Assembly (NCBI GenBank): GCA_973895155.1
Contig: OZ316898.1
Span: 374,751-438,750, forward strand
Length of the DNA stretch: 64,000 nt
Source: Marsupella aquatica
Taxonomy: Eukaryota > Plantae > Marchantiophyta
Direction: 5' to 3'
Both the position numbers and the translations under genes were made by a program. A model generated the notes under the pieces. That model made no database searches. It saw only the letters and a program-made list of their open reading frames with translations, and was not told where the DNA came from. Shown piece after piece: positions 1 to 64,000 of this stretch; positions within the stretch are counted from its first letter, which is position 1; each line of letters starts with the position of its first letter.

Positions 1-1875
1 CCTCAGACTCTTCACCCTTGTATCCAAATACTTGATCGTGTTTCCAATCTGATTCTCCACCTGGGCCTTCCACTTCTTAAAAATGGACAAGATATCAGAC
101 TTATGCGTCATGAAATAAATCCACACAAATCTTGAGTAATCATCAATAAATGATACATAGTACAACTTTCCAGAGTGTGAGGGAGTCGGGGATGGACCCC
201 ACACGTCACTATGTATGTACTCAAGAACCGCTTTGGAACGATGAGTTCTAACACCAAAAGCACGACGATGCTACTTTCCAAGAATGCAATGCTCACAAAA
301 CTCTAATTTACAAGATTGCAAATCAGAAATGAGTCCATTCTTCCGTAAGATAGCCAAACCCTTCTCACTCATGTGGCCTAGCCGTGAATGCCACAGTTGA
401 GTCATCTCCTCGTGAGATTTGGTTACATTGGCCTCTCCACATACAGTATTGCCCTGTAACACATACAAATTCTTTTGTCTACTCCCCTTCAAAATCACCG
501 TCTCTCCCGACCTGACTTGAAGTTCACCATCAATAACGCTCCATTGATGACCATTTGAATCCAACACACCGAGTGAAATCAGATTCTTACGCATGCCAGG
601 TACATACCTGACTCCGGACACTGTGCGCACAGCGCCATCAAACATTTGAATCTTCACAGACCCAATTCCCTCAATTTGACAGGAGTGATCATTTCCCATC
701 AGAATTGAACCGTTTGAAACAGAGTAAGAACTGAAAAACTCACGAATGTAACAAATATGAAAAGAGCAAGCACAATCAAGAATCCACACATCATCTGCTC
801 TCCTAGATAACGTGCACAGGGCATACCTCCGGCTTCATAAAACATACTCATCATTGAGTAAATCAGTTTCTCCATCAGCCCTAGCCACATTTGCCGATGA
901 AGTTTCCGCTGCCTTTCCCTTACAGTCTCGTTTGAAGTGTCCAACTTGGTTGCACTTCCAACATGTCACCTGCCTCCTCTGAGGGGATTTACCCTTGGAC
1001 TTAGATCTGGATTTAGATCTAAACTGGGTTCTACGGTCCCTAGTTGGTCGCTGCATACTCCTCCCACGGTTAACATTGAGGGCAGCACCAGATGATGAAG
1101 GCTGTGACGTGATGTGCATCTTCTGCTGAAGATCATCACTAAGCAGAGAACTTACCACGTCATTGTATGAAATGGTATCCCTATCACGATGCAACAACAC
1201 TCGTGATAGGGACTGGTAAGATGGAGGCAATGAACTAAGAAGCTGCAGAGCCTTTGTCTCATCATTCAAAGTCTCCCCAAGGTTTTCCAAGTCAACGACC
1301 ATGTCATTGAAAGCATCCACATGGTCTTGCAACTTCGTACCGGATTCCTTCATCCTGAAACTCATCAGTTTGTAGGAAGTGTAGAGCCGGTTCGACAACT
1401 CCTTGCGGTGATACTTGCTCTGCAATTCCGCAAACAAGGACATGCAATCCTTATGTGCACCCAACTGCTTGATGATGGGAGGCATGAGATAGAGTGTAAC
1501 ACCACACACTCCCTGCTCCTGCATGCGGTCCCATTGTTTCTCATCAATATCGTCTTCACGAGGGCTCAGCAGTTGGCCCATCCCTGACGCATAGAGCACT
1601 CCCTTCACCTACTTCTCCCATAGCAAGTAGTCAGAGCGCCCATTATACTTTGTCACTTCATACTTGGGTCCCCCAAGCTTGAAAGTCCTTATCTTCTTCT
1701 TTGGCACTACCGTGAGCTCCGGTAGTAGTACTGCTTCCTCCACCACACGCCGCACCGGTGATGGTATCGGTGTCACGTGCTCTTCCTCCTGCTCCTCTCT
1801 CTGCCCCTGAAACCTCCGCGGTGATCCTCGTGCTTCAAGTTCCACGTCTTTGAAAAACTCCTCCGAATCACTCAT
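1..1875 (-). pseudogene. copia gag-protease-integrase (5' part), interrupted by stops
   Basis: ORFs 1609-1875, 835-1608 and 271-789 share one frame, separated by TAG (1609-1611) and TGA (835-837); a frameshift follows near 271. Confidence 0.9.
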
Positions 1876-3015
1876 ATGAGAAAATCACAAAAAATGTTGT
1901 TTTTCACAACTTCTCAAAAAACTCGAAACTCAACACCGCCGCGTAGCCCACAAAGCTAGGAGTCCAATACTGAAAACCAAAATCAAAATCAAAATTTGAC
2001 AGAAAAGTTATTCAAATTTCGGTCGAGGTGGGTAAAACCTTGGGAAACTCCCCCGTTTTGACCACCTCAGGGAATAACCGAAATACCAAGTACAACCCGT
2101 TGTTGGAATTGCAATGTGATTGGTGCGCCGCATTGCCAACTTCAATGGCTACGACCTTGCCGAAAAATAACCAAAAAAGTTACCGTTCGGCGGATGAAAT
2201 CTTTGTCGAACGGTCAAAAAATAGCTCTCTGGTTTTTTGGAATATTCTATGACCCTTGTACAGGCCCTGTGGGAATTTTGGAAGAACATTCGAGGGGCTG
2301 ACACGTGTCCTCGAACCCCCAAAACCCCCTACCACCCTTCATCGTCGAAATCTGGTCGCGCGCGCAGAAAATACACACGGCAGAATGTACCCCTTGACAC
2401 CAAACGCAAGATATCTCACTCGGGTTTTTGACGAAATCAAGATCTGATTTCATATTTGGAAACTAGACTCCAAGGCGATGAAGATCGATATAAGAAGCAC
2501 CCAAAATGAGGAAAGAACGAGGGAGAAAAAAATTGGTAAAGATGACAGATTTCTCTCAATTGCCATAGCCAATTTCGAATCAGTTTTTCAAAGAGAAAAA
2601 AATGGTACCTTGTCAACAACGAATGTTGATCAATTGCACTTGGTGCCGTCACCAAGTCCAACAAGGTAATTGATTTTGCTTAGCCTTCCTCTTTGCATCA
2701 AAGAGCCAATCCCGGACTCAAAACAATCATCTTGCCTCAATCTCTCCGTTGAGTCAAAACACTTGACGCTTCTCCCTCCGAGTCGATTGCCAACTTTCTT
2801 CACAAAATCCAGAACGACAAAAACTTAGATCTCTCTGCACCACGAACTCCGTTCAATGATTTCTTCACACCGTTAGAAAGCTCTTGCCCTGATCTATCCG
2901 TTGAGCCCATAAACTCCAAGTTCCATGCGACGGAACTCTGGGAAATCCACCGACACTCAACGCTGGAAAAACCGTCATGAAATCCCGTCACGAACACACG
3001 TCACCTCCCAAGCAT

Positions 3016-3027
3016 GCTCTGATACCA
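3016..3027 (-). promoter_or_regulatory. Primer binding site (tRNA-iMet) of copia A
   Basis: Minus strand TGGTATCAGAGC, 2 nt after the LTR end CAACA. Confidence 0.93.
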
Positions 3028-3029
3028 AT

Positions 3030-3414
3030 TGTTGAGCATAGACGACGATCGCAACGGCAAGCCCATGAACCATCCAACGCACAATAGTCGACACAAGAGA
3101 TACGTGGTTCACCTCCTTGAGGCTACGTCCACGGGAACACACAAGAGAGCTTTACTGAACTCTAAGTCCGTCGGCTATACCGAGTCTCCACAGTGTAAGC
3201 TCTCCTTATCTCTCAAGTGGCTCCATAACAATGAGCCTTGGTTCTACCTCTCCAAGCACACATGCCTCTTATGATATAGTGTGCAACTTAGTTGTACCTA
3301 ACCACATAGTTGTACCTAATCACGTAGTTGTACCTAACCACATAGTTGTACCTAACCACGTAGTTGTACCAACCACGTCATACCTAACCTAGACGTAAGA
3401 GTAAATACCCAACA
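3030..3414 (-). repeat. 5' LTR of copia A (385 bp)
   Basis: TGTTG...CAACA termini; homologous to the LTR at 53971-54315. Confidence 0.85.
3289..3377. repeat. Five tandem copies of 18-bp TAGTTGTACCTAACCAC(A/G) inside the LTR
   Basis: Read directly; absent from the sister LTR at 53971-54315. Confidence 0.9.
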
Positions 3415-3525
3415 ACCCTCGCAACAGCATGGCTCTGATATGGGCAGCAGATGCCACATTGGCCCCACTCATAGGGTCAACAACAACCACATCCCCAAGG
3501 GCACAAACACCAAGACAAGAGAAGA

Positions 3526-4076
3526 TGTCACACCATTCTAGGTAGTATTATAATATATTGTACTATCTAGATTTGTATATTTGATATGTGTGTTATAAGA
3601 GCCAATAAGGTTTTGTTAGGCTTGTGTGGGAGAGTTGTTCTCCCTTGTGAGGCATTGAAAGGTTATCTTTTGATGTTGAGCCTTCGAGAGGAGAGCTCGT
3701 GTAGTGGCTATGGTGGTTGAGAGCTCCTTCTATGTAGCGTGGATTCCTTGAGTGCAGGGTGCGTTGGCTTGACATATGTGTGTGATCGGATCGGACGGGA
3801 TTGAGTGCGTGCTATTGGCGTCGATCGCTGTTTGGATTCTATTGAAGATTATATCAAAAGATCAGATTCAAAATCTGTGGTACGGACTATGCGGACAGAA
3901 GTTTGATTGATGGAGTTGTCGTCAATTCGTGGTAGCTCGGATCGTGTGTTGTTATCGAATAGATCGTTGGTATCTCGATCTGTAGTGGCGGTGAGGAAGC
4001 TTTGAGTTGCTGTCCGATTGGGCTGCTTCCCGATCGATGTACAGATCTATGATTGGTGACAGATTTTGAGTTTGGA
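3526..4076 (+). mobile_element. Truncated 5' end (LTR-like segment plus leader) of the same family as the left end of the DNMT-gypsy element
   Basis: TGTCACACCATTCT...GGCTTGACA (3526-3774) plus ~300 bp downstream are colinear with 26860-~27390. Confidence 0.85.
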
Positions 4077-4077
4077 C

Positions 4078-5106
4078 ATTATCATTATTTACGGAGGTAT
4101 AGTCTTGGACAGTTAAATTCATCCAATCATGTCTCGCTCTTGGTAGATAACTTGTCTTAGTGTGGTCAAACCTCTCGTTTAATTGATCCCAAAGGTTGTG
4201 TGGGTTATATTCATTTAGGTATTGCATTTTTAGTGGTTCTGCCAAGTGATGTCTAAGAAATACTAAGGATTGTGCTTTTTTGTTGGAGTGAAGGGCCATT
4301 GTTAGTGGTTATTGTGTCTTGTAATCCTTTAGATGCCAATGTGCCTCTGCACTAAAGACCACGAGAGATAGTTCTCCCCATCTATGGTGAGTGCCAGGAA
4401 ATTCAGTTTCTCTATCATATTCATTGGCTTTGTTAGTGGTTGCACTTATCAAGAATGGACTTTCCTTGAGGTTTTCTTGCTCTCTCTCTCCGAGATGGAT
4501 TAGACTTATGGTTCCTCTCTGCAATCAATCTAGTTTCTTCTACAATTCCTTCCTTTTGTAACCAGGATCGGCTTGGTGCTCTCTGTTTCATTGATGTTTT
4601 TCCTTCAATGATCTATGCTTCAAACCTCCTCAATCTAGATTTCGCTCTGACTTTGACGTTGTCTTACTCAATGTCGCCCTGGTCTGAATCTACTGAGGCT
4701 CTTCAATTTCGCCTTGGCTATGTTGCTTTTAGTCTCAAGACGCTTTTAGTTTCAAGACTCTCCTTTTAATCTAATAGACCTGGGATCAATTTACACTTAA
4801 ATTCCAGATACTGTCTCCTTTGGTTCCTCTCCTCTCCAAGCAATTCTTGTCGGTTATTGTTTTTTGCTTCAGATCGCTTCATTTCCTTTTCTAAATTTGC
4901 ATCATCGGTGGGTCAAATTGCTGATAATGTGTTAAACTATACTCCATAGCCAATGTTGACTACAAAGCACATAATGATCAATCAATCAATAGACAGTTTC
5001 TAACTGTCTCTTTCCATCTATGTGTATGGATACAATCTGGTCTTAACTAGGGTTAGTTTAACCATAGGTAAACTCTTAACCTAACCATAATGTCTATATT
5101 ATAACG
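4078..5106 (-). mobile_element. Bianca-like Ty1/copia 5' fragment (short LTR, PBS, partial gag)
   Basis: Gag peptide KAQSLVFLRHHL...LWDQLNERFDHTK...PRARHDWMNL; minus-strand TTAACA|CATTATCAGCA resembles the Bianca-type PBS (4919-4929); the LTR limits ~4930-5106 are tentative. Confidence 0.7.
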
Positions 5107-5561
5107 ATTGTCAGAATATAAATTGTGCCATCAATCTCCAGTAATAATACCATCCATAACCTCAGCCAGCCCTACTTGTTAACTACAGTCAGTGGAGGAA
5201 GTTTTCAATGTTACAAAAATGTAATGGAGTCTATTACCAAAGTTACATTCACCTTTATTTCCAAAGTCTTTTGCTGGAATTCTGATTTGTTTTTCCCTGT
5301 TAGCTTGCAAGTAGTCAGTCCCTCATACTACCTTTTAGTAGCATCCTCAGACTATACATTTTACTTCAGATCGGAAAGGACAATCCCTTTATAATGGAGA
5401 TTCTAGCAATAATTATTGGTGCACCAATGTGACACCTCCAAGAAAAACCTATTTTGGGTCTTCAAGATACACATGTAGCATATCTATCTCCTTAACCCAA
5501 CCACCAGTGTCCACTAGGTTAGGGAAGGACAAAACATAGCACTGTTTAGAGCCAAATTTTG

Positions 5562-5740
5562 GTTTATTTTAGTAACCTAGATCCACCAGGTTTTTTGCTT
5601 GCTTTGGGGTGCTTGCTTTGGGGACAGTGGCACTTTAAAGACCCAGTCTACCTAGGGCCCATTTTATGTTTATTTTAGTAACCTGGGGTTTGCTTGCTTT
5701 GGGGACAGTGGCGCTTTAAAGACCCAGTCTACCTAGGGCC
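5562..5740. repeat. Local imperfect duplication containing GGGACAGTGGC(A/G)CTTTAAAGACCCAGTCTACCTAGGGCCC twice
   Basis: Read directly; contains the same terminus as the small insert at 10422-10570. Confidence 0.75.
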
Positions 5741-6777
5741 CGCCACCCCAAGACTACGCCCTCACATCACTATCTTTCCTTGGTTCTGTCCAAAGAAAAT
5801 GCGTGCCTATGTTTTTCCGGAAAGGCACCAAGCCCACAATGAAAAATGCATACATTCTTGCACCCGGGAAGAGGGTTTATCATGTAAGAGGCACCCCTAC
5901 TACGCATCCTTAAACATCAAACAGCCCCTCTAGTGCTTTTTGCCTAGCACCCAAGTAACATTTTTCCCTTCATTTTTGAAACCGGATGACATAGAACGAT
6001 GACAAAATGACCGGGGAAGGTGAACAATGATGAGATATACATCATATGTACAATATGTTAATTACTGCACACGGAGAATCGTAAAAGTAGTGAACTGATT
6101 TGATGGTCAGCAGTTTCTTAACACTAGCAAGTCATGTGCAAAGACCGCAAGGGCCATATACAAGCGGCTTGCCCCTCTGAAGAAAGGCAGCTGAGAAAAC
6201 TACACTGGTACACGAGCGCATATAACAGCATGCACTTTCAATAGACACCGGTTGAGCTTCTTAAGATGTTGCTCAAGGCTTCATTGTCCTGCATTTATTT
6301 TGCAAAGCTAACTGGACGATTCTCGCCATGTTTGTGGGCTTGTAAATAAAATGACGATAAGGGATAGCTGCCTAACTCAAGCACTACGGTGGAATATCAT
6401 ACAACCATCTCCAGTATCAATTTTTGTATATAAAGTCCATCCAACATCGAGTATCCGAGTAATCCTAAAGTCCTAAATCTACCTTACTAAAGTATGAAGG
6501 GTAGGAGTGAGGTCCTCCTTCCATTGCATGAAGGAGTTCTGAATACACAACGCTTAAGCCTACTTTGTGGATAGACCTACTATACAACAACAAACCTCTA
6601 AATACGCCCGGATTTTGTACAAAGAGCTAATTCGAGGTCTCAAAGAATCACACAGATAATTGTCTTCCAAAAACTCATTTTCTTCCAGAAAGAAAAGGCG
6701 AGAACAAAAGCTGTCCTTCAACGTGAACGCCTTACCAGCCTTCGAATTATGCCAACTGACAACAGTCATGTAAACCT

Positions 6778-8840
6778 TTACATTTTTCGCAGATTGTCGA
6801 GTCGTGCTTGAAGGTCACTATCTATGCCAGTATCATCTCCTGCAGCCGCTGTAGGTTGTGCCACCTTTGTGGGCCCTGCCTGGGCTGGAGCTGCTGCTGC
6901 GTTTGCTGGAGCATGCACTAGCTGTTGTCACCAAACCATGAAATTGCATATCAGATTAAGCAACAGGGTCACATCAGGATAAAACACAATTGAATATCTT
7001 AAAAACTCCCAACCAGACAATCAACTTTGGAGAAACTTCCGTACAAAACCATTGGCAGCTTAGGTGTTGCACGTGTACTAGGTGATTACATCTGCAACGT
7101 CTAACAGTGCAAAAGTAGCCCTATTGGAGAACGAAAGTAGTCCTGGTAAATATCGAACTTGTGTCTGACCTGAGAATCTAAATCGACACCAATTTCATCC
7201 AATACTTGATTAACGAGATCTTCCGTTTCCTCCTCCTCCTCGTCCCCTTCAAGTGCATCATCAATAGCATCCCCCATGACCTCAGTTGTCATCTCCATTC
7301 TCTCATTCTGCCTTTCGAACTCTTGCATAATTTTTTGTAAAGCAGGAAGATTGAGCTGCTTGTTCATTTGACCCATAGCCTTAGTGACTCCTTTCATCGC
7401 CTCAGCCATCGCTTGAGTAGATTTCAGTGTCTGTTCATCCAGTCAGATCCCCCATATGAATAGAACGGTAAAGATAGGTCAGGAACCTGGTCCCAAGATT
7501 ATTCATGACTATGAAACTAGATAAAACTGTCAGATTCCTTCATATGACAAGGGAGCTGAGGCTTTGAGACCTAGGACCTACACTTCCTCCCATCCTGTGA
7601 GATGGATTTCCTTTAAGATTAAGAAAGCAACAACTTAACGAGACTGTGCCGCATGGAAGACACAGCGCTCTAAATCACAATCCAAATCTCCACGTCAGAT
7701 CTACATGCATCAACTACATGCTTGACATTGACAGCAACTGTGTGAAAATTATGCGTCTTCCAACAGCGAACGCCTCATGAATGACATTCATGGAAAAAAA
7801 AAGTTTACAGGATGATCTAACAAACCTGTATCCTGAGAGAAATCCCTTGAAGCTGGGACTTGAGGCCATAAAACTTTGTAATTTGATGTCTAGTTCTGAT
7901 AAGGTCCTTCGCCATAACCCTGACAGCACCCTGTTAACAAAAACAGTTACTCTATAGCCTAAAAAGAAAAGCAAGAGACAAAATTTAAGCGTTCCGTGAT
8001 TGAGTTCATTCCCTAAAACAGATGTATTTCAGTGGCTGTACACTAGGCATACAATACAATATATATGATTAGGACGTGTAGCAAAGGGGACGTTTTCAAA
8101 CTGCCGTTGCCCGTCAGAGGAAACTGATAGAATTCAGGGATAACGAAAGAAAATTTGGGAGGGTAGTATTAGTGCCTACGCAGCTCCATGATGTTTTAAA
8201 AAATAAAAAATAAAATCGAATCTAAGTTTACGCAAGTAGGTGAACTCAAAACCGTCATGAGAGCTTGGACCCTGGAGCAATAGGATGGTCAGCGAGCCAT
8301 CAGGAGATCCCATAGACTGGTAATAAATAGACCAAACAATACCAAAATTGCATGAAAGATTCCAGAGCGCAATCCCGTCCAGGACAGGCACAGGACTTAC
8401 CATCTGGCCTTGCTTGGCGGTCTTTTTTATCTCAACAATAAGTTTCTTCTCTTGGCTTTGCAAACTTTGCCTCTCCCGTTCTATTTCCCGAATAGATTTA
8501 TCCAGCATGCGCTTATTCTCCCGCAAAAGTTCTATGATCAGATAACACAGAACAACAGTCTCACAAAAGGTCTAACAAATTTTCCACGAGAACATTCCTG
8601 GCAGTATAAAATTCGAAACCTATGCCTCAGAATAGGTCCGCTACCTTGTGAATACCTAAACAGCAAAAGTGCGCAGTCAGGGGAGAGGAAAGTGTACCGC
8701 CTAGTTTAGGAAGGACACGAAAAAACCACGGAAACTAAAACTACCACCCTTCACTAACGAACTTCACAAAGAACTTGATCGGGCGCGATCAAAATGTTCG
8801 CACCTGCGGGAGTCTTCTTCTTCCCAAACAGGAAGCTCAT
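6778..8840 (-). CDS. VPS2: ESCRT-III subunit VPS2 (CHMP2A, Snf7 family), 5 exons, 225 aa, intact
   Basis: Exons 8804-8840, 8401-8531, 7826-7930, 7170-7430 and 6778-6921, all GT-AG. Product MSFLFGKKKTPAELLRENKRMLDKSIREIERER...GAVRVMAKDLIRTRHQITKFYGLKSQLQGISLRIQTLKSTQAMAEAMKGV...DSDLQARLDNLRKM, with a C-terminal MIM1-type motif. Confidence 0.97.
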
Positions 8841-10197
8841 TTTAAACTGTCTCGCCGGCACTGGTTACGACCGTCACCGTGCTTCCCCAACTCCAACCTA
8901 AATTGTCTAGTTTGAAAAACACGGCAACAAGTTGTGAGTAACGTAATTTGATTGAACGCAGAAAGATTCCTGCGAACAGCGCAGTGCAAGCCAAAGCTTC
9001 TGGCCACTTAAGCAAAAGCCGACGAAATCTGTAACAAACAGTCGGACCGAACACATAGAGTCACCTAAGCATTCAAGAACCTGGATTGCCCTGATACAAG
9101 ATCTCACATGGACGAATCGCTATTAACAAATCTGAGTTAATCTCCGTAGACCTTGACCCGGAAGAACCGGCAAGGACCGAAGAATTCGATGGTAGATTGA
9201 AACGAGCTCCACTCAGGGATAAACCGAAGGAAGAATTGGTCTCGCTCAGAAGGAAGTAAGACTTCTCACAGGGCAAATACAGGGAAATGCGTTGAAGAAC
9301 ATAAAGCCGACCAGAACGACGGATGGAGGCGAGGGATGGAGGTTAATTCAGTAGTGGGAACGCAAAGCTGCAGGTACTGGCTACACAAGACCAGTTGACA
9401 GATCTGAGGCCAAAGACCAGCATCGATGGAGGAAGGCTATTACCAGAAGTCTTCGATGATCGGCGAAGTCCGTATTGAGCTACCAGCAGAAGGTAACAGA
9501 AGTGGAGGACCTGAGCCGTCGATCAAATTACAGTCCTTCCTTCCACCATTCTCTTCTTGAATCTGAAAACCGTGTCAATTCTCCCGCGAAATAACAGGTC
9601 CCATGCTCAAATCTCCTCCTTAGAGAGAATTCATCTAATTGGTAAAGTGCGAATCCATTAGTAGGGAATACCGGCTACCTTCAAAACCGCGAATGGAGAC
9701 GGAACGAGGAAAGAAGAAGACGTCATAAACAATCAATCTGACTCACTTCCAAATTTTATCGCGTTGATCGTGATGGCGAAAACCCTAGAACGACGCGATC
9801 TGATATTATTCGGCTCACTCTGTCAACTGCCGCGTCTCACAGTTTTCTCATGGATATCAAAACGACAGAGGAAATGGCTGGGCAGCGTGCAACAACGGAA
9901 TAACGCGCACAATTGTACGCCCCCTTGGTTTTCCTTGAATGAGCACTTTTCTTCTAGTGGGGCTTCTTTCTTTGAACTCAAGACACTCCAGCATTCCTGC
10001 AGATTTTCCTTGAAAGAGCGCTTTGCGTCTTTGCGGGCTTTCTTTCTTTCAACTCAAGAGGCAGCATTCCTGCCACGCTGGAGAGCCTATTATTGCGGAT
10101 CCTCCGAAATAGCAAACGGTACCCAAGCTACGCACTCGACCTCGAGTCCTACTATGTTTTATATTCTTGGTTACTAACTCAATATTAGTGCATTGCA

Positions 10198-10770
10198 CAA
10201 AAGATGTCATGCAGAAAAAAGATATCTTGATGCCCTAGATATCATTAAACAAAATTCATATCACCCAAAAGGTCATTAAAAGAAAAGACATAGTGTCGCC
10301 CAAGATGTCATTAAACAAAAAGATGTTGTGTCGCCCAAAATATAGTGAATAAGCAAAAAGATGTTGTGTTGCCCAAGATGTCGTTAAAAGAAAAGATATT
10401 GTGTCCCCAAGATGTAGTTAAATCACCACTGTCCATATAAAAGGAAAATTGTCAAGTACTTACACACTTTTCCACATTTCTCTCCTCTAGGGTGACTTTG
10501 CTCCACAATTTCAGGAAAAACAAATTGGTGAAACCTAGTGGATCCAGGTTTTGTCATGGACAGTGGCACTTTAAGCAAAAAGATGATTTGTCGCCCAAGA
10601 TTTTGTTAAGCAAAGAGATGTCATGCCGCCCAAGATGTTGTTAAGAGAAAAGATTTTGTGTTACCCAATATGTTGTTAAGAGAAAGATGTCGTTAATATA
10701 AAAATATTGTTAAGGAAAAAGATTTTGTTAAGTACAAAATGGTCAATAAGCAAAAGGATGTCGTTAGTCA
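10198..10770. repeat. Degenerate ~33-bp minisatellite (AAAAGATGTTGTGTCGCCCAAGATGTCGTTAA-like) in the Helitron 3' region
   Basis: Repeated CCCAAGATGT and GTTAA units read directly. Confidence 0.8.
10422..10570. mobile_element. ~150-bp MITE-like insert flanked by TTAA
   Basis: TTAA|ATCACCACTGTCCAT ... ATGGACAGTGGCACT|TTAA; removing it restores one minisatellite unit. Confidence 0.6.
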
Positions 10771-12102
10771 TAGATGTTGTGAAGTAAAACATGTTAAGTA
10801 CCAAAGTGAAAGAGAAGCGAAGTCACTTTGAAATTTGTTGTTGAAGAGAATACACATGGTCAGATCTTTATTCCTGTAGTAGGAAACTTCATCATATACA
10901 ACATTTTTGGTCAACTTTGTTTCTCCATCTTCACTATATGGAAGTAACACTTTAATGCTTGTAGGACAAGTTGCTCTTGAAAAAGCAACATACAATTGAC
11001 CACGACTAAATATCAACTTAGAAACTTGCAATCCTACATGTTCTAAAGTTTTACCTTGTGCCTTATCAATAGTCATTGCATATACCACTTGAACCGAGAA
11101 TTGGACTCTTTGCAACATGAAAGGAGATCCCTCATATGATGTCAATGGAATATGTGGTATGAACATTATGCTCCCTGCATGTTTGCCTGCAAGAACCACC
11201 GCCTCTCTTATTGTATGTACTATGAGTTGTGTCTCATACATAATCCTGTAGTGAAGTCAACATTACATAAAAGAATAACACGACATCCAACCTTAAGTAT
11301 CAGCTTGTGCAGAGGCAAGTCGTTGGGTGTGAGCATATTCAAGAACTCAGTAGGGTAAAAGTCACATCTTTTCAATTTGATCGGGGCGATCTATACTTAA
11401 AAAGGTGTGCGCATCTCCTATGAGCCCTTCCAATATTAAACTATTGATCTTCAGTGTCTCCTTGTTTGTTGGTGCCAATATTGTTCTCTCGCTTAGGAAC
11501 TTGCCATCATTCAATATTCTTTAGCGATGGATGAATTGCACAAATCAAGGAGTTGGTATCAACAATGTTCTCCACCAGAGATGGCGGGACCATAATCATG
11601 TTATTTAACGCTCCTTGCTTTGGCAATTTATCATCCTCGAGTTGAAGGAGCCATTTTTGAAAAGTCTGGTTCCCAAACTCAATTGAAGTTGATGTACTAT
11701 GTGCACACATATTCTTCATTAGCTTGAATGTTTTTGCAAAGTGCCAAATATGAGATTTCTTCAAGCATCCTTCAACAATTTGTGCACGGCTTGCTCTTGC
11801 CTTCATTGGCAACACTTCTCGAAAGTCCCTTGCAAATGCAACCACCAGTCCCCCAAACTTTTGGTTGTCTTCTCTTATGTCGTGAAGTGTTCTTTCAAGC
11901 GCCTCCATATCATGCCGAGGAACCATAGGTGCTTCTTTCCATAGAATGAAGACTGCCCTTGCAATAATTCAGCAGGCTCCACTTGCTTTTTCACGTTGCA
12001 TAGTGATTGAGCATCAGGATTTAGAGGAAGCTTAAATCTTGAATGTGTCGTGCAACCACCATCTAACAACAAACTTGCAATTCCAGAATAGGCCATAGCC
12101 AA
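10768..12102 (-). pseudogene. Helitron RepHel PIF1-like helicase, C-terminal fragment
   Basis: Motifs SGIASLLLDGGCTTHSRFKLPL, FGGLVVAFARDFREVLP, YAMTIDKAQGKTLEHVGL and FSRGQLYVAFSRAT, spread over several frames. Confidence 0.92.
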
Positions 12103-12995
12103 TCCCCATCACTTGGCTTAATTTGCTAATGCCAAAACCCCACTAGAAGAATCCGAGGTGAACTGAGACCGCAATATGTGACTCATTTTGGCTCATGTGA
12201 CTTCATTGTGACTCAACGTGACTTGACCCACGCTGTGACCCTTGGAGTTGCAAAAGTTGAGACCAAAAAATGGAAGTCACTATTGATACTGGGCTTTGCA
12301 ACTCGCTTGATACCCATTTGTGACTGATCTGTGACTTTATTGTGGAGTCTAGCCTTGTTTCGACGTGACTGCAATATGACTTCAGCGAGTCACATCGTAA
12401 GTCACAAACATGACTTACCCGCATTCAACAACGACTAGCGTGTGACTATTTAGTGTCACAGGAGAGACCAATGGAGACCCTGGCCCGCGTCACACAACAG
12501 AACCATTTGGGACTCTATATACTCATGTTTATAACTAATAAGGTTCACATGCAAGTTATAACCATGACTAATGAACACAGAGGGACAGTTCATAAGGAGA
12601 GAGAGCACTCGACATTACAATACATAGAAACCTGATGTTCTAACTTTAGAAATATAACACATTGAATACAAGAAATGAACATAGCATGAATGACATCCAC
12701 ATGAAACAAAGCATCATATAAGCAGATCCTACATAAAACATTCATAAGAATTAAACACAATCACAATCTTGCTAAAAAAGGAAGATCATTTGAATTCCAA
12801 TGGAATAGTTTACAATGTGATCAATGTAATTCAGACAAAATAAGAACTCATAATTGATGACTGTAGGATGAGATAACTGAAAGCACATGCATGATACTAT
12901 GAATCTCCAAGAGGACATGATTCTTGTACTGCTTCTTGACATCTAAAATCTACATAACATGACTCACACTACAAACAAATAATGGCATGACATTG

Positions 12996-15900
12996 TTATG
13001 GATCCTCTATGAACTTGCTTGGCCATAATACCAAAGAACCTGCAGCATCTCCAAGTGTCTTTTGAGGAGGATCATCATTTGTGTTTGGAATGGGAAGGAC
13101 AGCTTTAGGTTTCACTAGTAATGTGACTAACACTACTGAATAACCTGGGGGAATCCTCTTGCCATGGAACGTTGTGGAACCAACCTGCACTCTGCCAAAT
13201 CCTACTCGTGTTCCACTCTCATCAACAGCTAACAAGCCACTTTGTCCCTCAACATTAGGTGCTTTCCCCACTTCCACCTTAGATCTTTCTGCCAACACCG
13301 TTCTTGGAGGTTTGTATGAAACCTTTGACGTGGCTCTGCTCCCACCAGCAGACTTGCTTCGTGTGCGCATGCTTCCTCTCTTCACAGTAGTGAAGCTAGG
13401 CTCAGTAGGTTCCTCTGTTAGGACTGTCATAGTAGCAGGTTCATCACCTGGGAGTGTCATACCAACTAACTCTTTGGTTGGATTTATCTCAACAAGAGGC
13501 ACACCTGTCATTGAGAATGATACATTCTGCAAATCATTTATCTCTGCAATGGAGTCAAGATCTACATAGCATGAATCTGGCTCAATGGTATCATTGTCAT
13601 GCTTGCTGATATCCTCATTTGCCCCAACATTGATATCATCCACTCCCTTGCCAATGTCATCCTCATCCAAACATGGTTGACTGCCCTCTGTCAAACAAGT
13701 TGCTTGTACAGACTGCAACTTTGTTGCCTCTAAATTACAGCGAGTATTTGCCAGGTGCTCATACTTCTTCTTTGTAGCACCTGTCTTATTCTCTATGGAC
13801 ACAACAACCACAATATATGTTACTGAAAATAACACATTCAACAAACAATGTCAATTCAAACTATACATTTAATAATCATATCCCACACAGTTGTAAAGGC
13901 CTTACCTTCAAGCCTACATGTCGTTGGCATGCCAGAAGAGTGCATCAACTTTGCCACCTCAAGTGGTGATGGTGGAACTCCTGCAGAATTGGAATCAATT
14001 TTATCTCTCACCGACACAACAGCTTCCATTAATGTCTTGAAGTTCACATGGAACAAGTCAGTCAATGAATTCAAACGTTCATTGATCTCTGGAAGACATG
14101 TTTCGACAGCCTTCAAACGACCACTTATCTCTGTAAGTGAAGATCCACCTCCCTACATGACACAGGGGTATAGGTTCAATCACTCCATATGAAATGTTGG
14201 GCAATATATGCACAATCAATGTTATATACAGTGTACACCTGAAATTCAACACAGGTCATTCAATTACCAATCAGAACTCATATAACTTACATGCTTGGAG
14301 GATTCAGATGCACCATCTTGAGCCCGGGTGTTCACAATTTCAGCCCTCAACTCTTCTTTTGAAGGGCTTTGCCCCAATTGGGCTTTCTGCACATGCATGG
14401 CAAACACAAGTTATCGATCAATATTCAGGGAACGTACACTAAAAAACAAAGTTTACATGTATGGGTTTACACTAAAAAACAGTACATAGTGTAGCATAAA
14501 TTACATAGCTAGACCATTCATTCTTACCAAACGTTTAGCTGTCGGTGCAGTGTCGGTCCTTCGTGTCAGATTAGGGTTCTGAACACTCAACCTGGCCTCG
14601 GTCATCTGTGAACTCTTCTTTTTTGAAGCATCTGTTACAAAATAAGCTACTAACCTTGCCCACACTTTATCATCACAACTGGCTGGTGGAGGCATATCTG
14701 GCTTCTCCCCACCTTCCTTCCAAGCCTTATGCATTCTCCACCTCTCTTGCTTGATGATTTTACCTGTTGTACTCTCTAGGCAACCTATGTCCACGCCATC
14801 ATCACTGCCCACATAATTCCATTTGGCAGCAACATTTTCACATACAGTCTTCCAATCTTTTGGATGCTGTTTTTTAAAATTAATAACACTCACATCTAAC
14901 CAACGCAATACTTCAGCTTTCAAATCAGCATGCCATCGGTTCTTGCGAGGACACTCAGCATCCACCCATTGTCTCTCATTCAACTTTATGTTCCCTTTCT
15001 TTGTCACCTCCCCTCGTGCACTGCTCTCGGTAGTACTGGGCGTTGTATTGGCCACCCCTTCATTCACCCTACCTGGGGTTCTGAAGCCACCTGGGAAAAT
15101 ACAATGCCATTCATGCTTGAGAACTACATATAGCAGAATGGATGACGGCAACATTCAATGCTTCACTTCAAGAAAAATTCTTCAAACATACATACCTGTA
15201 GCTCTACCTGTAGATGCCTGTGCAGGGACTGCACTCTAAAATTGTTGCGACCCTAGACCACCTGTCCAGCCTAGTACAGGGGCCGGATGATGTCACTTTC
15301 TAGGTATGTGTGAGCAAACATATGTACTGAAAACTAAGTACAAACTGTAGGAAAACAACTGAACATTCGCCGACATACCTGTCCCCCTTCCGTGCTGCAT
15401 CTGCATAGGGGCATTAGTGAATACTTGAGTCGATGGTTCGACTGTCCAACCTGCACACATACATTTTCTATCATTATACATGTGCAGAGTCCCCCCCACG
15501 TGAATGGACTCCACATATAATGAGTTCTTCCATTGCTGACAAGATCAGACATTACCTGCCCCTCTTCCAGCGTTTGTAGGTACTGTATTTTGATATCCCT
15601 GCCAATTACCTTCACCACCTTTCCAACCTTGTTCATTCCATGACCCACCACCATCCTCCCAACCTGGTTCAACCCATGTCTGTCCTTGTGGACATTGGAA
15701 CTGATCATTACTAGCATTTGCCCAATCAGGTTGGGCAGAATCTGCATGCAATGGCAGGTGGACAGAATTTCATGTTGTCTGAATCCAATACATCCCAAAC
15801 AATGTCAAAAATTGATATGCAGTCTGAAATTCAGGAATGCCATGCCTTCACAAAGAACTGGCATATAGATATATACTCACATCCCCATGGTTGAGGTGGA

Positions 15901-16706
15901 CGTCCATACCCACGAGATTGTGGGTTAATTTGGACCTGCTCTGCCTCTACCACGGGCATAACCTAGAGCTTGCCCCCTGCCATAGTATTGGGCACCAGCC
16001 TGGGATCTACCACTACTACCACCTCGCCAACCTTGATCAGAGGTCAGCCCCCCCTGCTGGTATGGTGCATGCACAGGCTTCGAAGGCAAAACAGAACTGG
16101 CAGGACGCTGCATCACATCACCAACTACAATGTCAGGAACTAAGCAAGGTACATATGTGTAGTACTGAACATATGAAACCTCTAAACAAGAGTTTTTAAC
16201 TCAAAACCTTGTTGGGAAAACTACTTACCTGTTTCTTTTGGGGCTGCTCTGCAATGTATTCATCTTCATAACCCCCATCCTCATCCATTTCCTCTGGAAA
16301 ATACTCATCATCTGCATCTTCTTGTCTAGTGTCTGCACCCACCTGTGCAACATCAATGTCATCTCCACATTCTGCCATTGTAGGTACGACCTTCTTGCTC
16401 AACCTGTCACTCCAACGCACAGGCCCAGAGATAGTGCTGGTCACCCTTCTTGCGTACTCCTTTTGTTTCTTTGAAAATGGTGTGGCTCTGCGACATTCCA
16501 ATATGAGAATACAGTCACAATTTCAGTGCCACATTGAACTATTCATGTCACACAAACTCAGCGGAGGGGTGTAGTTGAGAATCGTTCCCTTACAATTCAA
16601 CCACATCCTTTTCCAGATCCAGTTCTGCGATTTTGGCTTTCACGTATGCTCGTTGTTCCATAGCTTTCCTTTCATACTCACACATCTCTGTGTCACTCTG
16701 TTCCAT
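12996..16706 (-). CDS. TnpA-like multi-exon gene of CACTA-1 (exon model approximate; may be disrupted)
   Basis: ORF 14501-15154 (W..L..YF...SKKKSSQMTEAR, Ptta/TnpA-like) and the C-terminal segment VGFGRV..TTFHGKRIPPGYSVVLV...LPIP...TLGDAAGSLVLWP typical of En/Spm ORF2. Confidence 0.7.
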
Positions 16707-16862
16707 CCTACTGGACCACAAAAACATATCATCTATGGTCACCCCGTATAACACAATGCAACCACAATCACTAGGCATCCATCCATACATCTGTGTTGCT
16801 TCAGAATTACTTTATTACACATCCTTCCCCTCACTAATGTCCATGCAAACAATTCACATTAC

Positions 16863-19800
16863 TCATGGCACAGGCACACTGTTGGCATCTGCATCTCTGA
16901 ATTCGCCTCCTTCAGCAAATGCATCTACCCTTGTCACAGGAATGAAGTCCCCGCTATCATGAACTACAGACACTTGGTCTGAACGCCGACGATCAAAGGC
17001 ACTATGAGAGTGTAAATGAAACTCAAGGTTTGATCCTTCCATCCGACGTTGCCTGGCCTGTTTATGACACACTACACGCCAACCTGGGGAGTCTTCCACA
17101 TCCAGGAAGAAAGCTTGCTCCACCTGACTAGGAAACACAAATGGCTCAGACCATTCGGGCAATTTCCCTCTGAAATTGGCCAGCAAGAAACCGTCGTTGT
17201 CTCTCTTCATGGTAGCCCTGTTACCAAGCCAATCCTGCCGCACCCATGAACCTTTCATAAGAATCACAGGACTGGACACCGCCCCATAGTCCAGAGCCCA
17301 TATGTCAACTAATTCTCCCACATATCCCATCTCCATCCAGGCCCTGTCGTGATTGTAGCTCTATTGCTCAAATACAGTGATGAGCCCGTAGTCATTCGTC
17401 ACCCTGTAGGCACTGTCACCATCCTTCACTCGGAAGTGATTCCCATATGCTCTCATCCGTTTGTAAGTCTTCACTTTCAGGCTAGGGGCATTAGACAGTA
17501 GGTAAACATCTGCATCCATGTCTGGGTGGGTCTCGTGATGCTCTCTAATTGCCACTCTGATCCACTCCATGAAACCTGGAAAAGTTGTTCCTGCAGTGGG
17601 ATGGGCCGCCTTCAATGACTCATACTCCCTGAACGAACAACCACACAGCATTAGCTTGGGTAAACATGAACAGGCTGAAGGAGAAAACCACACGAACACA
17701 ACATTTAAGCTCATGAACTGGATTATAGCACATGTATGCACTCACTGTATCCAGGGTTCCATCACCACAGTGTTGTGCAATACAAAGTCATGTGCCAAGT
17801 CTCTCATAGATATGGTCAGGTTCTTTGTGGTTGCAGCCCCTTCCAGTACTTCACCTATCACCCCTTCCTCCTCATCAGAATTCCACACCCTGGTCTTCAC
17901 ATGCTCATATTGTGCTATGTATTCGGTCATAAATCCCAGAGTCTCATCCTTGATGTAACCTTTAGCCATGCTTGCTTCAGGTTTGTAATATGTTCTCACG
18001 TGACCTTTGAGTAGCTTCATGTACCGTTCCAAAGGATACAACCAACGAGCACTCACAGGCCCAAATTGGTGTAGCTCTTCCACAACATGGACAAGTAGGT
18101 GGGTCATGACATCAAAAAATGCAGGAGGAAAATAAATCTCCAGGTCACACAGCACCTGAGCGACATCTTCTGTCAGTTGTGGGAAGTGTGTTTCATCCCA
18201 AACCTTCACACAAATACGACGAAACACATCACTGAGTCGCATGATCACAGTACGAACAGGCTTCTGCAACAGGCCCCTCAGGCATAAAGGCAACACCTGT
18301 TGCATCAACATATGGTAGTCATGGCTTTTCATACTACCAAGCTTTCTAGTCATGATATGCTTCTTGAAAGCACTGCCATAGTTTGAAGGAACCTTCAAAG
18401 AACTCAACCTCTGCACAAATAGTTCCCACTCTATGTCTGTCAGAACATAGGGCGCTTGGTACTTCAAGAGCACATCAGCTCTGTGGGCATGTGGCCTCAA
18501 CCAAAGATGGGGTTTCATTCCCCTCTGTTCAAGATCCAATCTCACTGAACCAGTGTCTTTCTCTCCACACAAGAATCTGAGTAGACTCTCACAAATATTC
18601 TTTTCAATGTGCATAACATCAATGTTATGTTTGCTTGGCTCAAACTCCTGCATCGTTGCAATGCAAAAGCATCAGGAAATGCCTCAAGTTTAGTCTCTCT
18701 CTTCGAAATGAATGCACATGCTCTGAACCAAAACATGTATCCCAATTAGCATCAACTCCAAGAGGCTTACCCTCCAGTACTTGAGCTCCAAGTCCAATAT
18801 GCTCAGTCTTTTTACACCATATCGCTTTATTGGATCACTCACTCCATCTTCCCTGCCCCCTCGTTTGATATAGTCATCCCTCAGTGCTCCCCACTGCCTG
18901 ATCTCCTCTTTGGTCACTCGTGCCGGGGGTCCACGTTGCTCAATCTCATTGCCAAAGTGTGCAATCAGTGCCTGTCTTTCTCTGTAAGGGTGATCTGCCT
19001 TCAGAAAACAACGATGGCCCATGTATATCACTTTCTGCAGGGCTCTGGAGTACTCACTGGTGACATTGCGCCCACAGATAGTACAAGCACAATATCCTTT
19101 TGTTGTTTGGCCTGATATCATCCCATGGGCTGGGTAGTCAGCTATAGTCAGAATGACAATGGCTCTAAGGATGAATGGGTTTAACCTCCCAAGCCTCTGT
19201 AGGACATCATATGTGAGAACTCCTTCCTCCCAAAGCTTTCTCAATTCCTCCACTAGGGGAGCCAGAAACACATCTATGTTGGCAGATACAGCACTGTCTG
19301 GCCCTGGTATCAGTAGGACCATCAGAACAAAAAATCGCTTTGTAGTCATCCAAGGAGGAAGGTTATAATTCAAAATAGTTACAGGCCAGCACGAAAATTT
19401 GTTGTTCTTGTCTCCAAATGGGTTTACCCCATCCAATGACAGCCCAAGTCTGACATTCCTCGGCTCAGCAGCAAATTCGGGATACATCTCATCTATGAGT
19501 TTCCATTGCCTTGAATCTGCAGCATGTCGTTGTAGCCCATCATCACTTTTCTTGTCAGTTGCCCAAGTCATCATCTCCGAGATGGCATGGCTTCTGAACA
19601 TCCGCTGAAGTCTGGGAATGAGTGGAAAATGACGAAGTACCTTGGCGGGAACCATAGACTTTCCTGAGTTCCGATACCTTTGCTTCCCACACTTAGGGCA
19701 TGTCAACGATTCTTTATACTCCTTTTTGAAAAGAACATGCCCATCAGGACAGGCATGGATCGAATCATAGTTCAATCCAAGATTAGATATGCATCTTTTT

Positions 19801-20594
19801 GCCTCGTACATGTTCTTGGGCAAAATATTACCATCTGGTAGCACAGTTGTTCGCAAGAATGCCAACAACTCAGAAACCAAAACGTTGGGGACATTGTGGT
19901 TGCCGCAAATGTTCAGGAACATGATGACAAATCCCAGTTTAGAACATTTGCTACCGGGGTACAAAGACTTCCTGCCTTCCTGTATTTGCAGGGGAGAGCC
20001 AAACATCCCATCATGCCCAGGGGTTTCCTGCCCTATCTCAAACTCATCAAGAGGCTCTTCGACAGGGGGCACACTTGCATCTGCAGCCGTATCCTCTTCG
20101 TTGTCCAGCCCGTCATGAAATGCATCCAAGTCTTGGAAGATGTCTCTCACCATCTCTTCCACATGAATTCCTTCGTCACGTGGTGCTGCCTGAGCACCAT
20201 CCCGTTGGAGAGCTGACAACCCACAGAGACCAGCTACAACATTTTCAAATGCACCAGGCAGAACCTCACTTGCCCGTCTTGCAGCATTGGCAGCATCAAA
20301 TTCTAACCTCCACTCCTCATCGAAAGAATCTTCCTCTGCAGGATCATTCCAAACTCGATGTCGTGGATCTCTTCCATGAACCGCGATATGCCGCCAAACC
20401 TCATTCAGACCCCTGGTACGGGATCCTTGGCAGATTGCACAAGGACATCTCATCCTACTGGCTCCTGAAAGTCTGGTTCGTAACCTTTCACGTTGCCAAA
20501 GCTTATTATCATGGCGTGATATCCTTGTGGGATGATGCAAAGGCAGTGCCTGTGCCCTGGGCTGGGTCTGGGGAGGGTGGTGACCAGGGTGCAT
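16863..20594 (-). pseudogene. CACTA TnpD transposase (Transposase_21, DUF4218, DUF4216), spliced, with one in-frame TAG at 17361-17363
   Basis: Motifs IHACPDGHVLF, RNVRLGLSLDGVNPF, YNLPPW, DYPA, DVMHIEKN, KSHDYH, FFDVMTHLLVH, WLYPLERYM and EPFVFPSQVEQAFF. Confidence 0.95.
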
Positions 20595-21027
20595 TGTAAC
20601 AGGCTGGGAGCTCTACAGTCATGGACAGCAGTGAACAAGGATGCCTAATGGTGGTATTTGTGTTCCATATATCCCTGACTGTATCTGCCAAAAGAGTTAA
20701 CATAACGTGTACTAAATTCTCACAAACCCTAAACCACCCCAAAAGAAAAAAACAGGTTCGCAAGTAGTGTACCTATTGTCAAGTGAATGACACAAAATTC
20801 CTAAATGTTGGAGGGTGTCACCACCTCCTCCGCTGTCCTCAAATGTACCGCCTCTGCATGTACGTTTATAGTGACACCCCCAGGCAGCAGGAAACAACAA
20901 TCCGCCAACAGTAAAATAAGCCCAACTGCCACCAACCATAACAAGGTACATTAGTTCAAAGATCACATTTATTTCAATGATCTGATTTATACAAAAAAAC
21001 TTGTGTCCAAATTGATGCTACTACTCC

Positions 21028-21900
21028 TCACTCTGATTCAAAATCGCTAATGACCCATTCCTCACTTGTTGTCTCATAGTCCTCTCTGTAAGGATCCTGA
21101 CCCTTCCGTGGCCAGGCCTCAAAAAGATCATAGTCCATTGGGTTTTGACGCTTCCCAGCTGCTACTGATTCCACAAGCCAAGCATATGAAACCACAAACA
21201 CATTATGGGACATGACATAAAAGCGAATGTCTCCCTTCCCAAACTTGCGGCAGGCTTTGGGATATGACTTAGTAATGACATGAGTGGTGTCCTCTGTTAT
21301 ATTCTCCTCCACTGTCCCACCTAGGTCAAGCACTGTGGACTTGTACACTTTGCACTTAACCTCTCCAATTCCCGCCTCCACAAATACCATGCTCAGCCCT
21401 TTTAGAATGGGGGTTGGTTGCTTCGTCTCCTCAGCCAACATACTCTTCAGCCTTGTAGAGCTCTGTCCTTTGTTGAGTACAGGTCCATATTGGAGATCAG
21501 CAAGCCGTGCCTTTGCTTCCCAGACTTCTTGTTCAGCCCAAGCTGATGCAGTAGCTTCTTCATCCTCCCACAACTCATATTGCTCAGTATCCTGTACAAT
21601 CTTATGTGCTATGGAATCTGTGATCCAAGAGGCCTCAACTACTTTTAGGCCTTGCTTAGTAATTGCAGAATTCATGTAGGACCATGACCACTTCTTTATC
21701 ATTGATAGCCATGTCCCTGCAACAACATGTGTAGTCTCTGGAGTGATGTCCTAAACTACAGTGCCATGGAGCTCAGAGAATCGTTTCTGTACAGTTGGCC
21801 AATGCACTTTGGTCAACCCATGCTGGCCATGGACCAAAATCGCTCTGACCCCTGTAAACACTGCTGGGTGGTCACACTTTCTACGTTTCCCAGGCTCCAT
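21028..21900 (-). pseudogene. Tandem BRCT-domain protein (~290 aa) with one in-frame TAG at 21751-21753
   Basis: ATG at 21900. Repeat 1: VFTGVRAILV..LHGTVV*DITPETTHVV..VVEASWITDSI. Repeat 2: LKGLSMVFV..LGGTVEENITEDTTHVI..VVSYAWLVESVAAGK. Confidence 0.8.
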
Positions 21901-22509
21901 GTACACACACCCTACGTGATGACAGTGAATTTTGGAAGAATGGGTTCACCTGACAATACAAGGACAACAAAATTCCTGCTTTTTGAGTTGATCTGGCCCA
22001 CTGGTGCTCAGGTCTGATTTTGATAGGTACAAGGGATATGTGAACAATACGTACTAGGCACCTGCACGGATGCAGGACATTGTTTGAATATATACTACAA
22101 AATCCATATCCGTGGTGAAATGAAGTGCAACCAACTTGTCATGGCACATACATATTTTGTTGTAAAGGAGGATACATTCAATGACAAACTTATAGGGCAA
22201 TTTGATTAATTGCATGCCTGATAATTTATACGCTTACAACTTAGAAGTCCTGTTTTAATTTAGCAGTCTGATGAAAGTGTTTATGAAAATGAAGTGTTTA
22301 TGAAAATGACCACTCAGCCTAAATACTTCCAAGAAGGCTTGTAAGGATAAGTTTGTATAGGCATGTACCCAGCCACTGACGCCAGAGCACAAGATAAGTG
22401 CTGCCTATATAAACTCGCCTACCCAACTCCTTTTCAAAATTGGAATCTCTGCAATCTCAAAAAATAGTACATCCACATCAGGTGCATTGTGCATGTACAA
22501 TGTTCAGCT

Positions 22510-23190
22510 TCACAGCCAAGATATGTGATCTCTCACAGGAGTGCGCGAGGTAGGATCAATGGCATGGCGATGACAATAAAATATCCATCGATCAACACCA
22601 TGTGCAGAGTGATCATAGATTTCTCTGTCACAAGCATAACCCTCTGCTTGACGATCTTTCAGGCAATGATAGTGCCACATAGTGGGACACCTAGCACAGT
22701 GAACTATGTCAGTCCAGTAGTCATCATCATGCTCACCACATGCCTTGCACCTATGAAGTGGGCAAGTTGTGGCATGAGCAGGCAAACACTCAAAACAGAA
22801 AAATCTCACACAAAAATGGTCTGGACATTTCCTAACATTTGCTGCAGCATCAACAGAGCCCTCATAGGACCCCAACTTCCCACACTATGCACACTTAGCC
22901 TGCTTCTCCAAACAATCAGTGCACATCCAGTCTCCCTGGTGTGTTGACGGGAGGCCCACCCCTGGACAGTTGTTTTCTGCAGCAAGGTCAGACTCCGGGT
23001 TGAGGTGGAAATGCCTCATGCAAGGGCCCTCACAAATGACCAGGCCCCCACCATCATCACAAATGGCATAACAATGAGCTGCCTTTTGGAAAATCTGACT
23101 TGCAGAGAAGTTAGTAGCATCTGCCCCAAGTACACCTGTGTTTCTCACCTCTGTCACACGCTTTTTGGCTTGAATTTTAGGTCGTGCCAT
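22510..23190 (-). pseudogene. EDM2-like composite (triple) PHD-finger protein (~226 aa), with one in-frame TAG at 22885-22887
   Basis: ORFs 22885-23190 and 22510-22875 are in frame. Motifs AICDDGGGLVICEGPCMRHFH, WMCTDC, TCPLHRCKAC, CARCPTMWHYHCL and IFYCHRHAID..TPVRDH follow the plant EDM2 PHD cassette as I recall it. Confidence 0.82.
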
Positions 23191-23201
23191 GCCTGCGCAT
23201 G

Positions 23202-23345
23202 AGATAGACTCTACAGTTTAGCAGACTACACAGAAAGTAATATATATTTAGCATTTAAGGTACAAAGGCATTTAGATAGACTCTACAATTTAGCAGACTG
23301 CACAGAAAGTAAAATATATTTAGCATTTAAGATACAAAGGCATTT
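23202..23345. repeat. 72-bp tandem duplication immediately upstream of the PHD gene ATG
   Basis: AGATAGACTCTACA...AAAGGCATTT occurs twice. Confidence 0.85.
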
Positions 23346-25726
23346 GCTACTGCAATGAATTGGAATGGCCACACAAGGATGTAGAGCAGACATACTTTTG
23401 GTATGTTGAGCCCACACACAAACCTGATCCCCTAATACAATTGCTCCACCAACACCTCAATTTTAATTGTGGCTATGATTCACCAAAGGAGATCTGCAAC
23501 AACATTTCATGCATTTGAATCACATACAATAGTCGTGACATGTAAAACAGGCATTCTTCGAAGAGGATTGGTATGAAGCAGTGTCATAAGGGTTGAAATT
23601 TATACATCCTAAATAGGCTATGATAGTGGCTGAGACAAATAAGTGATGCATAAATCACATTTTACAGGTTATCACATGGCCCATTAATTCATTGAACGTT
23701 GCAATGTTCACCAGGTTAAAGCAATCATGAAAGCAGTCTTTCAATAGAGACTTTTATGCGAGTTTGCTAGCCTCCTAAATTAGGATATTTTGCTTAGTGC
23801 AGGCATAATAGGATATAAGTTATGTACTGTTGACCCTAAACCTTGGACCTCGGGGGTTTCACTTCCACAAAAATGACATATCACGTGCGACAAAGGATAG
23901 GGTCATTTTATTGGTTCTAAGGGAAGACTTAAGAATTTTTGTAGAAGAACAATAGGGTCTTTTAAATTCAATTTTGAGACTTATAAGAATATTAGGGTAT
24001 TTTTAATCCAATTTTTAGAATATTCCAAGAATATTCCAACTTTCTAGGGGTTAAAAAATTTAAAAAATTTCTTACATTTTAGGGGGTCCGAGGCCTAAAA
24101 ACATCGCAGGCGATGGGGAGGTCCCCATATAGTGAGACCCCCGAGCCCTGGACCCAAAATTGCTCATACATCAAAATTTTAAGTAAATATCCTCTGTGTT
24201 GAAGTCAGAGTGTTAAGCTATAGGTCAATGGTATCTGGTCTGTGCATGCGGTGTGACAAGTGGTCCTCTAGAGCATGTGATCCAAACATGTGTAGACACC
24301 AAAGTCACCGGTGGTGGGGTCTGGGAGGGCAGGACAAGTGACATCACCAGGCACACTGTAGGATGGCGAGTGGTTCTAGATGATACATTGTGCTCTATGC
24401 AAAAATTGGCATCCAAGAGAACGGTCATCCAATTCTGGGCCAGAAGCCCTACAGGCAGGACAATCATATTGGCAACTGTGTACACACCCTTGGCACCTAA
24501 TTTGTGGCGGGTCATGTACAAGAGACACAAATACCAAGGATGTCGGGAAGGGTACTGAAGCAGGTAGAGGCCGGCTGTAGTTGTTCCTGGAAACAACAGG
24601 GTACTCAAAGTACCATGCAGACTGAGCTAGAAGGATCCCAAGTCTGACATACTCAAGGCGCAACATCTCTGCCTTGCGTGCAAGTCGCACATGTTCAGCG
24701 TTGCGGGTCCTCACCATAAGTGTTGCTTTCGTTGTGATGTCCTCTGTTCACGTCCTTTGATGAGCAAGGTGAGCAGGAGGTCGACTTGCCTCGCCAACAG
24801 CAACCACCTAAACTAATCAGTTCCCACTCATTGTCTTGGTTCCAACTACAGGTCATAGTATACACATAGCATGAAACGTGCATAGTACATATTTGATTCT
24901 GAGTTTATGAGTTTCCTAAGACAAAGAGCTTGGTGATAAACCCATATTCTCGACGGACATGTATATCAATCATATTAAAATCCTGTTTTTTCATCCAGAA
25001 AGACCGAAAGTCTCACCTTGCAGGTTGCAGCAGAGAGAAAATTCACTGGTTGTCGTGTTGTGCAAGTGAACCTCCACTGATGCCCCCGGTGTAGCCCCTC
25101 AGATGCAAGTGACACTTACCAACTCCCAAGTTGCCTGGTCTAACAGAAAATGCTTATATCTTCATAACTTTATAGAGCAAGTACATGATCACATACTTCT
25201 GGATCTATTCATATTTGGAACTCTTGCCAACTACAACTCCCATTATGCACAAGCTCACATCAACAGAGAAAGATACAGAATGCATACTTACTATGGCTCT
25301 AAGCACCTTCACTACCTTGTTGAACCCAGTCCTGAAGTCTTTTCAACGTGTTTGTTGTGCTATCTCCTTTGGCACCCAACACCTTAGTCCTTGATGTAAC
25401 AGAATGCGATTTTACAAGTTAGATGCTTTGGAACCTTCTATGGTCTTAGCTGAATTGATGTCATCGTAAGTGGTGAAAGACAAGGAAGACGAAAGCTGGT
25501 TGAAGAGCTGTGGACAACACACTAGCATGAAGTGCTTCAACCAATCCACTGCCAAACGGAACTCTTACACAGTCACATTCTTTCAGTAAACAGAAACTCA
25601 GTCAAACTTCATAATCAAAGTACAGACTCTGAAGGACCAAAGGAGGATGTTGTGAGTTTCTCTGTTGTTTAATGTGTTACCCTTCTAGTTTCGAAGTTAG
25701 CAAATGCTGAATAATGTGTCTACCAG

Positions 25727-26066
25727 ATCTTCGAAAAGAAGCCCACCACAATTAAGAACTTCGGTATCTGGGTGAGGTATCAGAGTTGTACAGGTTATCC
25801 CAACATGTACAAGAAATATCGTGATACCACATTAAACAACCACACAGCAGATGTATGATGAGATGGCTTCTTGTCATAGAGTTTGGTTCCCTTGCATCCA
25901 GATCATCAAGACTACGACAGTCCCTGTCTCTCTGTGCAAGCGAGAAAGTACCAAGCAGTTCCATGATTCAAAGATCAAGTTCCCCTTGACGTACCGCAAG
26001 ATTCAACCTCCATCGCGAAAGCTAAAGACGACTTACAAGGCCACCAAGCCCAACACATTTGTTTGA
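25727..26066 (+). pseudogene. RPL18A: 60S ribosomal protein L18a (eL20) C-terminal exon fragment, frameshifted
   Basis: cag|[36 protein letters not shown]... then [55 protein letters not shown]. Confidence 0.9.
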
Positions 26067-26859
26067 GTAGTGCGGGTGCAGGTTCCCAATTTTGAAACAA
26101 TTTGGCTCATTTTATGTCCCGAGGGACTCCAGGAGTTTATGTATTGAGTTTCTAGGTCAAGATGCTTAATATAAGGAAATTCAATTATCACCTCGTTCCC
26201 AACTTCTATTAATTGAATATACACAAGCTGGAAGCAAGAAGACAAGCCACAATCTAGCATCTTAGCCAAACACAATCGTCCCGACAAAGCAAAACTCAGC
26301 TGGACAGAAGTCACTCGGATCCACAAAAAATTGAAGATTCACCTCCAAGCCGGAGGCCGATCACTTCAGTACAACAGCTTCTGGACGGAACAAACTCTGC
26401 TCAGCCCCACAGAAACACAAATGTTAAGGCTCCAAGTCAGAGCTCACAAACAGAAACTCAGATAAATAACATTCAAAATCTGTCCACGTTTGTGCAAAGT
26501 GTACATATTCATTCTTCTGGAATGAACACGCAATGCATACATCGCCTAGACACAGTCATTATAAATCATTGGGCAATTGGGGACCACTAAGCAGGTGTGT
26601 TCCTATTTCGAGGCTACAGGAAAGGATAGAGTGACACCAAACTGAAGAGTACACCAAAAGAAAAACAGCAAGAACCAAAGTCAATCATGTGTGGATAAAT
26701 TGCACATGGGAAGTTCCCCTGAAGAAGCACCAGTTGCTAACATTGTCACCCGAACCACACCCAGTTTATTACCTCAATGTCTTCAGCCTCAATATCCAAT
26801 CCTCAGCCCCCTGGTGCTTCCGTGTTTGTTCTGAAAATTTCTGTGATGAAATAATTATT

Positions 26860-27112
26860 TGTCACACCATTCTGAGTAGTGTAGTAGTATATCGTGCTAT
26901 TAGAGTATGTATGTTTGGTATGAGTGCTATTGGAGCCGATAAGGTTCTGTCAGGTTTGTGTGAGAGGGTACTTCTCACTTGTGAGGCATTGAAAGGTCAT
27001 CTTTCAATGTTGAGCCTTGGAGAGAGAGGAGCTTGAGTGTGGCTATGGTGGCTGTGAGCTCCGCTTGTGTAATGTGGATTCCTTGAGTAGTGCAAGGTGC
27101 GTTGGCTTGACA
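26860..27112 (+). repeat. Candidate 5' LTR (TGTCA...TGACA, 253 bp)
   Basis: 5-bp terminal inverted repeats; a second copy at 3526-3774 starts at exactly the same base; no canonical TGG PBS follows. Confidence 0.6.
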
Positions 27113-27459
27113 TACGTGTGTGATCGGATCGGTGCGGGATTGATGGGGTATTGTTGACCGAGATCGTTGTGCCGATTGTATGGAGATTACATTGAAAGAT
27201 CACATTCGAAATCTGTTGTACGGACTGTGCGGACAGAAGTTCGATTGATTGAGTTGTCGACGGTTCGTGGTAGCTCGGATCGTGTGTTGTTATCGAACAG
27301 ATCGTTGGTATCTTGACCTATATCGTTGTTGTCCGATCGGCTTGCTTCCCAATCGATGTACAGATCTGTGATTGGTGACAAGTTTTGAGTTGGAGGTCGA
27401 TTGATGATTCGTGGAGGAAAGCGAATGTTGAGTAGATGTTGGACAGTGGAAGTCGATCC

Positions 27460-27549
27460 GTGAGGCTTCAGATCCGATTGCCGACTACTGTGAGGCTTCA
27501 GATCTGATTGTCGGCTACTGTGGGGCTTCAGATCTGATTGCCGGCTATT
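27460..27549. repeat. Three copies of a 30-bp tandem repeat GTGAGGCTTCAGATC(C/T)GATTGCCGACTACT in the gypsy leader
   Basis: Read directly. Confidence 0.9.
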
Positions 27550-27789
27550 GTTGGACGATGTTGGCAAGGCGCAGGTGAAGCGACGGCTCTTTTCCTGAAG
27601 GAACGGAGCTGCCAATGCCCCGTGCGACGGTATCATCATTTCAGTGAAAGAAACGAGGGTCAAAGGTGTTGAATCAAGCTGCTGCCAGTTCTGTGGAAGG
27701 GCTGCGTTTTTCATGAAGGAAATCGACAGTTTTTGGGAGCTTTTCGTGAAGGAAGTAGTCATTTTTGGGGTCAGGTGTGAGGCGCACGA

Positions 27790-27996
27790 GGTCACCCATC
27801 CCGAAAGTGCTCGCGCGAGGCGACGCGTGAGGTCACCCATCCCGAAAGTGCTCCCAACCGTGAGCGCGAAGTCACTCATCGCGAGCGCAGGCAGGCGCGA
27901 GGTCGAGGTCACCCATCCCGGGGCTATTCCGGGCCGTGAGCGCGAGGGGAGGCACAAGGTCGAGCGCGAGGAAGTCACCCATCCCGGGGCTATTCC
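27790..27996. repeat. CpG-rich cluster of GTCACCCATCCCG motifs (4 exact, 1-2 degenerate) in the gypsy leader
   Basis: Read directly. Confidence 0.88.
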
Positions 27997-30900
27997 CAGC
28001 CGCGAGCGCTTAACTGGCAAGTTCTCATCCCACCTTGTGTACACACAAGCTTTGACAACTTGTTGTTTAGATTCAAGCGCTAGGGGGCTTTATACACTTC
28101 CTGGTTTGTTTAGAGGCCTATTCTAGGCCAAATCAGAGGCTGTTTGAGGGTTTTTGATACTTCTGAGTCCATCTAGACTCACAGATTGAACCAATTTTGC
28201 CTTGGTTCTCATCTATAACATTGGAGTGCCATTGTGAAGCCTATTATGAAGGCTCTTCCTTGAACCTTATGCACATTGTCATATTGATTTGCATTTGCTT
28301 TTGTGTGGAGAGTTGAATGGTATCCATTCTTGTTTCTGGATCCTCTTCACACATGTTTCCTGTTTATGCGCCATGTTAGTTTCGTGTGGGCGCTTGATTC
28401 CATAGGAGTGATCCGGGTTTGCAACTGGACATTCTAGTGTGCTGTGTATTTCTCTCTTGGTGATGTTGGAGTGATGCCCAACACACTATGGTGAGTGCTT
28501 GTGGTGCTGACAGGGATAGATTGCCCTTAGGGTTAGCACATAGATTAGGTTAGGGTTGGTCACCACGGATTCTTCTGGTGCTGCTGGATTACCCGATGGA
28601 CGACGGACCGGTTTCACTCGGAGTAGGGCACAGTTTCGGCCAGCGGCATTGGTAGCAGTCAGCAGTGCAGCTTCAGACAGTGATTCTGATGAGGACTCAG
28701 TGACCAGTTCTCCTCATCATCACGTGGTTGCACCTTTGTTGTGGGATATGGACGAGATGTACGGGGCTACAAAGGGCCCACGACGATACTCTGGTGCAGT
28801 TGGCACAATTGATCTGGATGACTTCATCCAGGAGTTTGATACGTGGTGCGATATGCAGACATTGCGTAATGTCACGTTGTTTACCCCTTTCATGGCATGG
28901 AAGGGATTATTCCAGCATTTGGAGGGGCCACCCATGAATGACTACCATGAGTTTCGGAAGGCTCATTTGGTTGAGATTGAGGCATGGAGGCAGCATTGGT
29001 CGCCTAATTACGTGTCCATCACCTATGGCACTAGTGCGGCTGCCCAACCAATTGCCACAGCTGCTGCTTCTTCTAGCAGCACTAGCCAGAGTGGCACACC
29101 ATCCACCACCAACACTCCAGCAGCATCCACCACTACTCCTGCCGGTGTGATTGTGACAGGAACTGGAGTTGCGCCAGCATTTAATCTTGTGGTGGAATTC
29201 TTTGAGGTACTGAAGTAGAACTATCAGGGTGTGAGAACTGATAAGTTGAAGGGTCTTCAGGAGTTCCAACGCAAGACTGGAGAGAGCCTACGTGAGGCAT
29301 ACACACGTATGCGCAGATTGATCACTGTCACCAAGGGAGTGACAGAGGCTCAGGCAGTCCAGTTTTGGTATGCAATTCTGGACAGAGAATTGCGACGCAG
29401 AGTGAGAGATGTCACTCTGCTTAGGGATTCAGATCCCACATTAGCAGTTGTTTTCACCCTTTCGGAGCGCATTGAGCTCAATATGGTGAATGAGAAGGTG
29501 GTGACTTCCGGATTTGCCAAGGAAGCACCAAAGGCTGCATCTACATCCACACCACAGCCTACTGCACGGAAGAGCCAGAGGGAGAAGCCTACTGCACGAG
29601 AGTCTACCAGCCAGAGACCTATGCCCTCTTATGCTGGACAGCAGTCAGGATGTTGGACCTGTGGTGGGGATCATGCACAGAGATATTGTCCAGATCATAG
29701 AGGATCAGGGGGAGCATCAGCGCCTGATCAGCGACAGTGTGATCATTGTGGAGCTCCTGGACACACCAAGGATAGGTGTTTCTCACTCCACCCTGAGTTA
29801 CGGAGAGGAGGATCCCGTACACATGATCAGGGAAGAGGAGGTAGAGGTGGTGGACGTGGTCGTGGCATGCCACATGCAGGGAGACAGGGAGGTGACGCTG
29901 CCCCTGCTATAACCATAGATCCAAAGGATGCTAAGATTGCTCAATTGGAGCAACAACTAGCTGCCATGGCTAGTTCCCAGGTGAGACCTAATTCTGGTGA
30001 TGGGGCATCTACATCCTATGGACCTTCCACATCCCATGGTCCTTCCACATCTTATGGAGCTGATGGAGACCTTGCCACCATGGGATTCATGTGTGGCACT
30101 GCACATATTGATGCATCAGCAGCTTTGACACGTGGGGCAGCCAAAGCTCTTGAGCCCCGAGGAGCAGTAGTGGAGTTAGATCCACAAAGGGGGGATGCAC
30201 GTCGGCAGACAAAGCTTCCTCAGTCTTTTACATTGTCAGAGACAATTCAGACTGCCTCTATGAACCCGGTTCGGACAAACCCTGATGTGGGTAAGTTGGC
30301 AGAATCAGGTAGTGATGCAGCAGGGATGACATGTACCTTGCTGGGGGCGGCTACTGCCATAGTACGCACCCCATTATTTTCAGCGACAGACATGCTGAAC
30401 TTGGGAGTTGGTCCTGCAGAAGTGTTCAGATTGGCAGCTACACTCTGTGAGGACACTCCAGTGGTTGCTTCCCATGTAGAAGCAACTTGTAGTGTTGATG
30501 CAGTGAAGACCATGCCACCTACTGCTACTAGTGAGACATGGCATGCAGCAGCAGCGAGGTTGGTGGATTTACCAGCACGCCCTGCATTTGAGAGGACTAG
30601 GTTTAAACCTAGTGTTGTGTCATTGGATAATCGGAGTGGTATCTTCCGATTAGTTGGGCCTTCTGGAGCAGTATACCAGCCAGAGAGAGTGTTACTGGAT
30701 ACTGGTGCTCAGCCCTTGATGTTGGGGAAGTCTGCCATACGTGGATTGGGACTGCGTCCAGAGGATTTGGAGGATTGTCCCTTTCCCATTCAGACTTCAT
30801 TGGGGGGACCTACACCTACACAGCATATCACCAGGAGACCACTTGATTTGAGGATTCAGGAAGGTCATACCACAGATACAGGCGCGAGCTATTCTGACTA

Positions 30901-31394
30901 AGGCAGAGTCATATGATGTGTTGGTGGGATGTACAGTGCTCTACCCCATGGGATTTATTCTTGATTTTTGGGAGGAATCAGTGTCATATAGACCTGATTG
31001 GCAATCAGGAGATGCTCGATTGAGCAAATTGCCAGTGAGATTTAGTGGACCTGTGGGAGGCTCTAAATCCACACCATTGTCTTTGGCAGCATTCAGTGGT
31101 GTAATTGCTGGACCTGATGATTTGATTGAGGGTAATGCGCATGCAGCCGATGTTCCACCATTGGAGGAGTCTCATGAGGAGCACATCATGCGAGGGTTAC
31201 CTGTTGGCAGTGTTGTGCCACCAGTGTGGGGCACTGCACAAGCCTTGCCACAGGCAGCAGCACGATTGGTACATGATGCATGGCGTCATGCTTTTACACC
31301 ACAGTCAGGAGTAGAGCAGTCTCTTGCAGATGGACCTGTGACTCTTTCACCATTGGATACCACTCCTATTGCTTGGCAATATCCACCGGAGGGT

Positions 31395-32340
31395 ATTTGT
31401 TTGTTGGATCTTTTTGGTGGGATTAGCACTGGATTGGCTGCTATTCTTCAGGCAGGAATTCCTATGCGTCGTTATTTATATGTGGAGATAGATGAGACAG
31501 CACGGAGGGTCTCATTGCAACATGTGGCTATGTTGGTGGATAGATATCCACAATTGCTACCAGTGGATGCTGTTCGTGGTTATCAGCATGCACTACCTGC
31601 TGATATTTCATTGTTGGGGGCGGATCATCTACATCGTGTTGGCCCCATTGATTTGGTGATTGCTGGTTGGCCATGTCAGGGCCAATCTAGAGCTGGCGTT
31701 GGGCATGGACTTCATGATCCACGCTCTGCATTATTTTGGGAGATGTTACGGGTGCTGCGTCACCTCCAGTTACATCAGACACAGTCTCCAGCATACATTT
31801 TGGAGAATGTGCCATTGTTAGGTGATGATCGTAGTCGGATTGTTGCCAGTGTTCACCAGGTGAGGTCTTGGATTGGACCTGCTGTGTTATTGGATGCTGC
31901 ACGTGTGGGTTCTCGTGCACATCGTCCACGCTTATGGTGGACTAATTTGATCCCATGTGAGGTGCTGAAGCGCGCATTTGACAGCATTCCACGCTCACCA
32001 GTCTTAGTGGTGGATGATATTTTGGATCCAGGGCGTCGTGCACAGGGTGTGACCCAACCTGATAGACCTCCATTGGCAATGGTCAATGCAGTTGGGTGCC
32101 CACATTGTGCATTACCCACTCTTGTAAGCCACTCTGCTTCATATGCATTCAGAGCAGGTGGCCCTGGACTTGTATGGGACACAGCTCTCCAGCAGTTAGT
32201 GGAGCCTACTGCTGATGAGGGAGAGCGTGCTATGGGATTTTTGACTAGCACCACTGCAGTTGCCTCTGTGTCAGAGGGTTTGCGGCGCCAGGTTCTTGGT
32301 CAAGCAATGGATTTGAATTGTTTGACTTGGATTATCAGCT
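31395..32340 (+). other. C5-cytosine DNA methyltransferase domain (DNMT3-like, canonical motif order) within the polyprotein
   Basis: Motif I LDLFGG (DLFGG 31407-31421), II VEID, III ADI, IV AGWPCQG (PCQ 31671-31679), VI ILENV (ENV 31803-31811), VIII AHRPRLWWTNL, IX ERAMGF, X RRQVLGQAM; no stop inside the domain. Confidence 0.93.
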
Positions 32341-35300
32341 TGGGAGTAGCTGAACAGTTGCGGATGCGCTCTGCCGGAATTACTGATTGTCCCTTGGTGA
32401 GCTTGCGGTCCACTGAGACAGTATTGACCACAGCTGGGGGCGAGCAGACAGTCCATGGCCCTATGACAGGATTGGCAGCTGGACAGATTGTTGAGCAAGA
32501 AGAGACTGCTCAATCTACTGCTAAATAGCAATCATCGGCTATCTCTTCTACCCTACAAAGAGATATTAGGGATTTGGTGGAGAGTTGGGAACCACAGCTT
32601 GGCCCTAAGTTAACAGGGGAGGAGAGACGTCGCATGCATCGATTCCTGAAGAGTTATTGGAATTGTTTTGCATTCAGCATGAAGGATTTGGGGACATTGA
32701 AGGGCCCTGGTATTCAGATTGAATTGGCTAGTGATGCGCCAATCTTTCGTAGACCATACCGTTATAGTGACATGGAGAGAGCTCTGATTCAAAGCAGAAC
32801 TCAAGATTTGTTGGAGGCTGGATTGGTGGAGATTTCATATGGGGAGTATGCATCTGCCACAGTGATGCCAGCCAAGAAGGATGTGCATGGCAATTACACA
32901 GATAGGCGCATGTGTGGTGATTACAGACCTATTAATTGCCAGACAAAATCTGATCGATATGCCATGCCCACACCTGAGGAGATCTTTGATGCTGTGGGGC
33001 ATGCAAAGGTTTTCAGTTCATTGGATCTGAGGGCAGGATACCATCAGCTTCCAATTAGGCATGCTGACAGGTCCAAGACAGCATTCTGGGGGATTGATTC
33101 TTATAGCAAAGATCGTTTGTATCAATGGTTATTCTTACCATTTGGGTTGAAGAATGCACCAGCTGAGTTCCAGAGAGTCATGGATCGAATCCTTGCAGGT
33201 TTGGATTTTGTCAGATGTTATATTGATGATATTTTGGTCTATTCTTCTACTGTGGAAGAACATCAGCAGCACTTGCAGACTGTGTTGGAGAGATTGAGAG
33301 CACATGGGTTGAAGCTCCATCCTAGCAAGTGTAAGTTCTTCCAAGACCAGATTGAGTATTTGGGCCACACCATATACCCAGGGGGATTGGGTGTACAGCA
33401 GACTAAAGTGGAGGCCATTACACAGATTCCTTGTCCTACTGATGTGAGTAGAGTTCGTGCATTCTTGGGATTGGCGAGCTACTACAGGAGGTATGTTAAA
33501 GGATTTAGCCAGCTTGCTAAACCTTTGACCATACTCACTAAGTTGGATCAGGAATGGATTTTGGGTGATGACCAGGAGCATGCCTTTCAGGAGTTGAAGC
33601 AAAGGTTGGCATCATCCCCTATTTTGAGAAGACCCATTTCAGGCAGACCATTTCAGCTACACACTGATTGGAGTGGAGTAGGACTTGGAGCAGTGCTGAC
33701 TCAGAAGGATGATGAGGGGAATGAGTTTGTTGTGGCTTATGCCAGTAGATCAAACAATTCAACAGAGGCTAAGTATAGCTCTTATGAGGGAGAGTGTTTG
33801 GTAGCAGTGTGGGCTGTTGCACACTTTCGTTGCTACTTGTTTGGTAACCCCTTCACCTTGATCACTGATCATCAGCCTCTTAAGTGGTTAATAGAGTCTG
33901 ACAAGCTTACAGGGAAGCTTGCACGATGGGCATTGTTGTTACAGGAGTATGATTTCCAGGTGGTGCATAGGCCTGGAAAAGTGAACTTGGATGCAGATGG
34001 ATTAAGCCGCAATCCATGTACCAGTCAGCAGGATGAGACTGGAGCCAGATGGCATGATGAGTCAGATAAGGAGATGGTGCCAGGATGGCATGCATCTGCC
34101 TTTCTTTGTTGGGTGCCAGCATACAGTGGATCTGTGGACTCTACTTCATTGGATGGAGTGGGTGATGAGTCTTCAGATGTGGATGTTGGTGAGGTAACTT
34201 CTGGACAACAAGATATTCACAATGATGTGAGAGTGTTGGAATATCTGCGCAATAGTTCTATTGTTGGCAGTGTTGATGCCAAGGAACGTGACAGGATTCT
34301 ACAGAGAGCCAAGAGGTTTCGATGGGAGGGAAACCATCTTTTGAGAGTACTGCATGATGGTAGGTTGTTGGTGGTACCAAAACCATCACAACGAGTACAT
34401 TTGGTGCGACATGCGCACGAGGAGTTGGGTCACTTTGGTGTGAAGTGCACTTACAGCTTGCTGCAGACGCAGTATTGGTGGCGTGGTATGCACACTCATG
34501 TCCAGCAGTTGATAGCTAAGTGTGTGGTATGTGACAGAGTGAGAGCATCATTTAATGCTCCCACTCCCCAGTTGCACCCATTACCGATCATGGGTTTGGG
34601 ATATCGTTGGAGTTTGGATTTTGCTGGTCCATTACCTCTTACCCAACGTCATAATCGGTATGTTTTGGTCATGGTGGAGCACTTCTCCAAGTGGATTGAG
34701 CTAGTGGCGTTGCCAGATAAAGCCAGTGGAGGAGTTGCTGCTACATTTTTGGATCGTGTACTCAGTCATTTTGGAGCACCAGCTGAGGTGTTGACTGATC
34801 AGGGAACTGAGTTCCATGGAGAGTTTGAGAGTTTGTGTGAACAAGCTCTGATCATCCTGAGGCAGATGGATTAGCTGAGAGAGTTGTGCAAACTGTGAAG
34901 AGAGGATTGCGTAAGTATGGCTTGCAGGTTGGTCATCTGGGAGATTGGGATCTCCAGCTACCTTGGTTAGCTATGGGCTACCGTTTCAGTCGGCAAGCAT
35001 CACTTGCATCCTTCTCACCCTACTTTTTGCTCTATGGTAGAGAGCCAGATTTGCCAGCAGCTATTCATCGTCATGCTGCACCAGTTGTGAACTTGGATGA
35101 TCCTGATGTTTGGGTCAAGGTGTGTTCAGAAAGAGCACGGGTATTTCAGAGAGTGATGCCCATGGCTTTTGACAACCTTGCCATTGCCCAACATCGTGAT
35201 ACTTTGAGGTATGCCACTATTCGTGGAGGAGGTTACCGTGCAAGCATTCGACGATTTCATCCTAGTGATTATGTTTATTTGCAGCAGACAGCACCCACGA

Positions 35301-35488
35301 CACTTGATGTGACCGCAGGCCGGACAATCTTACGTGTGCGTGAAGTGTTGCCTTCTGGTGTCCTGATGTTGGAGGGACGCGATGGTATGGTTTGGAAGGA
35401 TCATGTGCGCAACTGTGCACCATGTCACCTTCCCAACATTGATGGTACAGTAGATCCAAGCTTGGCACATGTTCGTGTTGGCTTGAAA

Positions 35489-35623
35489 TGTATGTTGTGT
35501 GGATCTGCTCAGGGAGCAGCTACTATGTTGATTTGTGATAAGTGTTCTAGAGGATGGCACATGTCATGTTTGACACCACCATTGCAGGTGATTCCTAGTG
35601 GATCATGGTTGTGTCCTCAGTGT
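35489..35623 (+). other. PHD finger at the integrase C-terminus
   Basis: C4HC3 pattern CMLC..MLICDKCSRGWHMSCLTPPLQVIPSGSWLCPQC. Confidence 0.92.
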
Positions 35624-35793
35624 CGGTGAAGCCGACTAGTTATCATTTGTGTTCTCTTGGCAGATATGGATTGCAGGTAGGTGATCGATGGGGCTCACTT
35701 GCACCCGGCCTCCTGATCTTCACACCTAAAAAGGTGTATATCAACCTTGTAGAACTCATGGCTAGCTAGAGTTAGGGGACCTTACTCCCAGCT

Positions 35794-35800
35794 AGGGGGG
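35794..35800 (+). promoter_or_regulatory. Polypurine tract of the gypsy element
   Basis: AGGGGGG, then CGAT, then TG at 35805; ~165 nt after the polyprotein stop. Confidence 0.7.
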
Positions 35801-36990
35801 CGATTGTGGGTTTTGGACATGTGTGGACATGAGTTCCACTTGTATTCCATTCTCTTGTATTTGTGATGTGGCAGTGTGACTATGTCTGGATGTATGTGAC
35901 AAGCGATGTATGTTGTGTAGCGATATGTATGCGCACGACATATTCAATACATTCAATAGCAAAGAGAACTCAATCACAAAAGAAAAATAGTTAGTGTGAA
36001 TGCTAATTTCTCAACACTTAACTAAATTCAAACCACCAATTCAAGTAGTAAGTTTCAAAAACTTGCCTTTACATGAAGAGAAACCAATTGGCCATGCATG
36101 TTACTAAAGCAATAAACAAATAATTAGGCTCAACCCCGGGCTCAACACACAGGCAAACTACTCGAAACATGCTGCTGAGAAGTAGCATTTTTTGAATGTC
36201 AGACTATGTGTAAGTGCCATGATCGTGCTCCTACGTTTCACAAGGAGGGCTGGCCCGAAAGGGAGAAGCAACAATGTGGAGTCTATACACGTAGCACAAA
36301 TCCCAGTTTAGAAGGGTGGATGAAGTTCAGACAAGAGTTCAGAACTTGCCATTTGAGATTGCCAATCTGAACTTCACATTCAGACAGGACTTCATCCAGT
36401 TCAGGAGTTCAGATAGGAGTTTAGACAATCTGAAGAGGACTTTGGACTTGAATGAGGGACAGCGTGGCCATATAGTTATCCTTGTGGCCTTCAGCTGCGT
36501 GTCTCAGGCTGAATTTCACTTTCCAGTTTCGAGAGTTCTGAAGGTCTAGTTTTAGTAACTTCCTCCTGACTCGACTTGGGAGCATTCTCCCTATTTGCTA
36601 GCTTGTAGTTAGCTTTGACTCCTGTGAGCTTAGTTGACGACCCTCTTGAGATATTAACAATTAGAACAAACACAAGTTGTCAAGACAGATTCCACCGGAG
36701 CAAAAAGTCCAAAATCAGGTGAAAGAAAACCTAAGGAAAGTCCATAAGAACGAAAGTAGGAAGGCAGGTGCACGGGCCACCGAGAAAAGTAAAGGATGCA
36801 TGTGATTAGTGGGGAGGGATCTTAGCAAAAACAGGGGAAAGCAAGGGAACTTGCTGCTAAAATCAGCTGAACGATTGCACGGTTCCTATAAATTTAGTGG
36901 ACCTTAAGGCCGTCTGTTCACCCCCCCACCCCATTGCCAGAGCACGGGGCACAAGGCATGTTCTGATACAGGGAGGAGCAAAATAGTCAT

Positions 36991-38036
36991 GTCAAGCAAG
37001 AAGTGTGGAGAGACCAATCAGTAAGCAAAAATAGGGGAGAACATACATACATGATCAGCAGCAGCAGGAAACAAGAAAGATGATTTCGGGTGGCATCTTA
37101 GGGTCGGGGACACCACTGCAACACCGGGACTTAGGATATGAGTTGTTCTTAATCTGCTAGTAGCATCCGGCAGGCCGGCGACCCATGGCAAAAGGGCAGA
37201 GCAGCAATCCGCTAAAACTACCGAGTCTCACCTTTGCGCTACTAACTGTCACCTTTGTCCAAGGTAGCTAGTAATAGCAAGTTGAAGTCCCGCTCCAAGT
37301 TGTCGGCTTCCACTCCAAGCTCCCTTAAAGATTGTGGCCTCAGGTCCAAGTCGTTAGCTCGCACGCGCAACTCCCTAAACCTACACACAGCGGAAGCTTA
37401 GCTCACCAACAACTTGCAGAAACAATGACCTCCCCTCTGAAACTGATAAAAACACCTGAATACAAATAGTGAAGCACGAGGACAGAACAGGGAGAAGCGT
37501 TTTGCAGTTTGGGACGACAATGCTAGGAGTGTATACACTTCGGGCAACAGGGAGGTCCAATAATAGTTTGAATCTGACGGATGAAGCTCTAGGCGAATGA
37601 GCTCCAGGAGATTGGGTGCATGATTGAGCAGGCGATTGTAACAGCAGGCACCTGGCGATTGAAGGAAGCAGCATTCGACAGTGGACCTAGGCAGCTCACG
37701 AATTTTGCTCAGCATCGATGTCACCTAGACCCTAAACACGCAATGCATACATCACCTAGACAACTATACTTGCAGCCACGAGGTGAGTCCGCGATAGGGG
37801 ATTGAAGGAAGCAGCAAGTCAAGCAAGAAGTGTGGAGAGACCAATCAGTAAGCAAAAATAGGGGAGAACAGACATACATCAGCAGCAGCAGGAAACAAGA
37901 AAGATGATACTCTGTTCCATCTTAGAGTCGGGGACACTACTGCAACATCGGGACTTAGGATATGACTTGTTTTTAAACTGGAGATAGCATCCAGCAGGCC
38001 AGCGACCCATGCCAAAAGGGCAGAGCAGCAATCCGC
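36991..38036. repeat. ~220-bp dispersed direct repeat (36991-37212 and 37818-38036) inside CACTA-1
   Basis: GTCAAGCAAGAAGTGTGGAGAGACCAATCAGTAAGC...GGGCAGAGCAGCAATCCGC occurs twice. Confidence 0.88.
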
Positions 38037-41000
38037 CATGTAGCGATAGGTGAGAGCAGCGATTACGACGATGAAAGATGGTCGAAGCTGAAGCAAAACC
38101 CCTAAAGATGCAGCTTGGCCATACTCTCCTTCCTCACCTCATAGCGCTAGGCATTCAACCTCCCTCTTCAATGAACCTCACAGCAGCTTGAAGGTCGATA
38201 GATTTTACCTCGTCTCCTGAGCAGAAACGTCTGCATTAGCTGAACAGAGCCCGGAATAGAGCTATCGCATTTAGCCTCCCGACTCCAAAATCAAACGCAA
38301 CACAACCTCCAACTCCCAATGGCAGCTCAGCAGGTTGATCAGCTTGGTCAATGCAGGTCAGTCGACCTCAATAGCCACACTAGAAGCTCACCGCAAGTCA
38401 CTCAAAGGTTAGACTAGAAGCTCCGCCGCCTTCACACCGTAGCAAAAAACAATGAGACCAATATCGAGCAAGGCGACCCTGTTTGAATATTTGGCGACCA
38501 TCAGGCTCCACCCCTCCTTTCTCGCTACCGTTCCCCCATGTGATGGTTAAGCTTCTCAGGACACAATCAATCGCACAAATGTAGCTTAAAGCAGGACCTC
38601 ACTAAGCAGACTATCGGTTAGGACCTTATAGACATAGAGATAGATAGGTCAATGCAACCTTACTTGGGCCGATGCAGCATGTCTCTTGACAATGTGAAGC
38701 AGCGCAGCATTCCTCCACCTAGCTCGCAGTGATCCTCCGCCTTGCTTGCAGTAACCAGCCTCCGCCTAGCTAGTTTGCACTGTCACGGCTGCAACTTTTT
38801 GTGCAATGACTTGGCCCTCCTACCAACTATGAGCTCCCAAAAGTATGTTGAGCAGATGTACACTCAGGCACCACCTCGTAGAGCTCAACTCCAAGTCAGC
38901 AGCTCTCACTTGAAACTCAATAGCAGCTTAGCTCACCAGCAGGTTGAAAAGCGACAATGGACTCCCCTCAAAACTGATTGGCAGACCTCCACACTGACGC
39001 TCGTAGCAGGCCCAATCCTAAACACATTTGCACCCTAAAGTCCAGTCGCGCTCAAACACTTTCAAACGACCCTACAGGAAGTTCGCGAAGAGTGCAGCTG
39101 GAATGAAGGTCGTCGACTCCCAATTTCCCTCGCAAAACCAACCTCTGCGGCACACTGACCCTGAACACTTAGGGCAAGTAGTACCCCCAAAATCTCTCGC
39201 AAAACCAACCTCCAAGGTACACTGACCCTGAGGGAAAGTAGTACCCCTCACATGTGGGCAGCCATCGAGTGACTTAGCAAACAGGTTGGTTTGGACATAA
39301 AAGAACCAATGCAAATGACTTAGCAAAAAGTTCAATGTGGGGAGAGTGCACTTTGGTCAAGAACAAGGCCACATATAGTCAGGTATGAATCCACATTATA
39401 AGTGAAAGTACCCACCATTCTGATGAAAACCCCCATATTTATACCCATTATATTTGGACTTATTGAACCATGAGTGTGCAATATGTAGTTGCACCGGGAG
39501 TTGCATATTAGGGATTGGCATCCGAAATTGGCTAATGGGGTATGCATGTTGACGGAATTTTTAAAAATGATGTCCAATTCATATTGCACTATTGTGGAGT
39601 AACTAACATAACCTATTTCTTACTTACCAGTGTTACAATAGCGACATTGGATAAAGTTGTAAGCATGACTTCCCACAACCTCACCAAAACTTAGTTGGTA
39701 TGATGTAACTAACATGACACCCACAAACTTGGAGTCGCATATTTATGAAGGCCTCGCACAAGTCACATAGGGGAGGGTCTCAAAATGGGTGGTTTTCTTC
39801 TAGTGCCCCTTGGGCAATGGCACGGCTTGGCCTACTTTTCAACGGGCCTTTTTCCTACCTCTTGCATCCCCAAACCCCATTGGAACCGCATCCAAGATTA
39901 CTTGGCTCCTTACTCGCCAACGCCATGCCCCCTTGGGCTCCCGCTTGGGCTGGTGGTGTGATTTGTGTAACTTTTTTAACATATGGGTGTTTGAGAGGAG
40001 GTGGTCCCCTCATACATACTTATGGGGACCTGCCACCCCTGGACCACATTTGGTCCCGATATTTTGGCCCCCAACCCTTGCATTTTTTACTTCTAAATTG
40101 GGTGGCAAGTGATCATGGCAAGGTCAAGGGCTTAGCATGGAGTTGAAATCATTCATAGGAAGGAGTTCACTTAGGGCCAAGGATGGCTCAGTTTTATGAG
40201 GTTTGTTTGACAACAAGGGAGCATTTGGACCTGAAACCCATAGGTGGTTGCTCCCAACTCCGGTCGCGAGGGCAAACTTCAGTCCAAGAGGGGCAAGGCC
40301 AAGTCATCATCATCGGTTGGAGCAGGCCGGGGTTGGCGTTGGCCCTTGCTTGGAGTTGGCCATCTCTAGTCTAGGCTCGATGAGGACGTTGTCACTCATC
40401 GGCCAAGGGTGGGTCGTTGCACATACAAATTCTTCTGTCTGCTCCCCTTCAAAATCATTGTCTCTCCCGACCTGACTTGAAGTTCACCATCGCTCCATTG
40501 ATGACCATTTGAATCCAACACACCGAGTGAAATCAAATTCTTACGCATGCCAGGTACATACCTGACTCCAGACACTATGCGCACCACTACTACATATTGG
40601 CCCCTTTTGCGAAGCTTTTTTTTAAGCCGGGATGGTCTTGCGATGTCATCGACTTCAGATATTTTGTGATCAAACACGCATCACAATAAAGCATGCTCAA
40701 AGGTTTGCAACATAGTGTTGCGAAGCTAAATACCTCGCAATTTGTTTGAGATCGGATTGAATTCGCAACTCTTTTAGATACTATTCGTCTCGCAAAGTAT
40801 TTGTGGATCCGCGACCATCGCGACTGCATTTGGATCTCTTTTGTTTCATAATTTAGCGATAATAATGTACTCAAATATATCTTGTGAACCTATTAGCTTT
40901 GCACAATATTGTGAAGTATAAATAGTCGCAAGTTACCGAAGCCAATTGATTCGCAAAGTTGAGAACCCATTGGCATCACAATTATCGATGGTGTGTTATT

Positions 41001-41338
41001 CACAAAGTGTTCAGAAGTTGCTTCTTGACAAGCTTGAAAATGTTTTGCAAAGAGAGTTGTTTGAAAAGTTTATAGAATGGAAATGTTTGAGAGAGTTTCT
41101 TTACAAGATGGAGAATGCATGTGTTTAGGTTACAGCTAGGGTTTTCAAAAAGGTGGCATGCATGAGGATAACTTTGGAAACGGCTAGGGTTGTATATATA
41201 ACAGTGAGATGAAATTTCAAAGTCCAATTAAGTGTTTGTAAAACAAAAGAAGAAAATTAATATGTTAATATAAATAAAACCATGATAGTTAGTTTAGGGT
41301 CAAATTCTGGGCCCACAACAAGTTTTACTACTAGTGCA

Positions 41339-44300
41339 TCAAACCTGGTCCTCATCCTCTCCTCCATTTGACACAATAATAATGTCAGGTTTTTCCGAGA
41401 TAATGAAACGGGACCGTGGCACATACGGTATAACAACTGACCACTCTGGGTCTAGTGGGTACAGAATATAGAAACACTGCTCAAGGTGACTTGGGAATGT
41501 AAATGGTTCAGATGTTTGCCAATGAGATGGTTGAAAGCTAGTTGCTGATGTCTTCAGTCGAGTAAACCCACACTCATCAAGAAGTACCGTGTGATTATCA
41601 CCAACCAGGTGAATTTTGAACCACTTACACTTGAAGACATACTCTTCAAATTTGGAATCGGCATCATAGGATATGATCAAGATCTCCTCAATCTTCCCAT
41701 AGTGAGGCACCACATCTCTGATCACATTAGTGTCATGACGGCTACTTTGTGAATCTTGCATGAACTGCCCTTGAACTCCACAATCAAAAGTTCTTCCCCT
41801 CTTCTCATCAAGGTCAGAAATCCTGAAATGCCTCCCTTGTGTCCACATTGTTGTTCTGGTCTGAACAAGTCTTAAAGGACCATGAACAATTGTTCGAACC
41901 TCAGGAGTCATATCTGGAAAATGTGATACATTCTCACCTTGGGCCACCATAGCATCCAACTGAAGTACTTTCTCCTTCATATACTCAAGGAACTTTGGAA
42001 AGATCCTTGGGCGACGACTCTCCCTCTTTGCATCCTCATAAAACTCTCTCCAATCTTCCATCACATTGCTGTTACTCAACATGAAAGTACTAACCTGTGT
42101 CAACTCCACTGCGGTTAGTAAGCGTGTTTTTTTTGCACATGTTAAACGGTCCTCCTCCACTTCCCTCTCTTCCATCCAAGTGCGTGGACAACTAGGATCA
42201 ATGGTAGCTAAGATGTTACTACAATAAAACATACTCTCAGCTGCCAAGTATCCAGTTGCCATGCTCCCCTCCACTCGTGCACGGTTCCGTACACAAGCCT
42301 TTAACACGGCCATATACCTTTTCAGCCAATACATCCACCTACAATGCACCAGACCGGCAATGGCAACCTCCCTCACAAGATGAACGAGAAGATGCACCTG
42401 ACAATCAAAGAAGGAAAGAGGGAGGGCCTTCTCCAACTTGCATACCACCTCTGCTGCCAATACCTCCATCCATGGTATCTCTTCTTCATATATTTCCTTT
42501 GAGCATATCCATCTCAACAAAGTGCCCAGTGACCAAAGGGCGTCTTGCACTTCTTCACTCCCCAAACCTATGATTGCCACAGGAAGTATATGTTGTAGTA
42601 AACGATGATAGTCATGTGTCTTGAGATACATTGGCCATTTATGACTGTCCTCCATCCCAAAAGCCTTACGTAGATTGGCACCATAGCCTGTAGGAAACCG
42701 CATCTGCCCTATGCGTTGTCGAAACTCTCTTCTTTCACCAACACTCAAAACCCATGGAGCTGAAGGACGATGTTCCATCCCTGTGGATTCATCAACTGTT
42801 ATCCATACATCTGGATGTCGTTCTAGATCCTGGCATGCCTCCCTAAAATTAATGTTCTTTTCCCCATAAAAGTGCTTGATCAAAGCCTTCCCAACATTTC
42901 CCTCTATATGCATGGGGTCTAACAAGTGATGAATCTTCAACTCAGGCCAATAGGGCAAAGTGGCCACTATACTCCACCTTGTCAATCCACTACCATCAAA
43001 TCCCATGGCATCTTCAGGGTCTGCCACGCTATCAACTATGGATTTCCAATACAAAAATGTTGTGCGGTCAGGTATCTCACGCTCATCACCATTGATCATG
43101 TCAAAGTCTAAAAATAAGAGGGGGTTAGACCTCATGTGATGCCCAAGTGGAAGAAACTTGGTATGACCAAGGTAGATTATCTTGTGCAGCCATTTTGAGT
43201 ACTTGGCCATATCGTGAAGGCTTGGACCACAAGTGGAGCATGCCTTGTACCCTTGAGTTTGGAACCCAGAAACAAACCCAAACCCTGCTCACAAAATAAC
43301 ATTCTTAATTAGAGTCAAAGGAATTGAAAAGTTCATGTATGTAGAATTAAAGAGGGACTTCCTTCCAAACAAACTTGATCTCCAATACATGAAAAAAATA
43401 CAAATCCATACCACTCACCTGGATAGTCATGCATGGTCCACATAATGATTCCCTTCAATTGGAAGACACGTGGTAACCCTCCTGTAGTTGTCCGACCATC
43501 ATATGCCCATACACCCCCCCATAATTTATGGAGTTCCCCAACCAAGAGCGCCAAGTAGGTGTCCATGTTTTTTACCTTAGATGGACCTGGGATAATCAAT
43601 GATAGCAATAAGAATCCCTTTTTCATGGACAACCATGGGGGAAGGTTGTAATTCATAACAACCACCGGCCAAACCGAAGTAGGGCGCCCTTTCCCTCCAA
43701 GGGAGTGTGGGCTCACCCCATCTGATGCCAACCCCAACCTCACATGACGAGGGTCACGTGCAAACTCTGGCCATTATGACTCCACATGCTTGTGATCAGG
43801 GGAATCAACTGGCAACCGCATGACGCCGGCCTCTGATCAATGTGTCTTATGCCATACCATCAATTCTGCCAAGTCAGAACATCGGTACATGTGCAACAAT
43901 CGAGGAATAATAGGAAACCAACGAACAACTTTTCTAGGCACCTTTGAGGTCAACATGTTGGTTTCATATCGAGGCTCTTGACAAATTGGACACTCAGTTG
44001 CGCTGGCATTGATCTCATGATAGAGAATGCAGTCATTCACACAAGCATGAATGATATGGTATTCCATGCCAATGGATGATAGAACCCTCTTTGCCTTCTT
44101 CCAAGTTCCTGGCAACACATTTTCACTGGGTAACAAGAGATCATGGCAAATTTGCAAACAAATCCGATAGTAGCGCATTGCTTGCCTTGTGTTTTGCTTG
44201 AAGATTCATCAATGCCAAGATGGCAGATAGTCTATTCAAACGAGCACCCCCATAAATAGGTGTTCTAGCATGTGCCTCAGCTTCTTCCCATTGTTTTTGT

Positions 44301-44605
44301 CCTTCAGGTGTACGTTAAGCCCTTGGATCATGTGCAACATTTGGTGGAGGATCTCCTTCATTGGGTGGGACACCTCCTTCACCACCAATGTCTACACCAA
44401 ACCAATCTATCATGAAGTCATCCATGGCTGACTCTTGGTCTTGCATGACCTCATAATCTGTCTGAGGTGCCCCTTCATCTGGACTGTCATTATCATTGTC
44501 ACTTGATGAGGAATCTGCTGATGATGTTTCCCCGTCTTGTGGCAAGCCCATTTCTTGATATGTAGCTCTCAACCTCCTTGGCAACATATCTTGACTAGGC
44601 CGCAC
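41339..44605 (-). pseudogene. CACTA-2 TnpD transposase, degraded in its 5' half
   Basis: Motifs IIHACVNDCILY, RLGLASDGVSP, YNLPPW, WTMHDYPG, LDPMHIEGN, KTHDYH, FFDCQVHLLVH, RWMYWLKRYM and EPFTFPSH. Confidence 0.93.
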
Positions 44606-44759
44606 ATTCTATAGACAATACAATAAAGCATTCACAATGAAATTAACTCCAAATATAGTAGTGCTCGAAACATATTATTAACAATATAAAAAGAACATGT
44701 CATTACAAAACATACGTTCACATACGATGAACGTATAATACATGTCCCTAAAGTAATCC

Positions 44760-45475
44760 TAATCCCATTCTAATGTGTAAACAACTTCTCTCCAGCCAGA
44801 ATGGTCCTATTAGCTACAACCAGACAATGGTCATGATGATATCTCTGCCCATAAGGGGGCTGGAGGGGGACCATCAACAAAAACCCATTCACAGTTTTTC
44901 CTACGCTTAGGCCGGGTCCCCACAGTACTGTTGATGAAACCGGCAATATTCCCACTACGGATGGGATCACCATCAATTATACGCTGGTCACAATACTTTA
45001 TGGTGCAACCATCAAAAGTATCCATGTCCAATGCATAAGTCTTCCACTCAGGGTGTTGAACAAGGATCATGTTCCAATGTCTCCTCTTGTAAATGGGTCC
45101 ACCATACGGGAACAATGTTGGTCCATCCGAAGAGCGCCCTTTTCCACCCATATCATCCACAATAATGTCCTGACAAGAGAAAATCCCATACCCATGCCTC
45201 TCCCCTAGGGTCGAACTCTTGACAACCCAACGTCTTCCCTAAACTTCTATCTCCTCACCATAGGTTATATCACATGGCAAACCAAGACACTCCGGATTCC
45301 AATCCTTTATGATAGGAACACACCTCCCTGTGAACGTACAAGGGCCCCATCTACCATCAACCCTACAAGTGTACTGATCCACTTCCCCTCTAGGCTGTCT
45401 TTTTGACTTTTTTTTCCCTCTTGTAACAATACCGTCACCCTGAATTGTCCCAACACTACCTTGCCCTGCTGCCAC
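44760..45475 (-). pseudogene. SET-domain (lysine methyltransferase-like) gene inside CACTA-2
   Basis: Reading through the TAG at 45239-45241 gives VVKSSTLGERHGYGIFSCQDI..LFPYGG..YAL..IDGDPIRSGNIAGFINS..NCEW; after a frameshift at ~44857, LVVANRTILAGEKLFTH. Confidence 0.78.
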
Positions 45476-46339
45476 TAAACAAAAAGTTTGTGAAAGTGCC
45501 GAGCCTATAGCATCTAGAACTCCTTGTGAGGGAACATAGGGTGTTGGTGTAGTGGGTGTAGGCCTACTGGATACCTATAGGAAGAAATGGAACCAAGTGA
45601 GTGTGATGAACCTCCCAATTTTTATTTTATGCTACCTAGCAAGATTTACAAAATAAAATGGAAGTCACAGTAAGTTTACAACTCACCATACGGGATGAAG
45701 AAGCTCCCGGTGTAAGACCTCGATGTTGGCCATATCGAGCAATGTGCTCCGCACATACATATGACTTTTGGACAACCATCCCCACACATTTTTTTCAACC
45801 ACAAAGTTGGCGTGGTGGACCACTAGGTCGACGTACGGTTGGTTCAGGCTGAGGAGGAGGACGACTTTCTTCATCGGAAGAGGAATCTGATGTGGTGGAA
45901 GTTGTAGAGGATGAAGACAAGTATAGCAATTGGAAGGCGATTAGTAAAAACTTCACCAAAACCATCATTGATAATCCCTACCTAAACATATTAAAAAGAA
46001 TTGACAGAAAAATACCTTTATGAGACCCGGGCTTAGCAATGCCTTGACGGATCTTGTGGCTCAAATTTCATGAACCAAATCTGGAAGAAGGAGGGGAAAA
46101 TCTGCCAATATACAATGAATTAAGCCATGCCTTATGGTGAACCAGAAAAAAAGGATGATAGATTGTAACCCTCCATATTTACAGCAATGACTAGAAACGC
46201 ATGAGAAAACGTTATACCTTTCAGTTGCCCGGGCTCTCGCAAGGCATTATCATGCATTAGCCAAAACTTTAAAAAATATGGGGAAGTGCCCTACAACGCC
46301 AAAGAGTTTTCCACTCCATGTTAATGAGATAGAGAAAGA

Positions 46340-47230
46340 AATATAAGTAACCCAAACCCTACCCTAAACCCAAACCATGAAATGAACCCTTCATTAAAAC
46401 TTAACCCAAATCCCTCAATCACCCTACACCCTTACCCTCACCCTAACCAATACCCAAATCCCTCATTAAAAATTCAAACCTTTACCCAAACCCCTACCCT
46501 AAACCCAAACCATGAAATGAAACCCTTCATTAAAACCTAACCCAAATCCCTCATTAAAAATTCAAACCTTTACCCTAAACCCAAACCCCTACCCTGAACC
46601 CAAACCATGAAATGAAACCCTTCATTAAAACCTAACCCAAATCCCTCAAGCACCCTAAACCCTTACCCTTATCCTAACCAATACCCAAATCCCTCATTAA
46701 AAATTCAAACCTTTACCCTAAACCCAACCCAAATCCCCCAATTACATATAAAACCCTTACCCTATCTACACCTTACTTTACCTATATAGGCCAACCCCCA
46801 CCCCTATAGTTATTCTAAACTTCACCCTAAAATTGTACCCCCTCAATTAGAACCAAATCCAACCCTATATCATGTTACACCCCAACCCAAATACTTACAT
46901 TAGAAACCCAACCCCTTTAAAAAAACCACAATTAAACCCCCCAACTAAAAACCAAACCCAATCCCTTTAAAAAACAACCACAATTCAACCCCTCAACTAA
47001 AACCAAACCCAACCCCTGTAATTACTCACAACCTAATGCAAACCTCTACCTTGAACCCTAAGCCAAACCCATTAATTTAAACCCAACCCTTTTATTCCAA
47101 CCTAACCCAAGTTTTAACCTCCTTAATTAAACCAAATACTCCTAGATTAAAACCAAATATAAACCTAACCTTTAATTAAACCCAAACCTTTGTTAACTTA
47201 TATTCTAGTTATCCTTACAACCCAAACATC
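46340..47230. repeat. C/A-rich degenerate tandem repeat block (AACCC and CCCTAAACCC rich)
   Basis: Recurrent units such as CCCTAAACCCAAACCATGAAATGAAACCCTTCATTAAAAC (3 copies); G almost absent on the + strand. Confidence 0.8.
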
Positions 47231-47570
47231 CATTGACACCCCTTCCATGTTAACTTATGGGCACTTAACATACCTTAAATGTCGTTTGACAAACCTTAAT
47301 AGCCGTTTGACACCCCAAAGTGTTTTCCAACCCTAAACCGATAAGACCTGCCTCGCAAATTATTTCACAAGTTAGAGAATCTTTTTGCGAACCTACAGCC
47401 TTCGCACTTACTTCGCAAAAACAGAGGCCGAGAATGATTTTTTGGGTCTTCTGCGGGTTGCGATGGCCTTGCGAAGGGGGGTAGCGAGGATCATCAGTTA
47501 TCAGTTTGGTCGCCTTGAAATTTCTGAATCTCAACTGAGCAACTGAGATAGGGCCTTCGCACTTTCGCGC

Positions 47571-47893
47571 ATCTCAGCTGACCTCGCCGAGATCGGCATA
47601 AGGACCAAAAAAATGAAGAAAAAAAATCCAAAAAATCCAAAAAATCCAAAAAATCCAAAAAATCCAAAAATTCTCCAAAAAAAAAAAATCTTAAAAAAAA
47701 TTCCGACAAAATTTGGTGTCCGTACCGTACGAACATCAGACTATCTCGGCGGGTCTCGCCGAGATGCGGTGTCCGTACGGTACGGTACGGACACCCCTAG
47801 TGAAAAAATTATTTTTGGGGAATTTTTGGAAAAAAAATTAATTTTTTTTCATTTTTTTGGCCTTACGCCAATCTCGGCGAGGTCAGCTGAGAT
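47571..47893. repeat. ~320-bp nested imperfect palindrome between the divergent CACTA-2 genes
   Basis: Arms ATCTCAGCTGACCTCGCCGAGAT..AAGG..AAAAAAATGAA, CCAAAAATTC.CCAAAAA and GGTGTCCGTACCGTAC each have an inverted partner; centre ATCTCGGCGGGTCTCGCCGAGAT; one arm carries (AAAAATCCA)x5. Confidence 0.88.
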
Positions 47894-48269
47894 TGAGTCA
47901 ATCTCAGCTGCCCCAGCTGAGATGCGCAAAAAAAAAAAAATTCGCATTTTTTTTGGGCGCCCCAACTTGGCGGCCTCTCTAAGATGACGTGGCGACTGAT
48001 ATCAGGTCGACTGATGGAAAACACTGATAACTAATGATGTAACTTTACTCTTGCGAAGGGAATAGATTCGGAAGTGCCTCGCAAGTTGCTAGACTATTTG
48101 CGAGGGCGCGGGCTTCGCAGTTTCCCATGCGTATGTCATCGCAAACCCATTTTTGAACGGCGTAAACATCGGCGGGAGCTTGCATTCGGGCTCATTTCAG
48201 TTTTTGAGCAAGACGAGAAGGGCCGGGGCGCGCGCGACAGTACGAGGGAGACTGTGACAGAGGGGAGCT

Positions 48270-50284
48270 ATGGCTACCGGTGAGGGGAGTGGAGGGCAAG
48301 GTGGTAGTGGTAGTGGTAGTGGCAATGGGGGAAATCCAGAGAAAGAGAAGAATGCCTGGGCAGACTTAGTGGCCCAACATCTCAGTGCTGCACAATTGGG
48401 AGAAGTGAATCTCAATTCTCCAGCAGGGCTTGCCTCTTTGAGTGCCATTCTTGGACAGGTTTTGCAAACTGGGATTGTAGCAGGACAAGCTACTAGAGAG
48501 GGGGAGGAGAGGGCCGTAGCTGAAGAGAAGGCTAGAGAGAAAAAAAGGAAGAGAGAGGAAAGAACTAAGTCGGGAGTTGCCTCTCCTCAAGCCCTAGAGA
48601 AGCAGAAGAGAAGAGAGGAGAGAGATTCAATTCAAAAACAGAGGGAGGAGCAACGTCAGAAAGAGGAAGCAAGAAAAAAACTTCCATTCATTGCCTTGGA
48701 GACGAGTGGGACTCCAACTGAGCTAGCGTATGCAGGGGCTAAGAGCACAATCAAACAGATTATCACAAGCAATTTCTCACGAGGCATGCAGTGGGGGAAG
48801 ATTGAGAAGGCAGAGCGAAAGAGGGTCATCAACCAAATCAAGGATGCATTTCGCAATGGGCCTGACATAGATGAGCAATGGTTGGCAGATAAGATTTCAA
48901 AATCTATGTCTCAAATGCGATACCATGACAGGATGAAGATTAGAGCCCACCTGAAAGACTTGAGATCATACAGGAACTTGCGCAGACCCCTCCACTTCAC
49001 CAAGGACATCTGGAATTCATTTTACAAGATTGAGGTGCAAATTAAGGCAGCTCATGAGTTGGAAGAGTGGAAGGGCAATCTACATCGAGCCTTGAAATCA
49101 AAGGAGGCCGGGAAGCTCCCCCCTGACCATGACCTGAAGCCACTTGAGCAGAAGGTAGCTGAGATGCAGAAGGTGGCCGACCAGGAGGGAAAGCCACCCA
49201 AGCGTTTCACAGATGCAGCCAAACGAGTGAAATCCACCCCCAATCTAGTCCACAAGTTGGGTCAAGGCGGGCTCCCCGGCCTCAAGTCACACTTTGTGAG
49301 TGCCTCTTGCTCCTCCCTAACCTCTCTATTCCTTTCAGAGTTGTGCAATGCAAGTGAATGACATCCCCGAATGTTCTTGCTGTTGTGCATGCTTGCTTGG
49401 TTACTAGTTTAGGGCAACTCTGACACTTAGAATTTTTGGCAAATTTTTAAAAACTCTCGGGAACACAGTTTGCAAAGGTGTTGCGATGCGCATTTGTTCG
49501 CAAACCCCTCGCAAAGTCTATCATGGACTTTTTCCATTTCATTTTTCCGATGCCTTTGCGAACAAATGCGCATTGCAAACTCCATCGCAACGCCTTCGCA
49601 AAAAATGTGGTTCGCAAGTTGCCATGCTTATAGGTTCGCAAATTTGAATTTTTAAAATTTTTTTGGGTCATGTTTTGTAGTTGAGGATTTAGGCGTCACT
49701 TGTGGCTATAGGGTATGCTTAAGGAAAAAATTAACCAATTTTAATTGGTTTTATGCATGGCAGTATTGGAGGTACAAAAGGAAGATATCAAAAAAGCATA
49801 TTGAGGTGGCGATAGAGCACGGACGAAAGTACCTCTTTGCGATGGTAGATGCCGAGTTGGCTACTGTAAGTGTCTAAGTGTGAACCATATGATTAGCATG
49901 CGAACATTGTGAGTGACCCTTTATGTCTTGCGGAAACTAATGATATGTAATGGATGCAGGATTCGGATGAGCCTGAGGGGTTGGGTGCTGATGTGAGCAG
50001 TAGTGATGACGATGAGGGGGCTACTCCTGGTACTAGTTGTGCTCGGGGGGAGTAGTTGTGAGGTAGGTTCTTCCCACCGTGGTAGTGGTGGTAGTCATGT
50101 GTCATCAACACACGTTGATGACCAGGGGGAGGAGGAGGACCCTGAGGATGAGGAGGAGGAGCAGGAGGGGCAGGAGGAGCCAGAGGAGCAGCAGGAGCAG
50201 GAGCGCCGACGGCCATCACGCACCCGTCACCAACAGGATCCCCGGAAGGATAAGGGCAAGAAGCCAGCCAAGAAGCCAACCTAG
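48270..50284 (+). CDS. TnpA-like/ORF2 gene of CACTA-2 (3 exons; probable frameshift in the last exon)
   Basis: Exons 48270-49295, 49764-49865 and 49960-50284 have phase-0 GT-AG junctions; charged coiled coil, HKLGQGG motif and acidic tail. Confidence 0.6.
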
Positions 50285-51093
50285 AGGAGCCGCAAGAGCC
50301 CATTCTAGTTATTTTGTAGAGATACATGCATGAGAGTGACTTGTCATGCTGGAGCTTAGGGTAGGAAGAGGCAGCATAGGTTTAGAAGGGCGGACCTAGC
50401 ATCAGATATTTCCCCCCTCTTGTCCATGTATAGGGTCCTTTGAAGCCCTATCATTTTGTTCATGCTTTTCCATTTTATAAAACAACAATTTTGCCTTCCA
50501 CATTGGGTCCCAAGGAAAACCCCTCGCAAATAATGTATTGAATCCTCTGTGATCATAATTTTGCGAACCCTTTAAGAACTCATTCCCATTGCACAATATA
50601 AACCCCAAGGTGTCGCACTTTTTGAGTCAATTAACTTCAGAACTTTAGATCCAAATATGTCGGGTTTTTGTGATACTTCTAGGATGGCACTTTCCTAATC
50701 GGAACCGTTCACAAACTTCTGAAATCACCGGTATCGCTCTTTGTCATACAATCCCCATCAAAACAATTGAACCAGTATCTTTCGCAAATATGATGTGATG
50801 GTAAATCCTTCTCAAATATCGACACCCGCGCGGGATGTGTGCATGTATGTTTGCAAACCTTATGCGACGTATAATGGATTGCACAAGTATTGAATCTTGC
50901 GAACCTCTCAGCTTCGCAGTTTGCCATGGTGTTGAGATGCCGTTGCGATGGTCCGCGTGCAAAGTTATTAGGTTCGCAAAGTGCGAAGGTGGTACGATGC
51001 GCGTATGTTCGCAATGGCCAGAATTATGAAAATCAGGGGCTTGTTAGTTGCGATGAGATTGTCTTCGCAAAACCGGCCGATAGTGTTGTAGTG

Positions 51094-52342
51094 CACAGTG
51101 CCATCAAACATTTGAATCTTTACAGACCCAATACCCTTAATTTGACAAGAGTGATCATTTCCCATCAGAACTAAACCGTTTGAAACAGAGTAAGAACTGA
51201 AAAACTCACGAATGTAACAAATGTGAAAAGAGCAAGCACAATCAAGAATCCACATGTCATATGATTTCCTAGATGACGTGCAGCACAAGGCATGTACCTC
51301 ATAACACGTACTCATCATTGAGTAAATCAACGTCTTCATCAGTCCTAGCCACATTTATCGATGAAGATTCAGCTGTCTTTCCCTTACAGTCTCACTTGAA
51401 GCTAGTGTCCCACTTTGTTGCACTTCCAACATGTCACCTGCCTTGTCTCCGGGGACTTGCCCCTAGACTTAGATCTGGATTTAGATCTAAAATGGGTTCT
51501 ACAGTCCCCAGTTGGTCACTGCATACTCCTCCCACGGTTAACATTGAGGGCAACACTAGATGATGAAGGTTGTGACGTGATGTGCATCTTCTGTTGAAGA
51601 TTATCAGTTAGCAAAGAACTCACCACCTCATTGTATGAGATGGTATTCCTATCACAATGCAACAACACTCGTGATAAGGACTGGTAAGATGGAGGCAATG
51701 AATTGAGAAGTTGCAGAGCCTTTGTCTCATCATTCAATTCCTCCCCAAGGTTTTCCAAGTCAACAACCATGTTGTTGAAAGCATCCACATGGTCCTACAA
51801 CTTCGTATCGGTTTCCTTCATCCTGAAACTCATCAATTTGTAGGAAGTGTAGAGCTGGTTCGACAATTCCTTGCGGTGATACTTGCTCTGCAACTCAGCA
51901 AATAAGGACATGCAATCCTTATGTGCACCCAACTGCTTGATGATGAGAGACATGAGATAGAGTGTAACGCACCACACTCCCTGCTCATGCATGCGGTCCC
52001 ATTGTTTCTCATCAACATTGTCTTCCTGAGGTCTCAACAGTTGGCCTATCCCCAAAGCATAGAGCACTCCCTTCACCTGCTTCTCTCAGAGTAAGTAGTC
52101 AGAGCGCCCATCATACTTCATGACTTCATACTTGGGTCCCCCAAGCTTGAACGTCCCCATCTTCTTCTTTTGCACTACTGTTAGCTCCGGTAGTAGAATA
52201 GCTTCCTCCACCACACGCGCACCGGTGATGGTATCGGTGTCACGTGCTCTTCCTCCTGCTCCTCTCTCCCCACCTCAAACCGTCGTGGTGATTCTTGTGC
52301 TTCAAGTTTGACATCTTCAAAAATCTCCTCCGAATCACTCAT
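51094..52342 (-). pseudogene. copia B gag-protease, degraded
   Basis: Near-identical peptides to ORFs 835-1875 and 271-789, with extra stops and frameshifts. Confidence 0.9.
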
Positions 52343-53956
52343 GTGAGAAAATCACAAAAAAATGTTGATTTTTCCAATGTCTCAAAAACTCAAAACTAAA
52401 CACCGCCGCATAGCCCACAAAGCTAGGAGTCCAACACTGAAAATCAAAGTTGAAATCAAAATTTGACGGAAAAGTTTTCCAAATTTTGGTAGGGATGGGT
52501 AAAACCTTGGGAAACTCCCCCGTTTTGACCACCTCAGGGAATAACTGAAATACCAAATACAACCCATTGTCGGAATCGCGATTTGATTGGTGCGCCACGT
52601 TGCTCAGTGGCTACAACCTCGTTGAAAAAGAACCCAAAAATTATTGTTTGGCGAGCGGAATCATTGTCAGACGGCCAAAAAACAACTCTTTGTTTTTCAC
52701 AAATATTCCCACACAATACAAGTCTCACAGGGGGCGTTCCCCTTGTCCAAACGGTTAAATTTGGGGGTCACCTGGCCCGAGATAGCCAATGAAAGGGGCC
52801 GGGAAGAAAAGATTAAAAATGGTCTTAAAAGGGGATGTTTTAGCCCCTTTGCAAAATCCCTATATAAATGGCAAGGCATATGTCAGGGCCGGGTGCAAAG
52901 GGCATACAAGGGCGGGCCCAAAGGGCGTCTGGCCGGCGAGACAAGGCCGCATACAGGCGGCGTATCGTCGCAAAGGGTCCGGCCGGGGTCAAAAATGGTT
53001 GCCTACCCAGCCGGGGAGGGTCGGCAGCTGGCGTCACGATAGGAGGGACGAGCGGGGCGCAAGGTGGGCCACAACCCGTGGGTTGTGGGCTAGGCCAAGG
53101 CGTAGGGGCGCAAGGGAGAGGACCCGCAAGGGTGCGGGAGCGCAAAAGGCGCCTATCAAGGTTGCAACTGCGACCAGGTAAACAGTAGGGAGGGGGAACG
53201 AGGGGGGTATGAGGCCGGCCAATACACAAAAAAGGGTTTTTTTAACCCCTTTAAAAGCAAAAAATGACCCCAAAGTAAAAATATGTTGATTACACACCTT
53301 AATCGCCACCATTTTAAACGAGAAAAATGATGACCGTCGACGGGAAATATTGCTAAATTGCGCCAGCACAATCTGCAAGCTCAATAGAGAAAAAACCTTT
53401 CATCGTGTCACACTCACTTTGCGTCAAGTGCCAATCCTGGACTGAAAACGACCGCCTTGCCGCGATCAAACCGTTGAGCCATAGCACTTTGCATTTCTTC
53501 CTTCGAGTTGGACATCACGATGAGAAACCCGGTTTAGATGGGAACATGCTCCATAGCCTGTGAAAAAATCTGAACGCCTCCTTCACTTGTCATGACGCAC
53601 TCGACAACCACTCGGTAGCAACTCAACTACCAAAATGACCAACTTGCTTCAATGTTCAACTTGAGCTACAACATGCAACGCCTTATGCACCGCAAAGCTC
53701 ACACTTGCAAAAATGAACTCTGGTCTCTCCCCTGAAATACCGTTGAACACAAAAAAACTCTAGAGCGACGCAAACCCCGATTCCTCCACACCACAGATAC
53801 CAACCAGTGAGTTCTATACACCGATAGAAAGCCCTCTCACTAATCTATCCATTCAGCCACACACATTCAAGTTTCATGCAACAAAAATCTGAATGCAACA
53901 CCGACAATGAACGTTGGAAAAATTGTCACAAAAAAACTTTGTCACCTCCCAGGCGT

Positions 53957-54315
53957 GCTCTGATACCAATTGTTGAGCATAGAAAATAATCGCAACGGTA
54001 AGCCCATGAACCATCCAACGCACAAGAGTCAACACAGAGAGATACATGGTTCACCTCCACATGAGGCTACGTCCACGGGAACACACAAGAGCTTTACTGC
54101 ACTCTAGGCCAACCGACCATACCAAACATCCACAGCACAAGCTCTCCCTATCTCTCAATTGGCTTTGTAACAATAAGCCTAAGTTCCCACTCTCCAAGCA
54201 AACACTGCTTGGGTATAGAGTGTGCACAACATGACTAAACTAATTAAGTCTACGTCTAAGGTTAGCCTTAACTATGATACAATCGTTACTCTAGACCTAA
54301 GAGTAAATCCTAATA
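53957..54315 (-). repeat. PBS (tRNA-iMet) and 5' LTR of copia B
   Basis: GCTCTGATACCA AT TGTTGAGCATAG..., homologous to 3016-3414. Confidence 0.85.
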
Positions 54316-54844
54316 GAAAATCCTAACAGTGACAAGGTGTTTGAGGGGGCACGTGGCAGCCTCTGGGCATCTCTGAGAAAATTCTGACAGGGCCTGTACA
54401 AGGGTTGCAGGAATTTAAGGAAAATATACTTTTCCAGTAAGCTTGTTTTTGCAACGGAATCGGAGTTTTGGAAAATCATCAAATGTTGTATCAACACAAT
54501 ATTTTGCAAGGCATACTTGAGGGAGTTGAGTAGGGGCATGTGTTGCTGATTTGTCAAACCGGATTTGCTTGCGGATTTGAGTGAGTTGATTCTGCTCGGG
54601 GGTCCAATTTTGACATTTTGGCCCCCCTTACTCGGTGGTAAAATATCTCAACTAAGATATGTTTTTGGCAAACCCAAAATCCAATACCTTCTAGGGTACT
54701 TTGAAGTGATCTTGGATTTCAATTCAACAACTTTCATTTTTGGTCATTTTGTGGCTGATGTTGCCGTATGTTGCTATGCAAATTTATGTGAAATTGAGAA
54801 GCTACAAAGTGATTTTTGGCACTTCAAGGTCCCAGGGGTTTACA

Positions 54845-57800
54845 ATGGCTCCATCAAAAGTTACTAGTGCAAAATATGAGGTGGAGAAGTTTACCGGCCA
54901 CAATAATTTCACGTTATGGCAAGTTCAAATGCAAGACATTTTAGTTTTGCAAGGTTTGGGTGCAGCATTGAAAACTCAGCAATTGGCAATGTCTAAGGAG
55001 GATTGGGAGGACATCTGTGCATGAGCTCTCAGCTTAATCCGATTACACTTGACATCTGAGGTTCTACTCCAAGTGTTGATTGAGGATTCATCGACAAAGC
55101 TATGGGAACGACTCAAATAGATGTACCAAAAGAAATTCTTGGCAACTCGTTTATACACAACCTTGATGTTGATGACACTACATATGATGGAAGATACAAA
55201 ACTTGTCGATCATATTGATACCTTTAACTTGATAGTGTCCGAGTTGGTCACTCTCGATGAACAAGTTGAAAACAAAAAAAACTTTGTTTTTCTTATCTCC
55301 CTGCCCAAATCGTACAAACATTTGAGTCAGACCATACTCTATGGTAAGGATCATATTTTCGATGATGAGACAATGAGCACTCTTCTTGCGGATGATAGTA
55401 GGAAGAAAATGCATGTAACCTTTTTAGCTTTATCAATAACCAAGAGTTGGTTTAAACCAAAAACATCAACTCCTCAACGCTCTCGATCCAAGACTTTGGA
55501 TTCAAAAAGTGTGGAGTGTTGGAATTGTGGAAAAATAGGCTACATAAAAAAGAATTGCAAAAGCAAACCAAAGTCTGCTTTGCATCAGACTAGTTTGGCT
55601 ATGTCTGATGACGAAGGATTTGCTTTGTGCACCGATTCTTCTATTGTGCATGGATATAATTGGATTTTGGATTCTGCTTGTTCTTATCATATGACTCCGA
55701 AAAGATTTTTCTTTTATTCCTATGAATCCACTACTAAAAGTATCTTGATGAGAAATGATGAACTTGGTCAAATAATTGGCAACGGTACAGTAAAAATTCA
55801 GATGTCTGATGGCGTATTTTGAATGTTAACAAATATCAAACATATTCCTCATCTAAAAAAGAATTTGATTTCTCTTGGAACTCTGGACATTGTTGGATGT
55901 TAGTGGAGTATAGGTAATGGCATTTTGCAAGTTAAGAAGGGATCTCTCAATGTCATGAAAGCCCAAAAGCCTTGGGCCCTCTCTTTATATAAAAGAAGCG
56001 GACCCCCTACAATTGGGACCTCTTCCTCTTTACCCCTTGTTATTTTTATTTTACTATAAAAAGTTTATTTATTACCAGTAATAATTATAATTATTAGCTC
56101 AAAATGAATGAAAACTACCATTCAAGCATTTGCACGTCCTCCACATATTAGTTAAGACTGAGGGCCCAGGGCCCAAAAGAAAGAAAATTTATATATCTTG
56201 CCGTCCTTGGCAATGTTAATGTGGTTTCATCAGAAAGAGGACCACACATGCTTGTGGCATGCATGACTAGGTCGCATGAGTGACCAAGGATTGACGGTGC
56301 TATGTAAGCAAAAACTCTTGCCCGATACAAAGTCTTGCAAGCTGGAGTTTTGTCAGCATTGTATTCTTGGCAAGCAGCATCGTGTCAGTTTTAACATTGC
56401 TCATCATACCTCCAAGGATACTCAATTTTATTCATTCTGATGTGTGGAAATCCTTAGTTCTTTCAATTTCAGGCATGAAATACTATGTCTCATTTATTGA
56501 TGACTATTGACAAACGATTTGGATTTATTTCATCCATGAAAAGTCGAAGGTGTTTCCAATCTTCAAGAAGTGGAAAACCTAGGTTGAGACACAAATAGGA
56601 AAGAAGGTGAAGTATCTCCGCTCAGACAATGACGGTGAGTATATTTTTAACGAATTCAACCTCTATTGTGAGCATGAAGGCATAACTTGATATTTGACCA
56701 ATGTGTATACTCCACAGCAAAATTGTGTTGCAAAATGGTTCAACAAAACCTTGTTGGAACGTTTGCAGAGTATGCTAAGTCAAACAGACCTTCCACAGAT
56801 CTTTTGGGCTGAAGTTGTTAATACAATAACTTATTTGTTAACTTTATCTCCAGTTAGCAGCATTGGTTGTAAGACTCCTTTTGAGATGTGGCACCAAAGA
56901 CCTGCTGATTATACCAAACTATGTGTATTTGGTTGTGAGGCATATGCTCTCTTGCCTCCAATATCACGCACTAAACTTGATCCAAAGTCTGTGTAGTGCA
57001 TATTTCTTGGTTATCAAAAAGGAGTCAGTATTGCCTATGGGGCCCTTTGGCGCAAAAGCTGGTAGTTAGCATCGATGTCTTGTTCAACGAGGTTACCTCA
57101 TTGAAAGAGGGGGAGAAAATAGTGGAAACTCCAGATGTTGATAGGATTGAGGAAGAGATTGAGCATGAATATGCTCATAAACTGATGTCAGCACCAACAC
57201 CAGTACCAATAGTATCAGAACCAACTGCTAAAGTGCCACAATCATCAAGAAGACCTTTATCAAAACCTCACAATAAGCCTACATGGTTTAGAACTTGGTT
57301 TTCATCTGATCACATGGATATTGATGATGAAAATACTGACAATTTTGGGAATGTGTTGATCATTGAGGATGGAGAACCATCCACTTCTTTAGATGCCATG
57401 GCTTTCCTTGAGAAGCCATAATGGATTGCCACCATGTATAAGGAAATGAAGTCACTCTATGACAACAAGACTTGGCAACTAGAAGAGTTGCCTCAAGAAA
57501 AATAAGCAGTTGATTGCAAGTGGGTGTATAAGGTGAAAGAAGGAGACAGTGATCACGAGGAGAAGATTTACAAGGCAAGGCTGATTGCCAAGGGTTTCAA
57601 ACAATGCAAAAGTGTGGACTATAGTGATGTCTTCTCTCCAGTGATCACACAAGCTACCATTCGCTTACTCATGGTACTTGTGGTTATTTTTTTATCTTTG
57701 CTTGGAACAAATGGATGTTGTCACAACTTTTCTATATGGTTTGCTGGAAGAGGTGATCTTCATGAGACAGCTTGAAGGGTATGTCAAAAGAGGCAAAGAG

Positions 57801-58749
57801 GATCTGGTGTGCAAGCTGTTAAAATCCTTGCATGGATTGAAACAGAGTCCAAGACAGTGGAGCAAGAGGTTCAAAGATTTTATGTTGTCACTTGGATTTA
57901 TTCAAAGTGGACATGATTGCTGTCTATACATGAAGAGAGTGAATGATGAAACTTTTGGTTTTATTTTGCTAGCTCTTTATGTGGATGATATACTCATGGT
58001 AGCAAAGAATAAATCTGACATTACTAAGTTGAAGCTCAATTGAGCTCTGAGTTTAGTATGAAAGATTTGGGTGCTGCTAAGCACAAATTGGGCATGGAGT
58101 TTCATAGGGATAGACAAAATGATAAATTGTGGTTGATACAAAGTAAGTACACTAATAAGGTTCTTGCCAAGTTCAATATGGCAAGTGCCAAGTCTATGAG
58201 TATTCCTTTGGCGTTACATTTCAAGCTTTCAGCTGCATCCTACCCCACAAATGCAATTGAGAGAGGTCATATGTCTAAGGTTCCCTATGATAGTGTTGTG
58301 GGCAGTTTAATGTATCTTATGGTTGTATTAGGTGTGATATAGCATATGCTGTTGGATTGGTTAGCAGGTACATGGCTAATCCAGGAAAGATAAGTTGGGA
58401 AGCAGTGAAGTGGATACTACTTATCTAAATGAAACCTCTATTGTTGGACTGTTGTTTGATGCACAAAGTGAAGATGCAGAATCATTGATTGGCTATGTGG
58501 ACTCTAACTATGGAGGAGATTTGGACTAGAGGAAGTCCACCTCATGATACATTTTCACTCTTGCAGGTGGATGTGTGAGTTGGAGGTCCACAAAGCATAA
58601 ATGCATATCTCAGTCTTCTATTGAAGCTGAATATGTGGCAGCAACTGAAACAGATAAGGAGGCAATTTGGTTAAGCAACTTGGTGAAGGATTTGGGGATA
58701 ACACAACGCATTGTGCTTCTCCATTGTGATAGCAATAGTGCTTTACACA
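54845..58749 (+). pseudogene. Ty1/copia copy C gag-pol (Tork/Tnt1-like), heavily degraded and cut within RNase H
   Basis: Motifs [85 protein letters not shown] and LHCDSNSA. Confidence 0.93.
55970..56171. mobile_element. 202-bp MITE with 12-bp TIRs and an 8-bp TSD
   Basis: CCCAAAAG|CCTTGGGCCCTC...GAGGGCCCAGGG|CCCAAAAG; excision restores the copia frame MKAQKKENLYIL. Confidence 0.88.
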
Positions 58750-61700
58750 GGGTATGACTACCATGCGAGGAAATAGGAAAAAATTGATTTTTTGCTCAAA
58801 CCAAAGTTTGGACTTGTTGGCCGCTAGTAACAACAAGCCTCGCTAGCAAAAACCCATCCAACAGTCTGTTCATATTTGAATGACTAATGTTTGTTTAAGA
58901 AACCTTTCGAGTGAAGTATGTCAATGTAACTTTTTTTTAAACAAATTGGACAATCCGAAATAGATATAAAGATCATCACCAAAGCACTTGGCAAGGAGAT
59001 TTACTTGCAATTTAAATGATGGGCCTAGAGATTGGGAGTCATTAGTATCTCATATAAACACACAAAATTGGCACCATAACCAACATAAAAGGTTGGCAGT
59101 GATTTCAGGGAGAGTTGCCAACTGTAAAAAAAAGCCAAGTCTGTAAAGACATGATATGCGACCTTATCAGGGTATGTGATTGTGTCACTGATAGTTTTCT
59201 CAGTGAGTAACAAACCAGGGTCCAAATCATGAACCTACAAAACTTTTCAAAAAAATAGCTAGCGACCACGCTAGCAAAACTAATGAACCAATATCTGGTG
59301 TTTTATAAATAAATTAAAGGGCACTTCATATGGAGTGTAAATATCATCTCTCCCTACCAACACACAAAAAAGTCTACTCCCAATGGTACTTACATATATA
59401 TTAAAAACCAATGAAAACCTTATTAAAACCAAACCTCACTCTAAAGTGGATAATATCAAACCTCAACTCCCCTTTGGATCAGATCGGAAACTTCAGTGAC
59501 AGTTAAAATTGGCTGCTTGACTACATCCGAAGTCTCTAGGTTCAAATGGTAAACATTCTTGTAAACCCAAAGGATATGTTTGCAAGACATGTAAGGCTTT
59601 CCATGCAAATGCCGCTCATAGAAATCCTCACAGGAGCAACATGAGAAGACGCACAACTGAATCCAATATTTACTAGATTTACTAGGGTTGTTTTCATGCG
59701 TCGCAATCAAAAACTGTCTTCCCCATCCGTTACCTTGGATGATCTTTTCACAAGCCACAATCCTCATTTGCTCTTCATTTGCAGACTGAATCCTTTTAAC
59801 AAGTTCTGCAGTGAAGTTGAAACGTTGACGAGCACCCTTCCCATTTCGCGTCCTCCGTCGTCTATTCAAATAGTTTACATCAACCTTTTCTGGAAAAGAG
59901 TTAACGTCAATTCAAAGTTCCACGCGACCTGTAGGAGCAACACTACCATCTGGTTCACAATCCATGTAATAGAGACCATCAATCTGAAAACCCAAGCCAA
60001 TCAAGAAGCTGATTTCAGGAGGAGTTAAGTCTGTCCCTCGAAGAACTTTTAGAGACGAGGGTACTAAGGGAAGTTGGGCAATTGACTTGCGCCCCCTGGT
60101 CTTGTGGCAAACATTGTTTGGGCAGAAGTATAAGAGTTGAGGATGTGGTGAAGTCATCCTCAAACCATGGATTGCAACCCCAACCACACCGCAAGACCGA
60201 GTATGAAAACCTACTTCCTTGATTAAGTTTCGACACTCATCTCTTCCAGAAATGGTCCTATCCATAGACCCATTGCACACTGGACCATTTCCTTTCCCGC
60301 ACCGCCTTAATTAAGTGCCAACTACCAAATGGGACATCAACTTCATTTACCGCAGGTATTCTCCTTGGTGAAACATAAACTGGTTCCTCTGGACGGACAG
60401 GAGATACATGTTGTTGTGACAATGGCTTAGGAATTTCAAAAGTGTCATCTCCTGAGCTATCAGTGTCTATCCCTTCGTTATTGGAAAGAAGAATCACGAC
60501 GGTTGGATCTGGACAACTAGAGAATGTTGAAGGATGGAGTATGCCCAAATTTTCCTTCAACTTGTCGCTCTCTTCCACGACATTGACACTCCGGAAATCA
60601 GAATATAAATTTCTTGGATGTACCCTCTTGTCACCGCCTTATCATGTCGATGAGAGTCTTCAGCACCAACTCTAGCCGAAGCTTGGCCTTTTCGTTTTCC
60701 GGACTTTGTGCAAAGATCTCCATGAAGTGGTTGAGTGCGATGGAACTCATATTTTGGAGATGATTCAAGGAGAAGATTGGTTGCTTTCTCAAAAGCATCA
60801 AGGGATCCTAGTGTATTCCTATATGCAAGTTCAAATATGGTAGGTCCATGTCCCTTGTGGCATCCTTCAATGTACGCAGCAAAGGCAACAATCTGCCCAC
60901 CAGCACGATTTTGATCAAGCTCACAAGCTTCGATCAGTCCAATCTTCTTCTTCATTTGGCAAGCTCTCATTGAACCATGTATAGATTCGGCTCCAGTACA
61001 ATTTGGCATCAACGCTGACTCCTTTGCTGTTTGAGTCTGAAGTCCAGACAAAAACAAACACAATCATTGGGAGGCACATACTTGATTTGAAGATAACATT
61101 CATACACGAAAGGAATGCTAGCGACATCACTAGCCAAAAACAACGAGTTTACTTACCAGTCTGAAGAAGTTTCCCCACTGTCGCCATCGAACAACCCACC
61201 AAGCGATCCAGCCTTGCAAAGATCTCAATTTCCTAGGGTGACAATTCCCACACTTCCACCACTCTTGAATATCGTTAGCCACCCTGTAAGCTTGAACATA
61301 TGAGGGTGCATTCCTAAATTTCTCCCACATTTGGTAGTGTTTGGAGTGTTTCCCTTCACAAATTCCCTCCACGGTATGACGTCTTAGTGACTGCAAGAAA
61401 TGGAATGCATCACTATGTTCTTTCTCAGGGAGACAAACACCATCAAAGAAAACATTTCTCACAACGATCCATCTAGCTTTAGCATTGTCAGCCATAAAAC
61501 CAGCTATGTTTACATTGGAAATACCATTCTCAGCAGCAACTTCCAACATTAAACGCCATGCAGTTTCCAGTGACTCAACATCCTCGGCTTTCAATTCACA
61601 AGTGAAGATAGTACAAAGAGCGCGATAAGTGTGATCGTATACGTGAGCACTAAAAGTTAACCAACCAGTAGTTATTCTATGCATCATGTCAAAACTTACC

Positions 61701-64000
61701 CAAGCTCCCTCTAAAGTTCCACCTTTTTGCATCCGATTGAGAATGTCAACTCCAGAACCGGGACCTTTGGTACTCATCTTGAATACATGCGCTCGAATGG
61801 ACTTGCCAGCCTGGCCAGGGAACAGGAAACACTGTACAAATGGAAATTTCATGCGCATTTGCATGTCACGAAGTGAATCCAACTCACCTTTCTTGGGATT
61901 CCCAATTTTAATGCTCCGGAAAATTGCATGGAATTTTGCCGGTGAGGACACAACTTTCATCAAGTTCCACAATTCCACCTCCTCTTCTTTTGAAAGATCG
62001 TGACATGCCTCAGGGTGGAGAAGAGATATCAATGTACCTATTGAAATATTCTTCACACGGGAAGGAGTTGCCAAGGGATGAGCTGACTGAACTTCTTGAA
62101 TAACATCTTCCGCCTTTTTTTTTGCAACTCGACACTTCCCCATTCGGATCGGATGATCATGAACTCCCATATGCACTGCGAGTCTAGACATGTGTTTTGA
62201 GACATGAGAGTCCAAAGTTGGCTTTGCATAAACATAAAACATCATTGCTGGACAAGGCCGGACACAATAAGGTCTCTTGTCACAAAAGCCACAAACCAAA
62301 CCTCCTTCCGCAACCAGATTTCCCGGCTGGAAGACATCGGTCATTAGTGATCTTCCAGGAAATGTTGCTTCATTCCTCATTCCTGTCTCCTTGAACCTTG
62401 AACAATTCAAATTTTGGCACTGCACAACACCACTGCAACGGACCTTGAAAACAGACCAGTGATTACGTGGCTTTAGGTTAGCCGAAGTAGTGACCAAGCG
62501 GGTCCAAGGGTAGCCATCATTGTCGCGGTCCATGTCAAGAAGCCCTTGACCGCGACCAAATCTTGACTCCACTGGAGGAAGCTCATATACCTTGTCTCCA
62601 TTGTAACTTGTTGGAAGACGATCAACATGGACATCAACCCACGAGACATCTCTTCTAAATCTTGCTAGCTCACTTGCCCCAGTAATGCTCAAAAATGCTT
62701 CAAGCACACCAATTCTGTAGACTTTCTGCAAAAGATGACATCCCGGAGCACTTGGAAGAGCAGTATCTACTTCCAATTTTGTAGAACAACTTCCAAAAAC
62801 AGAATTGGTACCCTCAAGAGTTGTAAACTCAAAACTAGAGGCCTGGACATTTGTTTCTCTCCCCGGGGGAGAGTCCAGGTCTACAAGCACTTTTCCTTGA
62901 GGGTTCTGGAAAGGCTCTGGAAACTCATCTTTGCCTGATATAACCTCCACCACATCTCCGGAAGCAACCTCCCAAACTCTTTCACCACTTAGTAGAGTTC
63001 CTGAAATTAATTCGTCCTTCCTTGATCCATGAAGTGAAACAAGAAAGAACAATCTCGAAATGAAATCACAGTTATTGAGCCCAAATCTTGTCAAAAGAAA
63101 GGCCTCGGCCACATTAGTGATCTTTCTCACAGATGAAAGAGTAACAATGTCTCCAGTGCTCCGACACCAGAAGATGATGCTCGGAGCCCTCGGGGGGTTG
63201 ACTATCAAAAAATTTTGGAACCACGTGCGATCCAAAATAGGTATTTTTGATATAAATTAACTAAATTTTTAAAAAGCGTAGGAGGCAAAAGAAGGTATTA
63301 TAAACTCATGTTTACAAAATATTCTCTAATATATACCTTTTATAAAGTAAGATAGGTTATTAGTATTAAAAATGGAGAATATTCTTGGGATATTTTCTTT
63401 ATAAAATAGGTCTATTTATATTAGGCTAGGATCGCACATGGTACCCCAAAATATACACTTAGTTAACCCCCCGAGTCGGAGCCATAAAATGAGGACCAAG
63501 ACAAGAACCCAAATATCACAAACATCATGGATGAATATATAGAATAATATGAAGACATTAAAGTTTAGAATAAAATGGAACATCACTTTAACATTGCATA
63601 TACGACAAAACTTCAACGGCTCTAATACCTTCAAGAAATGAATTATTGCTAGCGATATCGCTGGCCTAAATTTGCTATCATAAAGGTCTCCATATAATCC
63701 AAAGTTATATCTTGTAATCGTCCAAAACATTGACTGTTTTCTGTTGACAACAAGGATATCTTGGGTTTTTCTAGGATGTTTACTGAGCTTGGAGTACATT
63801 AGGAGGATTATTGAACTTGGAGCTTTGTGTTAAACAACGGTTTTTGCTAGCGACCTCGCTAGACATAAATTAGGAAATTTTTCTGTTTTTAAGATGGACT
63901 CTATTCTTAAACCAACTATATTTTAGTGATTCTATAATATGATTTTCACTCACAAATTGACATTAACAGGGGAGAGGATTCGGAGATGTCCCATAAATTA
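58750..64000 (-). mobile_element. MULE-like DNA transposon inserted in copia C; the far end is probably beyond the window
   Basis: Copia homology stops abruptly at ~58749; transposase-like ORFs follow; GCTAGCGA motifs recur at both sides. Confidence 0.7.
59456..63235 (-). pseudogene. MULE-type DDE transposase with a GCM-like zinc finger and C-terminal SWIM domain, frameshifted in its 3' part
   Basis: CSGVVQC..C..CGFC..PC..GVHDHP; WVSFDMMH, GFMADNA, AFHFLQSL; intron 61037-61156 joins to GAESIH; SWIM CSCEDF..CKHI. Confidence 0.75.

Follow-up and report, generated by a model that had tools for sequence, protein, structure and literature searches.

Organization of the Locus

The window, i.e., the whole stretch of 64,000 nucleotides of Marsupella aquatica contig OZ316898.1 that was analyzed, was plant DNA made almost entirely of nested transposable elements. 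The only host gene was Snf7/VPS2-like and lay at 7.1–8.6 kb, and the nearest named proteins to the ORFs of the window were from Marchantia, Calypogeia, and Sphagnum. Chromatin-type domains were found in three of about eight element types, namely two CACTA transposons (CACTA-1 and CACTA-2) and a Gypsy retrotransposon, and these cargo-bearing elements spanned positions 12141–51093, reaching past the interval given in the earlier note on both sides:

12141–39805, minus strand: CACTA-1 element, ends CACTAGAAGAA, target-site duplication (TSD) CCC, nested insertions inside
12999–15154, minus strand: CACTA-1 TnpA/Ptta-like exons (Transposase_24, E 0.001, below the cut-off)
16866–20612, minus strand: CACTA-1 TnpD transposase, interrupted by stops (Transposase_21, DUF4218, DUF4216, Transpos_assoc)
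21031–21900, minus strand: tandem BRCT ORF, one stop (21751–21753)
22510–23190, minus strand: stand-alone EDM2-type PHD ORF, 226 aa, one stop (22885–22887), basic N-terminal R-P-K motif
26860–35940, plus strand: Gypsy-DNMT3 retrotransposon inside CACTA-1, TG...CA, TSD TATT
28748–31376, plus strand: gag, zinc knuckle, and protease, with one stop and one frameshift
31377–32351, plus strand: DNMT3-like C5 methyltransferase domain, stop-free, motifs FGG, PCQ, ENV, and RxR
32529–35488, plus strand: RT, RNase H, and integrase, frameshifted
35489–35629, plus strand: PHD finger at the integrase C-terminus
40585–51093, unstranded: CACTA-2 element within a Copia, ends CACTAC(T/A)ACA, TSD CAC
41339–44608, minus strand: CACTA-2 TnpD exons, whose start is an AG acceptor (44609), conserved and in frame
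44759–45574, minus strand: SET exon, in this copy with one stop (45239–45241) and two frameshifts
45687–45920, minus strand: exon 1, broken, Ser-rich start, C-x-C-x2-C...H motif, phase-0 donor at 45686, 5′ end approximate
48258–49358, plus strand: divergent CACTA-2 ORF, conserved in related loci and without a Pfam family, likely the TnpA-type partner

Every cargo was flanked by terminal repeats and a TSD, and the window copies of all three elements carried stops or frameshifts. The earlier note had described three separate and unrelated elements; however, the Gypsy element sits within the ends of CACTA-1, and two of the three are CACTA elements, each with CACTA ends, a 3-bp TSD, and TnpD domains, whose transposases are 28% identical. 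CG was depleted in the coding regions of all three (O/E 0.25–0.43) and in Copia, while CHG O/E was 1.1–1.2 in the coding regions of CACTA-1 and Gypsy and 0.67–0.75 in CACTA-2 and Copia. A tRNA scan of the window found no gene, and an NCBIfam search gave no informative match. On the minus strand at 59459–63256, a 708-aa ORF followed by downstream pieces had Cys/His clusters and a SWIM-like end; neither the ORF nor the pieces matched Pfam or NCBIfam even at E 10, and presumably the ORF resembles a divergent Mutator-type transposase.

The Gypsy Retrotransposon and Its DNMT3-Like Domain

The Gypsy element had the gene order PR-RT-RH-IN. Its 5′ and 3′ repeats, at about 26860–27191 and 35803–35940, were dissimilar, and no LTR pair was present in this copy. 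Contigs of runs X4 and X5 represented the empty site, joining 26855 to 35941, and contigs of other Gypsy copies contained joints from 27188 to 35803 and from 35940 to 26859, a pattern that may reflect split repeats such as those of KnitGypsy-Dnmt3. One contig of run X1 skipped 26534–36740, which suggests a further insert around the Gypsy element (short side, 26 bases). Elsewhere in the window, 3526–4072 was an 80% copy of the Gypsy 5′ repeat and the beginning of the Gypsy leader.

A DNA methyltransferase together with a PHD finger had been reported for this element, and both were confirmed. The methyltransferase domain matched PF00145 (E 1e-10), with DNMT3A as top PDB matches, and was intronless, unrearranged, and part of the polyprotein, with its catalytic motifs kept; the PHD finger matched PF00628 (E 2e-11). 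In chromoviruses, a chromodomain occupies the position where this Gypsy element has its PHD. A search of longer proteins returned 78 relatives of the DNMT domain, including sequences from Marchantia (up to 73% identity across the full domain), Sphagnum, Haematococcus, and Hariotina, and no named Klebsormidium sequence was among them; 46 of the 78 had a PHD. In Marchantia, Mp4g09160 is an example of such a Gypsy DNMT domain.

A FastTree phylogeny was built from the 71 relatives with a DNMT match of at least 250 aa, seven being dropped. It separated a group in which the domain lies before RT (25 rows, including the window and Marchantia) from a group in which it lies after RNase H (46 rows, including the named chlorophytes) with a support of 99, and one row was ungrouped. 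The catalytic PC motif was present in 61 of the 71 homologues. Since 17 relatives terminated 77–478 aa past the DNMT domain, as the window frame does, the layout suggests that the DNMT may be produced with Gag rather than with RT.

CACTA-1 and Its PHD and BRCT ORFs

The two ends of CACTA-1, at 12141 and 39805, shared 11 identical terminal bases, common subterminal words, and the TSD CCC; the left end had a dense subterminal repeat of 11 copies, and among 146 CACTA starts compared with it, the one at 39805 scored highest (12.5; next 8.0). These ends enclosed, besides nested inserts, the TnpA-like exons, TnpD, the tandem BRCT ORF, and the PHD ORF. Another CACTAGAAGAA, at 9959, did not qualify as a partner end, being on the wrong side, with a TSD of GGG and no subterminal match. 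Contig depth over 37.0–39.7 kb was about one-tenth or less of that of the CACTA-1 core, and this segment therefore represents either an uncommon insert or a subfamily's 5′ end. A broken PIF1/Helitron helicase (10771–12140, minus strand) abuts the left end, and its upstream part was not recognized beyond 39805. Depth was far above that of the neighbors at 23836–24900, where joints skipped 23836–24145; these are probably small abundant inserts, and a Cys-rich ORF of 123 aa in this stretch matched no family.

The PHD ORF aligned with residues 226–432 of Arabidopsis EDM2 (30% identity, E 4e-27), spanning the entire atypical PHD region including the C-terminal motif, with the zinc ligands kept. The RFD and methyltransferase-like domains of EDM2 were absent from the window, where tblastn of EDM2 matched 22516–23067 only. 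The closest relatives were seven proteins of 166–245 aa (42–60% identity, E under 1e-30), after which host EDM2-type proteins ranked. A quick tree was made from the window, 15 short proteins, and a random draw of 35 from 114 long ones (51 rows); in it, the window PHD and four short stand-alone PHDs formed a long-branch group (SH-aLRT 100) separate from host EDM2. An [AST]-R-[PT]-K motif shortly before the first finger occurred in nine of the 15 pre-PHD-signature members, which are kin, and in none of 136 others. The motif is reminiscent of residues 1–4 of H3, and position 9 is frequently a Lys, but it may be a plain nuclear signal.

The BRCT ORF contained two BRCT repeats (PF00533, two stretches). 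Its nearest PDB sequences were BRCA1, Rad4, Rtt107, and ligase 4, all of them weak; sequence searches found no close named relative, and a likeness of the second repeat to plant polymerase lambda was unconfirmed by the BRCT searches. Thus, of the EDM2-like PHD plus BRCT cargo claimed earlier, both domains are real, although they lie in separate ORFs, and BRCT repeats are modules for DNA damage or phospho-binding that are not specific to chromatin reading. A fusion of PHD and BRCT into one protein was discarded as the default reading, since homologous PHD ORFs stop at the same place. In runs X1 and X2, contig depth over PHD and BRCT was of the same order as over the transposase, i.e., both are co-amplified with it.

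CACTA-2 and Its SET Exon

The Copia flanks of CACTA-2 join up when compared with the unsplit Copia copy at 460–2247, and its 5′ end was identical in loci L001, L006, L034, and L037. Between its two divergent genes lay a degenerate AAACCC/TAAACCC telomere-like array (46300–47200), and an inverted-repeat cluster with a 9-bp tandem run was found within the element at 47563–47940.

The presence of a SET domain in an element, as stated in the earlier note, was borne out at the family level. Ten of 12 homologues scanned matched PF00856, six above the cut-off, and in the ESM Atlas the SET-exon family grouped with SET proteins; the window copy alone, however, had no Pfam match. The second-best ESM Atlas cluster was a SET family of ∼207 aa found most often in Basidiomycota, which may point to a connection with SETs borne by fungal elements. 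When searched with X at the stop, the SET ORF had 40 relatives, the named ones all from Sphagnum and Calypogeia. Their clusters had as many as 360 members and were spread over many chromosomes, and one Sphagnum gene model fused SET to the start of a transposase. Intact SET homologues include the Sphagnum proteins KAH8951493.1 and KAH8930834.1.

A metagenome scan yielded 37 SET loci, which represent few independent lineages since most are near-copies. The transposase exon followed SET at 143–182 nt in 18 of the 21 loci that had 600 nt or more downstream; it was there in all 16 loci with a complete SET C-terminus, and the three exceptions had a truncated SET. The 5′ terminal repeat was shared by four long SET loci and the divergent ORF by 11. 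SET depth (which does not equal copy number) tracked transposase depth in all four runs, including X5, where CACTA-1 was scarce.

The SET core was 66–80% identical among homologues and the N-linker 20–54%. GxG, YGG, and ELxxxY were kept in 37, 37, and 30 of the 40 homologues and disrupted in the window copy. Motif III is Asn-His in active SET lysine methyltransferases, and its His was found in none of the 36 homologues (of 40) that cover it; PR/SET enzymes without this His can nevertheless be active. A profile search found no PDB relative, and two AlphaFold models of the family had a pLDDT of 35. The family may be a pseudo-enzyme, since the motif III His is absent and no PDB relative was found by profile. 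Selection was estimated from 24 single-frame cores, 15 of them stop-free: dN/dS between the window SET and the 15 stop-free homologues was 0.10–0.16 at dS 1.3–1.6, while the median among close pairs was 0.73. This contrast points to long purifying selection followed by decay after insertion.

Exon 1 terminates at a phase-0 GT donor. The SET exon begins in frame at an AG; behind the SET stop comes a T-rich stretch and then another AG, at which the transposase exon starts in the same phase. The donor and both acceptors were present in the window and in the 14 loci compared, among them the divergent L020, in which conserved residues likewise start at the transposase AG, seven codons before the first Met. 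Exon 1 is thus likely to be spliced alternatively, either to SET or past SET to the transposase exon. It had no Pfam match, and its likeness to the transposase-associated zinc domain of CACTA-1 was weak (hhalign probability 4%, E 0.01). No long protein containing exon 1 was found in the protein search, which is weak evidence.

Relation to Known Systems

Published systems are compared here as described in the accessible parts of the reports. The Gypsy element shares its pol and an unrearranged DNMT3-like domain with KnitGypsy-Dnmt3 of the charophyte Klebsormidium nitens, for which DIRS-like repeats are described (PMC5890265), and the joints in contigs of other copies may agree with such a split-repeat layout. 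It differs in being in a land plant and in having an integrase PHD, the likeness being drawn from the published description; the word PHD does not occur in the main text of that paper. The KnitGypsy-Dnmt3 domain was found to be under purifying selection, yet inactive in yeast (PMC5890265, section 10). The window element fits this published kind, extended to land plants. The available text of an opinion paper states that land plants such as tracheophytes have no methylase-bearing elements (PMC6338049).

SET cargo has been described in the red-algal Plavaka/EnSpm element PAG2 (10.1101/2025.02.11.637652) and in HarbingerS and MuDR of Phytophthora (cited in PMC12730594). CACTA-2 has in common with them a SET as accessory cargo of a cut-and-paste element, Plavaka being of the same superfamily. 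By description, CACTA-2 differs as a land-plant CACTA without an adenine methylase fusion, with SET as an exon rather than a free gene and a His-less motif III. Compared with EDM2 (PMC7529245), with which it shares the whole atypical PHD region at 30% identity and the C-terminal motif, the CACTA-1 PHD protein is only about 220 aa, stands alone inside a CACTA element, and forms its own clade. VANDAL (MuDR) DNA transposons of plants likewise carry an accessory gene, VANC (PMC12730594), whose product binds to the DNA of the element and triggers demethylation, whereas a kinship or activity of this kind would be hypothetical for the present cargos.

That elements carry chromatin domains is already known (10.1101/2021.11.30.470311; 10.64898/2026.05.21.726589; PMC12344493). 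The accessible portions of 10.1101/2024.09.22.614159 and PMC9985172 contain nothing on DNMT-Gypsy, SET-CACTA, or EDM2-type cargos. In the literature searched, no report was found of a SET or EDM2-type cargo in land-plant CACTA elements, or of a Gypsy-Dnmt3 named from bryophytes; supplements and Repbase, outside that search, may list these families. Gypsy-DNMT3 thus extends a known kind to a new lineage, and the SET and EDM2-type CACTA cargos are apparently undescribed variants.

Interpretation

The locus probably reflects three independent bryophyte transposon families in which a chromatin-type module is regular cargo, likely serving the element's own spread, and whose window copies are dead and piled up by nested insertion. 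The co-occurrence within 25 kb had been read as a possible toolkit; it comprises three distinct cargos, each at the family level, amid nested elements that are abundant and broken, and needs no special cause because all three are high-copy families. The evidence consists, for CACTA-2, of the layout, conserved splice sites, and selection, for Gypsy, of architecture and motifs, and for the CACTA-1 PHD, of its position inside the ends, co-amplification, and a clade apart from host EDM2. Because the cargos are family-level and, for SET, under purifying selection, they would be expected to do something for the elements.

In CACTA-2, the zinc-finger-like exon 1 would be joined to SET or skip it to reach the transposase exon, so that the zinc-finger-SET protein would share the N-terminal docking module of the transposase and may methylate or bind histone lysines on the element's own chromatin. 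Judging from the published kind, the DNMT3 of Gypsy would travel with Gag-protease and methylate new cDNA, and the integrase PHD would steer integration. Like EDM2, the CACTA-1 PHD protein may read H3 tails in heterochromatin, and repair factors could be recruited to cut sites by the BRCT pair. An element-borne EDM2-type PHD is a plausible self-helper for CACTA-1, since EDM2 binds H3K9me2 and favors full-length transcripts over intronic elements (PMC7529245).

It is possible, if on the unlikely side, that the cargos serve targeting and DNA repair rather than chromatin marking, with SET a dead reader or acting on element proteins, the PHDs choosing sites, and BRCT recruiting end-joining. The loss of the motif III His in 36 of 36 homologues, the Gypsy PHD at the chromodomain position of chromoviruses (10.64898/2026.05.21.726589, accessible part), and the weak BRCT matches to BRCA1, Rad4, Rtt107, and ligase 4 agree with this, whereas the retention of GxG, YGG, and ELxxxY and the possible activity of His-less PR/SET enzymes speak against it. 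Rather more doubtful is a system in which CACTA-2 switches by splicing between its transposase and a zinc-finger-tethered, His-less SET methyltransferase that opens its own copies, and CACTA-1 encodes a minimal EDM2 mimic whose H3-tail-like N-terminus diverts host machinery for transcription through heterochromatin.

The lineage-wide, VANC-like anti-silencing toolkit born of an arms race, as first proposed, appears unlikely. Such domains do occur in three of the roughly eight types of element in the window, EDM2 favors the production of full-length transcripts across H3K9me2 (PMC7529245), and CHG is undepleted in CACTA-1 and Gypsy (1.1–1.2) and depleted in CACTA-2 and Copia (0.7), a weak sign. 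However, the families are common to liverworts, mosses, and algae, and so not confined to this host lineage: relatives of the DNMT-Gypsy occur in Marchantia, Sphagnum, and chlorophytes, and SET-CACTA relatives in Sphagnum and Calypogeia. Moreover, all three elements are CG-depleted, and DNMT3 writes a silencing mark; a de novo writer of this type points, by analogy, to self-methylation rather than VANC-like demethylation. Passive, functionless capture of host gene pieces (Pack-CACTA) is very improbable, for although all window copies are broken and EDM2 is represented by its PHD part only, SET has a dN/dS of ∼0.12 and a fixed position, and the PHD, at 30% identity to EDM2, retains the zinc ligands, with relatives along the whole ORF at 42–60%; for BRCT, passive capture may apply.

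Under the favored reading of three independent families, chromatin-enzyme cargo, already described from transposons of algae, fungi, and oomycetes, is extended to land-plant elements with a DNMT3 writer, a SET, and an EDM2-type reader, some of them in Marchantia, where they are testable. If a splice-switched SET and an EDM2 mimic did prove true, no earlier enzyme-based system of anti-silencing would be known from land-plant transposons. In Sphagnum and Marchantia, many gene models labeled “SET domain-containing” or DNMT are explained as transposon parts, and counts of chromatin genes in bryophytes are therefore affected.

What the first reader, a model, noticed from the sequence alone, without database searches (positions are those of the whole stretch)
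28556..35629. Ty3/gypsy retrotransposon with a DNMT3-like cytosine methyltransferase built into its polyprotein
Seen: between the aspartic protease (DTG 30698) and RT (YIDD 33219) lies an uninterrupted ~315-aa domain with the C5-MTase catalytic motifs in canonical order (LDLFGG, EID, GWPCQ, ENV, AHRPRLWWTNL, ERAMGF, RRQVLG). It is in the same frame as the protease C-terminus and RT; only one TAG (32526), probably a decayed CAG, separates it from RT. Known: motifs VIII-X resemble DNMT3 rather than the circularly permuted DRM. DNMT-carrying retrotransposons have been reported in dinoflagellates and a charophyte alga; I know of none described as a land-plant gypsy lineage. Inference: the enzyme would be processed from Pol and packaged in the particle, so it could methylate its own cDNA or the insertion site. 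That could serve as camouflage, self-regulation or epigenetic writing at new loci.
Basis: partly seen in the sequence, partly recalled or inferred. Interest (0 to 1): 0.95.

Follow-up and report, generated by a model that had tools for sequence, protein, structure and literature searches.

The report
DNMT3-carrying plant retrotransposon with readthrough stop
This is a broken copy of a jumping-gene family, shared with liverworts and peat mosses, that encodes a DNMT3-type DNA methyltransferase in the same frame as its capsid protein, ahead of a conserved and likely leaky stop codon, so the enzyme would be made in bulk and likely methylates the element's own new DNA copies.

Summary
Real. Window 26860-35940 is a Ty3/gypsy element: Gag, protease, DNMT3-like methyltransferase, RT, RNase H, integrase, PHD; TG...CA ends, 4-bp target duplication. 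This copy is dead (one premature stop, two frameshifts). The family occurs in Marchantia, Calypogeia, Riccia and Sphagnum; its DNMT is under purifying selection (dN/dS 0.11-0.23, 10 divergent pairs).

So the DNMT ends the Gag-protease frame and RT-integrase is likely the minor readthrough product: the DNMT would be made at capsid level. The family also shows a Tf1-like self-priming site and permuted, split LTRs.

DNMT3-bearing Gypsy elements are published for the alga Klebsormidium; nine literature searches found no land-plant description and no mention of this stop. This scan already noted the family and its split repeats on another, peat-moss-like genome; I saw no note of this stop. Enzyme activity and target are untested. 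New variant of a known kind.

The parts
26860..35940 (+). Whole element, 9081 bp, from TGTCAC to CACGACA, layout A - internal - B
   Evidence: ends match the terminal motifs of relatives; TATT directly on both sides (26856-26859, 35941-35944)
26860..27188 (+). Segment A (about 330 bp): the 5' terminal repeat unit; inferred promoter, R and U5 part of the LTR
   Evidence: same length and position as the 339-bp A repeat of relatives with A...B-A-B layout
26999..27010 (+). Predicted RNA 5' end (self-primer), complementary to 27189-27200
   Evidence: 12-nt perfect inverted repeat, longest of 30 shuffles 10; same position with changed but paired letters in relatives
27189..27200 (+). Predicted primer-binding site directly after A (Tf1-like self-priming)
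27201..28747 (+). Long 5' leader with short tandem repeats (27460-27551, 27788-28011)
28748..30595 (+). Gag region with two zinc knuckles (29651-29779); premature TAG at 29216-29218
   Evidence: aligns with residue 1 onward of the Marchantia 1278-aa protein P0002; knuckles read from the translation; no Pfam gag hit
30596..31100 (+). Aspartic protease, DTG at 30698; frameshift near 30880
   Evidence: Pfam Asp_protease_2 E 0.004, below cut-off; frame switch against intact relatives
31350..32360 (+). DNMT3-like C5 cytosine methyltransferase, motifs I-X in canonical order, frame unbroken
32526..32534 (+). TAG CAATCA: conserved end of ORF1 followed by a CARYYA hexamer, likely readthrough signal
32529..34013 (+). 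Reverse transcriptase (YIDD 33219) and RNase H
   Evidence: Pfam RVT_1 E 3e-34, RT_RNaseH E 5e-35; best solved relative Ty3 RT E 7e-74
34014..35410 (+). DDE integrase (zinc finger 34383-34547, core from 34602); frameshift near 34860
   Evidence: Pfam Integrase_H2C2 and rve
35489..35629 (+). C-terminal PHD finger and stop of ORF2
   Evidence: Pfam PHD E 2e-11; conserved in relatives
35790..35803 (+). Purine-rich tract (PPT-like) directly before B
   Evidence: CTAG-G-run conserved in five of five loci shown
35804..35940 (+). Segment B (about 135 bp), single copy; ends CACGACA
   Evidence: matches B of relatives

Best explanation
This is a dead copy of a bryophyte-type Ty3/gypsy retrotransposon whose first frame encodes Gag, protease and a DNMT3-like methyltransferase and ends at a conserved stop, which ribosomes likely read through now and then to make RT, RNase H, integrase and PHD; the methyltransferase would therefore be made at capsid level and most likely methylates the element's own cDNA. 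Shown: domain order, ends, target duplication, breaks in this copy, spread of the family, purifying selection, conservation of stop plus CAR-YY. Inferred: readthrough (about 0.8); release of the DNMT by the protease and packaging (about 0.7); catalytic activity (about 0.75); own cDNA as main target, so that new copies arrive already methylated (about 0.5). Inferred for replication: the RNA primes itself as Tf1 does; reverse transcription yields an LTR of B plus A, and integrase joins at the internal B|A junction (CA-2nt-TG), so inserted copies are permuted (A...B here, A...B-A-B in some relatives), probably by way of a circle.
For: DNMT3 identity. Catalytic residues kept in 116 homologous rows: Cys 110, Glu of ENV 114, the two Arg of motif VIII 109 and 107. 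dN/dS 0.11-0.23 in 10 of 12 pairs, including 0.14 at dS 0.25; RT 0.05-0.11. Stop: 37 of 40 RT starts that follow a DNMT in metagenome loci have TAG or TAA plus CAR-YY 15-22 codons upstream, as has the window; after removing identical contexts 27 of 30. A further locus, L110, has TAG CAATCA. Flanks of four lineages are 25-45% alike; DNMT-to-stop distance is 55, 79, 93, 110 or 113 codons. The second codon varies between Ser, Leu and Pro (TCA, TTA, CCA, CCC), so the constraint is on the bases. Random premature stops: 0 of 919 followed by CARYYA, 14 of 919 by CARYY. L019 and L110 have two open frames split only by this stop, with the first Met of ORF2 at codon 117, inside RT. The closest protein (88%) ends at the same residue. 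CAR-YYA is essential for TMV readthrough and works after UAG and UAA in plants (PMC2754532). Ends.
Against: No RNA, ribosome or protein data for this element. The main moss-type group has CAACCC, one base off the consensus, and an ATG right after it; L021 and L020 have Met at codons 5 and 14, so separate initiation is possible there. In Candida Tca2 the sequence flanking a gag-pol stop did not direct readthrough in a yeast reporter (PMC2194720). The Klebsormidium Gypsy DNMT3 showed no activity in yeast, called inconclusive by the authors (PMC5890265, section 10). CpG observed/expected in the element's frames (0.31-0.42) equals that of two CACTA frames in the window (0.35), so there is no footprint of self-methylation. 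Two pairs of close, dead moss-type copies give dN/dS about 0.5. Most divergent pairs are near saturation (dS 1.3-2.0). A symmetric two-LTR circle predicts an A-B-A...B form, seen in 0 of 18 5' ends. This copy has Gly where 103 of 116 rows have Arg in motif IX.
Confidence: 0.62

Rival explanations
1. The DNMT is active but works in trans on chromatin: released in bulk from ORF1, it methylates resident copies, competing transposons or the insertion site, rather than cDNA in the particle.
For: Capsid-level synthesis exceeds what two DNA copies per particle need (inference). Moss host DNMT3 establishes de novo CG and CHH methylation without small RNAs (PMC6453930, passages). The integrase carries a PHD finger in most relatives.
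Against: In deeper relatives the DNMT is fused to RT or lies between RNase H and integrase, positions that point to the cDNA complex. No methylome data here.
Confidence: 0.2
2. The stop is a true terminator and RT-integrase is made from its own start: internal promoter, reinitiation, or splicing with the TAG as acceptor. The DNMT would still sit in ORF1 at Gag level.
For: ATG directly after the hexamer in the moss-type group, Met at codons 5 and 14 in two others; Tca2 has a minor junction promoter (PMC2194720); TAG is a legal acceptor (recalled).
Against: No conserved ATG; first Met lies after the conserved CFAF block in 3 of 7 junctions and at codon 36 in the window; no T-rich tract upstream (T 22-33%); the conserved bases lie 3' of the stop and equal a known readthrough signal.
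Confidence: 0.15
3. The domain is kept for DNA binding or shielding, not catalysis.
For: No activity of the Klebsormidium domain in yeast (PMC5890265).
Against: Catalytic Cys, Glu and Arg and the SAM-binding glycine are nearly invariant over deep divergence.
Confidence: 0.1
4. A host DNMT3 fragment captured by chance in this one copy, or a nested insertion or assembly artefact.
For: None found.
Against: Same order in dozens of loci and in annotated Marchantia, Calypogeia and Sphagnum proteins; open Gag-protease-DNMT frames of 1278-1451 aa; purifying selection.
Confidence: 0.01

Closest known systems
KnitGypsy-Dnmt3 of Klebsormidium nitens (de Mendoza et al. 2018, PMC5890265; abstract, sections 9-11 whole, passages, peer-review file passages; figures not held)
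   Same: Gypsy domains, unpermuted DNMT3 domain, purifying selection, DIRS-like split repeats; this RT groups with Klebsormidium and Closterium RTs (36-row group, SH-aLRT 88)
   Different: Land-plant hosts; there the DNMT is said to be in the same ORF as RT and RNase H, here it ends the Gag-protease ORF before a conserved stop; PHD, self-priming and target duplication are not mentioned in the text I read. The four Klebsormidium gene models retrieved lack a DNMT, so direct kinship with the named element is not shown
SymbioDIRS-Dnmt3 (same paper)
   Same: Retroelement DNMT3, split repeats; shown to methylate CG de novo in yeast
   Different: Tyrosine recombinase element in dinoflagellates; described as an independent capture
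TMV-type (type I) readthrough, UAG-CARYYA (PMC2754532, PMC4132726, passages); SIRE1 and MuLV readthrough (PMC2194720, passage)
   Same: Stop followed by CAR-YYA
   Different: In the retroelements named the stop lies at gag/pol or pol/env; here it lies after protease and an accessory enzyme
Tf1/Sushi and Tcn1 self-priming Ty3/gypsy elements; Tj1 (PMC6317226, PMC4600332, passages)
   Same: No tRNA site seen after the repeat; 10-17 nt complementary to the predicted RNA 5' end; Tj1 also has a stop between gag and pol
   Different: PHD instead of a chromodomain; DNMT; permuted LTR. No reference RTs were at hand to test clade membership
EpiLTRs and DAM-LTRs (bioRxiv 10.64898/2026.05.21.726589, passages)
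   Same: LTR elements with methyltransferase plus chromatin reader
   Different: DNMT4-related and DAM enzymes with chromodomain, in Cymbomonas and Euglena; the preprint sets them apart from streptophyte Gypsy-DNMT3

Membership tests
Ty3/gypsy retrotransposon | Order Gag-PR-RT-RH-INT | tested here: met
Ty3/gypsy retrotransposon | RT closest to Ty3-type RT | tested here: met
   Ty3 RT E 7e-74, next group 1e-50
Ty3/gypsy retrotransposon | TG...CA ends with 4-5 bp target duplication | tested here: met
   TATT in the window; of 8 relatives with both ends, 6 perfect 4-mers, 1 with one mismatch, 1 not scoreable
Ty3/gypsy retrotransposon | Two full LTRs flanking the coding region | tested here: not met
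   no LTR pair in the window; relatives show A...B-A-B (4) or A...B (8)
Ty3/gypsy retrotransposon | Primer site after the 5' repeat, purine tract before the 3' repeat | tested here: met
   self-priming-type complement in 9 of 10 testable A segments; G tract before B
DNMT3-type C5 methyltransferase | Motifs I-X unpermuted, catalytic PC, ENV, RxR | tested here: met
DNMT3-type C5 methyltransferase | Closer to DNMT3 than to DRM, DNMT2 or bacterial enzymes | tested here: met
   similarity ranking only, no host plant DNMT3 in my tree
DNMT3-type C5 methyltransferase | De novo methylation activity | not testable with these tools
   needs an assay
Gypsy-DNMT3 (KnitGypsy-Dnmt3 kind) | Intronless DNMT3 within a Gypsy element, under purifying selection | tested here: met
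Gypsy-DNMT3 (KnitGypsy-Dnmt3 kind) | DIRS-like split repeats | tested here: met
   in relatives; the window copy has the shorter A...B form
Gypsy-DNMT3 (KnitGypsy-Dnmt3 kind) | DNMT in the same ORF as RT and RNase H | tested here: not met
   conserved stop between them in this clade; met in deeper relatives such as P0135
Gypsy-DNMT3 (KnitGypsy-Dnmt3 kind) | One clade with the Klebsormidium element | tested here: inconclusive
   RT tree groups Klebsormidium RTs nearby (support 88, quick tree), but those models carry no DNMT
Type I (CARYYA) readthrough | In-frame stop plus CARYYA, conserved | tested here: met
   full hexamer in window, L007, L019, L020, L021, L044, L110; CAACCC in the main moss-type group
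Type I (CARYYA) readthrough | Measured readthrough | not testable with these tools
   needs reporter or proteomics
REXdb plant lineages (Tcn1, Chlamyvir, Phygy, Selgy) | RT-RH-INT placement among reference elements | not testable with these tools
   no reference set; the REXdb paper has 0 occurrences of PHD, methyltransferase, Marchantia or Klebsormidium in its main text

The most novel reading that the evidence does not exclude
Land plants, the model liverwort Marchantia among them, host an old Gypsy lineage that writes its own cytosine methylation: it makes an active DNMT3 at capsid level by placing a leaky stop after it, primes itself without tRNA, and integrates through a permuted, circle-like intermediate cut at an internal att site, so that each new copy arrives already methylated.
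Probability: 0.3. Interest if true: 0.88.

Novelty: new variant of a known kind. Interest (0 to 1): 0.62.

Why it matters
What retrotransposon-borne DNMTs do has been open since 2018, because they were known from algae with few genetic tools and the Klebsormidium enzyme gave no signal. The family is present in Marchantia with open 1278-1281-aa Gag-protease-DNMT frames, which makes the question testable in a genetic model with methylome resources. A 2019 review passage says methylase-encoding transposons are absent from 'land plants, such as tracheophytes' (PMC6338049); bryophytes at least are an exception. The conserved stop changes the expected dose of the enzyme from RT level to capsid level, and explains why annotators split these elements into a 'DNMT gene' and a separate pol, which can inflate host DNMT counts. 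The permuted ends hide the family from LTR-pair finders and suggest an unusual integration route for a DDE integrase.

Tried and rejected
No whole genome is held for this window, so copy number, host and intact copies in this genome are open. No RNA holder listed. Contigs laid on 32200-32900 show a many-copy family (1758 contigs in X1, 716 in X2) and no variant row at 32526-32534, but only 40 of 99 rows were shown, so I give this little weight. Depth across the whole element was not obtained; its ends rest on sequence comparison. Viral contigs gave only phage methylases at 29-44% and no RT relative. Prokaryote genomes gave one contig, clearly this retroelement. CpG depletion as a footprint of self-methylation: not distinctive. 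Folding 3' of the stop: z -0.9 to -4.2 in 7 of 7 junctions against a crude 2-mer shuffle, a hint only. Atlas searches added only family names. Two papers on retroelement recoding that I recalled are not held. Rejected: decay of the 32526 codon; chance capture; the simple symmetric two-LTR-circle model as a full account (0 of 18 expected reciprocal forms). Trees are quick LG+G4 trees with long branches flagged; rows were thinned by identity (123 to 74 for DNMT; 98 to 55, plus 6 added, for RT).
Full report
Observation. The motifs and frames are as reported. Pfam finds protease (weak), DNA_methylase, RT, RNase H, integrase and PHD in Ty3/gypsy order. The 337-aa domain at 31350-32360 is nearest to DNMT3A/B/C among solved structures by sequence, profile and fold (model pLDDT 73, pTM 0.80; Foldseek E 5e-16); DRM, DNMT2 and bacterial enzymes score far lower. 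No host plant DNMT3 was available for a tree, so 'DNMT3-like' rests on this ranking.

Extent and state. The element runs from TGTCAC at 26860 to CACGACA at 35940 with TATT on both sides. Against open relatives it has a premature stop in Gag (29216) and frameshifts in the protease (near 30880) and integrase (near 34860), so it cannot make its own proteins. The surroundings are CACTA and copia remnants. The host is not known; in the DNMT tree the copy sits in a 13-row clade (support 100) with Marchantia, Calypogeia and Sphagnum proteins, and in the RT tree in a 5-row clade (99) with Marchantia and Calypogeia, so a bryophyte is likely.

Family. 82 longer and 263 similar-length proteins match the domain (each search scored only about 8000 candidates, and 120 of the 263 were listed). 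Named hosts: Marchantia polymorpha and paleacea, Calypogeia, Riccia, three Sphagnum species, Mesostigma, Closterium; no vascular plant among the rows shown. 79 metagenome loci were fetched (80 kept of 95). dN/dS for the DNMT is 0.11-0.23 in 10 of 12 pairs and about 0.5 in two pairs of close dead copies; RT gives 0.05-0.11 where dS is defined, and 0.44-0.49 in the same two dead pairs. Catalytic residues are nearly invariant in 116 rows. The domain is a selected part of the family.

The stop. Many homologous proteins end 55-170 residues after the DNMT, and the closest one ends at the very residue before TAG 32526. Walking back from RT in its own frame in every locus with an upstream DNMT gave 41 rows (40 from relatives, one the window): 38 have TAG or TAA followed by CAR-YY, 15-22 codons before the RT anchor; the three misses are L058 and L060 (nearer stops in decayed copies) and a second, distant element in L051; 27 of 30 after removing identical contexts. 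Hexamers: CAATCA (window, L020, and L110), CAGTTA (L019, L021), CAACCA (L007, L044), CAACCC (main moss-type group). Flanks of the four lineages are 25-45% alike, and random premature stops are followed by CARYYA in 0 of 919 and by CARYY in 14 of 919 cases, rows not de-duplicated. L019 has frames of 1369 and 1047 codons split only by this stop; L110 likewise. CAR-YYA is the signal required for TMV readthrough, shown in plants after all three stops (PMC2754532, passages; PMC4132726, passages). I infer programmed readthrough. Against it: an ATG follows the hexamer in the moss-type group, and Tca2 shows that a gag-pol stop need not be read through by flanking sequence alone (PMC2194720, abstract and passage). 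Either way the DNMT belongs to ORF1 with Gag and protease. In deeper relatives it is fused to RT or lies between RNase H and integrase. Apparent fusions in Marchantia and Sphagnum gene models have shortened linkers and are probably annotation splices (inference).

The ends. No LTR pair exists in the window. Four relatives show A...B-A-B and eight A...B; the B|A junction is CA, two bases, TG; ends carry 4-bp duplications. The same junction occurs in the distant L019, L020 and L110. A G-rich tract precedes B, and directly after A lies a 10-17-nt complement of a site inside A in 9 of 10 testable segments (shuffle maxima 8-10; the window's second copy only ties its maximum; L001 fails; L020 is cut off), with different but paired letters in three lineages. 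That matches Tf1-type self-priming (PMC4600332, PMC6317226, passages). If these are the primer sites, reverse transcription makes an LTR of B plus A, while insertion happens at the internal junction: inserted copies are permuted. A one-LTR circle, or cutting of both junctions, gives the window's form; a two-LTR circle gives A...B-A-B, but its reciprocal was seen in 0 of 18 5' ends, so the model is incomplete. Later recombination between repeats may also produce A...B. Abutted-end circle junctions of IS3/IS30 elements are a recalled parallel, not tested.

Mechanism. Best reading: ORF1 yields Gag, protease and DNMT in equal amounts; the protease likely frees the DNMT in the particle, where it would methylate the new cDNA, so that copies arrive silenced or disguised. 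Activity and target are not shown; CpG depletion does not set the element apart from its neighbours. It is suggestive that DIRS elements, which also have split repeats, also carry methyltransferases (PMC5890265, discussion).

What is known. De Mendoza et al. 2018 describe KnitGypsy-Dnmt3 in Klebsormidium: DNMT3 in Pol, Ka/Ks below 0.2, DIRS-like repeats, no activity in yeast (figures not held, and supplementary figures may show more on domain order). Later papers say 'streptophytes' without naming land plants in the passages read. Nine searches found no paper on a land-plant lineage, the readthrough stop or the permuted LTR; subscription journals, including the Marchantia genome paper, and Repbase were not searchable, and bioRxiv supplements are closed. 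This scan has noted the family at least nine times on other DNA and the split repeats twice; I had reached both readings before seeing those notes except for e1-7364918, and the short notes shown do not mention this stop.

Verdict. Real; a new variant of a known kind. The architecture is not new in principle, but its presence in bryophytes, the likely capsid-level expression through a conserved readthrough stop, and the permuted self-priming ends are undescribed in what I could search and make an open question testable in Marchantia. Interest 0.62.

Noticed in passing
window 3526-4072: Second, 80% identical copy of the element's first 530 bp, starting at the same TGTCAC and with its own paired 10-nt self-priming arms; no coding region follows.
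   Followed up: partly
L110 (GTDB contig CADCWO010000201.1) and protein P0157: This eukaryotic retroelement lies in a cyanobacterial metagenome assembly, and a relative is named as a bacterial methyltransferase: likely mis-binned contigs. L110 closes on itself with a 127-nt overlap, which an assembler can produce from repeats.
   Followed up: partly
P0039, P0042, P0049, P0059, P0130 and others: A sister clade carries the DNMT between RNase H and integrase instead (20 rows in one group, support 96), so the domain has changed position within the lineage; P0135 is a single 2811-aa frame with no stop.
   Followed up: partly
cluster of P0002: Several Marchantia copies, two of them 1281 aa long, are annotated on the V (male) chromosome.
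   Followed up: no
window 35686-35803: Between the PHD stop and the G tract lie a conserved block (GATGGGGC...GCACCC) and a hairpin-like stretch, shared with distant relatives; role unknown.
   Followed up: no
window 35489-35623: The PHD has Gly, not Trp, two residues before the zinc-binding His; by recalled rules it lacks the methyl-lysine cage and would read an unmethylated H3 tail.
   Followed up: no
window 12996-21750 (-): CACTA-type element (Transposase_21, DUF4218, Transposase_24) with a BRCT-domain frame at 21028-21750 upstream.
   Followed up: no
window 41339-43288 (-); 271-1608 (-); 51093-54204; 55121-55822: Second CACTA-type transposase and Ty1/copia remnants.
   Followed up: no
window 61130-63256 (-), 48258-49361 (+), 12996-13850 (-): Open frames of 708, 367 and 284 codons with no Pfam match.
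   Followed up: no

Follow-up and report, generated by a model that had tools for sequence, protein, structure and literature searches.

The element at 26860-35940 of the window (the whole stretch of 64,000 nucleotides of Marsupella aquatica DNA analysed here) is by its sequence a Gypsy-DNMT3 retrotransposon of the KnitGypsy-Dnmt3 type. The family to which it belongs is old, is found in green plants and has a PHD finger at the end of its integrase. The balance of our data tips towards a model where this finger anchors the integration complex at the N-terminal tip of histone H3. The first-pass annotation had read the finger and the DNA methyltransferase of the same element as a coupled reader and writer converging on the logic of animal DNMT3; our analysis indicates that the two are probably not part of one machine and work separately.

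Self-comparison detected no LTR pair in the window, and the ends of the element were defined through related loci and sibling contigs. The empty site is assembled in another run, where a contig passes directly from 26855 to 35941, the two sides sharing 4 letters; the left flank contig stops at 26859 and the right one begins at 35941. The bounds of terminal repeat A are given by sibling-contig joints (35940 to 26859 and 27188 to 35803) and by direct reading in two related loci, L014 and L042. The long 5' leader holds a 41-nt GC-rich repeat in four copies (27788-28011). Zinc-knuckle-like Cys/His motifs can be read by eye in gag, and the protease has a below-cutoff Pfam match to Asp_protease_2 (E=0.0043). 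The gag region is damaged by a premature stop at 29216-29218, which is missing from most sibling contigs, and by a frameshift near 30880. Integrase is split over two frames, with its core in the ORF at 32529-34874 and its C-terminal half in the ORF at 34841-35629; since homologues span both as a single protein, this copy is frameshifted near 34853. With one premature stop and two frameshifts the copy is dead. Its CpG observed/expected ratio of 0.45 equals that of the flanks (0.48 and 0.51) and says nothing on self-methylation. A second fragment of the same family lies at 3526-4072 and covers repeat A with some of the 5' leader, at 80% identity.

Features of the Gypsy-DNMT3 copy, in window positions, with the basis of each assignment
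Feature	Position	Strand	Basis
Ty3/gypsy (Gypsy-DNMT3) retrotransposon, whole copy, TG...CA ends, broken	26860..35940	+	empty-site and flank contigs
Target-site duplication, left, TATT	26856..26859	+	4 bp
Target-site duplication, right, TATT	35941..35944	+	4 bp
Terminal repeat A, 5' end; sibling copies have A also after repeat B	26860..27188	+	
gag and aspartic protease (protease about 30680-30826)	28544..30901	+	ORFs, Pfam
DNMT3-like C5 cytosine methyltransferase domain	31392..32351	+	Pfam, structure match, motifs
In-frame stop, TAG-CAA-TCA context, predicted read-through, between Gag-PR-DNMT and RT-RH-IN-PHD	32526..32534	+	conserved in relatives
Reverse transcriptase, RNase H, integrase zinc finger and catalytic core	32529..34874	+	Pfam RVT_1, RT_RNaseH, Integrase_H2C2, rve
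Integrase remainder, frameshifted: long helix, beta-barrel C-terminal domain, linker	34841..35488	+	homologues, predicted structure
C4HC3 PHD finger and stop codon	35489..35629	+	Pfam, predicted structure, conservation
Polypurine tract	35790..35802	+	G run before repeat B kept in related loci
Terminal repeat B, ends in conserved CACGACA; single B in this copy, B-NN-A-B in many siblings	35803..35940	+	

The translation of 35489-35626 reads C-x2-C-x11-C-x2-C-x4-H-x2-C-x14-C-x2-C, followed by one residue and the TGA stop at 35627-35629, and covers the full Pfam PHD profile (1-47/47, E=2.3e-11). It has the features that define the PHD fold, namely the C4HC3 ligands and a conserved Trp ahead of the last Cys pair. 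In an AlphaFold model the finger reaches pLDDT 81-93, and Foldseek superposes it on the PHDs of DPF2/DPF3, MOZ, UHRF1, BHC80 and ATXR5, with a fit of 0.5-0.9 Å in the best matches of 45-48 columns and 2.1 Å for ATXR5. Among solved structures its nearest PHDs belong to CHD4, DPF2/3, ATXR5, KDM5A/B, BHC80 and UHRF1, and a search of the ESM Atlas returned unnamed PHD clusters only. Pfam, predicted fold and homologue alignment therefore agree with the first-pass annotation that a complete C4HC3 PHD finger is the last domain of integrase. Its placing at the extreme C-terminus holds for streptophyte-type copies but not throughout: among the matches listed, the finger lies within 20 aa of the protein end in 90 of the 175 PHD-pattern-matched aligned homologues, and the protein continues past it in the other 85. 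In chlorophyte-type proteins (P0170, P0198, P0222 and others) a Tudor-like domain often follows the PHD, with a Pfam match to PTM_DIR17_Tudor in P0198 (E=8.4e-5) and a conserved block in 72 tails. The beta-barrel C-terminal domain (about 35234-35422) is presumably SH3/Tudor-like. Ahead of the PHD linker, an H-x2-N-C-A-P-C-H-L-P motif (35402-35434, integrase residues 188-198; C195 98%, H196 94%) is a possible extra zinc site.

A search with the integrase-PHD region, split into two classes by length, yielded 421 relatives in one and 234 in the other, from which the best 120 of each were examined. The matches listed include Calypogeia, Marchantia, Sphagnum, Klebsormidium, Pleodorina and Haematococcus, the closest named ones being liverwort proteins at about 80% identity, in keeping with a bryophyte or other seed-free plant as the likely host. 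The alignment passes through the finger in 201 of the 240 homologues listed, from bryophytes to chlorophytes, and 38 of the remaining 39 end no more than 24 residues from the end of the match. All eight zinc ligands are present in 176 of those 201 aligned homologues, again among the matches listed. As this search was anchored on the PHD itself, a DNMT-anchored search was added to offset the bias. Comparison of the near-intact loci L017 and L019 indicates purifying selection on the PHD (dN 0.069, dS 1.58), with values of dN 0.159 and dS 1.42 for the DNMT and dN 0.055 and dS 1.97 for the reverse transcriptase. Far from being peculiar to this copy, the finger is kept across green-plant relatives, and it is real, conserved and probably functional. 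Three relatives (P0358, P0300 and P0285) have a complete integrase C-terminal domain with no PHD after it, so the finger may be dispensable.

The ATXR5 PHD provides a template for what the finger may read, as it holds the amine of H3 A1 with P60/G62, R2 with D41/D44 and K4 with backbone carbonyls (PMC5499861). In a register inferred from the ungapped match, P252/G254 of our finger correspond to the A1 pocket P60/G62 of ATXR5 and D233 to D41; D233 and M229 likewise correspond to UHRF1 D334/M332 (PMC3214078). Among the matches listed, the P-x-G-x-W columns of the A1 pocket are conserved in most aligned homologues (P252 in 195/201, G254 in 178/201, W256 in 188/201), as are the R2-contact column D233 (190/201) and M229 (178/201), and the finger thus keeps residues typical of H3-tail binding. 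In the same listed matches the column of the second R2-binding Asp (ATXR5 D44, UHRF1 D337; here S236) has an acidic residue in only 6/201. Where a K4-binding Asp would sit, at the second position ahead of the first Cys, an acidic residue occurs in 1/201, and the neighbouring upstream position is Asp/Glu in 62/201. At the position that we take to hold the cage Trp of H3K4me3 readers, two ahead of the His ligand, Trp is found in 1/201 and Gly in 189/201 of these matches. For the UHRF1 PHD the first Asp is described as essential and the second as adding ninefold (PMC3214078). Given the rarity of the second R2 Asp and of the K4 Asp, the finger may bind with low affinity and discriminate poorly at K4. 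It is likely an H3-tip reader, with a modest predicted affinity and a predicted preference for unmethylated K4 that is weak to moderate.

In the model we prefer, the PHD would bind H3 A1 and R2 and, having no cage, could not read H3K4me3 in that way. It would then favour nucleosomes free of the active-promoter mark, and insertion would be biased to silent, repeat-rich chromatin, as with chromodomains. This copy sits among repeats, with CACTA and copia remains in the window, a single insertion being an anecdote. The finger may alternatively, and in our view rather less probably, be a mark-blind tether that binds the H3 tip whatever the state of K4, or a non-histone module, raising the efficiency of integration without steering it to sites. 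The lack of the K4-binding Asp and of the second R2 Asp points this way, as do the tolerance of K4me3 by the UHRF1 PHD (PMC3214078) and the five target duplications (TATT, ACTA, TGTT, AAGG and CATA), which have no common sequence. However, ATXR5 tells K4me0 by backbone carbonyls alone (PMC5499861), and it is to ATXR5 that our finger aligns without a gap.

The methyltransferase gene noted in the first-pass annotation is real and DNMT3-like, matching Pfam PF00145 (E=9.6e-11) and having DNMT3A as its nearest solved structure (E=3e-12). Catalytic motifs I, IV (PC), VI (ENV), VIII and X are all there in this copy, and motif strings retain the catalytic Cys and EN in 37/38 DNMT homologues. The Pleodorina DNMT is missing the catalytic Cys. 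Co-occurrence of PHD and DNMT, a check that the same annotation had put forward, proved strong. The metagenome set comprised 80 loci, of which 45 were uninformative; 34 of the 35 informative ones carry DNMT, and 29, falling into 19 of 43 clusters at 95% identity, show both domains. The DNMT-anchored search returned 83 protein matches: 17 carry DNMT, integrase and PHD in one ORF, as does one Marchantia gene model, 2 have no PHD at the end of the C-terminal domain, 4 stop earlier, 1 has another integrase type, and 24 are Gag-DNMT ORFs that end 0-162 aa past the DNMT match.

The two domains do not keep a fixed arrangement. In 24 of 52 proteins DNMT comes after RNase H and before integrase and shares one ORF with integrase-PHD; these belong to a chlorophyte-type clade, to which Pleodorina is assigned by tree and Haematococcus by domain order. 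Within it P0210, P0213 and P0216 keep the PHD and have no DNMT in that slot, and DNMT is found without PHD in the three relatives named above (P0358, P0300 and P0285). DNMT lies within the Pol ORF in P0137, P0140 and P0217, whereas the bryophyte-type lineage has instead a stop between DNMT and reverse transcriptase. Going by these sequences, the PHD stays with integrase while DNMT shifts position within the family. Deletion derivatives that keep DNMT and integrase-PHD and are without reverse transcriptase and RNase H were also observed (L006 3672-6348, L007, L050/L051/L054 and P0122, Marchantia Mp_7g09570); they may be random deletions or, for P0122, perhaps a gene-model artefact. DNMT-like domains are also present in copia-type proteins (Closterium, Tetraselmis) and in an unrelated SH3_Tf2-integrase gypsy (P0315, P0316 and P0317).

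A stop followed by CAR-YY stands between DNMT and reverse transcriptase in 24/29 loci, compared with 2.2% of background 100-nt windows, and its recurrence at the same place shows that the stop is not decay. CAR YYA is a plant read-through signal known from TMV (PMC2754532). The exact CARYYA is present in 14/24 stop contexts and CAA-CCC in the other 10; as ATG comes next in the CAA-CCC contexts inspected, reinitiation is possible as an alternative to read-through. In L019 an ORF1 of 1369 codons is followed by the stop and then by an in-frame Pol of 1047 codons. Such an organisation likely means that DNMT is made at Gag levels and the PHD only on read-through Pol. The methyltransferase would thereby be produced together with Gag-protease, in excess of Pol, would be cut free inside the particle, and might then act on the element's own cDNA or new copy with no need of the PHD.

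A role of the PHD in guiding the element's own methyltransferase on chromatin, or in gating it allosterically, like the ADD in DNMT3A, we consider improbable. Such gating would fit the co-occurrence of the domains (34/35 informative loci with DNMT and 29 with both; 17 single-ORF DNMT-anchored proteins with PHD versus 2 without), the intact catalytic residues of 37/38 homologues, and the DNMT directly before integrase in 24 chlorophyte-type proteins. The ADD prefers K4me0, and a PHD of this class is expected to share that preference. However, reverse transcriptase, RNase H and integrase together with the conserved stop separate the domains in the bryophyte-type lineage, DNMT occupies two positions in the family with the PHD always at integrase, each domain is found alone in the proteins listed above, and a retroelement polyprotein is expected to be cleaved by its own protease. 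In animal DNMT3 the ADD sits beside the catalytic domain on one chain, and a reader adjoining the catalytic domain in this manner was not found in the element. The proposed convergence on DNMT3 logic is not supported. It is very improbable that this PHD recognises H3K4me3 and directs insertion to promoters, or that it arose in this copy only, by chance or by fusion with a host gene. K4me3 is the best-known ligand of PHD fingers, and several of these ORFs are annotated in Marchantia as if they were ordinary PHD-domain genes; conservation nevertheless largely refutes both readings, with the cage Trp all but absent among the matches listed and the fusion present in 201/240 listed homologues from bryophytes to chlorophytes, nearly all others being cut short.

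As first noticed, the PHD occupies the position that the chromodomain has in chromoviruses, after the integrase C-terminal domain. No Pfam Chromo match was found in the ORFs of the window or in any of the 28/28 family proteins scanned. Other gypsy elements for phylogeny were supplied by a search of cluster representatives with RT-RNase H, and trees were built with FastTree (193 rows) and as an IQ-TREE quick tree (41 rows, midpoint root); in both, the family stands apart from those elements. The 18 chosen family rows form one side of a branch with SH-aLRT 99 in the quick tree, and the only two chromodomain proteins among 26 scanned, P0445 and P0353, both fall outside the family clade. With two anchors and a midpoint root, the trees show no nesting within chromodomain elements, rather than a firm sister group. 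A chromovirus with its chromodomain swapped for a PHD was rejected, as the two chromodomain-bearing proteins identified lie outside the family clade. The Phygy/Selgy non-chromoviruses of REXdb, which have a 4-bp duplication (NCGN in Phygy), a tRNA primer site and no extra domain, were likewise set aside: the length of the duplication fits, but NCGN is found in 0/5 and extra domains are present. No 'PHD' for Selgy or a Selaginella clade was found in PMC6317226 or PMC2864245. The nearest outside relative in the RT tree, P0462, carries a Dam adenine methyltransferase before the reverse transcriptase, and its PHD follows RNase H and precedes integrase.

The ends of the element are more unusual than its PHD. 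TG...CA ends and 4-bp duplications are shared by all five copies compared, of which L014 (1679-10805) and L042 (49-10659) have the layout A...PPT-B-NN-A-B, and this copy, L006 and L009 the layout A...B. The B-NN-A junction is present in 26/60 loci with enough sequence, the others ending with B and then flank (18) or having no B end (16); 11 more loci were too short. The spacer is two bases in every case and purine-pyrimidine in 25/26, giving a near-palindromic CA-NN-TG. Siblings of this copy include contigs with a B-A joint and contigs with an A-B joint, and the form A-B-A...B was not seen upstream of gag in 12/12 loci. This suggests that the true LTR is B-NN-A and that integrase may cut circular cDNA at this junction. 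Insertions of the form A...B would then come from one-LTR circles and those of the form A...B-A-B from two-LTR circles; later recombination between the two Bs is another possible source of A...B. Taken together, the parts would describe a green-plant-wide, self-silencing gypsy lineage in which DNMT3, packed at Gag-like levels by way of a leaky stop, pre-methylates the cDNA, integrase cuts a circle at CA-NN-TG instead of using the ends of linear cDNA, and the PHD docks the complex on H3K4-unmethylated nucleosomes, a composite that we regard as doubtful. If true, it would be a DDE retroelement with a circular intermediate.

Elsewhere in the window, a frameshifted, apparently intronless ribosomal protein L18a-like fragment at 25715-26063 (Pfam E=2.8e-4, below the cutoff) is probably a processed pseudogene. 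CACTA/En-Spm remains lie on the minus strand at 14501-21750 and 41339-43288, and the ORF at 21028-21750, adjoining the CACTA transposase, encodes a BRCT domain (Pfam E=5.7e-11). Two related copia copies, about 90% identical, occupy 271-3095 and 51093-54036, with another copia fragment at 55121-55822. Long open frames with no Pfam match are found at 48258-49361 (+, 367 codons) and 61130-63256 (-, 708 codons).

The PHD may represent a second histone-reader solution, beside the chromodomain, to the choice of chromatin by LTR-type elements. Marchantia relatives at 80% identity bring the targeting idea within reach of a model plant for which chromatin maps are already available, and many Marchantia gene models named 'PHD-domain' or 'DNMT' are pieces of this element. 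Through the conserved stop the element would control the stoichiometry of the DNMT3 that it carries, a point relevant to what such transposon-borne enzymes do. Circle integration, for its part, could be tested naturally on the split ends with their 2-nt palindromic junction.

The closest known system is the streptophyte KnitGypsy-Dnmt3, a gypsy element with a DNMT3-like domain described in K. nitens (de Mendoza et al. 2018, PMC5890265); the name Gypsy-DNMT3 is used in a preprint (bioRxiv 10.64898/2026.05.21.726589). Both KnitGypsy-Dnmt3 and our element have the order PR-RT-RH-IN and a DNMT3-like domain, and the DIRS-like split repeats of our family are also described in the legend of Fig. 4c of PMC5890265. 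K. nitens KFL_010570010 and KFL_015960010 match our integrase-PHD at 50-54%, PHD included; no K. nitens DNMT or reverse transcriptase is among the named matches, and the comparison with that species rests on the integrase-PHD proteins. According to PMC5890265 the DNMT belongs to the Pol ORF and is confined to K. nitens, whereas here it is on the Gag-PR ORF, set off by the conserved stop, in a family with members from bryophytes to chlorophytes. The term 'PHD' is absent from the text and supplements of that paper as examined, although its figure may draw one. Its authors proposed cDNA self-methylation by such enzymes, and describe an expression of the K. nitens DNMT in yeast that gave no methylation as inconclusive. 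The family is thus already known, but how widely it occurs, its PHD, its read-through stop and its integration ends seem to have been little described: the names of the family turned up in just two papers, and no earlier account of the PHD, the read-through stop, the B-NN-A junction or the target duplication in Gypsy-DNMT3 was found in the openly accessible text searched.

Chromoviruses such as MAGGY share with our element a histone-reader module after the integrase C-terminal domain and the same proposed tethering role. They differ in having a chromodomain where this family has a PHD, whose predicted ligand is the H3 tip and not methylated K9, in belonging to a separate RT clade, and in carrying two full LTRs in place of split repeats. 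EpiLTRs are LTR-type elements that join a chromatin reader to a DNA methyltransferase, combining, as the preprint describes them, a chromodomain with DAM and a DNMT4-related DNMT (bioRxiv 10.64898/2026.05.21.726589), whereas our element combines a PHD with a DNMT3-like enzyme and has no DAM. PHD fingers in retroelements are called widespread in parts of the literature (PMC6673714, PMC8557442, bioRxiv 2021.11.30.470311). They recur as an accessory domain in CR1-like LINEs, Chlamydomonas REM1, Chlamys Penelope-like elements and cnidarian PYGO-type fusions, and the accounts consulted hold no report of a PHD at the integrase end together with DNMT3. In REM1 the PHD is reportedly on a separate antisense ORF. 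Both PHD-bearing retroelements and reader-plus-writer elements are, then, already published.

The ADD is said to occur in animal DNMT3s only (PMC12344493). Animal DNMT3A/B resemble our element in their DNMT3-like catalytic domain and in a reader predicted to prefer K4-unmethylated H3. In our element, however, this reader is a canonical PHD and not an ADD, and it lies about 1,000 codons downstream, on integrase and past a stop codon.
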